Shown: in pieces, positions 1 to 64,000 of the stretch | Numbering within the stretch: the first letter of the stretch is position 1 | How the letters are laid out: each line of letters starts with the position of its first letter | Assembly: GCF_046119375.1 (NCBI RefSeq) | Contig: NW_027362763.1 | Span: 319,424,001 to 319,488,000, forward strand | DNA length: 64,000 nucleotides | Reading direction: 5' to 3' | Source: Phyllobates terribilis | Taxonomy: Eukaryota | Notes under the pieces: generated by a model | Told to the model about the DNA's origin: nothing | The model's input: only the letters and a program-made list of their open reading frames with translations | Database searches by the model: none | Program-made: the position numbers and the translations under genes

Positions 1-224
1 TATATGTATAATGTATATAGATACACGCACATTTGGCAGAGTAGGCAGGGTCATATTTCCAAACTTTTATAAAAAGGGAGGAAGAGGTATTGCGGCACAT
101 ACAAAGTAATTATTTCCCTATTGACGCCCCTTAAAGTTCTTACCAAGGAAACTCCTTTCATGGACATTATAGTGTTTGATGCTCTCAAAAATGCCTCTAC
201 TCACACACAGAGTTTCATAGTACC

Positions 225-507
225 ACGCCAGTCAGTATGATGCCCCCACTCAGTATGATACCCCTACAGCCATCACTCAGTATGAAACCCCCACACAGTA
301 TTATTGTCCCTGAAACCCCCCACACAGTATGATGGCCCCTCAGTATGATGATCTCACAGTCCCCCACCTCACACAGTATCATGGTGTCCACAGCACACTA
401 CACAGTATGATTGCCCTCCAGTATGATGCTCTCACAGCCCTTCAGTATGATTTACCCACAGCCCCCACTCAGCTTGATGCCCCCACAGCCATGACTCAAA
501 ATGATAA
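225..507. repeat. Degenerate minisatellite (CCCCCACTCAGTATGATG-type units), left part, interrupted by the LTR element
   Basis: Recurrent CAGTATGATG / CCCCCACTCAG motifs; the same array resumes after 5452. Confidence 0.8.
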
Positions 508-1752
508 TGTAGCACCCTGAGGATTCGGCTGCTACAGGGGTATTGCACCTCAACCCAGAGGTGTGATATTCCACTCCCGGGTAAGGATGGAGTGTGGAAC
601 TGAGCTCAGTTAGCTGCATGCACTACACACATCCCATTTCCGAGGAACAGACCGATGGTACTCCCACTAGAGAAATGTGCAGGTACGACAGTGTCTGTTC
701 CTGGCTGGAGTGGGAGGGGGGTGGAACATCCCAGTAGTGTAGGGGCAGATAGGGGGAGCAGTCTGGGTAATGCTAGGAGCTCATTGGGTGCTGGTCACCT
801 GAGCTCACACATAGAGGGAGTATATAAGGTGGGAACCATCTTAGGACAGAGTCTTTGTAGAGTGAGTCAGTCTGTCAGAGTGTAACCTGAGGAGCAGAGC
901 AGACAAGCTCAGCCAGAAGGGCTGACAGGGAGTTGTGGTTCCGGCTGGGCCCAGCTCCAAGGCCAAGAGAGAGAGAGGAGTCTGAAGGACCCAGAGAAAA
1001 CAAGAGGGAACTCCAAGAACCCAAAATTAGATCAGAGGGTGAAGAGTTGGCACCTAGGGTACCGGATCCCAAGCTGGCAGAGAGAGAAAAGCACACCTTA
1101 GCCAGAGACCGGAGGTCGTGGGCAGGATCTGCCACGACCCTCACCAAATCCACCAGGAAGGCAGACCAAGTATAGGGTCAGGGAACCCAGAGGAGGTGTA
1201 CCCACCAAGAGACCCGAGGGAGCCGGACATAGGTGGATCCCTGGTGAGAACGGCCAGAAGAGAGGGAAAGTCAGACAGGAGCTCAGGACCACGCTCCAGA
1301 ACTGCCTGGGGGTTAGCCGAGTCCAGGACCTGGTGGACGCAGCACGGCTCGGGTGGTCACTTCAGGCCAGAGTGACCATAAGAACACCCGTAAGTAAAAC
1401 CCCTGAACTGCACAGCCCGACTCTGAGTCTTCTTGCTGATTCATCCTGCACCTTCACCACCACCATCCTCTACATCTGACCCCCTGAGGCTATACCCCTC
1501 CCGTTGGGGGTTATACTACCAAAGCTGCACACATACCAACAGCCTCAGCGGACCCTGCTGCAGCGGCGGCCTTTTGACCGCAAATCAACGGGTGGCGTAG
1601 TCGACACAAAGAACTCTAATAACATCTGTAGGACTGCCACACACTGAGTTTGACACCCTGGGCACGGACCGGGTCACAGCCACTCGGAGACTACAACCCC
1701 CATCTGATCCGGCTCCGGGTATCCCTAACAACATGGCCCAGGGGGCGCGTCA
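508..1752 (+). repeat. 5' LTR of copy 1 (1245 bp)
   Basis: Direct repeat of 4203-5448 with only a handful of visible differences; followed 4 nt later by the PBS. Confidence 0.95.
821..827 (+). promoter_or_regulatory. Putative LTR TATA box (TATATAA)
   Basis: Same motif at 4516-4522, 60516-60522 and 16081-16087, about 270-315 nt from each LTR 5' end. Confidence 0.6.
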
Positions 1753-1756
1753 ACTT

Positions 1757-1775
1757 TGGCGTAGTCGGCAGGATT
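1757..1775 (+). other. Primer-binding site complementary to the tRNA-Ser(AGA/TGA-type) 3' end
   Basis: TGGCGTAGTCGGCAGGATT is the reverse complement of AATCCTGCCGACTACG-CCA, the vertebrate tRNA-Ser 3' end as I recall it. Confidence 0.9.
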
Positions 1776-3424
1776 ACGTGCCCGCAACAACCGGGTACTG
1801 CGTGCCTGAAGAAAAGTTCATCGTTACCTCAAAAAGAAGTCTGCCGCCGGTTCCGGAGGGTCCCCGCCAACGGACCCCATCACAGGTCGTTTCCCGCCGG
1901 TTGTCCGCCATTTGCAGCTTTTTCCCGCCATCCATGGAGTTTCCCGCCACTGGGAGACGACTCCCGCCATTTCCAAGGATTTCCCGCCTTGGGAGAGCGG
2001 ACGCCATTATGGGCGTGCCAGAGGGTGGCAAGAGGCCACCTCCCATCGTGGGCCAGGTCGAAGAATGGCGCCAAAAGCGGAAACCGCGCCCACCAACAGA
2101 GACTGTGATGCTGGAAGTGTCCATCAGCGTAAGAGAACTGCCCCTGGAACTGACAATCACAAAGTTGCCCCGGGACCACCCTCAATGTGGGCGGAGACTG
2201 AACAAGAGAGCAAAGATGGGTGTCGCCTGGAGCAGTCTGGAGAGAGCGCACCCGGAGACAAGAAGTCTGGAGAGGAGTCCAGAGAGAGCCTACCCGGAGA
2301 TGGAGGGAGAGACAGGCAGCACCGACCCAGTGGTCAGGAGCCTGCTACAAGCCACAACTCCACTAGGCCTAGTGGAGGTCCTGGCACAGCTCCCCCGAGA
2401 CCGGGAGTGTGCACAGACTGCGCTGGAGGGCCTCGCACGGAGGATGGCCCGGGTGCAGCGAGAGACGTTGGCGGAGTGGAGCCGAGAGATGGCCCAGCAG
2501 ACCGAAACCCGACAGCGGAGCACGCCACCCGAGACGAGGAGACAGACCGCCTCTGAGGATGGTGCAGGAGGAGTGAAGGCCGGAGACGGCGCCGAGAAGG
2601 GAGCTGAACGGACGGAGGCAGGTAAAGGGGACGTCTCTACCCCGAGCCAAGAAACCGTGTACCTGTCCCAGCTCCCCGTCGCAGAGCCCGAAATTCCCCC
2701 TGCCGTGCCCGTCGCTGCATCGTCACCGTGCCGGACTAGGCCTCAAGTAGAAGCCGCGGCCGCGACCCCTGTGACGTCACACGCCTCGACCCTGAGCGCG
2801 ACCAAACAGGAAATACCACCGGCCTGGTCGCAAGGCCTAGTACCCCCGGGCGCCGCTATTCCAACAGCGCCCCCTACCTCCGCGGAGCCACCAGCCTGGT
2901 CGCAGGGCTGAGTAACCCAGGGCGCCGCCGTTCTTACGGTGCCCTTTGCCTTTAAGGTGCCCCAGGCCTGGTCGCAAGGCCTGGTTAACCCGGGCGCCGC
3001 TACCATCAACGCGCCCTCAACATCTAGAGTGCCGCACCTGGGTGAAAATCTATTCGCCCAGCATACGTGCCCGGATGGGCAGCCCTTCATATGGCCCCAG
3101 GAGTACATTCAGCTGGAACTCCAGAGAGCAAGGCCCATGTGCGAGCCCCTGATTCCGGCTCCGAAGCCCGTAAAGAGGACCTCGCCCCCGCTGGAGGAGG
3201 CACAGTTCGAGTGGGACCCCACTGGAGAAGACCTCATGGGGTTCACTCAGGAGACTCGGGCGGCCGCAGCGGAGCGTGCAGAGTGCTGCCGCCAGCAGCT
3301 CGAGGTCTTCGAGAGGGAGCGGAGAGAGAGGCGGGTCCGGGAACAGCAAATGCAGATAAGGAGCGCGGAGCAGAAGAGCCGGACCAGGAGGAAACCCCGT
3401 GCAGCTCATGGTCCCCCTTCCACC

Positions 3425-3631
3425 GGGACTGTGATAAAATTCAACATGCAGCATGGGTGGGGCTTCATTAGAGACCATCATACCCCCGGCGACGTCTTTG
3501 TGACCCGCAGAGACGTAGAAATCCATCTGCCGGAGGGACACAGAGGTCGTGACCTGTATGTAGGGGACGAGGTCACCTTCACCCGGCACAAGTGTGCCAA
3601 AGGACCCTACGCCCTCCATGTGCATCGCCTG
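3425..3631 (+). other. Cold-shock domain (Y-box/CSD-like), copy 1
   Basis: GTVIKFNMQHGWGFI...GDVFVT...LYVGDEVTFT...KGPYALHV aligns to YBX GTVKWFNVRNGYGFI...EDVFVH...VGDGETVEF...KGAEAANV, including RNP1 and RNP2. Confidence 0.9.
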
Positions 3632-4193
3632 ACGGAGGAGGAGCTGCGGTGTGAGGAGGAGCAAGAGGGCCCGGACGGGTCTGAAACTGAAACCAACCAA
3701 CAAGAAAGAGCAGGAGGACGCCGTCGTTGAAGTACGGTAGAGAGAGACTGTACATAGTTACCCGTCAGGGTATAAGAACTGTTCTAGTTAAAATATAGTC
3801 CCCGTTGGGACCAGCAGATTGAACTGAAACCCGTGTGTCCCTATTCCCACTGACCGAGGACTGAGAGCGGTCAATCCTCCCTAATACCTGGCCGAGGACT
3901 GAGAGCGGCCATATTTCCCTTGTATATAGTTGCGCTTCCTAAAGCGCCCCCTACTGGTTTTATAGGAAACTGTTTTTCTTGAAGAGACTGTTGCACTTTA
4001 CCCGGTCACAAGTTGCACCGTGACCGGAGGAACCAGAGACAGGAATGTTTACAAGAATGTTATTTATGAAAACGTTTTATTGCTGATGATATATATGATG
4101 TTTTATATGTTTATATGTTGATGTTTATGAAAAATAATTGTATGTTTTGGATGTTTTTATCTTTAACAGCCCGAGGACGTGCTGTGATTTACC

Positions 4194-4202
4194 AGGGGGG
4201 AA
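4194..4202 (+). other. Polypurine tract (AGGGGGGAA)
   Basis: Immediately 5' of the 3' LTR; identical at 63919-63927. Confidence 0.8.
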
Positions 4203-5448
4203 TGTAGCACCCTGAGGATTCGGCTGCTACAGGGGTATTGCACCTCAACCCAGAGGTGTGATATTCCACTCCCGGGTAAGGATGGAGTGTGGAACTGAGC
4301 TCAGTTAGCTGCATGCACTACACACATCCCATTTCCGAGGAACAGACCGATGGTACTCCCACTAGAGAAATGTGCAGGTACGACAGTGTCTGTTCCTGGC
4401 TGGAGTGGGAGGGGGGTGGAACATCCCAGTAGTGTAGGGGCAGATAGGGGGAGCAGTCTGGGTAATGCTAGGAGCTCATTGGGTGCTGGTCACCTGAGCT
4501 CTCACATAGAGGGAGTATATAAGGTGGGAACCATCTTAGGACAGAGTCTTTGTAGAGTGAGTCAGTCTGTCAGAGTGTAACCTGAGGAGCAGAGCAGAGA
4601 AGCTCAGCCAGAAGGGCTGACAGGGAGTTGTGGTTCCGGCTGGGCCCAGCTCCAAGGCCAAGAGAGAGAGAGGAGTCTGAAGGACCCAGAGAAAACAAGA
4701 GGGAACTCCAAGAACCCAAAATTAGATCAGAGGGTGAAGAGTTGGCACCTAGGGTACCGGATCCCAAGCTGGCAGAGAGAGAAAAGCACACCTTAGCCAG
4801 AGACCGGAGGTCGTGGGCAGGATCTGCCACGACCCTCACCAAATCCACCAGGAAGGCAGACCAAGTATAGTGTCAGGGAACCCAGAGGAGGTGTACCCAC
4901 CAAGAGACCCGAGGGAGCCGGACATAGGTGGATCCCTGGTGAAAACGGCCAGAAGAGAGGGAAAGTCAGACAGGAGCTCAGGACCACGCTCCAGAACTGC
5001 CTGGGGGTTAGCCGAGTCCAGGACCTGGTGGACGCAGCACGGCTCGGGTGGTCACTTCAGGCCAGAGTGACCATAAGAACACCCGTAAGTAAAAACCCCT
5101 GAACTGCACAGCCCGACTCTGAGTCTTCTTGCTGATTCATCCTGCACCTTCACCACCACCATCCTCTACATCTGACCCCCTGAGGCTATACCCCTCCCGT
5201 TGGGGGTTATACTACCAAAGCTGCACACATACCAACAGCCTCAGCGGACCCTGCTGCAGCGGCGGCCTTTTGACCGCAAATCAACGGGTGGCGTAGTCGA
5301 CACAAAGAACTCTAATAACATCTGTAGGACTGCCACACACTGAGTTTGACACCCTGGGCACGGACCGGGTCACAGCCACTCGGAGACTACAACCCCCATC
5401 TGATCCGGCTCCGGGTATCCCTAACAACATGGCCCAGGGGGCACGTCA
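4203..5448 (+). repeat. 3' LTR of copy 1 (1246 bp)
   Basis: Direct repeat of 508-1752; ends GCACGTCA, followed by TSD ATAA. Confidence 0.95.
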
Positions 5449-5452
5449 ATAA

Positions 5453-6040
5453 TCCTTCAGAGTATGATGGCCCCTCAGTCTGATGCTTCCATAACCCCCA
5501 CTCAGTATGATCACCCCCTCTGTATAACAATACCTTCCACAGCCACGCAGTATTATGATCCCCACAGCGCCCAACAAAATATGATTGCCCCTAAACATGT
5601 TCACTCAACCTCTTACTCAGTATAATGCCCCCCATTCAATATAATGGCACCCAATGCCAGCCCCACACTCATTATGATGGCCAGACCCCCGCTCAGTATG
5701 ATGACCCCCAATTCCAATCACTTACTTTGTATGATGGCCCCTACAGCCTGTCCCCACTCAGTATGATGGACCCCAATGCAAGCCCCCCACTCAGTATGAT
5801 GGCCCCTAATTCCAGCCCCCATTCAGTATGATGGTGCCTACAGCCAGCCCTCTACTTAGTATGATGGCCCCCATATCCAGCCCCCATTCATTATGATGGA
5901 CCTCAATGCCAGCCCCCACTTAGTATGATGACCCCAAATGACAGTCCCACACTCAGTATGGTGGACCCACAGCTGGTGTACCCATAGCCCCCCACTCAGT
6001 ATGATGTCCCCCACTCATTATGATATCTCCACAGTATGAG
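5453..6040. repeat. Degenerate minisatellite (CCCCCACTCAGTATGATG-type), right part
   Basis: Same motif family as 225-507. Confidence 0.8.
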
Positions 6041-8449
6041 AGTCCTCACAGCTACTAGCACTAACATAAAAAAAGAAAATAAACATTACTCATCTTGAGC
6101 TGTTACCCCGGCATGCTGCTCCGGTGTGCAGTGTGAGTACCGAGGCTTCGCACTAAAGGCGAGATGTAGTGATGTCATAGCACCTGCTGTGCAAGTCTCA
6201 AACTGACAGGCGCATGCTGAATGGTGGATCAGAGAGCCTTTGGCCTTTTTCTAACTGATCCACCATTCTATTCACCGGTATCTGCTTAACCAGTATGGGC
6301 CCCATAGTGGCCAACTACCCGGTTGCATTGGGCGGTAAACCCCTGCTCCTGATCAACTATTTTCTCTGAAGGATTTTTTATTTTCTCATATCCAATGTAT
6401 GTTGAATATTTTCTTTGAGATGACCACTGCTCTAGATGGCTATTTTTACATGCATTTTTTTGAAAAATCTTTTACAAGCATTTTTTCGCACCTAGGAAAA
6501 ACCAACAAACTTATAGTCTGCTGCATTTTGAAGAAAAAAAAAGCCACGCCAAAATTTCAGCATTTGTGTTTTACAGCTTCTTATTAACTTCCAGCAAAAA
6601 TCCAACTACAGTAAAAAAAAATAGCAACAAAGAACACAGGGAAAAATTCAACAATAATGCAATGTTTTCCCTAAAAATGCGTTATGTGCGATTCCAAAAC
6701 CCAAACATTCGATCATTGATGGTGTTGTATGTCATTATGTCAAGAGCATCATGATATCGGCAACTCTTTAATGATATGACCAATGTCAGCTATTTTATTG
6801 GCCAAAGCTCAACCCCAAAACAATGACTCAACCAAATAATCATCATCTTCTTCAACTTCATGTTTGTGGATGATATTCTGCAACTCCTCAACAAAAGTGA
6901 AGGCACAAAATGGTATGTATATATACACATTTAAAAAAACGTTGTTTTTTTTTCTTTTTTTAGTCCCCTCAGGGCACTTTAGTCTGCGATTGTCTGATCG
7001 CATATACTATATACGGCAATACTGCAGTATTGCAGTATATAGTGTAAATCTCTGTCTTCTTTCAACCTCAGCATATAGCTAAGCTTCAGAGGTGTACCAA
7101 GATGGCGGTGATGGGGGCCACCTGCTGCCATAGTAACCAATCGGCACCCCGATGAGTGCCGGCAATCGCGAGCAGCTGCATACGATCCATTTAAATGCCG
7201 CTGTCAGAGATCGACAACTGCATTTAAATGGTTAACAGCTGTGGCCGGAGCTCATCATCGTCTGTTAGAGACAGATGTCAGCTATGTAATCTAGTCGGTA
7301 TCTGCTGCATGGGGAAAGAGCTCAGTTTCTGAGACCCCTCCATAAGGAATCACCCCCAAAATCACATACACATACGTGATATTTCTTTAAGGAGTTAAAG
7401 AAAAAAAACATGGCAGACTTGCTTATTTCTTCATCCGCCCTCCGAAAAAAGGTTTATCACAATTTATATACGCCCCAAAATGTTTCTATTAAAATATATT
7501 GCTCATCCTATAAAAGAAACAGAGCTACATTGATGGAAAAATAAAGTTATGGATCTTGAAATACAAACTGCATTTTTTTCATGATATATAGTTTTATCCT
7601 GAAAAAGTAGTAAAATATTATACCCTGATATAAAAGTCCGCTAACATACTGAGTAAAATCATTCTTTTCAGCAAGTTGCACTCTTGCCTTCCCTATACTT
7701 GCCCTCTTTGACCCAGAAGCATTAGATTTCAAAGACATTCAGCAAAAGTCTAAATCTTCTTTTTATTGATTTTCTTGGTCTTTGTTGAAAACTAGAATGC
7801 GGATTCTATATAATGACCATACACGTCTTCACTTGACCCATAAATGCATTACAAACCGTCTTGGTTGCATAGATTTACATTTTGGAGCCAATTAGGGAAA
7901 AATGAAACACCATACTAGTGAATGGATTAAAGCTATCAATTCAATGTTATGATAGTGGGATATTTCAGTATGTGGCTTAAATTTAAAACCATGTCTACAA
8001 ACTCTTCTATGGGTGTGATTATTCTCCAGCGGTAAGCAGAGATAAATGATTTCTGGTGTGGCCGTGAAAGTAAATACTTTTCCCTATGTTACTTCAGTAG
8101 CTGCCAGAAGACTTGCACTGGGAATAGCTAAAAGGCCATAATGTTTGGGAGACCCTTCAGTCGGCTTAGTTAGCTGGTGGGTGTAATCCTACCCAGGCTT
8201 AGTGGAGTTGTGTTGAGTGACAGAGTTCAGCTAGTGAAAAAAAAAGATCTTCCTTTAAGACTAAACAAGCAAAGAATGGCTGGCTGCCTCCTCTGCCTGC
8301 GGGTGCTCATTACCTGATACCTAAATCCTTTTTATCATAGTGTTAAAAGATAAACAAGGGCTTGTGGAAAGGTTTGTGCTTCAGGGCTGAAGTGCTGACT
8401 GAGGGCGAGGGGTCAGCTATAAGCCAGGTGAGCACGTGTAGACTCTTAC

Positions 8450-8513
8450 CTGCGAAAGCATCTAGAGGTCTACTGGAAGTGATTTGTGTTGAGGGCTTTT
8501 CCCTTCTGAAATT
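8450..8513 (-). CDS. Candidate internal exon of an unidentified host gene (NFRREKPSTQITSSRPLDAFA)
   Basis: Minus-strand acceptor TTCTTCCTTCTATGCAG and donor GTAAGA; 64 nt with one open frame; no homology recognised. Confidence 0.3.
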
Positions 8514-8779
8514 CTGCATAGAAGGAAGAATTTGAACTCCCATGCCACTCATTTGAACCTGCTACTGATATGCCACTCATTTGCAGACATACCATGCGTT
8601 CAGCGGCACAATGACCCTGCAAGAATGTGGTCGATTAGCTTGCTAAAAACTTTCTCCAATAACTATTAATATATACATATTGCAATTATACTATAGCTAT
8701 TAAAATATTTAGAAAATCTGTGTAGATATACTGCAAGTATAAGGCTGAATTCACACTAGAATTTTGTCTTTCTGTTATA

Positions 8780-9660
8780 TATGCAAATTGCCTCTTCAGA
8801 GAGGATGAGGACTAGAACTCTAGTGCCACCCATTGGAAGTAGTAATCCTAAAAGTCAATATGGACCCTTTAAAGAACCTTGCCACATGTTTTGGGATAAA
8901 AGTCAAACCAGAATTTCAATTTGCACGATGTTTTGGGTATTGCCCCTTGTCAGTGCAAAGTATGAGATCTTATTTGGCTGTATGAGACTCTGTTTGGACT
9001 TTTATCTTAAGTCATATGGCAAGGCTCATTAAAGAAGCACTCCTCCCATCAAAATGTTTATCCTCTTAATATATTGCAGTCATCATATTATATAGCACTG
9101 TGTTCTTACAATTGCTCATTTTTCCCTTCTAGCCAGTTAATTCTTCTCTTTTCTCTGCACTATGTAGAAACAGGAAGTCTCTTGTCCCTGTATTTACCAT
9201 TCCCCTCTTCAACTGTTGACCCAGCTGCTCCACTCCTCCCCCCCTGCCAGGGACTTTTGCAGTGACTTATGACTCATACAGGGAAAATTGACCTCCTGTT
9301 TCTACATAGAGCTAAGAAGGATTCAGCTAGTCAATTGTTAATCACGTGATGTCATGGACCTAATGGAAAACAGAAGAATTAGTATTAGGGCAAAATGAGC
9401 AATTGTAAATACACAGTGCTATATAATTTGATGACTGCAATATATTAAGGAACTAAAAATTTTGATGGAAGTTGCTTAATTAAAGAGTCGATATTGACAT
9501 TTTACTTCCAAAAGGTGGCACTAAAGTTCAAGTCCTCTTCCTCTCTAAAGAAGCAATTTGCATGTTTAATTTCCCAGAGGAGCATTGCATGGCTTATACG
9601 TCTCCTTACACTGGCATGCCGGACATGTAACTCTCCACAAGGAGAAATGCTACCGCTTAG
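8780..9660. mobile_element. Decayed copy of the retrozyme-like element at 48056-48667, split by a TTAA MITE
   Basis: Shares TATGCAAATTGCCTCTTCAGAG, TTTCCCAGAGGAGCATTGCATGG and ACTCTCCACAAGGAGAAA blocks; degenerate hammerhead on the minus strand at 8920-8959. Confidence 0.75.
9033..9479. mobile_element. TTAA-inserting (T2/Kolobok-type) MITE
   Basis: TTAA at 9029-9032 and 9480-9483; long imperfect internal inverted repeats; second copy at ~17095-17983. Confidence 0.75.
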
Positions 9661-11929
9661 ATCCCTGTTCTGTTATAGGAACACAAAAACAGAATTGCAA
9701 GGGACAGATCGGTCCAATGACAGAGACAAACGGCACAAGGCCAAAGCAACTGATTATAATTGGGTCTATTAAGTTTTCGTTCAGATGTCCATCCAGCATC
9801 TTCTGCTTTCTCTTCTGGTAGAAATGACGAAACGTGCAATAGAACCGGAGTGCATAACAGTTTCTGCTCCAAGGGCTACATTGTCACAGTGGACTACTTC
9901 CAAGGGCCGCTATAAATCGTGAGGGGGGGTATTACCTTGATAGCATATCATATCACCACTACCAGGACTCCCACAGATCTGGAGAATGGGGTGCTCTCCT
10001 TCTCCAATAAATACTCTAGAGAGGAGAAGACCCTAAACACATTTAAAATTCTCCCTTGAAGATTATGGGTGTTGTAGTAGTTGGCTGCATTTCACAATAC
10101 CCTTAAAATAGAATAGTGAGAGTTGCGTGCAAAGGCAGCCACTACTGCTAGGCAGCATTCAGATAGGCGTATTTCACAAGACTGCAATAACCAGACTGCC
10201 CTCGTGTCTATGAGGCTGTAAGTTAAGGTTGGGAGACCCACGTTCTATTGGGGCATTGTGGTTCGTATATAGACCCTTAAATATGCCCGTGTGAACCTGG
10301 ATTTTCTTATATATACATTTTTGATTTACTGTACAAGGATCAAGGAACCCTAATCTATTGATGTTTTTTCGGACCCAGATATGGTTACACAGTGCTCTCT
10401 GTCTGTGCCTGTCCATCCCTGCTCCTGAGTGTTCAGTGTGCTACTCTTCTTCCCTCTGACATGGTAACTACTGTATATACAGAAGGTTGGGGGCTGCACA
10501 AAATGGCATGGAGATTCACATGTTGCCCCCTCATAACAGGTTGTATGCCCCTGCAACATAGCCACCTAGTGTAGGCTCTGATGCAAATCTGAGCATAGGA
10601 GAAGACATTCAGGTCATTTAGAAGGAATGTCTACAGTGGAAAAAGAAATTGGGTAATGAGTTTACATGATAAAATATTTACTGCAGCATTAAACTATTTT
10701 CAATATACTAATCCCAATAATGTGTCAACAAATCTTTTCTTTCCTACTAGTCCACAAGCAGCAAGGCTCAACTTGCCATTGAAAGAGATTGAGACTGCTC
10801 CGTCCTGATTATTTGCAGAGTATCAGCATGGCCTGGCACAGCGTTTCAAGGCTTCCAGAGCACCTGACATCCTAATAACATTGTGCCAAGTCGTAATGAT
10901 ACTCTGCACTTAAGCTTTGATCTTGCAAGCTCATAGTCTCTGACTTTAAATATGCTACATTAAAAGGCATAGGCAAAAAGGATTCTACTTTAATTTATAA
11001 TAAAGATTACCAACATTGAATCTCATTTAAATGTCACCCACATATTCAGATTCTCCACATCTGCATATTACAGCAGCCTCAGTAAGCCTCAGTATACATA
11101 TAGATTATACACTTCATCTCTTAAAATCATAATTCTTGCTAATCGCTTACTGTATAGATTGGAAAAACCCATAGATCAGGGTTATTGACTCTTGTGTTAG
11201 ACTTTGGTGGCCTCAGGACAGGGTTTTGGAACATGGTTTTGTTGTGAAAGGTGGAAAGTAATTTGCCACAAGGAGGAGATAACAAATTGTCAGTCGTCAG
11301 TGAAACGTTGTTATCTGTGGTTGTCATCAGTTCTTAAGTGAACCTTTCATCCAGCAAGTGAAAATTCTATAAAAAGGTATTTATTTCCTAAAAATCTCAT
11401 TTTCTATAGAATGATCAGTGAAGAGCAATGATGGAGTTACCCTAGCGTTTTCAGTAGAATTAAAATGTGGGATCAGATTGTCTGAGCAATACCCTCTTTG
11501 TCCATTTCCTTTCTCCTTAATTGCTCTTCCTGTGGACTTATTTTCAGCATTAGTAAACATTCCTATAGAAAGGACCCATCAGCTCTCCAACAATGTCTAT
11601 TTTAGTAAAAAAAATGTCCTCAAGGAATAATTCTTTATGATCCTCAGACTAAGGTAATATAGGTTACAAGCTCTCAAGCTGGATGCAGTCTTGTCAGATA
11701 AATACAGTATTATGGCACCTGACCTTGGTGGTTTTATAAAAGAATTATGGTTCAGATCTTGATGGTTACATTTTAAATTTGAGGCACAAAGCTTAGAGGT
11801 TACTAAAGATGAGCGAATATTTTGAAATTTGAATTCGCTGACCGCCAAATTTTCCCCATTTGTAGCAAGTAAATTTGCGTGAATTTCAGTACTGGAAAGT
11901 TTGTAATTGCTTGTAAAATACATGTGAGG

Positions 11930-12880
11930 GAGAGTAGAGAAAGAGAGAACCTTTCTAGCCATAGAGCTTACACTTCACAGGCAAGAAAGAGAGGATCTTG
12001 CTGATTATAAGAGCTTACACTCTACTAGTGTCACAGATGTGTCAGGTGTGACAGACAGTCGCTCTGGAGCCGGCTGCGGAAGGTTACTGCACTTGGCATT
12101 GCAGACGCCTTCTTGATCCTCTCATCTCTTTAGTATTGTTATATCCTTCCTCCTTTAGGACCCAGCAGCTACCTCCACCTTCTGCTACTGATTGACACAC
12201 CCTTGGTTGGTAGTTAAAAACTCTCAGTTTCTCCAGAGAGGAACCGGTGATACTTCTATGTACCTCTGTGTTGGCTTGGAGCACTAGCAATTGGCTAGTT
12301 TCTGCTCTGGTGTGCTTGGAGGACAGTGGGCATTATCTCTCTGGTATCTGCTCAAGCTAAGTGTATCCCCTTTGTTAGTCTACCTTGTTGTCTTTAGTTT
12401 GTAGTGTGGCTTGACTAGTGCTCACCCTGTCCCCTCCCTATCTAGTGCCAAGCTCTAGGGATGTTCAGTGCTTAGGTTCCTGCTCAGCAATAGGTGTGGA
12501 ACCTATATAGGGACGGTAGTGTAGGAAGGGTGATAATAGATCTGCCTAGGGTTCTCCACTCCCCCTTTCTCTAGTGTTTGGGCTTCCTTCCCCTCTTCCC
12601 TTCGTTTTGCACTTTGACTTTCCCTCACCTTGCGTGACAACTGGAGAGAGAGGACCTCACTGATCATAAGTACTAACACCTTGCAGGCGAGAAAGAGAGG
12701 ACCCTGCTGACAACAAGAGCTTATACTTTACAGAGGAGAGAAGAACCCACTGCTCATCAATAGAACTGAAACCTTATAGGTGTGAGAGAGAGGACCCCAC
12801 TGGTCATAAGAGCTTACACTCTACAGGTAAGAGAGAGGACTCTACTGACCATAAGAGCTTACACTCTGCAGGAAAGAGAT
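11930..12880. repeat. ~45-bp degenerate tandem repeat (GAGAGAGGACC..CATAAGAGCTTACACT) interrupted by a solo LTR
   Basis: Motif recurs on both sides of 12029-12639. Confidence 0.65.
12029..12639 (+). mobile_element. Solo LTR, probably Gypsy type (611 bp)
   Basis: TGTCAC...GTGACA termini; 5-bp TSD ACTAG/ACTGG (one mismatch); orientation tentative. Confidence 0.65.
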
Positions 12881-13760
12881 ACTTATGCAGTGACTCTGGA
12901 GGTGGGAAATAACAAACTGCCCTACACAGAATACTGCTGATCTGTGTTGGCCCAGATATTGACCCCACTGTACAAAGTGTGATAATCTGCAAGATGTCAT
13001 AGCTGCAGGGCATTATAGGGAGACCTGTGTGGCAATGCAAAATGAGCTATGCCTGCTATCTGATACTTCAGCAATGTGGGGAATGGTGCTGGGTAAGTTT
13101 TTTTTTTTAATAAATCGAGATTCCAGATTATGGTAAAGCTGGTAATAAAAAATCCTCTTTTTATTCAAATATTAAAATTCCGTGGGGATAAAGCAGGGAG
13201 CAGGAAAACACATGGCAATGTGTTTCGAATGGAATCCAGCGTTCTTACTCAAGGCCAGTTTTTCTTTTATCTTTGTGAACCGTGAATCCATTCTCAAAAT
13301 ATTCGACTTTGCATCAAACAAGTTTCAACTCAAACTTGATCCTTTGCAAATTTATCCCCTCATCTCTACTGATTATACATTAAAGTTGAGACAAAACTTA
13401 ATTCTATGGCAATAGTCTCTTAACCACTACTCGACATTCACCATATATTTACGGCATAAGTCAGGAGCTGGTTATGGAGTGGCCCCAAAGGCTGAACCCA
13501 CCCCATTTCTGGCAGATAATGGCCGTGTTATAAAAGCCATAATCTGCCTCCAACAGTAGCAAGTGGAGTTGTGCTCCACCCACTGCAGTTAACTTCTTAA
13601 ATGGTGCTGTCAATCTGTGGGATTTAAAGGAATTGTTCTGAAGGGGGGCACAGGGCCAGTTTACTGTGAGCGACAACTGTGTTCTCTTTGCCCTGAAACC
13701 CATCTTATTAACAAGAGTCTGACTGGTGTGAGGTGCTTTGGGATTTTTACTTTACTCACT

Positions 13761-14612
13761 TGTAGTTTGGGAGTCATTGTTACCTCCCATCCATGGTTCT
13801 GGTTGCAGCTACAGAAATGACAGGAGACCATAGGTCTAGTTCAACAGGTTCGGCTTTATTGTGCAATTCGGATACATGCAGTAGCGGCACATAGAGTGAT
13901 ACAAAATCCCCTCCAGGTGATGTTCCTTTTGTCCAGTGTACTATCAGTCCCTGACACTGTTCTGCCCGACTTGTTCCTAGCGCAACTTCTTCTGCTGACC
14001 CTAGGGACTTCCTATCGAACATAACAGCTTCCCTGAGGCCCACCATCCTTCCCTTCCTCTGAGACCCGGCTGACATCTTCCTCACAGGGGAGACAGAGAT
14101 ATGACACTCAATACCTCTTCTGGGCCTTAGGCCCAAGACTGCCCCGGTGTCCTCATGAAGCCTGAGATGTGTCCTCATGCTGTTTGGAGGCTTGTACTGA
14201 CAGAACTTTTTCGCCTCTGCTGCATCCGCTTTTTTAGAACCTGTTGACCCCGTCATTATCTAGCACTTCCAAGAACTACCCTCACACACTTGAATCTCCT
14301 AGATTCCTCACTCTACTCTCCACCACTCTTCTTCACTGACTAAAACTAGGAAGTGCTTCCCCTATTAACTGCTCTAATCTCTCCCAACTAGTGGGCTAAT
14401 CCCAATCTGTTAACTATATACTAACCTGTGTGGCGCAAACGATATCCCTATGCTTTGTATGGCTCCCCTAGTGGACAGACCTCCACAATTCCCAGGGACA
14501 GCCTTGAGCATAAAACCTCCAGGAGAACCGAGACACAAACCGGCCATAAGGATAAAATGTAACTACTTTTTATCACACAGATAAATCAAATACATTAACA
14601 TATCACACTACA
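13761..14612 (-). mobile_element. Solo LTR (852 bp), unclassified
   Basis: TGTAGT...ACTACA termini; flanks CACT/CATT (one mismatch); AATAAA on the minus strand near 13856. Confidence 0.5.
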
Positions 14613-15808
14613 CATTGACCCTCTTGTTGACACAACGTCTTCCATCACTCTCCTATAGTCCCACAAACAGAGTACATTTTAATCAATAGATCTTGAAAAA
14701 CATGTTTAAAAACAGGCAGGAAATCACAGAAAGAATCTGTGATCCCCTGCTGTAATGTCTGTATACTCTTTTGCTTCCTCCCCTGTCCAAGAGATATGGA
14801 TATCCAACCATGTTACTCTATGGTCAGAAACAGCCATTACACAGTAGACAGCAGGGGCACATGTATAAGATTATAAGATTATCTCAGCACAGGAAAAAAA
14901 TTTGTAAACACATCCAATAGTGGAACTTATTATTATTACAATATCTATTAATTAAAATATACTTTGTTCATGGAAAAACCCTGTTTAATGCAGGCAAACT
15001 AGGGGGCGTGCAGTTCCACGTGCCCATTGTTTCCCCTGCCCATTGATTGTGGGGTGCTGATGAACTGCCATGACATCCGGGGATCTGCTGAAGACTCTGT
15101 TGCTGCCATGAAAGTATTCCATTGAAACTCCGCCTCTGGCTGAGCTTCATAGCAAACCATGAATTTTACTACATACCTCAGTAGAGTTGTATTGCAGAAA
15201 ATAGTACAAGGGATTGGACGATTGCAGGATCAAGTCACCTAACGGGACTAAAAAAAGGTTTTAAATAATATTTAAAAAAAAAAGAAAAAACATAAAAATT
15301 TGAATCACTCGCCTTTTTACTCAAAACTAGAAATTAAAAAATAGAAAAAATAAACATATTTGATTTTGCCACGTCCGTAAAAGTTCAATCTATGAAAATA
15401 TCAAATTGGTTAACATGATTGGTAAATGCCATAAGGAGAAAAAATTTGAACTGCTAAAATTGTGGCTTTTCAGTCACTGTAACTTAAAAATAAGAATAAT
15501 AAGATCAAAATGTCATGTTCATCCCAAAACCAATAATGTCGCACCTATCCCAAACTGAATGCTGAATAAAAAAATACAGCTTGCCCTGCAATAAAAAATA
15601 CCTCACACAGCTCAATCGATGGAAAAATAAAACTCTTTCAAGTTTACAGCACGTTGTATATTTCCACGTTTTTGAGTTTCTACATTGTAAGGTAAAATGG
15701 ATGGTGATATTCAAAACTACAACTTGACTTCCAAAAAATAAGCCTATATACGACTATGTTGGTGGGGGAAAAAAAGATATGGTCCTTGGAAAAAAAGAGA
15801 GGAGCAAA

Positions 15809-17050
15809 TGTGGCGCCCCTGAGGGTTCAGTCGCCACAGAGGTACTGCACCTCACCCAGAGGTGTGGTATCCCCTTCTCTCAGGTAAGGAGGGAGTGCTG
15901 CCCGGAACCCCAACACCTGCATCCAACACTACACTGCTCCAGGCCGGCTGGAAGGGCAAGATGCAATGTATGTTCCTGCTGAGCGCTGTCCCTGGCTGGA
16001 GTGGGGGGAACCAAAGGTAGGGGGAACCAGTAGTGGGTGTGGGTGGAGGAGGCAGTTTGAGGGAGCACTATAGAGTGAGGTATATAAAGGGAAGCCATCT
16101 TAGGGTGGCAGTTCAGTGATTAGTAAGGTGGAGCACAGTCAGGGAGCAGAGTCTCAGTAGGAGCTCTGCTCCACAAGTAGGGCCCAGTCCTAGAGGCCCA
16201 GGAGGGGAGCAGGGAGTAGGCTCCATTTTGTTGAAGGGATCCTAGAGGGTACGGCGAGTGCAGGAAGGCACTCGTATGCACCGCATCTGTCAGAAGACAG
16301 AGGGACCGTAGGCCGCAAGAAGGGGACCGGCCCCTGGCCCAGGCGTGTACTTCAAGTCTCGGCTGGAAAAACCGGAGGCTTCTGGCTTATATAGTCAGTT
16401 GCCGAAGCTGCATTCTAATCCCCAGGAGGGTCAAGCAGGTCCGGGAACTCCGACGGACAGGAGGGACTTCAGAGCACCTGAGTGGGATTGAGAGTGGGCA
16501 GCGCAGGGCAGGAGGGAGAAAGACCCAGCGTGAAGTCGGTCTAGCTAGGAACACGAGAAAGTGGGGTTCTGTCAGGTACTCCTGATTTACCTGAGGAAGT
16601 GCTGAACCCCTGCCTGGTGAACGCAGCGCGACGTGGGAGGCTAGCACCTGTACAGTGCACCAGTGGAACTGCAATAAGAACTGTGACTAAAGACTCGGAT
16701 GACTGCACCGTACTGCCTCCATCCATTCTTTATCTGCGCCACCCTTCCCTCACCGCACTAGAACGCCCAGCGCAACCACCATCTCATTACACTGCCCTGG
16801 AGCTAGCTCTACCTGTGGAGAGCCACACCATCCCTGCTGCCGTAACACCAGCTCCAGAGGACTGCTCCGCAGCGGCGGCTCCCTCTAGCCGCAATCCACA
16901 GGTGGCATCATGAACACTTTCCAAATCCCCTAGAAATTATCCCCCCTTTTACTGACCGCACTGGGTCACGGACCGGGCCAGCTACCGTGATATCCCCCTA
17001 GCAACTAGAGGCCCGGCTGCCGAGTACCCCACGGCCATGGGGGCACGTCA
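15809..17050 (+). mobile_element. Solo LTR of a divergent subfamily related to the CSD element (1242 bp)
   Basis: Starts TGTGGCGCCCCTGAGG...GGTACTGCACCTCACCCAGAGGTG (homologous to the 508 LTR); ends GCACGTCA; TSD CAAA at 15805-15808 and 17051-17054. Confidence 0.9.
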
Positions 17051-17373
17051 CAAACAATAGCGCAAAAATGAAAATTGTCTGCCGATGGACAATTTATTCT
17101 CTTTTCTCAGCTCTATGTTGAAGGAAGTCTCCTTTCTCTGCATGAATCATTTCCCTCTTCAACTCCAGACCCAGCTACTCTGCTCCTTTTTCCGGCCAGG
17201 GATTTTTGCAGCGATTCATGACTTGTGCAGAGAAAATTGACCTCCTGTTTCTACATAGAGCTTAGAAGGATTCAGGTAAGTCAGTTTTTAATCATGTGAT
17301 GTTATAGACCTAATAGAAAAGAGAAGAATTAGCTGGATAGAAAGGCAAAATGAGCAATTGTAAGTACACAGTG

Positions 17374-17937
17374 CAACCTGGCACTCAGAAGACTCATGGG
17401 TTCTTTTAGTGATTTTTAATAAAGTAATGTAGTAATGTAGTAAATAACAAATAAACAGATGTTTCGGTCACAATAGACCTTCATCGGTGTACGGTTTTAT
17501 TAAAGGCGAGATGCATTTGGGCCGCTGTCTGTAGAAATTTGTAGCATGTCCTGGACAAACGGTGGATACCGCGTCCTGCGTCCTTTACAATACAGCATAA
17601 AACTTCCTACCGGGCTACTGCCTCTGGTTATTCATTTTCTTCTACGGCTTACGGCACCGACCAGGCCATTACCTTTAAGTACCTACCGCAAGCAACGGTT
17701 TACAAATTTCTACAGACAGCGGCCCAAATGCATCTCGCCTTTAATAAAATCGTACACCGATGAAGGTCTATTGTGACCGAAACGTCTGTTTATTTGTTAT
17801 TTACTACATTACTTTATTAAAAATCACTAAAAGAACCCATGAGTCTTCTGAGTGCCAGGTTGTTTTTCTGTATCTATACGGGCTTGTAACCCTACCTGGG
17901 CACCACCACCACTCCAGGAGTGCGGTAGTTTCTATTT
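17374..17937 (+). mobile_element. Penelope-like pseudo-LTR remnant with an inverted arm
   Basis: Near-perfect inverted arms 17374-17543 and 17701-17862, each with a minimal hammerhead-like core; no ORF. Confidence 0.65.
17754..17789 (+). ncRNA. Minimal type I hammerhead-like motif (CCGAUGA variant core); inverted copy at ~17455-17491
   Basis: ACA-CCGATGA-AGGTC(TATTGT)GACC-GAAAC-GTC-TGT; stem II GGTC/GACC, stem I ACA/TGT, loopless stem III. Confidence 0.6.
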
Positions 17938-18471
17938 TGCAATATATTAAGAGGATAAAAATTTTGATGGGAGGAGTGCTTCTTTAATGTAGCTTTCTAC
18001 TTGAGAACGGTTCAGTGACTTACACAGATACAGCAACATGCAACTACAACAGGCTTTACTTAGCATGAGGCAAAATTACAACCTTGCATCATGGGTACAA
18101 TCCTCGCAATTACACACTGTATTGTGGCACAGTGCTTGGCTGTTACAAAGCAAAAATATGGTATAGTGCTTGATGGTTACACTGCAAAGTTGAGTCAATG
18201 AGCTTGGCTGTTACTCATAAAACTGAGGTTCAGAGCCTAGAGTTTACCAATATGGTTCACAACTAGCAGAAGCTGGTCACCAATAGCAATATATACAATC
18301 TTTTGGATCAGTACTCAGTGCAACTCACTTGACACAAGTCACAGTGCAGCTAATCAACGCAATCTTAGCTTACATGGAAAAAGTCACCAGTTACTCCACT
18401 GGTGGAAGGAGACATATTAAGGAAAGAGGTGGTTCAGTATTCTTCGGAGCCTCACCTCCACCCCCCCTTAA

Positions 18472-18976
18472 AGGGAACCTGCCACCAGAAATAATGCTAT
18501 AAACCTGTAGATAAGAGGTTAATCTATAGGTTAATAGCGTTATTATGCTGCCCGGCGTCTAAACATGGCCGAATGCAGCAGGGAAAAAATTTAATTTATT
18601 CTCCCCGCCAGAATTCGAGTTCAGTCATGTGGGTGGAGGCACCGCTGGTTCAGTCACGGCTCTGAGAATACAGAGTGGTAGCTGTAACCGAGTCCCCAGC
18701 CCTGACTGATACTGGCTCTGCATAGGGGCTCAGCTGCCAGTCAGAGCCAGGGGCGCAGTTACAGCCTCCATTCTGTATTCTCAGAGCCGTGACTAAACCA
18801 GCGGCGCCCCTGCCACCATGACTGAAACCGAATGCTGGCGGGGAGAATAAAGTTAATTTTCTCCCTGCTGCATTTGGCTGCATGCCGGCACCGGGCAGCA
18901 TAATAACGCTATTAACATGCAGATTAACCACATATCTGCAAGTTAACAGCGTTATTTTCCTGGTGACAGGTTCCCT
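18472..18976. mobile_element. TTAA MITE (T2/Kolobok type)
   Basis: TIR AGGGAACCTG(C/T)CACCAG; TTAA at 18468-18471 and 18977-18980. Confidence 0.85.
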
Positions 18977-20019
18977 TTAAAAACAGGAAAGCTTAAGAGA
19001 AGAGTGGTTTAAACAAGGTTAAAGGGGGATTTGGAAAGTTAAAGTAAAATAAAAATGGGGAGCTTGTATTTGAGTTACCATACAGTTATAATTGCATGCT
19101 TACAGTGCATAAATGGGCAATTAAAAGCTGTACATAGAAAAAGAATCATGATGTTGATATCGACTCAGACTAACCCTAACAATACGATGACAGCACATGA
19201 CTAGTCTGTGGAAAGAATTTTGATCAAATCAAAATCATGTCCTAAATTTTATATTTAGACTATTTTAAATGAAGTCTCTAATATTTGCTCCTATGTATGT
19301 CTCCAGTGTTGGAGTCTTACAGATATCTTGTGACACCTCTTAAAGAAAAGCAGTAAATAGGGCAGAGGGTGAGAGAGAGCGTGTAGAGCCCTTTACAAGA
19401 ATCCTGAGAACGTTTCCAGTTACATGACCAGCGCCTAAGCGACACGCACGCACGTTGCTCCCAGCAGATGCCTGCTGCTCACATATCTGACACTGTAACT
19501 TAAAACCTGCCACTGTGCCCTTTCTGACCGATACATGTGGCAGCACTTTAATCCCACGCTGGTGTGACAGCACAGTGTCAGAAAAAGTGCCAACCTCTGC
19601 ACATTTTCATGGGACACCTGCAGAGTAATATTATCTTAAGGTTTGGATAGTCAACACTATCTACAGAATGTCTTGAGTCAGGATGCCCCAACACTACACT
19701 ATGGTTAGCATTTCAGATTGTGTTGGCGCTCTGCCATCTTTCGTACTATAGAGCACCAGGCATTAACTCTCTTCTTTCTAAGAGCAAATCACTGCAGAAG
19801 CAGTAGGCAAGAAAAGCCTGGATATTGTATGTACAGTTATAAACATATAGCCATAACAAACATGATAAAAACAGCTAGAAGTTTTTGGTTCCTTGAATTT
19901 TGCGCACGGGGCAAATGATTTGCTTTGTCTCCTAAATCATGAATGCAAAAAAGTGTGCAAAATGATTTGTAAAGCATGAACTTTGCCTAGGTTCTTAGCA
20001 TGGTCCTTTGTTACCTTTA

Positions 20020-21945
20020 GGCTGCGTGCCCACTATGCGTTTTTCAAGCGTTTTTGCCGCGGAATTTCCGCAGCGAAAACGCTTAAAAAACGCTTGGTAA
20101 TACGTGCCCCATGGTCCCCAATGATAATCTGCATGTGCTGTTGACTCGCCCCCTGGGCCGTGGGGCACCCGGAACCGGGCTTCTGTGCAATGCTGGGGCT
20201 AGCAGCGGCAACCCGATCCCGTGGCTCAGGGTGGTCAGACCAAATGCTGTGGCACTCTATTTATAGATTTGGGAATGTCTGACTACGCCACCCGTGGATT
20301 GCGGTCAGAGATAACTGCTGCTGCGAGGCAGACCAATGAGGCTGGTGTTGGTGTGCAGCACAGGGGTAGGACAACTCTCCACGGGAAGAGTGTAGCCTCA
20401 GGGCAGTGTAGGTGAATGCTGGGGGTGATAGTGCAGGCCGCAATAGTAAGAGTTCAGAGTCCGCTTCAAACAGTCCAGGGTCTTTATTGCAGATGTAATT
20501 ACTGACCCGACATGAGTACCGGTTAGGAATGGGCCTGGGCATCTGAGAGCATTCGGGCGAGCCCCACTGGTCAGGGTGAGTGTGTAGGCCTACCGTTCTC
20601 CCTCTATGCTCTTGCTGACTATCCACCTTTTCGTGGTGTAATAGCCCACGTCCCTGAGCTGGCCGTGTACTTTGCCTGTATGGCTTGCGACTCGGGCCTT
20701 GGGTACCTTTTGCTTCTCCTTGCTGTACTGGTCCCTCTGTGTGGCGGAGCCTCCAGGCTTCTTAGGCCAAGGGACCTGAAATCCCTCGCGGGTTGGTTCT
20801 CTGCTGCTGGGCTTGCAACCCTGACAGCCTCGGACCCCAATGTCCGGTTGTGTGCTTCTCTCAGCCAGGACCGGCTCTCGTCGCCTCTGTCCCTAGCTCG
20901 CAGTCTCTCCTCTGCCTCACGGACTCCTCAGCTGCTGCTGACCTGTCCCTCTTCTCTGAGAACCCTTCTGGACACTTCAGAAGTGGGTTCTGGTCCCTCT
21001 AACCCTGCCCCAGTTCCAGCTTTTATAGGGGCAGCCTGCTCCCCCTACTGGCCTGGGACAGGAGGTGCTGCATGCTAATGGTTCCTGACCAGGGAACCTC
21101 CCTCCTGCTCTCAGACACAGCCTTTAATATTTGTGGCATCCAGGCCTGGGGTGACACACTGTGCACATGCTGCAGAAATTTCCGCTGCGGATTATCATTG
21201 TGGAAAAATACGCAGCATGTCCATTAATTTTGCGGACACGCAGTGTAATCGCCGCTATTGACTTGCATTGGACCGCGTGACATCGGCATCACTGCATCTG
21301 CACAAGCGGATATCACACGGTTTAATGTGCGGATGGTACCCAGGTCTGGAGGAGAGGTGACTCTCTTCCAGACCTGGGTACCATGGAAACTGTAAAAAAA
21401 ATAATTTAAAATAAAAAATAAAGATTATACTTACCTTCCGATGTCCTCCCGGTGTTTTCTCCCCTCCGTCTGGTCTGCTGTATGGGTCGCGTTGTTGTGA
21501 AGGACCTGCCATGATGTCATTGAGTCATGTGACCTGTCACATGACTCAATGACGTCACCGCAGGTCCTTCACACCACCGCGAGCCACCCAAGACACCGGA
21601 CGCAGCAGAGAAAACACCAGGAGGACATCGGAAGGTAAGTATAATCTTTTTTTTTTATTTTTTACCATTCTTATTCTTTTTTTTTAACTAACTTGGTCAC
21701 ACTACTTTAAATCCATGTCGGTTGCATGGATTTATATAGTGTGAACAAGTTGTCAAGTACTTTTCCAAGTTATGCTAAAATCGCTTGGAAAAGCGCTTGC
21801 TAACCCGCATGCAGAAATGCATGCAAAAACGCTTGACAAACGCTTCTACCTGGCAGGAAAAACGCATGTAAAATCAGCATGCGTTTTTCCTGCCAGGGAG
21901 AAGCGGAAAAAATATGCAGCATTTCTGCATCGTTGGCACACAGCC
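20020..21945. mobile_element. PIF/Harbinger-type non-autonomous element (Tourist-like) with a nested solo LTR
   Basis: TIRs GGCTGCGTGCCCAC / GTTGGCACACAGCC; 3-bp TSD TTA on both sides; internal hairpins at ~21337-21385 and 21516-21556. Confidence 0.8.
20142..21158 (-). mobile_element. Solo LTR, third divergent subfamily of the CSD-element lineage (1017 bp)
   Basis: Minus strand runs TGTGTCACCCC...CCACGGCCCAGGGGGCGAGTCA; TSD CTGT at 20138-20141 and 21159-21162; shares the GACCGCA..ACGGGTGGCGTAGTC block. Confidence 0.85.
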
Positions 21946-22503
21946 TTAGACTTTGTCAGAAATGCAAGCACCAAAACTGCTGCTACCACAGTGCAGGAGT
22001 CAGTCAAGAAAGTCAAATATCTGAGGGTATGTGCCCACGATCAGGAGCTGCTGCAGCCCCAATGCTGCAGAATAGCTGCACCACTTCCGCCCTCATTATG
22101 CAAATGAGCAGCGGCAATTTTTTTTTTCACATGCGGACTTTCCTCATTGATGCAAGTCTTTTGGGAAAGTCCACATGCAGACCCGCAAGAGAAAGTGACA
22201 TGTGGTCCTGAAGGATGCGCCACTTGTCAGTTTCTGCGGGCGACCCACAGGTGCACAGAAACGCATAGAGTACATGGGATTTCTAGAAATCCCATCCACT
22301 ATGTTGTAACATCTGGATGCTGTGGGATGATGCTACACAAACCTGCAGCATTTCTTGATTGTGGTCACATACCTTAAGTCTCTAAAAATTTTCTGAAAAA
22401 TTATACAACTTGAATACTTGACATTTAAAGGGAGGCAATTTGTCTGAAATGATACTCACAAATATAAAATGTAATGAAATTAAATTAAAAAAAATTAGAT
22501 TAA

Positions 22504-22817
22504 AGGGGTTATTTGGCCTTAGGGTACAAGTCTGCAGTCACTCTATGTGACGACAGACTTGTGAATCTTCACCGCACTTGCAATTCGCACTGTGACTGTG
22601 AGGATTCTCTGGTGCCAGTGCCAGGATTGGGTGGTCATGTGACAGCAAGTATGCAAGTTGCATACTTCCAGACACATTCCAAGTAGATGTGTCAGGCCTC
22701 ACTCAATACTCGAGCACATTTATTCGACATTTGACCGCGCTGGCACCAGAGAATCCTCACAGCGCGAACACTGCGTAGAGTGACTGCAGACTTGTACCCT
22801 AAGGCCAGACAACCCCT
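22504..22817. mobile_element. TTAA MITE (T2 type)
   Basis: Long TIR AGGGGTT..TGGCCTTAGGGTACAAGTCTGCAGTCACTCTA; TTAA flanks. Confidence 0.85.
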
Positions 22818-24303
22818 TTAAAATGTTTTTCATTATTTGTTTAAAACAGGGATGCTCAACCTGCTGCCCACGGGCCACATGGGGCTCATGATGCCATTCT
22901 GTGTGGCCTCCAGATGTCTCTGGCACCCCCCATGTTTGTGACTCCTCCCTGTTCATTACTTTAGAGAGGAAGAGGTGATTTTGCATAAATGTGGTTCTCT
23001 ATTGTAATTTCAAAGATGTGAAATGCTTAGTTTCTCCTAAACTGCAAGCGATGATAGCTACTCTGTTACCACTTTGGCTTCTTTTTTTCTGTAGTGCTAT
23101 AAAGGAGGTCAGAGGACCAAATTAGATATTTATGGCATATACAGTACTATCAATAATACCTTCAGAAGGAAATTACCAAGAAGGTTCATGAGATAGGGAA
23201 TATATTCCTAATTTCTGGTTGTCTGACCACTGGGACCCCCACAGATCCTGAGAAGTGGGGCCCTGAAGATCCCTGCGTGAGTTGAGTAGAGGTCAATCCT
23301 GTGCACTGCCCCTCTATTCAGTCTTATGGAAGTGCCGGAGATCAGGCAAGTGCAGCAACATTAAGAATGAATGGTGCAGAGGTGAGCATGATTGATCACA
23401 GCTCCATTCACATGAGGCTTTTCAGAGCCCTGGCTCTCGGGATTGGTGGGAGTCCCAGCATTCGGACTCTGAGTGATCGGGAAGTCATCCCCTATCCAAT
23501 GGATAAGGGGTAACTTCCAAACTTGAGAAAACCCTTTAAACTTTGATACAGCTCTTTTTTTTTGGTACAATCTAAAAATGTAGCTCTTATATTAAAAATG
23601 TTATGCACCCCTGGTCTAAAACTGGCAAAATGCCAGGGTTTAATTTCTACAATTAACATACAAACATAAATAATTACTTATTCTATCGGCAACAGAAAGC
23701 ATCTCTGCATTATTATCTATATTTTTACTAGTAATGGAAAAAATCTTGTTGGTGACCGAAAAGCCCAGCAGTTCCCCGCACAATGGTGACAAGTAGCGGC
23801 ATAAGAGTAATTACTATAAATTATAATATAATTAATTTATTTAGTAAAAAATATCACTAGATTAGAATACATAGTTAGAGCGTGTGAGGCGCAGAACATA
23901 AAGTACAAGCTATTTACTGTCTTAACCTTAGAAAGCCTTAATTAGTTCAGTATAAAATAGGAAATGTCCGAGCCAGCATTACAAATCCAGTAGTAACCAA
24001 TATGATGCCACCCACACACAGATGAAATATTAAACTCACAGACACCAGAGGGTCACACGTCAAATAGAATATAAGGGTTGCAAAGTCACCGGGAAGTGAC
24101 ACATCTGTGACCTTTTAAAAGTCACTGTATCTCCGGCTGCTAAAGATAGTCCCAAAATTAGACTGCATCAAATGAAATGAATATTACTGATAGGGCCAAT
24201 AAGAAAGCACACTACGCCATGTTTGCAAATCTCATACTTTAGTCATTGAAAAATGGGTCTAAGTTATTGTTTTAGATGACGTGTATTACAGAAGATCCCT
24301 TAC

Positions 24304-24420
24304 CATGTTCTGTTTAAACAGTGCACCTATCTGCAGGAGTTCTAATGCAATCAATGATCTAAGTTTAGCACAAGTAAAGGTGTGTTCATGGGAACACTCT
24401 CTTCCTGATACTCTTGCAGT
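24304..24420 (-). CDS. Candidate internal exon of an unidentified host gene (TARVSGRECSHEHTFTCAKLRSLIALELLQIGALFKQNM)
   Basis: Acceptor GTTTATTTAG and donor GTAAGG; 117 nt open in phase 0-0; non-repetitive sequence. Confidence 0.4.
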
Positions 24421-24682
24421 CTAAATAAACTGGCAATCACCTGATGCACGACCAAAATGCCCAGGTGAAATCTTTAGGTCTGCAAACAAGTTTGATCACT
24501 CAGAGTTTGATCAGAGTGTGAGCATGGTGTGATCCGATTTTCTCGGATGTGAAGAATATGGGAAAAAAAATTTCTTCATCTTCTCCATTCTATCAGTCCG
24601 TGAAAATCAGATGTCATTCGCGGTGCACATCTTCAGGCAGGGAGCTTCCTGAAGCTACCCTGCCGGCAACGCAAAGTGGTAG

Positions 24683-25883
24683 TGACACACTCCCTGGGCC
24701 GTGGGGTACTCGGTGCAGGGCCGGTCGTTGCTAGGGGAGATGTCACAGTGGCGATGACCCGGTCCGTGACCAAGGGCGGTCAATCCAAAGGGGAATTATT
24801 TACAGGGGATTTATAGTTTTTATATAATGTTCGTGACGCCACCTGTGGTATGCGGCTATATGGAGCTGCCGCTGCGGTGCAGATCCTCTGGAGCTGGTGT
24901 GAATGAAGCAGAGTTGGTTTAGCTCTCCACAGGTAGAGATTAGCTCCAGGGCAGTGTAGATGTTGCTGTGTAGTGCAGGGGGTGATTACACAGCAATAAC
25001 TTCACAGAGACAGTGGGGTGCAGTCTTCAGAGTTTACTCACAGCTGTTAAGTTCCTCGGGTAGCACTGTCCAGCTTACAGCCTCCTACGTCGTGCTGCGT
25101 TCACCAGGCAGGGGTTCAGCAAACTCCCAGGTGTTTCAAGAGTGCCTGACAGGACCCCGTTCTATATGACCTTCTCAGCCGTCTTCCTGCACTGGCTCTC
25201 ACCCTTCTTGCCCTGCGCCTCGCCAAACAATGTCCCAAGCCAGTATCCTCGGATCTTTCTTGGCAACCTGGAGTTCCCAGGATCCTACGTGGTTACCCTT
25301 TTGGCGACTTGAGTGAGGACGTGGCAACTGCACCCTGAAAGTACAGAAACCTCCGGTTTCCAGTTGAACCTTGTAATTCTCACTGGTCAGGGGCCGGTCC
25401 CCTCTGCGGCTCGATTCCTCCACCGCCTGGCAGATACGGCCTCCAGCACTGCCCGTACCCCTGGGATCCCTTTCACTTTCCTGGAGCCTCTCTCCTGCTC
25501 CTCTCTCCTTCTCAGTCTTGGGCCTTTCTCTCAGGCCCTCCTCCTGAGCAGAGCTCCTGCTCCCCTCAAACTCTACTGACTGACTCGCTTTTCTTTCCAC
25601 GAAGGTTCCCTCTTTTATATCACTTCTAACAAGTGCTCCCCTGATCTACGTCCCACACCCACTACATGGTTCCCCCTCTCTTGGTTCCCCCCACTCCAAC
25701 CAGGGTCAGGGCTCAGCAGGAAGCGCGACACATCTTGCCCCTCCAGCTGGTCTGGAGTAGTGTAGTGTTGGATGCAGGTGTTAGGGTCCCGGGCAGCACT
25801 CTATCCTTACCTGAGAGTGAGATACAACATCTCTGGGTAAGATGCAGTACCTCTGTGGCGACCGAACCCTCAGGGGCGCCACA
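24683..25883 (-). mobile_element. Solo LTR related to 15809-17050 (1201 bp)
   Basis: Minus strand starts TGTGGCGCCCCTGAGGGTTCGGTCGCCACA and ends GTGTGTCA; TSD GTAG at 24679-24682 and 25884-25887. Confidence 0.9.
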
Positions 25884-26039
25884 GTAGCGCAGCTCCAGGG
25901 GAGCTCTCGTCGCCTCTTCTGACACGTGCCTGTGTGATGTCATTGTGCTAGTGCCAGCATGTACGCGCTGGTCACAAGAAGAAGTGGAGTCCAGGGGCCT
26001 GAAGCAGAGTGCTGGGGGAAAGGAAGCAAGGTGGGTATA

Positions 26040-27664
26040 CAGTACAGACCAAAAGTTTGGACACACCTTCTCATTTAAAGATTTTTCTGTATTTTCTTGA
26101 CTATGAAAATTGTACATTCATACTGAAGGCATCAAAACTATGAATTAACACATGTGGAATTATACTTAACAAAAAAGTGTGAAACAACTGAAAATATGTC
26201 TTATATTCTAGGTTCTTCAAAGTAGCCACCTTTTGCTTTTATGACTGCTTTGCACACTCTTGGCATTCTCTTGATGAGCTTCAAGAGGTAGTCACCGGAA
26301 ATGGTCTTCCAACAATCTTGAAGGAGTTCCCAGAGATGCTTAGCACTTGTTGGCCCTTTTGCCTTCACTCTGCGGTCCAGCTCACCCCAAACCATCTTGA
26401 TTGGGTTCAGGTCTGGTGACTGTGGAGGCCAGGTCATCTGGTGTAGCACCCCATCACTCTCCCTCTTGGTCAAATAGCCCGTACACAGCCTGGAGGTGTG
26501 TTTGGGGTCATTGTCCTGTTGAAAAATAAATGATGGTCCAACTAAACGCAAACCGGATGGAATAGCATGCCGCTGCAAGATGCTGTGGTAGCCATGCTGG
26601 TTCAGTATGCCTTCAATTTTGAATAAATCCCCAACAGTGTCACCAGCAAAGCACCCCCACACCATCAAACCTCCTCCTCCATGCTTCACGGTGGGAACCA
26701 GGCATGTAGAGTCCATCCGTTCACCTTTTCTGCGTCGCACAACGACACGGTGGTTGGAAGCAAAGATCTCAAATTTGGACTCATCAGACCAAAGCTCAGA
26801 TTTCCACTGGTCTAATGTCCATTCCTTGTGTTCTTTAGCCCAAACAAGTCTCTTCTGCTTGTTGCCTGTCCTTAGAAGGTTTCCTAGCAGCTATTTTACC
26901 ATGAAGGCCTGCTGCACAAAGTCTCCTCTTAACAGTTGTTGAAGAGATGTGTCTGCCGCTAGAACTCTGTGTGGCATTGACCTGGTCTCTAATCTGAGCT
27001 GCTGTTAACCTGCGATTTCTGAGGCTGGTGACTCGGATAAACTTATCCTCAGAAGCAGAGGTGACTCTTGGTCTTCCTTTTCTGGGTCGGTCCTCATGTG
27101 ACCCAGTTTCTTTGTGGCGCTTGATGGTTTTTGCAACTGCACTTGGGACACTTTCAAAGTTTGCCCAATTTTTCGCACTGACTGACCTTCATTTCTTAAA
27201 GTAATGATGGCCACTCGTTTTTCTTTACTTAGCTGCTTTTTTCTTGCCATAATACAAATTCTATCAGTCTATTCAGTAGGACTATCAGCTGTGTATCCAC
27301 CAGACTTCTGCACAACACAACTGATGGTCCCAACCCCATTTATAAGGCAAGAAATCCCACTTATTAAACCTGACAGGGCACACCTGTGAAGTGAAAACCA
27401 TTTCCGGTGACTACCTCTTGAAGTTCATCAAGAGAATGCCAAGAGTGTGCAAAGCAGTCATCAAAGCAAAAGGTGGCTACTTTGAAGAACCAAGAATATA
27501 AGACATATTTTCAGTTGTTTCACACTTTTTTGTTAAGTATATAATTCCACATGTGTTAATTCATAGTTTTGATGCCTTCAGTGTGAATGTACAATTTTCA
27601 TAGTCATGAAAATACAGAAAAATCTTTAAATGAGAAGGTGGGTCCAAACTTTTGGTCTGTACTG
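26040..27664 (-). mobile_element. Tc1-like transposon with DD38E spacing (Intruder type), full length, defective
   Basis: ~265-bp TIRs starting CAGTACAGACCAAAAGTTTGGAC that include the last transposase codons; TA flanks. Confidence 0.95.
26201..27250 (-). pseudogene. DD38E transposase, frameshifted, catalytic E replaced by K
   Basis: MARKKQLSKEKR...; SDESKF; QQDNDPKH-38 aa-(E>K)MVW; fragments 27005-27250 and 26201-26740. Confidence 0.9.
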
Positions 27665-27935
27665 TATGTGTTTTCTTTTTAATATGTGTATGAGATGTGC
27701 GCCTGTATTGGGGATCATGCTGTATATAAGAGCTATGTGGGGCCTCATACTGTATATAGGGGGTATGTGGGGTTCATACTATATATAGAATGCTGTGAGG
27801 GCTCATCCTGTATGTAGGGAGCTATGTGGGGGCTTACACTGTATTTAGGGAGCTATATGGGAGGTCACACTGTATATAAGAGCTATGTGGGGGTTTACAC
27901 TGTATATAGGGAGCTATGTGCGGGCTCATACTGTA

Positions 27936-29584
27936 CAGTTATATGAAAAAGTTTGGGCACCCCTATTAATCTTAAGCTTAATGTTTTATAAAAATTGGTG
28001 TTTTTGCAACAGCTATTTCAGTTTGATATATGTAATAACTGTTGGAGACCGTAATGTTTCTGCCTTGAAATGAGGTTTATTGTACTAACAGAAAATGTGC
28101 AATCTGCATTCAAACAAAATTTGACAGGTGCCTAAGTATGGGCACCTCACCAGAAAAGTGACATTAATATTTAGTAGATCCTCCTTTTGCAAAAATAACA
28201 GCCTCTAGTTGCTTCCTGTAGCTTTTAATGATTTCCTGGATCCTGGATGAAGGTATTTTTGACCATTCCTCTTTACAAAACAATTCCAGTTCAGTTAAGT
28301 TTGATGGTCGCCGAGCATGGACAGTCCTCTTCAAATGATCCCACAGATGTTCTATGATATTCAGGTCTGGGGACTGGGATGGCCATTCCAGAACATTGTA
28401 ATTGTTCCTCTGCATGAATGCCTGAGTAGATTTGGAGCGGTGTTTTGGATCATTGTCTTGCTGAAAGATCCATCCCCTGCGTAACTTCAACTTTGTCACT
28501 GATTCTTGAACATTATTGTCAAGAATCTGCTGATACTGAGTGAAATCCATGCGTTCCTCAACTTTAACAAGATTCCCGGTGCCGGCATTGGCCACACAGC
28601 CCCAAAGCATGATGGAACCTCCACCAAATTTTACTGTGGGTAGCAAGTGTTTTTCTTGGAATGCTGTGTTTTTTTGCCGCCATGCATAACGCCTTTTTGT
28701 ATGACCAAACAACTCAATCTTGGTTTCATCAGTCCACAGGACCTTCTTCCAAAAAGAAATTGGCTTCTCCAAATGTGCTTTTGCATACCTCAGCCGACTC
28801 TGTTTGTGGCGTGCTTGCAGAAACGGCCTCTTTCGCATCACTCTCCCATACAGCTTCTCCTTGTGCAAAGTGCGTTGTATAGTTGACCGATGCACAGTGA
28901 CACCATCTGCAACAAGTTGATGCGCAGCTCTCTGGAGGTGGTCTGAGGATTCTCCTTGACTGATCTCACCATTCTTCTTCTCTGCCTTTCTGATGTTTTT
29001 CTTGGCCTGCCACTTCTGGCCTTAACAAAATCTGTCCCTGTGTTCTTCCATTTCCTTACTATGTTCCTCACAGTGGAAACTGACAGGTTAAATCTCTGAG
29101 ACAGCTTTTTGTATCCTTCCCCTGAGCAACTATGTTGAATAATCTTTGTTTTCAGATCATTTGACAGTTGTTTTGAGGAGCCCATGATGCCACTCTTCAG
29201 AGGAGATTCAAACAGGAGAACAACTTGCAAGTGGCCACTTTAAGTAGCTTTTCTCATGATTGCATACACCAGGCTATGAAGTTCAAAGCTCAATGAGGTT
29301 ACAAAGCCAAAAAAAGTGCTTTAGTAAGTCAGTAAAAAGTAGGTAGGAGTATTTAAAACAAGAAAATGATAAGGGTGCCCATACTTATGCACCTGTCAAA
29401 TTTTGTTTGAATGCAGATTGCACATTTTCTGTTAGTACAATAAACCTCATTTCAAGGCAGAAACATTACTGTGTTCAACAGTTATTACATATATCAAACT
29501 GAAATAGCTGTTGCAAAAACACCAATTTTTATAAAACATTAAGCTTAAGATTAATAGGGGTGCCCAAACTTTTTCATATGACTG
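27936..29584 (-). mobile_element. Tc1 transposon (DD34E), full length
   Basis: ~210-bp TIRs starting CAGT(T/C)ATATGAAAAAGTTTGGGCACCCC; TA flanks within the minisatellite. Confidence 0.95.
28164..29185 (-). pseudogene. Tc1 DD34E transposase with one frameshift near 28920
   Basis: MGSSKQLSNDLK...GRPRK; WTDETK; QQDNDPKH-34 aa-EHLW. Confidence 0.92.
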
Positions 29585-30194
29585 TATATAGGCAGCTATG
29601 TGGGGGCTCATACTGTATATAGAACGCTATGTGAGGGCTCATCCTGTATATAGGGAGCTATGTGGGGGCTCACACTGTATTTAGGGAGCTATGTGGTAGG
29701 TCACACTGTATATAAGAGCTATGTGGGGGCTCACACTGTATATAAGGAGCTATGTGCAAGCTCATACTGTATATAGGCAGCTATGTGGGGGCTTATACTG
29801 TATATAATAGGCTTTGTGGGGTCTCATACTATATATAGGGGGTTATGCGGGGCTCATACTGTATATAGGGAGCTATGTAGGGGCTCATACTGTATATAAG
29901 GGGCAATGTGTGGGCTCATTCTATATATAGGCAGCTATGTAGGGGCTTATACTGTATATAGGAGGCTATGTGGGGCCTCATACTATATACAGGGGCTATA
30001 TGAGGGCTCATAGTGTATATAGAGATTCTGTGTGGGGCTCATACTGTATATAGGATGCTAAGGGAGGGTTCATCCTGTATATAGAGAGGCTATATGAGGG
30101 TTTACACTGTATATAGGGAGCTATATAGGGGCTTACACTATATTTAGGGAGCTATGTGGGAGGTCACACTATATAAGAGCGATATGTATGGAGA

Positions 30195-30924
30195 GTTATA
30201 AGGGGACCGGTATCCTGTATGGAGCATTATAAGGGGACCGGTATCCTGTATGGAGCGTTATATGGGGGCCAGTATCCTGTATGGAGTTTTATAAGGGGAC
30301 CAGTATCCTGTATGGAACATTATATGGGGGCCAGTATTCCGTATGGAGCCTTATATGGAGGCCAGTATTCCGTATGGAGCCTTATATGGGGGCCAGTATT
30401 CCGTATGGGGCATAATATGGGGGCCAGTATTCCGTATAGAGCCTTATATGGGGGCCAGTATTCCGTATGGAGCCTTATATGGGGGCCAGTATTCCATATG
30501 GAGCCTTATATGGGGGCCAGTATTCCGTATGGAGCCTTATATGGGGGGCCAGTATTCCGTATGGAGCCTTATATGGAGGCCAGTATTCCGTATGGGGCCT
30601 TATATGGGGGCCAGTATTCCGTATGGGGCCTTATATGGGGGCCAGTATTCCGTATGGAGCCTTACATGGGGGCCAGTATTCCGTATGGGGCCTTACATGG
30701 GGGCCAGTATTCCGTATGGAGCCTTATATGGGGGCCAGTATTCCGTATGGAGCCTTATATGGGGGCCAGTATTCCGTATGAAGCGTTATATGGGGGCCAG
30801 TATTCCGTATGGAGCCTTATATGGGGGCCAGTATTCTGTGTGGAGCGATTCACCGGTTTCTGAGCTATTGTGGAATTTACAATAGATATCACTCATGTAA
30901 TGTAAGAAGTGAAATCTTTGCATT

Positions 30925-30981
<57 letters not shown>

Positions 30982-31076
30982 TCCGCTGTATCTCTGCATC
31001 ATGAATCGTGGTATGTGTTAAAGGGGCCCACTGAGACTCTTTCGCCCGGGGCCCAGAAAAACCTGGAGCCGCCCTG
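30195..31076 (-). mobile_element. Truncated non-autonomous element carrying a 27-bp minisatellite (inverted partner of 33522-36232)
   Basis: 30841-31076 is the reverse complement of 33522-33725 and ends CCTGGAGCCGCCCTG; 27-bp units 30220-30840; (TA)n 30929-30978. Confidence 0.75.
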
Positions 31077-32539
31077 CTATGTGGGACCGCATACTGTATA
31101 TAGGGGGCTATGTGGGGCTCATACTGTATATAGGAAGCTATGTAGGGGCTCATACTGTATATAGGATACTATGTGATGGCTTATACTGTATATAGGATAC
31201 TATGTGATGGCTCATACGGTATATAGAAAGGACATATGAGGGCTCAGACTGTATATAGGGAGCTATGTGGGGCTTACGCTGTATTTAGGCAGCTATGTGG
31301 GGGCTCATACTGTATCTAGGGAACTATGTGGGGGCTCATACTGTATCTAGGGAACTATGTGGGAGCTCACACTACATATATGAGATATGTGGGGGCTCAT
31401 GCTGTATATAGAGAGCTATGTGGGGGTTGATACTGTGATCACAGCAGCAGCAGCAGTTCCCCAAACCCTGTTCCAGTCCCCTCTAATCCCCACTCTGAAT
31501 TTAATTTTTGGCACACTTTTTTTGCGTTTTTTTTCGTGTGTGGGGTGTCCTGCGTTGAGCATTCGTGCTTTTCCCATGGCCGCAGCGCTCTAATAAGTAT
31601 TGCTGCTGATCAGAGTCTGCACCAAGGAACTTTTTCTATTTTTAGTTAGAGTAGTGGACGTCACAATGTAAGTGACGTCTGATATTTTTTTCGAAAAAAA
31701 AAATAATGGTAGTTAGTACAGAGTAGTTTTATAGGTAAGGAGTTAACGCATTAGAGAAGCGGACGTCACAGTGTTTGGTGACGTTCAGTTTTGTTGTAGA
31801 GGAAAATAAATTGTACAGAGTAGTTTTATAGGTAGTGAGGTAGCGTATTAGAGTAGCGGACGTCACTGTGTTAGTGACGTACGATTTTCTTTTACTAAAG
31901 AAAAATCATAGTTAGTACAGAGTAGCCTTATAGTTAGGGAGGTAGCGTTTTTCTTTCGTATACATTTTTTTTTTACCTCCGGGTAATTTCTTAACTAGTG
32001 CATTAGGGGAGTGGACGTCGCATTGTTAGTGACGTTCGTTTTTCTTTGGCAAAAAAAGAATTGTTTGCATCTAATAAATTTTTAGCGAGTGTATTAGGTG
32101 AGCATATGTTGCAGTGTTGGCGACATCCGTTTTTCTTTTGCAAAAAAAAAAAATATTTGTGTTGAGTAAATTTTAAGCGAGTGCATTAGGGGAGCGTATG
32201 TCGCATTGTTAGTGACGTCCGTTTTTCTTTTGTAAAAAATATAATTGTTTGTGCCAAGTAAATTTTTAGCTAGTGCATTAGGGGAGCGTATGTCGCAGTG
32301 TTGGTGACGTCCAGTGATCTTTTGCAAAAAAAAAAAAGTATACAAACTGTTTTTTACATCTGATTTTTCTTTTCATTTTTTCTTCCAAGTGTTTCTTCTA
32401 AATTTTTCCTTTTTACTTTTTTTTTCTCTACTTTTTTTCTCTCTACTTTTATAGTACCCCTTACACAAGCCCCACACAAAACATAGGTAAAAGCACCACT
32501 TGCACACACATCCCCCATGTTTTGAAAAACAAAATAAAA

Positions 32540-35500
32540 ATGGCCCATTCGTCAAAAAGACGTTATTCACCAGAGGAGGCATACGCTTTCCTTGCCTCCG
32601 ACACGGATTCAACAAGTGAAGAAAATCCCACATTCCTCTATTCCTCCATCTCCTCATCATCTAGTGAGGAAGGACCCCCAGCAAGGAGCCCTAGGACCCA
32701 GGCAACCCATACAGAAATCGATCCCATATGGACTGCACCGCCCCAAAATTATCAGCCTGTTATTCTGGATTTCATCAGCAGCTCAGGAATCCAAATTGAT
32801 GTTACAGGCCTTACTGAAATTGACTTCTTCAAATTCTTTTTCAATGAGGAAATAATAAATGTTATGGTGGACCAGAGAAATTTGTATGCCCATCAATTTT
32901 TCACCCAAAATCCGACGTCATCATAAGCCAGATGGACTCCTGTAAATGCAGCAGAGATGATGACATTTTGGGGCATTGTGCTGCATATGGGCATAGTCAG
33001 AAAACCAGAGATTCGGCAATACTGTAGTACTGATATTCTCTACAGCACACCGGTATTCCATATGGCCACGACAAGGACACGATTTGAAGTAATCCAAAAA
33101 ATTTTGCATTATAGTGATAATGCGCAGTGTCCTTCCCAAGACGATCCTAACTTTGTTCGTCTATACAAAATTCGGCCAGTAGTTGAACACTTCAGCAGAA
33201 AATTTGCTGAGGCATACAGCCACCAAAGGGATATCGCTATAGATGAATCTCTGGTACATTTCAAAGCGAGTATAAAATTCCGACAATACCTGACCCGTAA
33301 GAGGGCCAGGTACGGCATTAAACAAGCTATACAAGCTGTGCGAGAGTACCTCAGATTACACCCACAGATTTAGGGTCTATGAGGGGAAGAACACCCAAAC
33401 TGAATGCCCCCTGTCCTGGGGGTGAGTGGGAAAATTGTGTGGGAATTGCTGCACCCACTGCTGGATAACAGTTATCATCTCTACATTAATAACTTTTACA
33501 CCAGCATCCCACTCTTCAAGACAGGGCCGGCTCCAGGTTTTTCTGGGCCCCGGGCGAAAGAGTCTCAGTGGGCCCCTTTAACACATACCACGATTCATGA
33601 TGCACAGATACTGCAGAGAAATATATATATAGTACAATGCCAAAGATTTCACTCCTTACATTACATGAGTGATATCTATTGTAAATTCCACAATAGCTCA
33701 GAAACTGGCGAATTGCTCCTCACAGTATACTGGCCCCCATAAAATGCTCCATGCAGAATACTGGCCCGCATATAACACTCCATATGGAATACTGGCCCCC
33801 ATATAATGCTCCATACAGAATACTGGCCCCCATATAACGCTCCATATAGAATACTGGCCCCCATACAACGCTCCATACAGAATACTGGCCCCCATAAAAC
33901 GCTCCATACAGGATACTGGCCCCCATATAATGATCCATGCAGGCTGTTCCCCCCACATAATGCCCTATGCAGGCTGTTCCCCCCTTATAATGCCCCATGC
34001 AGGCTGTTCCCCCCCTTATAATGCCCCATGCAGGATGTCACCCCCATATAATGCCCCATGCAGGATGTCACCCCCCCATATAATGCCCCATGCAGGATGT
34101 CACCCCCCCATATAATGCCCCATGCAGGATGTCACCCCTAATATAATGCCCCATGCAGGATGTCCCTTCCCCCCCATATAACGCCCCATGCAGGATGTCA
34201 CCCCTAATATAATGCCCCATGCAGGATGTCCCTTCCCCTTCCTATAATGCCCCATGCAGGATGTCACCGACCAAATAATGCCCCATACAGGATGTCACCC
34301 CCCATATAATGCCCCATGCAATATGTCACCCCCCATATAATGCCCCATGCAGGATGTCACTTTCCCCCATATAATGCCCCATGCAGGATATCACTTCTCC
34401 CCCCATATAATGCCCCATGCAGGATGTCACTTCCTCCCCATATAATGCCCCATGCAGGATGTCACTTCCCCCCATAAAATGCCCCATGCAGGTTGTCCCT
34501 TTCCCCCCCATATAATGCCCCATGCAGGATATCACTTATCCCCCCCATATAATGCCCCATGCAGGATGTCACTTCCCCCCCCATATAATGCCCCATGCAG
34601 GATGTCACTTTTCCCCCCATAAAATGCCCCATGCAGGATGTCCCTTTCCCCCCATATAATGCCCCATGCAGGATGTCCCTTTCCCCCACCATATAATGCC
34701 CCATGCAGGATGTCTCCCCCTCTTTATAATGCCCCATGCAGGATATCACCCCCCCTCTCTTTATAATGCCCCATGCAGGATGTCAACCCCCTCTTTATAA
34801 TGCCCCATGCAGGATGTCACCCCCCATATAATGCCCCATGCAATATGTCACCCCCCATATAATGCCCCATGCAGGATGTCCCTTTCCCCACCCATATAAT
34901 GCCCCATGCAGGATATCACTTCTCCCCCCATATAATGCCCCATGCAGGATGTCACTTCCTCCCCATATAATGCCCCATGCAGGATGTCACTTCCCCCCAT
35001 ATAATGCCCCATGCAGGTTGTCCCTTTCCCCCCCATATAATGCCCCATGCAGGATATCACTTATCCCCCCCATATGATGCCCCATGCAGGATGTCACTTC
35101 CCCCCCCATATAATGCCCCATGCAGGATGTCACTTTTCCCCCCATAAAATGCCCCATGCAGGATGTCCCTTTCCCCCCATATAATGCCCCATGCAGGATG
35201 TCCCTTTCCCCCACCATATAATGCCCAATGCAGGATGTTTCCCCCTCTTTATAATGCCCCATGCAGGATATCACCCCCCCTCTCTTTATAATGCCCCATG
35301 CAGGATGTCAACCCCCTCTTTATAATGCCCCATGCAGGATGTCACCCCCCATATAATGCCCCATGCAATATGTCACCCCCCATATAATGCCCCATGCAGG
35401 ATGTCCCTTTCCCCACCCATATAATGCCCCATGCAGGATATCACTTCTCCACCCATATAATGCCCCATGCAGGATGTCACTTCCTCCTCATATAATGCCC

Positions 35501-36693
35501 CATGCAGGATGTCACTTCCCCCCATATAATGCCCTATACAGGATGTCCCTTCCCCCCATATAATGCCCCATGCAGGATATCACTTATCCCCCCCATATAA
35601 TGCCCCATGCAGGATGTCACTTCCCCCCCCCATATAATGCCCCATGCAGGATGTCACTTTTCCCCCCATAAAATGCCCCATGCAGGATGTCCCTTTCCCC
35701 CCATATAATGCCCCATGCAGGATGTTCCTTTCCCCCACCATATAATGCCCCATGCAGGATGTCACCCCCTCTTTATAATGCCCCATGCAGGATATCACCC
35801 CCCTCTCTTTATAATGCCCCATGCAGGATGTCAACACCCTCTTTATAATGCCCCATGCAGGATGTCACCCCCCGAATATAATGCCCCATGCAGGATGTCA
35901 CCCCCCATATAATGCCAAATGCAGGATGTCACCCTCCCATATAATGCCCCATGCCTCCATACATAAAAAAAAAAATATCAAATACTCACCTCACTCCTCC
36001 TCGCCTGCTTCTGATCAGGTCCGGATTCCAGCGTCTTCCTGCTCTGCGCTGCCTGTGACCGCTCAGGGGAGGGCGCGGTGGAAAGACGTCACCGCACCCT
36101 CTGACCTGAGACGTTGCAGGGAGCGCACAGCAGGAAGACAGCGGATCTGGGAAGGCATGGGGAGAGGTAAGGATCCGGCTGCTGGGGCCCTGAGCAAGCG
36201 GGGGAGAAGGGCGGGCGCTGGCACCGCTCTCCTCCTCTTGGATTATAATAAGTACATGGGGGATGTAGATCTCTCAGATCAGGTCCTCAAACCATACAGT
36301 GTCATGCGAAAAGCTAAAGTATGGTACAAAAAATTGGCCATGCACATTGTACAGATGGCTCTGTACAATGCTTTTGTGCTGTTTCGATCTGCTGGCAATA
36401 CAGGGATCTTCCTTCAGTTTCAGGAGGTAGTCATCAAGGCCCTAATGTTTGGCACTCAGGAAGGTGAGGGTCCCAGTACTTCTGAAACTGATAGTGCCCA
36501 TATCGTTCCAGGTCAACATTTTCGGGGAGAGGTTCCCCAGACAGAGAAGAAGGGAAGATCACAAAAATGGTGCAGAGTATGTCCCAAGAGGGGAATTTGA
36601 AAAGACACAAATTACCTTTGTGAAACCTGCCCTGAGAAGCCTGGCATTTGCATTAAGGATTGCTTCAAATTATACCACACATCCACAAATTAA
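32540..36693 (+). pseudogene. piggyBac (PGBD4-like) transposase, interrupted and degenerate
   Basis: IAIDESL, HLYINNFYTS, YNKYMGDVDLSDQ motifs and C-terminal CRVC...CETC...CIKDC cysteine-rich domain; stops, frameshift, 2.7-kb insertion at 33522 with loss of coding sequence. Confidence 0.92.
33522..36232 (+). mobile_element. Non-autonomous element (end CAGGGCCGGCTCCAGG) carrying a ~2.2-kb minisatellite, inserted in the piggyBac ORF
   Basis: Terminal 200 bp match 30841-31076 inverted; array of ATAATGCCCCATGCAGGATGTCACCCCC units 33730-35955; matching right TIR not found. Confidence 0.7.
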
Positions 36694-36859
36694 TAAAATT
36701 AGTTTTTCCCCTGTTGACACAACACACTTTTATAATCTGATGTACACAGCAGAACTTACACATACCACCACATTATAAATCCATACGCCAGTAAAACCAA
36801 AAGCATTATATTCATTACTATAAAACTATACCTCTAGATAAATTCCTGGGCTTAAAGAT

Positions 36860-38700
36860 CATTTTTGCTCACCACACATCTAGATAAATTTCTTGGGGGG
36901 TTTAGTTTCCAAAATGGGGTCACTTGTGGGGGGTTTCCACTGTTTAGGCACATCAGGGGCTCTCCAAACGCAACATGACACATGCAGACCATTCCATCAA
37001 AGTCTGCATTCCAAAATATCACTCCTTCCCTTCTGAGCCTAGCCATGTGCCCAAACAGTGGTTTTCCCCCACATATGGGATATCAGCATACTCAGGAAAA
37101 ATTTAACAAGTTTTGGGGTCCATTTTCTCCTGTTACACTTCTAAAAATTAAAAAATTGGGGCTTTTTGTGGAAAAAATGTGATTTTTTATTTTCACGCCT
37201 CTATATTATAAAACTCTGTGAAACACCTGGGGGTTCAAAGTGCTCACCACACATCTAGATAAGTTCCTTGGGGGGGGTCTATTTTCCAAAATGGGTTCAC
37301 TTGTGGGGGGTTTCCACTGTTTAGGCACATCAGGGGCTCTCCAAACGCGACATTGTGTCCCCTCTCAATTCCAGCCAATTTTTCGGATAAAAATTCAAAT
37401 GGTGCTCCTTCCCTTCCGAGCCTTGCCGTGCGCCCAAACAGTGGTTTTCCCCACATATTGGGTATCAGCGTACTCAGGAGAAATTGCCCATAACTTTGGG
37501 GTCCATTTTTTCTTGTTACCCTTGTGAAAATAAAAATTTGGGTTAAAAGATAATTTTTATAGAAAAAATATAATTTTTTATTTTCACGGCTCTATATTAT
37601 GAAATTCTGTGAAGCACCTGAGGGTTCAAAGTGCTCATCACACATCTAGATAAGTTCCTTGGTGGTTCTAGCTTCCAAAATGGGGTCACTTGTGGGAGGT
37701 TTTCACTGTTTAGGTACATCAGGGTCTCTCCAAACGCAACATGGTGCCCGCTCTCAATTCCAGCTAATTTTGCGTTCAAAAAGTCAAACGGTGCTCCTTC
37801 CCTTCCAAGTCCTGCAGTGCGACTAAACAGTGGCTTTTCCCCACATATGGGGTATCAGCATACTCAAGAGAAATTGCACAACAACTTTGGGGTCTGATTT
37901 TTCCTGTTACCTTTGTGAAAATAAAAATATGGGTTAAAACATAATTTTTGTGGAAAAAATTCGATTTTTTATTTTCACAGCTCTATATTATAAACCTCTG
38001 TGAAACACCTGGGGGTTCAAAGTGCTCACCGCACATCTAGATAAGTTCCTTGGGGGTTCTAGTTTCCAAAATGGGGTCACTTGTGGGAGGTTTTCACTTT
38101 TTAGGCACATCAGGGGCTCTCCAAATGCAACATGGTGCCTGCTCACTTCCAGCCAATTTTGCATTCAAAAAGTCAAACGGTGCTCCTTCCCTTCCAAGCC
38201 CTGCTGTGCACCAAAATAGTGGTTTTCCCCACATATTGGGTATCAGCGTACTCAGGAGAAATTGCTCAACAACTTTTGGGGTTATTTTATCCTGTTACCC
38301 TTGTGAGAATAAAAAAATTTGAGGCTAAAAGATTATTTTTGTGGAAAAAAATTAGATTTTTTATTTTAACATCTCTACATTATAAGCTTCTGTGAATCAC
38401 CTGGGCTTTCAAAGTGCTCACCACACATCTAGATAAGTTCCTTGAAGGGTCTAGTTTCCAAAATCGGGTCACTTGTGGTGGGTTTCCACTGTTTAGGCAC
38501 ATCGGGGGCTCTCCAAATGCGACATGGTGTTCGCTCTCAATTCCAGCCAATTTTGCATTCAAAAAGTTAAATGGTGCTACTTCAATTCCAAGCCCTGCCG
38601 TGTGCCTAAACAGTAGTTTTCCCCAACATATGGGTATTAGCATATTCAGGAGAAATTGCACAACAACTTCTGAGGTCGATTTTCTCCTGTTACCCTTGTG
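36860..38700. repeat. ~391-bp tandem repeat, about 5 copies, 3' of the piggyBac ORF
   Basis: GTGCTCA(C/T)C(A/G)CACATCTAGATAA landmark at ~36866, 37240, 37631, 38022, 38414. Confidence 0.9.
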
Positions 38701-39849
38701 AAAATAAATAATTGATATTCTAAGCTGATTTAGGACCGACTCAAACTTTCAACATATTATGCTCATTTTAGTATATTTGTCCATGGACTTCTCTATTGAA
38801 TTTCAAAAACAGAAAACAATTCAGAGCTGAACTCATGAAATGCCATTTTTAATGTAAGACCAACATCTTTCAAAAAGGATTATACAGCTATTCTGAAGTG
38901 TATTTTCAAAGTAAGTACACCAGCCTTATCAGGCCAAAAAGATTTATGTAGTTATGTATGCAGTTTGTATTGTGAAATCTGATCATAGATCCATTTTAAT
39001 TAATCTAAAAATTGAAAACTGAAACAACACTGCAAAATAGTATTGATAGTATTGATTAAATATAGATCTTCTAGATAGACCTAAATGACTTCATGGTTAC
39101 AGGCTATAAAGAAACCCTGCATATCCCAATCTTGCACTAATATTGCAGTGTTTCTGTAACACGGCAAACATTGATTTGGTTATACTTAGCGATGAGCAAG
39201 CATGCTCGCTACTGCTCGGTGCTCGCCGAGTATTTCCGGGGTTGCTTGGTGGGAGCTCGGGTCTCCTCCCTGCATGTTTGGTGCTCTTTACAGAGCCAAA
39301 GAACATGCAGGGATTGCCTACCACTCACTGTAATGCCGTAGCCATGTTGGTTGTGGCATTACAGTGATTGGCTTGCCGCACAGCGTCATCAGATCTATAT
39401 CAGACCTGGCGCCGCCATGCTCGTCACAGTCACTCCGGAATCAGACAGTGTAGGGAGAGGTGCTGCTGAGCTAGGGAGAGATTTGCTTGTTTCTAGTTAG
39501 TGTAGGTTTACCAAACTATATTACAGACACATATCTATCTCAACAAGCAGTCCTTCTGAGGACTAATCCATCTGCAGAGATATCAGGCAGGCAGTGTATA
39601 TAGGCAGGCAGGGTATATAGCAGACTGCAGTGCACATAGCACAAGAGGCTCCATTCCAGTTTTGTCTGCTGCTGTTAGATATTTCTAGAATTAGGCCCAG
39701 GTCTAAGGGGCCAGGAATAATTATTTTTTGGATCTTAATCCTCATTATTTGCTTAAAAAGCAATCCAGAGAACACCATTGTTCTGCGTCATTTGGTCGTT
39801 GGCACTGCAGAATACAGCCAGGTCCTTTCCATATTACAGTGCTAAAAAT

Positions 39850-42070
39850 CCAGCTATTTAAAACTGTGGTTTGTCCGTCACATGGATCACATATAATTGC
39901 GCTGAAAATACTGCTATTTCTGGCATCCAATAAAAATTTGTTTCAGTGTGTCAGTGAAACAATTGACACCAGTTTGCTGTTCAAAATAGTTACCTACAGG
40001 CCAGGTATTTAAAACTGTGTTTTCTCCGTCACACAGATCACATATACGTTTTCAGAAAATACTGCCATTTGTTGCCTCCATTAAAACATTTTTTAGTGTG
40101 TCAGTGACGCAATTGACACCAGTTTGCTGTTGAAAATAGTTACCTACAGGCCAGCCATTTAAAACTGTGTTTTCTCCGTCACACGGATCACACATACGTT
40201 TTCAGAAAATACTTCCATTTCTGGCCTCCATTAAAAATTTGTTTCAGTGTGTCAGTGAAGCAATTGACACCAGTTTGCTGTTCAAAATAGTTACCTACAG
40301 GCCAGGTAATTAAAACTGTGTTTTCTCCGTCACACAGATCACATATACGTTTTCAAAAAATACTGCCATTTGTTGCCTCCATTAAAACATTTTTTTCAAT
40401 GTGTCAGTGACGCAATTGACACCAGTTTGCTGTTGAAAATAGTTACCTACAGGCCAGGTATTTAAAATAGTGGTTTGTCCATCACACGGATCACATATAC
40501 GTTTTCAGAAAATACTGCCATTTCTGACCTCCATTAAAAATTTATTTCAGTGTGTCAGTGAAGCAACTGACACCAGTTTGCAATTCAAAATAGTTACCTA
40601 CAGTGCAGGTATTTAAAACTGTGTTTGCTCCGTCACACAGATCACATATACGTTTTCAGAAAATGCTTCCATTTCTGGTCTCCATTAAAAATTTGTTTCA
40701 GTTTGTCAGTGAAGCAATTGACACCAGTTTGCTGTTCAAAATAGTTACCTACAGGCCAAGTAATTAAAACTGTGTTTTCTCCATCACACAGATCACATAT
40801 ACGTTTTCAGAAAATACTGCCATTTTTTGCCTCCATTAAAATATTTTTTCAGTGTGTCAGTGACGCAATTGACACCAGTTTGCTGTTGAAAATAGTTACC
40901 TACAGGCCAGGTATTTAAAACTGTGGTTTGTCCGTCACATAGATCACATATACGTTTTCAGAAAATACTGCCATTTCTGACCTCCATTAAAAATTTGTTT
41001 CAGTGTGTCAGTGAAGCAATTGACACCAGTTTGCTGTTCAAAATAGTTACCTACAGGCCAGCTATTTAAAACTGCGTTTTCTCCGTCACATGGATCACAT
41101 TATATGTTTCAGAAAATACTGCCATTTCTGACCTCCATTAAAAATTTGTTTGTGTGTCAGTGAAGCAATTGACACCAGTTTGCTGTTGAAAATAGTTACC
41201 TACAGGCCGAGTATATAAAACTGTGGTTTGTCCGTCACGGATCACATATACGTTTTCAGAAAATACTGCCATTTCTGACCTCCATTAAAAATTTGTTTCA
41301 GTGAGTCAGTGAAGCAATTGACACCAGTTTGCTGTTCAAAATAGTTACCTACAGGCCAGGTATTTAAAGCTGTGTTTTCTCCGTCACACGGATCACATAT
41401 ACGTTTTCAGAAAATACTGCCATTTCTGACCTCTATTAAAAATTTGGTTCAGTGTGTCAGTGAAGCTTTTGACACCAGTTTGCTGTTCAAAATAGTTACC
41501 TACAGGCCAGCCATTTAAAACTGTGTATTCTCCGTCACATGGATCACATATACGTTTTCAGAAAATACTGCCATTTCTGACCTCCATTAATTTTTTTTTT
41601 GTGTCTCAGTGAAGCAATTGACACCAGTTTGCTGTTGAAAATAGTTACCTACAGGCCGAGTATATAAAACTGTGGTTTGTCCGTCACACGGATCACATAT
41701 ATGTTTTCAGAAAATACTGCCATTTCTGACCTCCATTAAAAATTTGTTTCAGTGTGTCAGTGAAGCAATTGACACCAGTTTGCTGTTCAAAATAGTTACC
41801 TACAGGCCAGGTATTTAAAACTGTGCTTTCTCCGTCACACGGATCACATATAGGTTTTCAGAAAATACTGCCATTTCTGACTTCCATTGAAAATTTGTTT
41901 CAGTGTCTCAGTGAAGCAATTGACACCAGTTGGCTGTTCAAAATAGTTACTTACAGGCCAGGTATTTAAAACTGTGTTTTCTCCGTCACACGGTTCACAT
42001 ATACGTTTTCAGAAAATACTGCCGTTTCTGGCCTCCTTTAAAAATTTGCTTCAGTGTGTCAGTGGTTTGT
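39850..42070. repeat. ~151-bp tandem array (about 14-15 copies) inside the hAT element
   Basis: AA(T/C)TGACACCAG landmark at 39961, 40111, 40262, 40414, 40565 and onward. Confidence 0.92.
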
Positions 42071-42150
42071 CCGTCACACGGAACACATATAAGTTTGCTC
42101 CAAATTCAGTCATTTGTAGTGAGTGTTGAAGATATTTTCCTCCATTTAAA

Positions 42151-43276
42151 ATGAGCAAGGCACGTGGCAAGGGACGGGGAACTGGACGTGATGGTGATGG
42201 TGCATTCAGAGGCCGAGGCCGTGGGCAAGCTGAAATTGTGCCACAACAAACACCCACATCTTCTCGCTCGACCTTCCTGTCCCAATTAATAGGGGACTGC
42301 AGAACACCACTATTGAACACAGAGCAGTGTGAAAAGGTTATTGGTTGGATAGCAGATAATGCTTCCAGTCACTTAGCCACCACCACCACCTTGTCTTCCA
42401 CACGGTCAAGTCTCAGTAGCTGTGAGTCTGGACCGCATATTCCTCACCCTGAACCTCCTTCCTTCCACCATTCCGAGTGCTCGAAGACAACTGTTCCCAC
42501 ACTTGGACACTCCGAAGAGCTATTCACTTTTCCATTTATAGATTCGGGCCTCTAGCCCGGTTCAGTTGAAGCGGGGCAAGAGGAGATCGCATGTAGTGAT
42601 GCCCAAATATTTGAGCAGCCACGGTCACACGAAGGCAATGGTAGGAAAGTGTCACAAGAGGTGGACGATGATGAGACACAATTGCCAGAAAGTCAGGAGG
42701 AGGACCAGAGTGCGGAAGTGGAAGACGAGGTGGTGGATGATATAGTAACTAACCCAACCTGGCAGGAGGACATGCAGAGCGACAAGAGCAGCACACAGGG
42801 GGAGGGAGGCAGAGCACCCCAACAGGCAGGAAGTAGCAGTGTGGTGGCCGCAGAAAGAAGGTAGGCAACCGTTCCCCCCACTGTCAAAGTTCTGGGAGCA
42901 TTTTGTCAGCCCCTCCCATCGCACAAGCCCTGAGGCGCGGGGTACTCTCACAAGGAGTGCAAAGTTTGGGAAGATGCTGAGGGAGTACCTAGCCAACCGT
43001 ACCAACATCCTCCGTGATTCCTCTGTGCCTTATAATTATTGGGTATCCAAGGTGGATACGTGGAATGAACTGGCTCTCTACGCCTTTGAGGTCCTGGCCT
43101 GCCCTGCCGCCAGCATTTTATCAGAGCGGGTTTTTAGTGCCGCTGGTGGAATTATAACTGATAAGCGCACCCGCCTGTCAACTGAAAATTCTGACAGGCT
43201 GACTCTTATAAAAATGAACAAGGGCTGGATTGGGCCAGACTTCTCAACACCACTGAATGATAGCAGCGTAACATAA
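42151..43276 (+). pseudogene. hAT transposase, internally deleted (acidic N-terminus fused to the C-terminal dimerisation domain)
   Basis: ...YWVSKVDTWNELALYAFEVLACPAASILSERVFSAAGGIITDKRTRLSTEN matches the hATC motif. Confidence 0.88.
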
Positions 43277-43679
43277 ACTCAAATCCGGTGTCTTTCTTTA
43301 GGAGGTGTATTCCCATGCACATTTTCACAACCACCCATGGGTATATGCTTCCTGATTTTGGCTATTTGCTCTTCTCCTCCTCCTCCTCATCCTCATCCTC
43401 CACCACCATATCACCAGGGTGACCATGGTCTGTGATGCAACACCCACATCATTTTTTTAAAGGGTGTTTAAGATGCCCATAAATAAATTTTTTTATAGAG
43501 TATGTTCATGTATACCCCCCAGGGGTAAATGTTTGTCAGCCCATACACTTAGTACATGGGCATTGCTAGTATAGGAGACCCGCTCCTTTCTAATGGGAAC
43601 ATTTTTTTATGAGGCCCTCTAAGTCTCTTCCAAAGGGCATTGGAGTGCCTCCCAATTTTTGGGAGGCACTCCTATGCCC

Positions 43680-44230
43680 TTGCATTCACTGCATAGGCCA
43701 ACACTATGGGAGACCCTCTCCTTTCTAATGGGAATTTGTCATTACTGTGGCCCTGCTCTATGTGTCTTTAAATTGTTAGTGGGGTTTTTCCTAAATTTGG
43801 TGAGCCGTTGGACTCACTGCATACCCTATAACTGTATAGCAGACTCTCTAATTTCTAATGGGAACATGTCGTACTCGTTACTGTGGCCCTGCTCTATTTG
43901 TCTTTAAATTCTTAGTGGGATTTTGTCTAAATTTGGTCAGCCATTGGACTCACTGCATACCCTATAACTGTATAACAGACTCTTTCCTTTCTAATGGGAA
44001 CATGTCGTACTCGTTACTGTGGCCCTGCTCTATGTGTCTTTAAATTGTTAGTGGGGGTTTTCCTAAATTTGGTCAGCCGTAGGACTCAGTGCATACCCTA
44101 TAACTGTATAGCAGACTCTCTCCTTTCTAATGGGAACATGTCGTACTCGTTACTGTGGCCCTGCTCTATGTGTCTTTAAATTCTTAGTGGGGTTTTTCCC
44201 AAATTTTGGCAGCCCTTGCAGTCACAGCAT
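43680..44230. repeat. 136-bp tandem repeat, about 4 copies
   Basis: GGGAACATGTCGTACTCGTTACTGTGGCCC recurs with period 136 (ORF starts 43858, 43994, 44130). Confidence 0.85.
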
Positions 44231-44729
44231 GGGCATTACCACTATAGGAGACTCGCTCCTTTATAATGGGAACATTTTTTTGACTGAGACCCTCCTCTAT
44301 GTCTCTTCAAAGGGGTATTGGGTTGCGTCCGAATTTTTGGCAGCCCTTGTAGTCACTGCACGCAATAACAGTATAGGAGACCCACTCGTTAATAATGGGA
44401 ACAACAAAGCATAGCCGGCTAATGGCTCTCTAACAATAGCAAGGGGCGACTGCTGGCCTTTTAAGAATAGTAAGGGCCGCCTGATGACCCTATAAAAATT
44501 GGCTTTGTGACTTTCAGAGTCCCTCCATCATAAATGAAACAGGATGTATCTGATGATGTGTCACATACCACATTGCCAGATAAGGTTGTAAAATATTAAA
44601 ATTACATTTCCCGGTGAATGCATTTGTCTTAAAAAATAACGTAAAAAAAAAAAACAGTAGGATCTTTCTTTAGTATAAAAAACAGAGTCGCCAATGTAAC
44701 CTTAATGTAATCACATTGTTCAGCTCCTG

Positions 44730-44970
44730 CACCTCCTCCTCCATCTCCGAAATGACCACATCAGTCACAAGCTGTAAGCACTGCAGCACTGCCTTGGCCA
44801 AGCGGCAACAGGCTGTGCTGAAGATAACATGCTTAATGCTTAGGTGACAAACCGCCGCCCAGTGCTGCAGAGTTGTTGAAAGCTGTAACACAGCAGTCTG
44901 ATCTGGGGCTCTCACCACTGAACATACATCCAGGAATGGTCGTGTGTGACAATGGGCGGAACCTGGTGAT
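44730..44970 (+). pseudogene. Displaced central fragment of the hAT transposase
   Basis: Translates to ..KRQQAVLK..LSPLNIHPGMVVCDNGRNLV (CDNG motif). Confidence 0.7.
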
Positions 44971-45303
44971 GAAGAAATGACAGCCGTAGTAAATACTGTT
45001 TCCCTCTATGCCAGTCCTTTCACCGAGCTAAAGAATATGGCTGTGGTGAAATACAACTCCCACTGAGAAGCTGTTTCAGATTGAAAAACATTGGGCTCAC
45101 CACAGGATTTGATTCTGAGGGCTCACCTTTCTCCCCCGCTCAAGAGCCCCATAGCAGCTGCAAAGTTAGCGCTATCATGAACTCTCCTGATGTACAAGCC
45201 AGAGCACACCAGAGGATTCTCTGGTGGGACCGTCCAACCCTGCCGAGAAGCAGTCCTGGCTAAGAAAAGTGTGTGGACACTCTATGGCTGCTTTTTTACT
45301 GAG

Positions 45304-45428
45304 GTGGAAACCCACGCAAACACGGGGAGAACATACAAAATCCTTGCAGATGTTGTCCTTGCTGGGATTTGAACCCAGGATCCCAGCGCTGCAAGGCTTC
45401 AGTGTTAACCACTGATCCAATGTGCTGC
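45304..45428 (-). mobile_element. tRNA-derived SINE fragment (V-SINE-like)
   Basis: Minus strand: A-box TGGATCAGTGG, B-box GGTTCAAATCC, then GTATGTTCTCCCCGTGTTTGCGTGGGTTTCC. Confidence 0.7.
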
Positions 45429-45559
45429 ATTCACTCTCTGATATCTAACAGGCTGGAGAAACTTGCAGCTACTGCCACTTTATCTTCAGCTCCTTTGTGA
45501 GAAACTAATGTATTTGGGCAGCCACTCAGTCTACCAAATAAAATTCCTGAGAAGGAAAT

Positions 45560-46925
45560 TGGGGATGGCTTCGCTACTGGTACTGGGGGCAGTGCTAATA
45601 CCATGGCGTTGTACCATAGTTTACTGGAAATATTCCAGGCTGCTAGGAGGCAAGCAAATTCCCGCAGAAAAGTATCGGCAGTAATGTTCAGGGACCCTCG
45701 CTTGTGGAAGACGAAGACAACACCGGGAGAAATAGTGGCGGCTGGGGACAGAGTATGGACACGAGGCATGCGACATGAGGTTGTGAAAAGCTTCTGCCTC
45801 CACGAGCCTAAAATGCCACATTTCAAGTGAAAGCAGCTTTAGAGGACTTCTTGGGAGAAATTATAGCCGGAGTAGATTTGGTTTCCCAAGTCCTTTCACC
45901 AAGCTAAAGAATATGGCTGTGGTGAAATACAACTCAGCAAAAAAAGCTGTGGACTGGCTCCATACCGTCCTGGCCACATTCACTTGACCACATGTTTGTG
46001 GTTAGGCGGTCCTTCATAATAAGTTCACTGGGGAGGGCACGAGTAATGTTATGGGACCCGTGCTTGTGGAAGGCGAAGATGATACCGGGAGAAATAGTGG
46101 CGGTTGGGGACCAAGTATGGACACTTGGCCGCCGGCATGAGGATGTGAAAACCTTTTGCCTCCAAAAGCCTAAAAGGCCACATTTCAAGTGAAAGCAACT
46201 TTAGAGGACTTCCTGAGAGAAATGACAGCTGGAGTACATATGATTTCCCAAGTCCTTTCACCAAGGTAGAGAATATGGCTGTGGTGAAATACAACTCAGC
46301 AAAAAAAGCTGTGGACTGGCTCTGTACCGTCCCTGGCCACATTCACTTGACCACATGTTTGTGGCTAGGCGGTCCTTCCCAGTAAGTGCACTGGGGAGGG
46401 CACGGGTAATGTTGTGGGACCCGTGCTCGTGGAAGGTGGAGACGATACCGGGAGAAATAGTGGCGGTTGGGGATCGAGTATGGACACCCAGCCGCCGCCG
46501 GCATGAGGTTGTGAAAAGCGTCCACCTCCATGAGCCTAAAAGGCCACATTTCAAGTGAAATCAGCTTTAGAGGACTTCCTGGGAGAAATGACAGCTGGAG
46601 TAGATAAGGTTTCCCAAGTCCTTTCACCAAGCTAAAGAATATGGCTGCAGTGAAATACAACTCAGCAAAAAAAGCTGTGGACTGGCTCCCTACCGTCCCT
46701 GGCCACATTCACTTGACCACATGTTTGTGGTTAGGCGGTCCTTCCCAGTAAGTTCACTGGGGAGGGCACGGGTAATGTTGTGGGACCCGTGCTTGTGGAA
46801 GGCGGAGACAACACTGGGACAAATAGTGGTGGCTGGGGACCGAGTATGGATACCCGGTCGCCGCCGCCATAAGATTGTGGACAGCTTCCACCTCCATGAG
46901 CCTAAAAGGCCACATTTCAAGTGCA
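45560..46925 (-). repeat. ~365-bp tandem repeat (4 copies) derived from hAT transposase coding sequence, antisense to the element ORF
   Basis: Unit ends at 45826, 46188, 46554, ~46917; minus-strand peptides LEMWPFRL..VP(S/N)RHYFSR and NITRAL..RLTTNMWSSECGQG. Confidence 0.8.
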
Positions 46926-48055
46926 AGCAGCTGTCAAAAATTTGGCAGTATAGTATTGCAGCCTGTGGGTGGGTGGGTGGCTGGCTGCATACTTGCACTT
47001 GCATTCCAAGGAATGGGGTAGGGACAACTGAACGTTGCACTGGGACAAGGACTTGGACGGTGATGGTTGCAAGTCTGCAACAACAGGTGCATGGCGGGAG
47101 GCATCTTCGCGTGCGCCAAGGATCACTTATGATGGGCACACTTTTAGGCAGTGACCTGGGAGTCAGAGATGCTTCCAGGGGTCTTCCCCATGCTGTTCCC
47201 ATGTCATTTCAGCACTGTATGCATATGTCTGATGATATGTCACACACCACATGGCCAGATAAAGTTGTAAAATGTTAAAATGACATTTCCCAGTGAATGC
47301 ATTTGTCTTTGTTGAAAGCAATGCAAAAGTGCAAAAATGCATCAAAAACGCTATGGTGAACATAGCCCAAGGTGTGGAGGAGTATTTTTGGTTTTGGTTA
47401 TTTATTTTGCCTTATATACAAGTCATTACCCTGGAAAGGATGTTCCTTAACATATTTCCTAGGAAAATCCATTTTGGATTCATTTTTGTGTGTTTTATTG
47501 TGAGTCCGTAAAAGTGGCGTAATACCTCTGACAACATTGTTGACAGGAGTGACCTGGGAGTCAGAAATGCTTCCAGGGGTCTTCCCCATGTTGTTCCCAT
47601 GTCATTTGAGCACTGTTCCCATCGATTTGGGCAATTTTTAGGCCCTCTGCAGACCGCCGGGGGGAGCCGCCTGAAAAATGCTCGAGTTTCCCATAGACTT
47701 ACATTGGGCTCGTTGCTCGGGTCGAGCACCCGAGTATTCCAATTTGTTCGACCTGAGCAAAGAGTACCCGGGCATTTTAGTGCTCGCTCAGCACTAGTTA
47801 TACTGAATTCACACATCTGTGATTTTTTTATTCTGCAAAAAAACTTTTTCTTCAATGTACCAGATCAGTTTTTGATTGGTGTTTCCATTCTGTTTTTGTA
47901 TTTCTCATATGAAAAAACCCCCAAATAAACTGATTAAGGTTTCTCAAGCTTCTTCTGGCAACCAGTGAAAAACAGTATACTAATGCCACAAAGATGGCAC
48001 TCATGTGCTGTCCATTTTTTCTACAGACCAGTTACTTAAATTTGTGCATTTGGTT

Positions 48056-48667
48056 CATTATGCAAATTGCCTCTTCAGAGAAAAAGAGGACTTGTACTCT
48101 ATAGCGCCACCTATTGGAAGCAGCAATCCTACAAGTCACAATCAACCCTTTAACGAGTCGTGCAATATGACTTCCAATAGGTAGCGCTATTGAGTACAAG
48201 TCCTCTTTTTCTCTGAAGAGGCAATTTGCATATTAAATTACCCAGAGGAGCATTGCATGGCGAATAAGCCTCCTTACCTTGACGTGCCAGAGCTGGTGTG
48301 TCACTCTCCACAAGGAGAAACGTTACCCCTTAGACCTCAGTCCAGAGCCTCTCACCTAGACAAATCAAATCTCATACTTTGCACTGATGAGGGCCAACAG
48401 CCCGAAACACTGTGTCTGCAAATTGAGATTCTGATTTGGCTTTTATCCTAAGTCATATTGCACAACTTGTTAAAGGGTTGATTGTGACTTGTAGGATTGC
48501 TGCTTCCAATAGGTGGCGCTATAGAGTACAAGTCCTCATTTTCTCTGAAGAGGCAATTTGCATATTAAATTACCCAGAGGAGCATTGCATGGCGAATAAG
48601 CCTCCTTACCTTGATGTGCCAGAGCTGGTGTGTCACTCTCCATAATGAGAAACGTTACCCCTTAGAC
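48056..48667 (+). mobile_element. Retrozyme-like non-autonomous retroelement (332-nt monomer, inverted 5' segment)
   Basis: 11-bp TSD TGCATTTGGTT at 48045-48055 and 48668-48678; direct repeat with period 332; 48059-48173 is the inverse of 48450-48563; contains a hammerhead. Confidence 0.85.
48378..48422 (+). ncRNA. Type I hammerhead ribozyme with canonical core
   Basis: TTTGCA-CTGATGA-GGGC(CAACA)GCCC-GAAACA(CTG)TGTC-TGCAAA; stem I 6 bp, stem II 4 bp, short stem III; predicted cleavage after C48416. Confidence 0.9.
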
Positions 48668-49659
48668 TGCATTTGGTTTACAAATCTAACCAAACTCAGA
48701 CTTGGACTTGACCAATGAGCTGCAAAAAAAACAGACGCGAGAAAAGATCTATATGCCATAATGTGTCCATGTGCTAACAAAAAACTAATAGCATACTATG
48801 ACAAAAATTGCCATTAGATAATTAGAAAGGAGAGGTATGCAGCACAAATGCTATGCTTTAAAGGAAAAGGTTTCAGAAAGGTATTGTACATAGGGTTATA
48901 AAAGTAACGTGAAGTTTTTCTTCTTCATTAAAGTGATGGCATATCACTAGGATGATGACAATATTACATATCCTTATGAGATGATAATACCTCTTGTTAC
49001 GTGAAAAGAAAAAATGCTAAAAAATGTAGATACGCGAAAAGAAACACAAAATAACAATGAGGATCCAGTAGTACAAACATAACCCCACTAAAATATACAA
49101 ATTTTATTAGGTATGTATTAAAAATATTCACATAACAGAAGAGTTGGACAGCTATAAAACTTGCAATGCTTGGACTGGCTGTTGGCTCTCCCGACCCAAG
49201 CATGACAGCTGCATAGAAATACATGTTGTCACTCAGAGGTCTAGAGAACCAACAGTCAGCCCGAGCATTATGTTATGATCCTTGTCCGAGTTACATTGTG
49301 TTTGCCCCGTTGAAATTGTTCCAGAAAATGAAGAATTTCTCCCAGGAAATTATTGCAATTACGCATATTTTGTTATACACGTGTATTTTTTGTGTGTATT
49401 GGAACAACACAAAAAACTGAGAAAAAATGCAAATGGGACAAAATTTCACACAAAACCCCAAAAATGGGCCAGACAAAATTGTTGGCACCTTTCCAAAATT
49501 GAGGGTAAACAACTTTGTTTCAAGCAATTGATGCCCGTTCAAACTCACCTGTGGCAAGTAACAGGCATGGGCAATAGAAAAATCACACCTGAAACTAGAT
49601 AAAAAGGGGAGAACTTGACTCAATCTTTGCATTGTGTGTCTGTGTGTGCCATACTAACC

Positions 49660-50350
49660 ATGGAGAACAAAAAGAGAAGAGAACTGTCTGAGGACTTGAA
49701 AACCAAAATTGTTGAACAATATCAACAATCTCAAGGTTACAAGTCCATCTCCAGATATCTTGATGTTCCTTTGTTCACAGTGCAAAATATAATCAAGAGG
49801 TGTTCAACCCATGGCACTGTAATTAATCTCCCTGGATGTGGATGGCAGAGAAAAAATGATGAAAATTTGCAATGCAGAATAGTCCAAATGATGGATAACC
49901 AGCCCCAATCAAGTTCCAAAGATATTCAAGCTGTCCTGCAGGCTCATGGTGTATCAGTGTCAGCACGAGCTATCCGTCGACATTTGAGTGAAATGAAGCG
50001 CTATGGCAGGAGACCCAGGAGGACCCCACTGCTGACACAGAGACCTAAAAAAGCTTCAAGGCATCATGAAATCTAAAGATTACCAAAGGATTTTGGGTTG
50101 AAATGTAGTGTCCAGTGTCATAAAGCTGGGTTTGCATCCTAGGTCATGACTCTGAGTCTTCCAGCAGGACAATGACCCCAAACATACTTCAAGAAGCACC
50201 CGTAAATGGATGGATAGAAACCACTGGATAGTTCTGAAGTGGCCAGCAATGAGTCCGGATCTAAATCCCACTGAACACCGGTGGAGAGATTTTGAAATTG
50301 CTTTTGCGAGAAGGCACACTGGAGCAGTTTGCAAAAAGAAGAGTGGTCCC
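49660..50350 (+). pseudogene. Internally deleted Tc1 transposase
   Basis: MENKKRRELSEDLKTKI...RRPRRTPLL fused to FQQDNDPKH...WPAMSPDLNP. Confidence 0.85.
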
Positions 50351-50362
50351 AATTCCAATTGA

Positions 50363-50815
50363 TGTTATGCACTTTGCAGAGGGACCCAGCAAGACTGGCA
50401 CCAAACCAGCAAAGGCGCACCCACAGACTAACTTTGCACAAGCAGCCCAGCTAGGTGAGCCCTTGAGGGCCGTGAATACTCTTCACCCAGCTCCCAGCAA
50501 ATGGAAGGGGGACTTTGGCAGACCCACTGTCGCAGGACAGCAGAATGGACAACATCCCACCACTGCAAAGTGCAAGATACAGCAGCGTCCTGCATTGCCT
50601 GGCAACCGAAGAAATCAGTGAGAGACACGACGTCCCACATCCTCACACATTCTACAACACCAGAACTCAATGCTCCATAAGATTGGGACAGTCTCCATGC
50701 ATGCATAGTAGCTCCGCCTCCAGGGTCAGGACAATGGTGGCGCCTGTGATAGGAGTAGCGTGGCACCGGACCTGCTCCACTCGCGGATGGGAGGACAGAA
50801 CCACGATTCTTAACA
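50363..50815 (-). repeat. 3' LTR of a Gypsy chromovirus relic (453 bp)
   Basis: TGTTA...TAACA termini; preceded on the minus strand by PPT GGGAGGGGGG. Confidence 0.75.
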
Positions 50816-50829
50816 GTACCCCCCTCCCT

Positions 50830-52143
50830 AGGAAAGACCTCCGGGCTCTAACTATCCACTTTGTCTGGAAACCTCTTATGGAACTCAACGATGAGACAAT
50901 TGCCATGTATATTACCTCTTGAGACCCAGGACCTCTCCTCAGGACCATACCCCTTTCAATGAATCAAATACTGAATGGAGTTATGAACTCTATGAGAGTT
51001 CACAATACTTTCTATCTCAAATTCCTCAGTATTATCTACCAGAATAGGAGGAGGAGGATCCTGGGTCACAAGCGGGGTAACCACCTTCTTTAATAATGTC
51101 TTGTGAAAAACATTGGGGACATGCATAGAGGAAGGCAGACCTACCCGAAAAGCCTCCTTATTGACAACCTCAATAGTGGGAAATGGTCCTATAAACCAGG
51201 GAGTGAGCTCAGAAGATGGTACCTTAATTTTGAGATTCTTAGTAGACACCCAAACTCTGTACCCCACTTAGAGTTTGCATCCTTGCTGATGGTGCTTATC
51301 GGCCTGCCTCTTCATGCTCTCCCTTGATTTCTTGAGATGGATACTGGCTTCCCCTCAAACCCTCCAGAGGCACTGAATAGTAGCAAAGACCGCCAGAAGT
51401 ACATAGTCGCCTTCATCAAAATATGGAGACCTAGGATGGAATCCAAGATTATAGAAGAAGGGAGATATTCCCAAGCCCTCGTGGTGTCTATTGATTAGGG
51501 CGAACTCTGCCAAGGCTAAGTATGATCCCCAATCATGCTGAGTATGGGAGCAAAAACATCTTAGATATGTCTCAAGACACTAGTTGGTTCTCTCCATTTG
51601 TCCATTAGATTGAGGATGGTATGCAGATGAAAATGAGAGTTCCGACTTGAGGCGTTTATAGGAAGCCCTCCAGAATCTGTAGACAAACTGGGGCCCATGA
51701 TCGGAGACAATATTCATAGGAACCCCATGCAATCTTACCACCTGAACAAGGAACAAATTTACCAAGTCCTACGCACTGGGCAACTGAGCCTAAAGAACCA
51801 AATGGCATTGTTTAGAAAATCGGTTCACAATCACCCACTCCATAGTCATACCGTTGGAGTCAAGGAGATCTGTAATGAAGTCCATGGATATGTGGGACCA
51901 AGGACGTACAGGAATGGGCAAAAGGAGACGTTTCCCTACCGGGGCGACGTGAGGCACCTTGTTCCTGGCACAGAACTCACATGCCTTAACATAAGCTTCA
52001 ACATCCTTACTCAAGGACGGCCACCAATACTTTCTGCTCAACAATTGACAAGTTCTCTTAATGCCCGGGTGGCCCGCTGTGACCGAGTCATGACACTCTC
52101 TGAGTAAGCCCAACCATAACTGCACCAGAACAAATAGCCACAA
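50830..52143 (-). pseudogene. Ty3/Gypsy integrase plus chromodomain (Sushi-like), degenerate
   Basis: HDSVTAGHPG..CEFC zinc finger; ISMDFI, VSDHGPQF, HPQSNGQMER; GPFP; EEFEIESIV..QYLIH chromodomain. Confidence 0.92.
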
Positions 52144-52331
52144 TAAGAAGAATTAAAATTCCCCCAAGATTCAAGAAAAAAAACACAGCAAAAAAGGCAA
52201 GACTGTTTACCTGCCAGATCTCAGAACTAATGCACTACCAAGATGCAGCAAGCCCATGTAATAAAGATGGCGGCAACACAGCTGCAAAATACTGATGAGA
52301 CAATCACTCTCAACCTACAGTTTCATGGAAA

Positions 52332-52560
52332 AATGTCAAGAGTGTGCAAAGCAGTCATCAAAGCAAAAGGTGGCTACTTTGAAGAACCTAGAATATAAGA
52401 CATATTTTCAGTTGTTTCACACTTTTTTGTTAAGTATATAATTCCACATGTGTGAATTCATAGTTTTGATGCCTTCAGTGTGAATGTACAATTTTCATAG
52501 TCATGAAAATACAGAAAATCTATAAATGAGAAGGTGTGTCCAAACTTTTGGTCTGTACTG
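52332..52560. mobile_element. Isolated terminal repeat of the DD38E Tc1 family
   Basis: Nearly identical to ~27435-27664; ends GGTCTGTACTG followed by TA. Confidence 0.85.
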
Positions 52561-52841
52561 TATACATACATATATATACATATATATATATATATAAAAT
52601 GTGTTTTAAAATGTTATTATACATACTAAAAGTGTGATTTCATACAAAAATGTAAAATCCTACAAACATATACATTATGACAAAATTTAAGACCTTTTCT
52701 TTCTTCATATTATAGCCATTTTCAAATACAATTTTTCGATATTTCATTCATATATGTAAAAAAATAAATTAATAAAAAATAAAAATATATTTACAGGGTG
52801 GTCCAAAAGTAGGTGGACAGAAAGTGTAATAAGATTATGAA

Positions 52842-53020
52842 GGGGTAGATTTATCAAGCATGGTATAAAGTGAAACTGGCTCAGTTGCCCTTAGCAACCA
52901 ATCAGATTTCACTTTTCATTCCTCACAGACTCTTTGGAAAATGAAAGGTGGAATCTGATTGGTTGCTAAGGGCAACTGAGCCAGTTTCACAGATCTAGTT
53001 TTCACAGATAAATCTCCCCC
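52842..53020. mobile_element. Palindromic MITE inserted in the DD41D 5' UTR
   Basis: GGGGTAGATTTATC...GATAAATCTCCCCC ends; long internal hairpin GTGAAACTGGCTCAGTTGCCCTTAGCAACCAATCAGATT. Confidence 0.75.
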
Positions 53021-53058
53021 AAATCTGTTTTCTTTTCAGATAATTCAGATAACACATA

Positions 53059-54121
53059 ATGGAAAATAATTTAAATACAGATCAAAGAAAATGGATTTTA
53101 ACAGAGTATTGGAAATCTCAAAATGCTGAAACCGTTACAGCAAATTGGGTTGAAACATTTGGTACTCAAGCCCCAAAGTGACAAACCATTTACCGCATTC
53201 GTGACAAATTCAATGCCACTGGCTCAATCCTTAATGCTCCAAAAACTGGTCGACCCAAAACAGTCTGTACAGAAGATAATAAACAACTTGTTGCTGAAAC
53301 ATTTGTTCAGAGTCCAAAAAAGTCCACCAGAAGAGCCTCTTTGGAATCGGGAATTTCACGAGCTTCTATCATGCGAATCCTGAAATCTATTGGGTGGAAA
53401 GCTTATCGTCCATGTCTAATTCATGGTTTATTGGAGGATGATCCAGACAGGCGGCTGCAATTTAGTGAGATTATGCTTAATGAAATTGAAGAAAATCCAG
53501 TAATTTTAGATAACATTATGTGGAGTGATGAAGCTTCTTTCAAATTATCCGGCCATATTAACCGACATAATTGTATTTACTGGTATAATGAGAACATGCA
53601 TTTAACATTAGAGCAACAACTAAATGAGCCTGGTGTCAATGTTTGGGGTGGTATTTCAAGTTTTGGTGTTTTAGGACCAATATTTTTTGATGGAACAGTC
53701 ACAGGAGATAAGTATCTCGAAATTCTAATGAATCAAGTTGTTCCCCAGTTACAGCAACAGCCTAATTCAAATGACCTTTATTTCCAACAAGATGGGGCCC
53801 CTCCACATTATTCAAGAGTAGTCCGCGAGTATCTTGATGAAACATTTCCTAATGAATGGATTGGCCGAAGAGGCCCACTTGATTGGCCGGCACGTTCACC
53901 AGACTTGACCCCAATGGATTTTTTCTATTGGGGAGTACTCAAGGACAAAGTTTATAGTCGAAAATCAAAAAGTGTCAGTGATTTGAAAAATTTGTACATA
54001 AGAGATGCTTTCAAGAAATTAATACCCAAAGAGACTTGTGCAAAAAAGTTTGTCGAAGCGTAAGAGGCGACTTCAAAGCTGTGCAAATTGTAATGGAAAA
54101 CAGTTTGAGCACCTGCGTTGA
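53059..54121 (+). pseudogene. DD41D transposase with one stop (53179-53181) and one frameshift near 54000
   Basis: MWSDEASF; QQDGAPPH-41 aa-D (SPDLTPMDFF). Confidence 0.92.
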
Positions 54122-54270
54122 TAAAATTTAAGGGCTTTTGTATTATTGTTCAGAATAAAATTTAATTGTCAATGTTATGCTTGTGTTAGTAAATATAATT
54201 TTATATATAAATCAAAATAAATGATATTATTTTTTGGCCATCTACTTTTGGACCACCCTGTGTATGTATG

Positions 54271-54320
<50 letters not shown>

Positions 54321-54343
54321 CCTGTCAATATTTATTTTATATG

Positions 54344-54625
54344 TCATATACCCTCTATAATATCATTTAATCCATCTGGGTATAATGTACCCAGACGGAA
54401 GATCCAGTATGATTCTTTCCGGTTTAACTTTTTTACCCTATTGCTACAATTCTCAGGTATTTGCTCCAACGGGGTCACAGAAATATTGAATGTTTTATTA
54501 TGCTTCAAACATAAGTGCCGAGATAAGCGGTGTTTTAAAAACCTATTTTTGGTATTGTGCCTGTGGTCATTCATACGGGATCGTAGGGACTGGATGGCCC
54601 GACCCACGTATTGCAGGCCACACAT
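54344..54625 (-). pseudogene. GIY-YIG endonuclease C-terminus of a Penelope-like element
   Basis: CGLQYVGRA..LRSRMNDHR...KESYWIFRLGTLYPDGLN. Confidence 0.88.
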
Positions 54626-55249
54626 ATATGAATGAAATATCGAAAGACTGTATTTGCAAATGGCTATAATATGAAGAAAGAAAGGGTCTTAAATTTTGTC
54701 ATAATGTATATGTTTGTAGGATTTTACATTTTTGTATGAAATCACACTTTTAGTATGTTTAATAACATTTTAAAAGGCATTTTATATATATAGTAAAATT
54801 ATATTTATAGTGTTTTTAGAAAAGGAAATACTTTCTGTGTGAAAAAATTTGTTGTGCGAAAACATTTTTTTGAAGAAAAAAAAACTGTATAAAAGCCATT
54901 TAGTATATGGGTTTTGTTAGATTCCTCGGAGTGCAAAATCCGGCATATCTGAGTATCTGGGTGTGTCTGAAAAACAGATCTTTCAGTCCCCACCCAAAAT
55001 GACAAGCAGGGATATCTGCTATAAAATGTGTGTAGATAGATCTGTTTATATGCATGATGTTATACCTAAGGAAGGGTCAAAGAATTCGAAACCGGTTGTA
55101 TTTTAGTTTGAAATAAAAATTATTTTTGAATCCGAATATCAAGTTCCATCATCATCCTTCAGGAGCACATATTGCTAGGAAAAACATTTACAAAGTGGTA
55201 TCGCCCATGAAAGCTCTGTCCAGTGCTCTCATCAGCTCCCAGATTTCTG

Positions 55250-55551
55250 CAGAAAACTGAATGTAAAGAGGAATGGAGTGATCCACTGATTGGATTTACA
55301 TGCAGAACCTCAAGACACCAAATAGGTGAGTGCATTTATACTGAGTATATACCCTTGGAATCTAACTACTACACTTAGAAGCCTGCGCTTCCTATTTTCT
55401 CTCCCTATAATCCCCTCTTGTCTCAAGAGAAGATAATGTTATAGAAGCATCCAAAGAGCCAAGAGGAACCTCCAACTACTTGGCCACGGTAGCATTTAAA
55501 AAACTTATCTCAGCCCCGCAGTCAACAAAAGCATAACCCTCCACACTCTTA
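55250..55551 (-). pseudogene. Gypsy aspartic protease fragment
   Basis: After removing 55552-58046 and one TTA, the frame reads VITFSGKSVEGYAFVDCGAE; left limit approximate. Confidence 0.75.
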
Positions 55552-58046
55552 GGCTATGTGCCCACGTAGCGTTTTTGTAGCGTTTTTGCGGCTGCGAAAA
55601 CGCTTGTAAAACCGTCTGCTATGCAAAGCAATGTGAATTCGGATGTGCTGTGCACATGATGCGCTAATTAGCGTGCCGAATTCGCATTGCATTGCAAAAC
55701 GCTGCATGACCATTTCTACCGCGATTACGCTGCAAATTCGCAGCCATTGAGGAACATTGCAGCAAACCCGCAGGTATATGTGGATTTGGTGTGTTTCAAT
55801 TAAATTCAATGGGTGCGAATTTGCAGCGTAATCGCGGTGTGTGTGGTACCCAGGATGAAGAGGAGACTACAACTCCTCTTCATCCCAGCTACCACGCGGT
55901 GAAAAAAAGAAATAAAAAAGTTAAAAATAAAAAAAACTGTATACTCACCGCTCCAGTCTGCTCCAGGCGGCATCCTCTCTCTTTGGCGTCCCGTGGTGTA
56001 CTAGCAGGACCTGCGGTGACGTCATTTAGTCACCAGCGTTCAGGTGATGGTCGCGTGACCATCAGCTGACTAAATGACGTCACCGCAGGTCCTGCAAGTA
56101 CACCGCGGGACGCCGAGGAGAGAGGATCGCCGCCGGGAGGAGACTGGAGAGGTGAGTATAACAGTTTTTTTTATTTTTAACTTTTTAATTCTTTTTTTTT
56201 TTTTACTATAGATGCAGAATTTAAAGCATCTAAGTTGGTCACACAATATACACTGTGTTCCAAATTATTATGCAAATAATATTTTCTCAGATTTTCCCAA
56301 ATTACCTATATGAATTGCAGTCATTGTAATTTTCCAGTCAAATAACTATTAGAGTACAATTGAAAGGTTTTTGTACAAACTGCCTATGATAACAGTATAT
56401 TTTAAAAAAAATAAAAAACTCAAACTGCACTCAAAATACATGTTCCAAATTATTATGCACAGCAGAGTTTTCAACCTTTTCATTTTAATAAAGAACAAAA
56501 AAAATGGTCATTTTTGAAATTATAAGCATTAGCAGGTTATTACAAACTGAAATCAAACAGTTTTCAACTCAAAACTTTATTCTAGGTGATGTTACATTTG
56601 CACATAGGACCGCTTGTTCGAAAGGAGCTTCTGAACTCTCTCGTCCATTAAATCTGTCAGATTTTGGATGGTTTCTGCTTTAATTGTTTTGCATGAGGAC
56701 AGAATACCCTCCTAGAGCTGTTGCTTAGATGTGAACTGCCTCCCGCCATCATAGACACTCCTTTTGATGATGCTCCAGAGGTTCTCAATGGGGTAGAGGT
56801 CAGGGGAGCATGGGGGCCACACCATAAGTTTGTCTCCTTTTATGCCCATAGCAGCCAGAGATGCAGATGTGTTATGTGCAGCATGAGACGGGGCATTATC
56901 ATGCATGAAAATGATCTTGCTGCGGAATGCACGGTTCTTCTTCTTGAACCATGGAAGGAAGTGCTGTTTGAGAAACTCAACATACATTATAGAGTTCATC
57001 TTTACCCCTTCAGGGATCCTAAAAGGGCCAACAATCTTTCTCCCCATGATTCCAGCCCAAAACATTACTCCACCTCCTCCTTGTTAGCGCCGTAGCCGTG
57101 TTTGCATGGGGTGTCCATCAACCAGCTATCCTCCACTCCATCCATCTGGACCATCGAGATCATTTTCATGCATGATAATGCCCCGTCTCATACTGCACAT
57201 AACACATCTGCATCTCTGGCTGCTATGGGCATAAAAGTGGACAAACTTATGGTGTGGCACCCATGCTCCCCTGACCTCAACCCCATTGAGAACCTCTGGA
57301 GCATCATCAAAAGGAGGCAGTTCACATCTAAGCAACAGTTCTGGGAGGGTATTCTGTCCTCATGCAAAACAATTAAAGCAGAAACCATCCAAAACCTGAC
57401 AGATTCAATGGACGAAAGAGTTCAGAAGCTCCTTTCGAACAAGGGGTCCTATGTGCAAATGTAATATCACCTAGAATAAAGTTTTGAGTTGAAAACTGTT
57501 TGATTTCAGTTTGTAATAACCTGCTAATGCTTATAATTTCAAAAATGACCATTTTTTTGTTCTTTATTAAAATGAAAAGGTTGAAAACTCTGCTGTGCAT
57601 AATAATTTGGAACATGCATTTTGAGTGCAGTTTGAGTTTTTTTTTTTTTTTTTAAATATACTGTTATCATAGGCAGTTTGTACAAAAACCTTTCAATTGT
57701 ACTCTAATAGTTATTTGACTGGAAAATTACAATGACTGTAATTCATATAGGTAATTTGGGAAAATCTGAGAAAATATTATTTGCATAATAATTTGGAACA
57801 CAGTGTAAATCCATGCCGGTTGCATGGATTTATATTGTGAGACCAACTTGTCAAGCACTTTTCCAAGTGATGCTCAAAATCGCTTGGAAAAGTGCTGGAA
57901 AAAACGCATGCGAAAACGCATGTAAAAATGCTGAAAAAACGCTTCTCTCTGGCAGAAAAAAAACGCATGTAAATCTGCACGTGTTTTTTTCTGCCAGAGA
58001 GAGGCAAAAACGCTCTGCATCAAATCTGCTACGTGGGCACATAGCC
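55552..58046. mobile_element. PIF/Harbinger-type non-autonomous element inserted in the Gypsy protease
   Basis: TIR GGCTATGTGCCCACGTAGC; TSD TTA at 55549-55551 and 58047-58049; related to 20020-21945. Confidence 0.88.
56251..57805. mobile_element. Fold-back Tc1-like DD37E (TRT-type) derivative made of two right ends
   Basis: TIR CACTGTGTTCCAAATTATTATGCAAAT with TA flanks; arms ~56251-56916 and 57158-57805 both encode the transposase C-terminus (HDNAPSH-37 aa-E). Confidence 0.88.
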
Positions 58047-58149
58047 TTACCACTAAACGTGATAACAATAGGTAAAAGTAATTTCTGTGCTAGGGGTAGC
58101 TGAGCACCTAAATGGGGATCCCCGAACCCAGTTAGGAGCGGTTGATTCC

Positions 58150-58991
58150 CTTCGGGTCCAGATGTGTACATTCACGAACCAGATGGCGCAAGGAACCACA
58201 TAAAATAAACTGTCGCCATCTTTGCTGCCTTGACTCCCGAGAGGTACCAACTCCACGAAGCTGCATGGGTTCTCCCTCAGCCTCTGGACCACCAGAGGTT
58301 ATGGATGAACTCCGCCCGAGGGACAATCTTTCTCAACATCTCTACTGGCTTCTCCGATCATGTCGCACAGCTAATGTCATGGAGGCCTCCAACAACCAGG
58401 GAGGAGAGTGGTGCACTAGCATGTCTTTAATATGTTCATTAAGCCCAGACAGGAAAGTACTACGAAGAGCAGTATCGTTCCACTCAGTCTCTATGGCCCA
58501 CCTTTGAAACTGGGATCAGTTGTCCTCCGCAGGGAGGTCCCGCTGACACAATGCCTTAAGATGGGATTAAAGCCACTCTGTCCGGTTCATCATAAATCTG
58601 CCCCATAGCCTTAAAAACTCATCCACTGACGAGAGTACTGGTGAATCTGAGGGTAATGAAAATGCCCAAGACTGGGGATCCCCTCTAAGAAGGGAAATAA
58701 CAAGACGCACCCGAGTACCTTCATTCCCGGAGGAAACAGGGCGAAGTGGAAAATATAATTTGTACCCCTCTTTAAATTATTAAATTGTTTCTGATGTCCC
58801 CCCAAAAAATCAGGCACCTTAGGTTCTATGGGAATGACCCCAGCTGCAGGACTGGGGTTAGAACTTGCCTGTGTTGGGGGGACCCCCTGAGCCAGGGTCT
58901 GGCTATGCTGGTTCACAGTACCCACCAAATACTCCTGGAACATTCTCAGAAGGCCCTGCATCTGGTCAATAATCTGCTTGACTGGATCCAT
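58150..58991 (-). pseudogene. Ty3/Gypsy gag (Sushi-like), frameshifted
   Basis: MDPVKQ...EPKV..FLGG; EPMQL; CGSLRHLVREC zinc-knuckle remnant. Confidence 0.8.
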
Positions 58992-59007
58992 TTTGTTTAA
59001 ATATATA

Positions 59008-60166
59008 CAGGTGCATCTCACAAAATTAGAATATCATGAAAAAGTTAATTTATTTCAGTTCTTCAATACAAAAAGTGAAATTCATATATTATATAGAGTC
59101 ATTACAAACAGAGTGATCTATTTCAAGTGTTTATTTCTGTTAATGTTGATGGTTATGGCTTACAGCCAATGAAAACACAAAAGTCATTATCTCAGTAAAT
59201 TAGAATACTTTATGACAACTGCTTGAAAAATGTTTTTAAAATCCAAAATGTTGGCCTACTGAAATGTATGTTCAGTAAAGGCACTCAATACTTGGTCGGG
59301 GCTCCTTTTGCATCAATTACTGCATCAATGCGGCGTGGCATGGAAGCGATCAGCCTGTGGCACCGCTGAGGTGTTATGGAAGCGCAGGTTGCTTTGATAG
59401 CAGCCTTCAGCTCGTCTTCATTGTTGAGTCTGGTGTCTCTCATCTTCCTCTTGACAATACCCCATAGATTCTCTGTGGAGATAAGGTCAGTCGAGTTTGT
59501 TTACCAATCAAGCACAATGATCCTGTACAGGTATTGGTACTTTTGGCAGTGTGAACAGATGCTAAGTCCCGCTGGAGAATGAAATTTTCATCTCCAGAAA
59601 GCTTGTCGGCAGAGGGAAGCATGAAGTGCTCTAAAATTTCCTGGTAGATGGCTGCGCTGACTTTGTTTTTGATAAAACACAGTGGACCTAAACCAGCAGA
59701 TGACATGGCTCCCCAAACCATCACTGATTGTAGAAACTTCATACTTGACCTCAAGCAGCTTGGATTGTGTGTCTCTCCACTCTTCCACCGGACTCTGGGA
59801 CCTTGATTTCCAAATGAAAATTGGAACTCTGGGACCTTGTGGAGTGTGTCAATGACTGCCTTCTGGACATCTGTCAAGTCAGCAGTCTTGTCTTCCCCAT
59901 GATTGTGGAGTCTACTGAAACAGACTAAGGGACCTTTTTTAAATGCTTAGGAAGCCTCTGCAGGTCTTTTTTGTTAATTATTTTAATTTACTGAGATAAT
60001 GACTTTTGTGTTTTCATTGGCTGGAAGCCATAATCATCAACATTAACAGAAATAAACACTTGAAATAGATCACTCTGTTTGCAATGACTCTATATAATAT
60101 ATGAGTTTCACTTTTTGTATTGAAGAACTGTTTTTGATGATATTCTAATTTAGTGAGATGCACCTG
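59008..60166 (-). mobile_element. Internally deleted Tc1 transposon
   Basis: TIRs CAGGTGCATCTCAC(A/T)AAATTAGAATATCA; fragment SVMVWGAMSSAGLGPLCF. Confidence 0.88.
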
Positions 60167-60170
60167 TGTG

Positions 60171-60202
<32 letters not shown>

Positions 60203-60203
<1 letters not shown>

Positions 60204-61403
60204 GTAGCACCCTGAGGATTCGGCTGCTACAGGGGTATTGCACCTCAACCCAGAGGTGTGATATTCCACTCCCGGGTAAGGATGGAGTGTGGAACTGAGC
60301 TCAGATAGACTGCATGCACTACATACATCCCATTCCAGAGGAGCAGGCCGACGGTACTCCCACTTGGAAATGTGCAGGTACAACCGAGCCTGTTCCTGGC
60401 TGGAGTGGGAGGGGGGTGGTACATCCCATGTAGTGTAGGGGCAGATAGGGGGAGCAGTCTGGGTAGTGATAGGAGCTCATTGGGTGCTGGTCACCTGAGC
60501 TCACACATAGAGGGATATATAAGGAGGGCACCAACTTAGATCAGGGTCAGACGCTGAGAACAAGTCAGTTGGAGAGGAGAGAGAAGGAAACAGCAGCCCT
60601 GGAGAGAGAGAGAGGAGAAAGAAAGAGAAAGACCCAGAGGGGGAAGACTGAAGGGACCCAAGAACCCAAATTAGAGCACCGGGTGAGGAGTCAGCACAAG
60701 GGTACCGGAACCCAAGCTGGTGGGGGCAAAAACATCCCTAGCCAGAGACCGGAGGCTGTGGGCAGCATCTGCCACGGCCACCCACTACATCCACCCTGAA
60801 GGCATACCACATGGAGGGTCAGGGAACCTAAGGCCAAGGGTTGCCCAACAGAAGGCCCGAGGGAGCTGGACCTAGGTGGATCACTGGTGGGGACGGCTGA
60901 AGAAAGGACAGAGGGAGAGCTCAGGGCCACGCTCCGGACTTGTTTGGGGGTTGGCCGGATCCAGGACCTGGTGGACGCAGCACGGCTCGGGTGGTCACTA
61001 ACAGCTGGAGTGACCGAAACATCAGCAGTAAGTAAACTCCCTTAACTGCACAACCCGAGTCTGTCTTCATTGCCGGCTGCACCGCACCACCACAACCCCC
61101 ATCCTCTGCGCCTGTCCCCTCTGAGGCTATACCCCTCCCGTTGGGGGTTATCCCACCAAGCTGCACATCCACCATCAGCCTCAGCGGACCCTGCTGCAGC
61201 GGCGGCCACAGTGACCGCATTACAACGGGTGGCGTAGTCGACACAAAAGAACTCTTATAACATCAGTAAGGACTGCCACATAACACATAGCTTGACGCCC
61301 TGGGCACGGGACCGGGTCTCAGCCGCTCGGAGACTACAACCCCCCATCTGATCCGGTGCCGGGTATTCCCCTCAAAAAGGAATATGTCCCAGGGGGCGCG
61401 TCA
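60203..61403 (+). repeat. 5' LTR of copy 2 (1201 bp)
   Basis: First 73 nt repeated exactly at 63928-64000; ends GCGCGTCA before the PBS. Confidence 0.93.
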
Positions 61404-63468
61404 ACTTTGGCGTAGTCGGCAGGATTACGTGCCCGCAACACCCGGGTACTGCGTGCCTGAAGAAAAGTGCAAGTTTACCTCAGAAAGAAGTCTCCCGCCG
61501 GTTCCGGAGGGTCCACGCCATCGGACTCCATCACCAGTCGTTTCCCGCCGATTGTCCGCCATTTCCAGCTTGTTCCCGCCATCTGCAGAGTTTCCCGCCA
61601 CTGGGCGACGCTTCCCGCCAAAACCGCAGATTTCCCGCCTTGGAAGAGCAGCGGACGCCATTATGGGCGTGCCAAAGGAGAGCAAGAGGCCACCTCCCAT
61701 CGTGGGCCAGGACAGAAAATGGCGCCAAAAGTGGAAACCGCCCCCACCAACGGAGACTGTGATGCTGGAGGTGTCTGTCAGCGTGAAAGAACTCCCCCTG
61801 GAGCTGACAGTCACCGAGTTGCCCCGGGACCGCCCTCGAAGTGGGAGGAGACGAAAGAGAAGAGAAAAGATGGGTGTCGCTTGGAGCAGTCTGGAGCGAG
61901 CGCACCCGGAGGCAGGAAGCCTAGAAAGGAGCAGCAGAAAAGCTCACCCGGAGATGGAAAGAGAGCAGAACAGCACCGGCCCGCTGGCCAGGAGTCTGCT
62001 AGAGACCGAGGAAGGAGGGCAGAGCAGCACCGGCCCGCTGGCCAGGAGCCTGCCGGAAGCAGAGCAGAGCAGCACCGACCCGATGGTCAGGAGCCTGCTG
62101 GAGTCCACAACCCCGCTAGGTCTAGCGGAGATCCTAGCGCAGCTCCCCCGAGACCGGGAGTGTGCACAAACAGCCCTGGAGGGCCTCGCAAGGAGGATGG
62201 TCCGGGTACAGCGCGAGATACTGGCGGAGTGGAGCCGGGAGATGGCCCAGCAACCAGAGACCAGTCAACGGAGCACGCTACCCTGGAAGAGGAAGCAGAC
62301 CGCCTCTGAGGATGGCGCGGGAGGACCCAAGGCCGGAGACGGCGCCGAGGAGGGAGCCGAACGCATGGAGGCAGGTAAAGGGGACGCCTATACCCCAAGC
62401 CGTGACACCGCTTACCTGCCCCAGCTCCCCGTCGCAGAGCCCGAAAGTCCCCCTGCTGTGCCCGTAGCCGCCAGGTCACCGCCATGGACTAGGCCCCGAC
62501 CGGAAGCCGCCGCAGCGACCCCTGTGACGTCACGCGCCCCGACCCGGAGCGTGACAAAGCAGGAAGTACCACCAGCCTGGTCGCAAGGCCTAGTACCTCC
62601 GGGCGCCGCACCACCAACAGCGCCCCCTACCTCCGCGGAGCCTCCGGCCTGGCCGCAAGGCCAGGTAGCCCAGGGCGCCGCCGTCCTAACGGTGCCCTTC
62701 ACCTTCCAGGTGCCCCAGGCCTGGCCGCAAGGCCTGGGCAACCCGGGCGCCACCACCACCGCGCCCGCGCCCGCAACACCAAGGGTGCCATATCTGGGAG
62801 AGGACCCCTTCAGCCAGCTAGCGTGGCCGGACGGGCGGCCTTTCATCTGGCCCGAAGAATTCTTGGAACTGGAGCGACAAAAGAAGTTAGGTCCCCTGTG
62901 TGAGCCCCTGATTCCGGCTCCAAAGCCCGTGACTCGGGTCTCGCCTCCACTAGAAGAAGCCCAATTCGTGTGGGACCCCACGGGAGAAGATTTGATGGGG
63001 TTCACCGGAGAGACTCGGGCAGCTGCAGCTGAACGCACAGAGTGTTGCCGTCAACAGCTGGCAGAGTTTAAGAGAGAACGGGAGGAGAGGCGGGTCAGAG
63101 AGCAATGGGCCCAGACCCGCAGCGCGGAGCAAAAGAGTCGGACCAGAAGGGACCCCTGTGCAGCAAATCGTCCCCGTACCATCGGGACGGTAATAAAGTT
63201 TAATGCGCAGCATGGGTGGGGCTTCATAAAGGACCGGAACACCATGGGTGACGTCTTCGTTACCCGACGGGACGTCGAGTCCCACCTGCCAGAGGGTCAC
63301 AAAGGCCGTGACCTCTACGTCGGTGACGAGGTAACGTTCACCCGGCACAAGTGTGCCAAGGGACCTTACGCCCTCCACGTGCATCGCCTGACAGAGGAGG
63401 AGTTGCGGTGTAGGGAGGAGGAGCCAGAAGACCCGAACGGGTTCAAGGCTAGAAGGTACTATGACTGA
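61384..63468 (+). CDS. 694-aa retroelement protein: Pro/Arg-rich low-complexity and helical N-terminus, C-terminal cold-shock domain
   Basis: Uninterrupted ORF, colinear with copy 1; CSD at 63184-63390. Confidence 0.9.
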   Translation: MSQGARQLWRSRQDYVPATPGYCVPEEKCKFTSERSLPPVPEGPRHRTPSPVVSRRLSAISSLFPPSAEFPATGRRFPPKPQISRLGRAADAIMGVPKESKRPPPIVGQDRKWRQKWKPPPPTETVMLEVSVSVKELPLELTVTELPRDRPRSGRRRKRREKMGVAWSSLERAHPEAGSLERSSRKAHPEMEREQNSTGPLARSLLETEEGGQSSTGPLARSLPEAEQSSTDPMVRSLLESTTPLGLAEILAQLPRDRECAQTALEGLARRMVRVQREILAEWSREMAQQPETSQRSTLPWKRKQTASEDGAGGPKAGDGAEEGAERMEAGKGDAYTPSRDTAYLPQLPVAEPESPPAVPVAARSPPWTRPRPEAAAATPVTSRAPTRSVTKQEVPPAWSQGLVPPGAAPPTAPPTSAEPPAWPQGQVAQGAAVLTVPFTFQVPQAWPQGLGNPGATTTAPAPATPRVPYLGEDPFSQLAWPDGRPFIWPEEFLELERQKKLGPLCEPLIPAPKPVTRVSPPLEEAQFVWDPTGEDLMGFTGETRAAAAERTECCRQQLAEFKREREERRVREQWAQTRSAEQKSRTRRDPCAANRPRTIGTVIKFNAQHGWGFIKDRNTMGDVFVTRRDVESHLPEGHKGRDLYVGDEVTFTRHKCAKGPYALHVHRLTEEELRCREEEPEDPNGFKARRYYD
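61408..61426 (+). other. Primer-binding site (tRNA-Ser)
   Basis: TGGCGTAGTCGGCAGGATT, identical to copy 1. Confidence 0.9.
63184..63390 (+). other. Cold-shock domain, copy 2
   Basis: GTVIKFNAQHGWGFIKDRNTMGDVFVTRRDVESHLPEGHKGRDLYVGDEVTFTRHKCAKGPYALHV. Confidence 0.9.
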
Positions 63469-63927
63469 GATAGTACAAAGGACTGTATATAGTTACCTGT
63501 CGGGGTACCCAAGTAACCGTGGCTGCTTTAAAGTTTAGTCCCCGTTGGGACCAGTGAACAGTTCAACCCGTGTGTCCCCTACCCAAACCAGGCTGAGGAC
63601 TGTGAGCAGCCATCCCTTTCCCTTTACTTGGCCGGGGACTGAGAACGGCCAAATTTCCCTGTACATAGTTGCGCTTTCTAAGGCGCCCCCTACCGGTTTT
63701 ATAGGAGAAACCATTTTTCTAGAGGGACTGTCGCACTTTTCCCGGACACACGTTGCACAGTGTCCGGAGGAGGAACCTGAAACCAGAGACGACGAGAATG
63801 TTTATATGAAAAAGTTTTATATATATATAATGTTTTATATGTTTTATATGTTCATATAAAAATTTTGTATGTTTTGGTGTTTTATGTCTTACAGCCCGAG
63901 GACGTGCTGTGATTTACCAGGGGGGAA

Positions 63928-64000
63928 TGTAGCACCCTGAGGATTCGGCTGCTACAGGGGTATTGCACCTCAACCCAGAGGTGTGATATTCCACTCCCGG
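63928..64000 (+). repeat. Start of the 3' LTR of copy 2 (truncated by the window edge)
   Basis: Identical to 60203-60275; preceded by the PPT. Confidence 0.95.

What the first reader, a model, noticed from the sequence alone, without database searches (positions are those of the whole stretch)
3425..3631. Cold-shock domain shows strong purifying selection between the two copies
Codon-by-codon comparison of 3425-3631 with 63184-63390 (69 codons, counted by hand) gives 26 codons differing only synonymously and 7 amino-acid changes (M/A, R/K, H/R, H/N, P/M, I/S, R/K), so 62/69 residues are identical. Sequence immediately after the domain diverges and the C-termini are unrelated. Neutral cargo would not show this pattern, so the protein was probably needed for the propagation of both subfamilies. 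YBX aromatic positions are altered in both copies (W to K in VKWFN, H to T in VFVH), hinting at a shifted binding specificity.
Basis: partly seen in the sequence, partly recalled or inferred. Interest (0 to 1): 0.78.

Follow-up and report, generated by a model that had tools for sequence, protein, structure and literature searches.

The report
Frog jumping gene encodes cold-shock protein
A very abundant jumping gene in a poison-frog-like genome has lost the enzymes it needs to copy itself, yet keeps one well-conserved RNA-binding-type protein, probably to help its own RNA ride on a helper element's machinery.

Summary
The codon counts are exact: 36 codons identical, 26 synonymous, 7 amino-acid changes; dN/dS 0.06. 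Both copies are 4.9-kb non-autonomous LTR retrotransposons (1.2-kb LTRs, tRNA primer site, polypurine tract, 4-bp target duplication). Their only gene is a ~600-residue protein: mostly disordered, two helices, then a C-terminal cold-shock domain, with no detectable Gag or Pol homology. One exact CSD motif occurs 12,913 times in the 10.6-Gb genome. In copies taken by position, omega is 0.049 in the CSD, 0.13-0.20 in the flanking conserved blocks and 0.44-0.74 in the linkers, so constraint is on the protein and not confined to the domain. Young gag-pol Gypsy elements share the LTR end, primer site and leader, lack the CSD, and are the likely helpers. CSD-deleted copies arise repeatedly at short homologies in many subfamilies and show no single expanded lineage, which fits a cis-preferential role. 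Named relatives were found only in dendrobatoid frogs. Expression, binding and the exact step are untested. Precedents: Gag-only non-autonomous elements, and CSD capture by bird ERVs. Verdict: real, a new variant of a known kind.

The parts
504..507 (+). 4-bp target-site duplication of copy 1 (repeated at 5449-5452)
508..1752 (+). 5' LTR of copy 1 (TGT...TCA), 1245 bp
   Evidence: 5 mismatches and 1 gap against the 3' LTR
1757..1774 (+). primer-binding site of copy 1; tRNA-Ser identity is recalled, supported only by eye from extended copies
   Evidence: ARAGORN and Rfam did not confirm it
1778..1798 (+). 7-bp stem with 7-nt loop just after the PBS, also in gag-pol elements; candidate packaging or dimerisation hairpin (inferred)
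   Evidence: stem found in 44 of 60 loci, 12 different loops; no shuffle control for the stem
2009..3730 (+). single ORF of copy 1 from the conserved start Met; interrupted by an in-frame stop at 2909-2911
3425..3631 (+). cold-shock domain, copy 1
4194..4202 (+). polypurine tract, copy 1
4203..5448 (+). 3' LTR of copy 1, 1246 bp
60203..61403 (+). 5' LTR of copy 2; identical to its 3' LTR; inserted in a TA repeat
   Evidence: (L061, 100% over 1202 columns)
61121..61610 (+). 3' part of the LTR, PBS and leader shared with gag-pol Gypsy elements (about 70-73% identity)
61408..61425 (+). primer-binding site of copy 2
61663..63468 (+). open ORF of copy 2, 601 aa, mostly disordered, no Gag or Pol homology found
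62155..62247 (+). predicted helix, residues 165-195 (block 137-200 has omega 0.20)
   Evidence: pLDDT about 55-72
63016..63150 (+). predicted 45-residue charged helix, residues 452-496 (block 461-507 has omega 0.15)
   Evidence: pLDDT 75-90
63184..63390 (+). cold-shock domain, copy 2
63919..63927 (+). polypurine tract, copy 2
63928..64000 (+). start of the 3' LTR of copy 2 (continues beyond the window)

Best explanation
The domain is the C-terminal part of the only protein of a high-copy non-autonomous LTR retrotransposon family that depends on a co-resident gag-pol Gypsy family. Shown: the element's anatomy, its copy number, the shared cis region, protein-level constraint, and repeated independent origin of CSD-less copies. 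Inferred: the element RNA is transcribed in the germ line and translated; the new protein binds mainly the RNA it came from, through the CSD and the charged helix before it; the helices let it oligomerise or contact a partner; and it protects the RNA or escorts it into helper particles, where helper RT and integrase make the new copy. Because the benefit falls mostly on the encoding RNA, amino-acid changes are purged along replicating lineages, while stops and deletions stay near the tips. Which step is served (RNA stability, delivery to Gag, or chaperoning during reverse transcription) is not resolved; escort or protection of the RNA is my pick.
For: Anatomy: (4-bp duplications read in 16 of 22 loci). 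Abundance: 12,913 exact CSD motifs; 31,987 exact LTR-PBS junctions, of which the first 30 by position are 21 CSD-class, 8 gag, 1 neither. Helper: 4 of the 8 gag loci were extended; all 4 carry pol, LTRs 99.1-99.7% identical, no CSD ORF, and 510-630 bp shared at about 70%; domain order PR-RT-RH-IN in the one scanned. Constraint: omega 0.049 in the CSD, 0.13-0.20 in three other blocks, 0.44-0.74 in linkers. Changes shared among copies are 73 synonymous to 23 non-synonymous; singletons 11 to 12 (Fisher p 0.011). 13 of 17 CSD-bearing copies are open from start through CSD; the stops in 3 copies lie at different codons; copy 1's stop is in 0 of 53 matching sites in fetched loci. Two deletion junctions (276 and 66 copies) sit on mixed subfamily flanks: 9 different right flanks in 12, and 8 in 10. 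Fold: pLDDT 86.8, best matches CspA and YBX.
Against: No RNA, protein or binding data. CSD-less copies are not rare: 4 of 21 CSD-class copies lack the domain, three junctions total 373 exact copies, and 3 of 10 copies of one junction share a left flank, so some onward copying without the CSD is not excluded. The deletions also remove RNA, so dead-end behaviour need not be due to the protein. Two of the four main YBX1 binding aromatics are missing, so binding may be weak. The helper is inferred from shared sequence only. The positional sample is the first 10.6 Mb of one contig, not a random draw.
Confidence: 0.55

Rival explanations
1. The protein acts more widely in the cell as an anti-silencing or mRNP-remodelling factor, for example competing with host Y-box proteins or small-RNA machinery. 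It stays under selection because few copies are expressed per germ cell, so the benefit still returns to the encoding lineage.
For: CSD-less copies occur at hundreds of loci. The protein is mostly disordered with short conserved blocks, like a scaffold. PMC13558583 (passages) offers one-copy-per-cell expression as a route to LTR cis-preference.
Against: With over 10,000 near-identical young copies, free sharing should favour shorter non-coding derivatives, yet the two junctions sampled show many origins and no dominant clade. No host partner was tested.
Confidence: 0.22
2. The ORF is the accessory gene of an autonomous element that I did not find. Selection acted there, and the non-autonomous copies are repeated deletion products that inherit the signal.
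For: Only 4 young and 12 older gag-bearing loci were read at length out of thousands. Bird ERVs carry CSDs (PMC12287698, passages).
Against: None of those 16 shows a CSD ORF. All full CSD elements read have the same PBS-leader-ORF-PPT layout across subfamilies with third-position distances up to 0.55. The ORF starts about 250 nt after the PBS, where gag would be.
Confidence: 0.1
3. The host benefits from the protein (a Bhikhari-like co-option in oocyte or embryo), and selection is at the level of the frog.
For: Precedent for host use of an active element's protein in zebrafish (PMC12067270, title and passages). The family spans four dendrobatoid species.
Against: The signal lies on changes shared between dispersed, freshly inserted copies; singletons are much less constrained and copies decay after insertion. 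Host-level selection cannot easily police thousands of redundant loci.
Confidence: 0.08
4. Only an open reading frame is needed (for RNA stability), or an overlapping frame or RNA structure creates the pattern.
For: A stop-free antisense frame overlaps the domain in both copies.
Against: That frame has omega 4.2. Third positions are freest in the CSD. Omega varies 15-fold along the ORF and tracks predicted structure.
Confidence: 0.03

Closest known systems
Gag-only non-autonomous LTR elements: TR-GAG and wheat RLG_Quinta (PMC13570524, PMC11302176; passages)
   Same: No RT or integrase, an intact ORF, cis regions shared with an autonomous Gypsy partner, recombining subfamilies.
   Different: Their ORF is Gag (Quinta adds a domain of unknown function). 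Here no Gag homology was found by Pfam, PDB profile, profile-profile or fold search.
Zebrafish Bhikhari (Bik-2) and Xenopus 1a11, xretpos, lambda-olt 2-1 (PMC12067270, PMC4585706; passages)
   Same: Vertebrate LTR elements without pol; Bik-2 and 1a11 carry one ORF.
   Different: Bik and 1a11 proteins are described as Gag or Gag-like, with tens to hundreds of copies. This family has over 10,000 copies and a CSD.
Bird ERVs that captured a CSD (46 ERVs, several captures; PMC12287698, passages and two rows of Supplementary Table 6)
   Same: A cold-shock domain carried between LTRs; the authors suggest it may aid proliferation.
   Different: Those are retroviruses classified by RT; the two rows seen have near-canonical CSDs (E 1e-25, 1e-23). 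Here the domain is strongly diverged (E about 1e-8) and belongs to the sole gene of a Gypsy satellite.
YBX1/YBX2 and bacterial CspA
   Same: Five-stranded CSD fold (TM to target 0.76-0.88); F74- and F85-equivalents kept.
   Different: Only 31-36% identity, about equal to both groups; W65 and H87 equivalents lost; the domain is C-terminal. The donor is unresolved.

Membership tests
LTR retrotransposon | paired LTRs with TG...CA ends and target-site duplication | tested here: met
LTR retrotransposon | PBS after the 5' LTR and PPT before the 3' LTR | tested here: met
LTR retrotransposon | identity of the primer tRNA (Ser, recalled) | tested here: inconclusive
   L113 and L114 carry longer tRNA-like extensions; ARAGORN and Rfam did not call them
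Non-autonomous LTR element | no RT, RNase H or integrase | tested here: met
   2.5-kb internal region, one ORF, CSD the only significant Pfam hit
Non-autonomous LTR element | autonomous partner sharing cis signals | tested here: met
Non-autonomous LTR element | actual mobilisation by that partner | not testable with these tools
   inferred from shared sequence and similar LTR ages
TR-GAG / Quinta / Bhikhari type | the ORF encodes Gag (capsid, zinc knuckle) | tested here: not met
   (probability 0.1%)
TRIM / LARD | non-coding internal region (definition recalled; see PMC13570524 passages) | tested here: not met
   600-aa ORF under constraint
Cold-shock domain superfamily | PF00313 above cut-off and five-stranded barrel | tested here: met
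Cold-shock domain superfamily | binds single-stranded RNA or DNA | not testable with these tools
   needs a binding assay
Y-box proteins | W65, F74, F85, H87 binding face (PMC7498358 passages) and high identity to YBX1 | tested here: not met
   W in 1 of 75, H in 0 of 75; 31-32% identity
Ty3/Gypsy (helper elements) | gag with CCHC knuckle, pol order PR-RT-RH-IN | tested here: met
   (one gag and one pol scanned)
Domesticated single-copy host gene | one fixed orthologous locus without mobile structure | tested here: not met

The most novel reading that the evidence does not exclude
A class of protein-coding satellite retrotransposons that replaced gag-pol with their own non-Gag RNA-binding adaptor. 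The CSD protein acts on the RNA that encodes it and wins it a place in the helper's particles, so the satellite outnumbers its helper (about 2.6 to 1 in the sample) and fills about 1% of a 10-Gb genome, persisting across dendrobatoid frogs.
Probability: 0.45. Interest if true: 0.85.

Novelty: new variant of a known kind. Interest (0 to 1): 0.68.

Why it matters
Non-autonomous elements normally keep only cis signals or Gag. One that keeps an unrelated RNA-binding-type protein under omega 0.05 implies a private benefit to the encoding RNA, which is a natural test of cis-preference in LTR elements, a point described as unsettled in PMC13558583 (passages). The family has no RT, so homology-based annotation would miss it; poison-frog papers report large unclassified repeat fractions (62.6% of reads in PMC12208295; 66,046 LTR elements matching 'Unknown' in 10.1101/2023.11.06.565769). 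It also contaminates gene models with CSD exons and offers a natural CSD variant lacking two canonical aromatics.

Tried and rejected
PNMA-type gag elements as helper: 30 loci share no DNA with the element. Host CSDE1 retrocopies as donor: under 3 bits against a family profile. Gag origin of the ORF: no match. ESM Atlas: nothing for residues 1-240, only generic CSD clusters under 0.9 for the C-terminal part. ARAGORN and Rfam did not confirm the primer tRNA. Leader RNA as a whole is not unusually stable (z +1.45). Expression: no RNA holder listed; four runs of uncertain type cover the stretch as contigs and say nothing on transcription. Pairwise pN/pS bins over all 75 CSDs (0.07-0.39) were not relied on, because many loci were chosen for protein identity or HMM score; I used the positional sample. 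The first tblastn returned nothing through a script slip and was redone. LTR identity of L189 was not resolved. No named relative of the divergent C4 CSD. No complex prediction was run. Earlier findings: three look-ups returned nothing. Literature: ten searches; five aimed at CSD plus retroelement or frog found no description of this family. The library lacks most subscription journals, Repbase and Dfam, and bioRxiv supplements are closed, so a library entry for it may exist.

Full report
Observation. NG86 gives dN 0.072, dS 1.21, omega 0.06, and 30 of 41 differences are at third positions (p about 6e-11). Both stretches pass the Pfam CSD cut-off. An AlphaFold model from a 22-sequence alignment has pLDDT 86.8 and matches CspA, YBX1 and YBX2 at 31-36% identity. 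Other frames and RNA structure do not explain the pattern: the stop-free antisense frame has omega 4.2, the low-omega antisense frame contains stops, and third positions are most divergent in the CSD. About 17 further residues align, and the whole ORFs are 437 of 565 identical.

What it is. Each domain lies in a 4.9-kb LTR element. Copy 1 has LTRs at 508-1752 and 4203-5448 (5 mismatches, 1 gap), a 4-bp duplication, a PBS at 1757 and a purine tract before the 3' LTR. Copy 2 starts at 60203; its two LTRs are identical. The internal region of 2.5 kb holds one ORF. A start Met about 250 nt after the PBS is shared by distant subfamilies, and stops or shifts upstream of it occur in otherwise open copies, so I take it as the start: 601 aa in copy 2. 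Copy 1 has an in-frame stop at 2909-2911. The full-length model is disordered except for a helix at 165-195, a long helix at 452-496 and the CSD (mean pLDDT 47). No Gag or Pol similarity was found by Pfam, a PDB profile search, profile-profile comparison with seven helper Gags, or a viral fold search.

Abundance and range. The genome has 10.57 Gb. A CSD query raised 37,131 first-look candidates, which is not a copy number. One exact 23-nt CSD motif occurs 12,913 times, and the exact LTR-end plus PBS junction 31,987 times. Of the first 30 junctions by position, 21 are CSD-class, 8 carry gag and 1 matched neither. That scales to about 22,000 CSD-class copies (95% interval 16,000-27,000), roughly 1% of the genome; the sample is one chromosome end, not random. 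Older subfamilies with LTR identity down to 81% and a second PBS type exist. I looked up 7 of the 150 hits. The five close single-domain hits are from Phyllobates terribilis (95%), Ranitomeya variabilis, R. imitator and Anomaloglossus baeobatrachus (43-51%); the other two were a dinoflagellate and a metagenomic protein. A profile search added only further Phyllobates and Ranitomeya models and generic multi-CSD proteins. The window is therefore most likely from a poison frog (inference). Masked repeats are rarely annotated, so absence elsewhere is not shown, and the genomic context of the other species' proteins was not seen.

Helper. Four of the eight gag loci were extended. All carry pol: uninterrupted frames of 1363 and 1361 aa in two, 1246 aa in one, two frames in one. 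LTR pairs are 99.1-99.7% identical and no CSD ORF is present. Pfam gives a CCHC knuckle in gag and PR-RT-RH-IN in pol. They share 510-630 bp at about 70% with the CSD element: the last third of the LTR, the PBS and about 200 nt of leader, including a stem with a variable 7-nt loop found in 44 of 60 loci. Twelve older gag loci also showed no CSD in ORFs of 200 aa or more. Mobilisation by this family is inferred, not shown.

Selection in more copies. I used the 17 CSD-bearing copies of the positional sample plus the two window copies, identical sequences collapsed; L199 was left out of the four 5' regions. Codon models give omega 0.51 (residues 1-70), 0.20 (137-200), 0.74 and 0.44 (linkers), 0.13 (410-460), 0.15 (461-507), 0.049 (CSD) and 0.14 (577-592). 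Fixing omega at 1, with kappa at 3, costs 167 log units in the CSD. Changes shared by several copies are 73 synonymous to 23 non-synonymous; singletons are 11 to 12 (p 0.011). This is the pattern of selection along replicating lineages with decay after insertion. Thirteen of 17 are open from the start through the CSD, 3 have stops at different codons, and 1 is out of frame with the usual start. Their LTR pairs are 99.0-100% identical, over partial lengths in two cases.

Is the protein needed in cis? Four of 21 CSD-class copies lack the domain. Three junctions were counted: 276, 66 and 31 exact copies, the last mostly on small contigs. This counts against a strict requirement. But 12 copies of the first junction show 10 left and 9 right flank types, and 10 copies of the second show 4 and 8, matching different full-length subfamilies. 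The first junction joins two short homologous stretches about 600 bp apart. So these look like repeated template switches, not one amplified lineage. Small clades remain possible (3 of 10 share a left flank), and only 22 of 342 copies were read.

Binding face. YBX1 uses W65, F74, F85 and H87 (PMC7498358, passages). In 75 family sequences (91 found, 16 duplicates dropped, partly chosen by score) the two Phe are invariant, the RNP1 Tyr is Trp in 74, the W position is K in 70 and R in 4, the H position is T in 60 and N in 12, and a Tyr near strand 5 is present in 70. Other frogs have A, S or D at the W position. A basic face with fewer stacking residues suggests less sequence-specific binding, but this is inference. 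The donor is unresolved: bacterial and Y-box domains score alike.

Mechanism. Best reading (0.55): a cis-preferential RNA-binding protein that protects its own RNA or delivers it to helper particles. Rivals: a more diffusible anti-silencing factor (0.22), the relic of an unseen autonomous carrier (0.10), host co-option (0.08), a non-protein constraint (0.03). That the protein serves the element in some way is about 0.85. High Gypsy expression in ova of Oophaga pumilio (PMC6278860, passages) makes germ-line activity plausible but is not about this family.

Comparison and novelty. It works like TR-GAG, RLG_Quinta, Bhikhari or 1a11 in being a coding non-autonomous LTR element (passages), but fails their defining test, a Gag ORF. 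CSD capture is reported for 46 bird ERVs (PMC12287698, passages and two supplement rows), so a CSD between LTRs is not new. Three poison-frog genome papers do not mention a cold-shock domain in their main text (term searches), nor does a short review of accessory domains. Five aimed searches found no description of this family; repeat libraries, subscription journals and bioRxiv supplements could not be seen. Verdict: a real feature and a new variant of a known kind; interest 0.68.

Noticed in passing
L078 3724-4623 minus (G000:C4:791520005-791520241): A divergent CSD ORF that keeps the RNP2 histidine. Three close relatives lie within about 36 kb on C4 (100, 69, 58% identity); the other 147 of 150 scored hits are 36-45%. 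No named homolog. Possibly an older relative of the family or a local gene cluster.
   Followed up: partly
window 15809-17050 (+), 20142-21165 (-), 24683-25883 (-): Three LTRs of older subfamilies of the same clade (87-92% to fetched loci) with no PBS after them; probably solo LTRs.
   Followed up: partly
window 1593, 5289, 61230; also helper LTRs: Each LTR holds a second, partial copy of the PBS sequence about 160-175 bp before its 3' end, and it follows the PBS type of the family. Role unknown.
   Followed up: no
L113 and L114, about 1498-1560: The PBS is extended by further tRNA-like sequence, as if the primer was copied past its usual stop.
   Followed up: partly
P0151, P0152, P0155, P0157: Gene models of Phyllobates terribilis and Ranitomeya imitator fuse this CSD to R3HCC1, a UVS.2-like protease and other proteins: annotation artefacts or exonisation.
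   Followed up: no
G000:C3:12924682-12932286 and others: Tandem arrays of the element at about 3.7-kb spacing, and of deleted forms at about 3.1 kb.
   Followed up: no
ORF, copy 1 vs copy 2: Synonymous divergence rises from about 0.2 at the 5' end to over 1.2 near the CSD, and distance matrices of regions agree only moderately (rho 0.49-0.86): subfamilies look like recombinant mosaics.
   Followed up: partly
L031-L036 (G000:C1:734.44 Mb): Intronless, broken CSDE1-like retrocopies beside a LINE fragment (the CSDE1 label is my recall).
   Followed up: no
window 26201-29239, 32402-36600, 42130-43276, 49603-50076, 53182-54063, 56712-59946: ORFs resembling Tc1/mariner, piggyBac-like and hAT transposases (labels recalled, not scanned).
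   Followed up: no
window 228-500 and 5460-6040: Copy 1 is inserted in a minisatellite of about 22-33-bp units.
   Followed up: no

Follow-up and report, generated by a model that had tools for sequence, protein, structure and literature searches.

Non-autonomous LTR retrotransposons are, to our knowledge, usually non-coding or Gag-derived. MaLR elements, maize Bs1 and the transducing retroviruses are helper-dependent and have no pol of their own, with Bs1 and the transducing retroviruses carrying captured host sequence in the place of viral genes. Hepatitis delta-type satellites possess a single gene whose product is an RNA-binding protein that joins the satellite RNA to the helper particle. 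LARD and TRIM elements, as characterised in the passages cited, retain LTRs, a primer binding site (PBS) and a polypurine tract (PPT) without pol and are non-coding (PMC5718144). Among amphibians, Xenopus 1a11 and Xretpos are LTR elements with one ORF, tens of ORF copies, reported embryonic expression and, in the sections cited, no described pol; the 71-kDa protein of 1a11 is Gag-like, and that paper nowhere mentions ‘cold shock’ (PMC4585706).

The window, a 64,000-nucleotide stretch of the Phyllobates terribilis genome, contains all but the last 1,128 bp of a complete 4.93-kb LTR retroelement starting at 60203 on the (+) strand (element 2), and also a sister-subfamily copy (element 1) and two solo LTRs. 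Their features, together with those of the autonomous helper described below, are as follows.

508..5448, (+): copy of a sister subfamily (element 1), its LTRs at 508-1752 and 4203-5448, PBS 1757-1775, target site duplication (TSD) ATAA
2009, 2909-2911 and 3422-3625, (+): element 1 ATG, premature stop and cold-shock domain (CSD)
15810..17050, (+): solo LTR from a related family, flanked by TSD CAAA
20137..21135, (-): solo LTR with some 66% identity to that of the helper
60203..61403, (+): element 2 5' LTR, TG...CA, 1,201 bp; left TSD TATA at 60199-60202
61095..61607, (+): cis block common to satellite and helper (final ~310 bp of the LTR, then PBS and ~200 nt of leader)
61230..61240, (+): second PBS-like copy, 11 nt, inside the 3' part of the LTR; the helper has one too
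61384..63468, (+): open frame of 694 codons, the opening 93 being cis-leader
61408..61426, (+): PBS, 19 nt, complement of tRNA-Ser(TGA/AGA)
61663..63468, (+): likely coding region of 601 aa
62080..62253, (+): helical domain at the N-terminus (dN/dS 0.12), with weak support as a candidate partner of helper Gag
62371..62380, (+): splice-donor-like motif, candidate only, kept at DNA level
63016..63150, (+): Glu/Arg-rich helix of 45 residues ahead of the CSD, dN/dS 0.13
63184..63384, (+): CSD, dN/dS 0.09
63875..63927, (+): acceptor-like pyrimidine tract and AG (first base past AG 63895), then PPT 63919-63927
63928..64000, (+): beginning of the element 2 3' LTR; 1,128 bp more lie outside the window, then TSD TATA

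The two LTRs of element 2 are identical over 1201/1201 bp, the 3' copy having been read past the window end (locus L021), and the insertion is flanked by TATA|TATA. All 19 nt of its PBS are complementary to tRNA-Ser(TGA/AGA) genes found in this genome once CCA is added, with ARAGORN calling tRNA-Ser in 3 of the 4 candidate loci compared. TG...CA LTRs, PBS, PPT and TSD, the defining features of an LTR retrotransposon, are all present, the LTRs, PBS and PPT as the first-pass annotation had described, and TSDs match in 17 of the 18 resolved loci. The diverged second copy which it placed at 508-5448 is real as well: element 1 is about 80% identical to element 2, its LTR pair shows 1239 identities and 5 mismatches, and its ORF is split by a stop. 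The single 694-aa ORF of that annotation exists as an open frame, with an overstated length. The frame begins 20 nt inside the LTR and then crosses the PBS; codons 4-77 match the helper’s non-coding leader, codons 8-93 evolve with a dN/dS of 0.85, and the ATG at 61663, in GCCATTATG context, is shared between subfamilies, for which reasons the true satellite protein is likely the 601-aa product starting there. It is laid out as a helical domain, a Pro/Ala-rich disordered linker, a Glu/Arg helix, the CSD and a charged tail.

Two further coding arrangements were considered. In most copies a +1-frame ORF at 61719 has anywhere between 31 and 196 codons, so variable a length that it does not qualify as a conserved gene; three older copies have it running on into the main frame. 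Splicing from 62374 to 63895, which would remove the CSD in frame, has left 0 retro-copied junctions genome-wide, with none among the 15 joints listed of 31.

The cold-shock domain is genuine. PF00313 is the sole significant Pfam match of the 694-aa ORF (residues 601-667, E 4.5e-9, above the cut-off), and the predicted model is a five-stranded OB fold matching CspA (TM 0.87 by target length) and the CSDs of YBX1/2, with the Y-box-length loop noted originally. Scores of the family profile, which took in P0120 and P0096, are 60 bits for YBX1/2, 52 for CspA and 32-34 for LIN28. YBX1/2/3 are the top profile match, at about 32% identity, and differ in that the satellite ORF is intronless, lies within an LTR element, has extra helical domains and lacks a conserved Trp and His. 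The Trp of KWFN is replaced by Lys/Arg and the His of VFVH by Thr/Asn/Asp in 61/61 blocks, while the RNP1 and RNP2 Phe are retained; since both lost residues belong to the nucleic-acid-binding face of YBX, binding by the satellite CSD may be altered. Y-box proteins also carry long alternating basic/acidic blocks at the C-terminus, whereas only about 27 residues follow the CSD here. A Pro/Ala-rich region ahead of the CSD is found likewise in YB-1, as the cited text describes it (PMC6040738). Capture, long ago, from a Y-box gene is a moderately supported origin, against which stands a tree without a YBX row that joins the element CSDs weakly (80/31). CSDE1-like copies, the top PF00313 matches in the genome, were ruled out as donors. 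A viral fold library returned CSDs of phages and giant viruses along with further OB folds, with no retroelement among the 50 matches listed. ESM Atlas structure searches gave no usable match for the N-domain and none scoring >0.81 for the C-terminal part. The Styela study does not serve as precedent, as the portion cited concerns bacterial Csp transfer, without elements (PMC7540406).

No reverse transcriptase, RNase H, integrase or protease is detected in element 2 by Pfam, and the predicted structure of the satellite protein contains no capsid fold. Both gag and pol being missing, the element is not an autonomous Ty3/Gypsy member, and without capsid or CCHC it is set apart from gag-only elements of the 1a11/Xretpos type as these have been published. 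Nor is the ORF a remnant of gag, in keeping with its initial description: it is unrelated to helper Gag and Pol, aligning to that Gag with an hhalign probability of 0.1, and none of 71 loci with CSD elements has gag or pol between the LTRs. An autonomous Gypsy partner, predicted at the outset, was found through shared LTR ends and PBS. Of 7,145 such matches the first 18 were read; in 9 of them the shared LTR end, PBS and leader are followed by a PNMA-like Gag with CCHC, and pol (PR-RT-RH-INT) comes next in 8 of these 9. This helper is a 7.9-kb Gypsy without a CSD. Its Gag has its own CCHC knuckle and matches PNMA weakly (E 1.4e-4, below the cut-off); in PNMA-type Gag, CCHC knuckle, PR-RT-RH-INT order and 4-bp TSD it resembles PNMA/Gypsy12_DR-like Ty3/Gypsy elements. 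The satellite has in common with it only cis signals (the 3' part of the LTR, the primer site and the leader), at about 70-72% identity over 61095..61607 and up to 84% in an older subfamily, whereas the satellite U3 differs. Another PNMA-Gag family (L071-L080) was rejected as helper, having a different LTR and primer site and no ORF similarity. The element is thus almost certainly a non-autonomous satellite LTR retrotransposon.

Hybrid-LTR insertions constitute natural records of co-packaging. In L117, L141, L142 and L146 a helper 5' LTR is followed by the body and 3' LTR of a satellite, the switch lying at or near the PBS, and all four resolved hybrids have matching 4-bp TSDs (L144 is outside that count). 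Mosaics in both directions occur at L108, L109, L110 and L140, while 8 of 14 ‘hybrid-pattern’ loci proved to be plain helpers. Hybrid insertions with matching TSDs point to satellite and helper RNAs being co-packaged, and give strong support to a cycle in which helper Gag particles would take up satellite RNA, tRNA-Ser would serve as its primer, and helper Pol would copy and integrate it.

The protein itself is constrained. Pooled pairwise dN/dS among young copies, from non-independent pairs, is 0.09 in the CSD, 0.13 in the coil and 0.12 in the N-domain vs 0.85 in the leader. In 47 young coil+CSD blocks, a set whose motif anchoring is biased toward conserved copies, nonsynonymous to synonymous changes number 48:24 among singletons and 45:79 among shared changes (p 5e-5). 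These patterns indicate that the CSD is held by purifying selection on replicating lineages. Such long-term selection across subfamilies distinguishes the captured domain from what is found in LARD/TRIM, MaLR, Bs1 and transducing retroviruses, and the CSD probably serves the element itself.

How it might do so can be framed as a chain of steps, which as a whole we consider slightly better than an even prospect: a satellite that encodes a captured Y-box-type RNA-binding protein favouring its own RNA in helper particles. The satellite carries its own U3 while mimicking the 3' part of the helper LTR, the primer site and the leader. Its protein would serve the satellite alone as an RNP factor of Y-box type: satellite RNA, preferably the molecule from which the protein was translated, would be bound and stabilised by the CSD together with the basic helix, and the N-terminal helical domain would dock onto helper Gag. 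Satellite RNA would thereby become a better competitor for helper particles, the protein being an enhancer rather than an essential component. The predicted N-domain/helper Gag complex scores 0.58 vs 0.00 for the best control (at least 25% of contacts in agreement across runs; partner pLDDT at least 52). Of 78 solved complexes 51 attain the score mark, against 2 of 108 mismatches; since all 4 mismatches that passed fall at 0.60 or under, a band more often wrong than right, the contact receives weak support. Host YB-1 stabilises retroviral RNA and supports particle production by MLV, MMTV and HIV, according to the passages cited (PMC6040738). CSD-less relatives make up 3 of 18 loci in one sample (L082, L096 and L097, a recurring short family) and 3 of 20 in another. 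Because they integrate and one short family recurs, the protein is either dispensable or trans-acting, which weakens a strictly cis model.

The same relatives bear on two other explanations. The first-pass annotation proposed the CSD as a nucleocapsid substitute or as the annealer of the tRNA primer within the particle. CSDs are nucleic-acid chaperones, and the weakly predicted Gag contact could carry the protein into particles; the helper, however, supplies a Gag with a CCHC knuckle, and CSD-less elements spread with normal LTRs and TSDs, which makes this very unlikely. Their spread fits trans action, as in a counter-defence role that is conceivable, if not very likely, in which the protein shields element RNA from piRNA/tRNA-fragment attack or sponges small RNAs for the helper/satellite group. 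YBX1 presumably binds tRNA fragments, and satellite-type and helper-type 3' ends are similarly abundant in the genome (23,866 and 25,115), but a shared benefit is ill-suited to dN/dS near 0.1 unless family-specific, and the conserved N-domain is left unexplained.

Germline storage, with satellite RNA masked as a maternal mRNP and copying delayed to a permissive embryonic stage, would suit a CSD resembling those of oocyte Y-box proteins and the Gypsy RNA reported, in the sections cited, to be abundant in poison-frog ova (PMC6278860). It is unlikely, given the short tail in place of long alternating basic/acidic blocks. As to origin, the elements could have arisen by deletion from an autonomous Gypsy, so far unseen, in which the CSD gene was an accessory ORF. 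A second CSD-LTR family in the same genome, DNA-unrelated to the first, also uses a Ser primer site, which could mean a shared autonomous ancestor, and the helpers read are a small sample. Yet a CSD lies inside 0 of 9 gag-bearing helper loci, gag/pol is found in none of the 71 CSD loci and, as a weaker point, no Gag/Pol fusion to the CSD ORF occurs among 8 matches of 211-2000 aa; such an origin is accordingly quite unlikely.

Returning to the satellite with an RNA-favouring protein, no CSD-bearing LTR satellite was found described in the literature (a search with Repbase and Dfam outside its scope). What sets it apart is a host-type RNA-binding domain kept under strong selection in a satellite about as abundant as its helper. 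As YB-1 is a known retroviral RNA cofactor, a retroelement with its own version offers a route to testing directly how satellites compete for helper particles. A wider proposal, possible but doubtful, is that frogs harbour a long-established and widespread class of LTR satellites, with at least two unrelated LTR families in this genome, that captured a Y-box CSD, made it part of a bridging protein and contributed to the expansion of poison-frog genomes. The bridging protein would bind satellite RNA by its CSD end and dock helper Gag by its helical end; if true, this would be a retrotransposon satellite encoding its own particle-hijacking factor. The likeness to hepatitis delta-type satellites is a functional analogy without homology, with another replication mode and a weakly predicted Gag link.

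The satellite is very abundant and recently active. The genome holds roughly 10,000 young CSD copies or more, compared with the tens of 1a11/Xretpos, and if each 3' junction represents a whole copy the satellite makes up ~1% of 10.6 Gb. A narrow CSD pattern, at 1,301 matches, overlooks the majority of subfamilies and is left out of the copy estimate. Protein homologues of the satellite ORF occur in other dendrobatoid frogs and in Bufo, where database entries named ‘Y-box-binding protein 2-A-like’ may be candidate transposon ORFs.

The satellite is a real, non-autonomous LTR retrotransposon with an unusual payload under selection, ending in a cold-shock domain (CSD), and its helper has been identified. 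One LTR family is present in two copies within the 64-kb window:

60203 through 1,128 bp beyond the window, + strand: element 2, LTRs identical (1201/1201), flanks TATA and TATA
508–5448, + strand: element 1, LTR identity 99.5%, target-site duplication (TSD) ATAA

The 19-nt primer-binding site (PBS) is complementary to tRNA-Ser(TGA/AGA) of the same genome. Both the full LTR machinery and the second copy claimed in the first-pass annotation are borne out. A stop at 2909–2911 splits the element 1 ORF.

The CSD, initially recognised from sequence alone, is the sole significant Pfam family in the satellite ORF, and its predicted fold matches the CspA, CspB and YBX1/2 CSDs in Foldseek. For the 601-residue protein, AlphaFold (20 aligned rows, mean pLDDT 49) gives high confidence to just two parts, a 45-residue helix (the coil) and the CSD, and moderate confidence to helices at residues 140–195 of 601; everything else is predicted disordered. 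The open frame of 694 codons stands as originally described, but not the protein length: the frame starts inside the LTR, codons 4–77 align to the untranslated leader of gag-bearing elements and codons 8–93 show a dN/dS of 0.85. The 255 nt from the PBS to 61663 contain zero ATG and five TTCCCGCC-type repeats, the helper leader being alike, while the ATG at 61663 is found again in both young and old subfamilies. From these features we infer a protein of 601 aa starting at 61663.

A donor-like GCAG/GTAA motif (window 62371–62380) survives at DNA level in 64 of 65 matches, with overlap among some of the loci. In satellites and helper, an acceptor-like site (in the stretch 63875–63933) lies just before the polypurine tract. 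Their putative splicing would remove the CSD and place an in-frame end where the LTR begins. Variants there are mostly synonymous or I/V/L; a genome search found no retro-copied splice junction, and the loose end of one contig from run X5 falls exactly at 63895.

The autonomous Gypsy partner postulated at first reading was found through a pattern that combines the same LTR end and PBS with different bases after them and has 7,145 matches. Of the first 18, 9 are Gag loci (8 followed by pol), 1 is a chimera of Gag and satellite, 4 belong to CSD-ORF subfamilies, 3 to a short family lacking the CSD, and 1 is unclear. Whole helpers (about 7.9 kb, 1.0-kb LTRs, 4-bp TSDs; 25,115 helper-type 3′ junctions) encode a PNMA-like Gag with CCHC knuckle (weak matches), protease, RT, RNase H and integrase; no CSD was found in the whole examples. 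What the satellite has in common with the helper is the final ~310 bp of the LTR, the PBS and ~200 nt of leader; their U3 parts bear little resemblance. Profile comparison reveals no similarity between the satellite ORF and helper Gag, and none of the CSD elements among 71 loci holds gag/pol between its LTRs, consistent with the ORF as first described and arguing against internal deletion of a pol-bearing element whose gag included the CSD. The short CSD-less family (L082, L096, L097; L110, L111) has its own 150–160-codon ORF, terminating in the last CSD strand, and helper-type or satellite-type LTRs. Another abundant PNMA-Gag Gypsy family (L071–L080, one copy with a 1,747-codon open frame) differs in LTR and primer site.

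Hybrid insertions link the two. Locus L117 joins a helper 5′ LTR to a body and 3′ LTR of the satellite family, with TSD CTTA at each flank. The exact helper-U5/PBS/leader pattern has 144 matches, of which the next 14 fetched include 8 plain helpers, 4 hybrids like L117 (TSDs matching in 3, unresolved in 1), 1 other subfamily and 1 with an identical mosaic LTR at both ends; other mosaics combine helper LTRs with satellite fragments, or vice versa. Unlike LTRs within one target duplication would result from plus-strand transfer, an established retroviral mechanism, if satellite and helper templates were packaged together; recombination between separate insertions would not yield matching TSDs. 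Mobilisation of the satellite by the helper is well supported.

In this 10.57-Gb genome, exact patterns yield 12,475 window-type LTR-PBS junctions and 23,866 satellite-type 3′ junctions, the latter including CSD-less relatives. Of the first 21 listed junctions, 20 were fetched: 16 carried the CSD (13 with an open frame of 679–767 codons), 3 had lost it via different deletions and 1 was gag-bearing; same-type LTR pairs differ at 0–13 positions per about 1,200 bases. Together these suggest that young CSD copies number roughly 10,000, a lower estimate. A search with the C-terminal 155 aa gave 150 scored matches, all 97–100% identical, out of 40,130 first-look candidates, a figure that does not count copies. 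At 20 top-hit loci, LTR pairs are identical in 14 of 18 resolved and tandem arrays with common LTRs occur in 2.

Pooled Nei-Gojobori dN/dS over 91 young, non-independent pairs is 0.12 for the N-terminal helical domain, 0.55 for the Pro/Ala region, 0.13 for the coil and 0.09 for the CSD; between young and older subfamilies the values are 0.42, 0.63, 0.13 and 0.16. In 47 young coil+CSD blocks, singleton changes look near neutral (N:S 48:24) and shared changes do not (45:79; p 5e-5); the corresponding ratios in all 61 blocks are 60:22 and 131:142. This pattern shows selection operating during replication, not on inserted copies, which counts against host domestication of most copies.

The satellite protein would serve as a private RNP or adaptor factor, a role we somewhat favour over its rivals. 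According to one report, host YB-1 stabilises retroviral RNA and supports particle production (PMC6040738). Complex prediction hints weakly that the conserved N-terminal domain contacts helper Gag: the pair scores 0.58 and the highest of 3 controls 0.00, in a score band where the tool's passes are more often wrong than right. Against this role, CSD-less relatives spread and two binding-face residues are lost. Counter-defence by the CSD protein seems unlikely, maternal masking more so, and replacement of the nucleocapsid is improbable.

Searches of the openly available full-text literature found no description of a CSD in an LTR element, and the words 'cold' and 'CSD' are absent from two reviews of accessory domains. 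Automated repeat libraries probably hold the sequence, unnamed. Among named proteins, one of Phyllobates terribilis comes closest (91%), so the host is taken to be a poison frog; homologous records come from Ranitomeya variabilis, R. imitator, Anomaloglossus baeobatrachus, Bufo bufo ('Y-box-binding protein 2-A-like') and unnamed entries, and YBX1/2 rank first with the family profile. The Bufo CSD located a second CSD-LTR family in this genome, with 466 exact junctions. Resolved at 2 of 4 loci, it measures about 4.6 kb and has 1,024-bp LTRs 99% identical, a TSD, the same Ser PBS and a single CSD ORF, yet no DNA similarity to the window family or its helper. In a tree without YBX rows, the window family groups with the proteins of Ranitomeya and Anomaloglossus (type A) and the second family with those of Bufo (type B); the join between the two types is weak. 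A third CSD type near the Bufo proteins (L149/L164, G000:C9:374391472) shows no LTR pair within 6.5 kb. CSDE1-like copies (L051–L052, G000:C1:734432000–734452000) are intron-poor and broken by insertions. The database model P0151, in which a Harbinger-like transposase is fused with a CSD ORF of type A, is probably an artefact of annotation.

Satellite and helper LTRs hold an extra 10–11-nt PBS copy (61230–61240 in element 2, 1593–1603 in element 1; also loci L101, L106, L113, L114) 148–178 nt upstream of the PBS proper; the second CSD family lacks it. Inverted ends mark the elements at 26161–27541, 27934–29586, 52587–54792 and 59056–60130, three of which by eye carry Tc1-like transposase ORFs; next to the last of the four, element 2 lies within a run of TA. 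Tandem arrays (units of 31–36, 151 and about 390 nt) occupy 29570–36000 and 36860–46800, with a piggyBac-like ORF fragment, also by eye, near 35821–36600.
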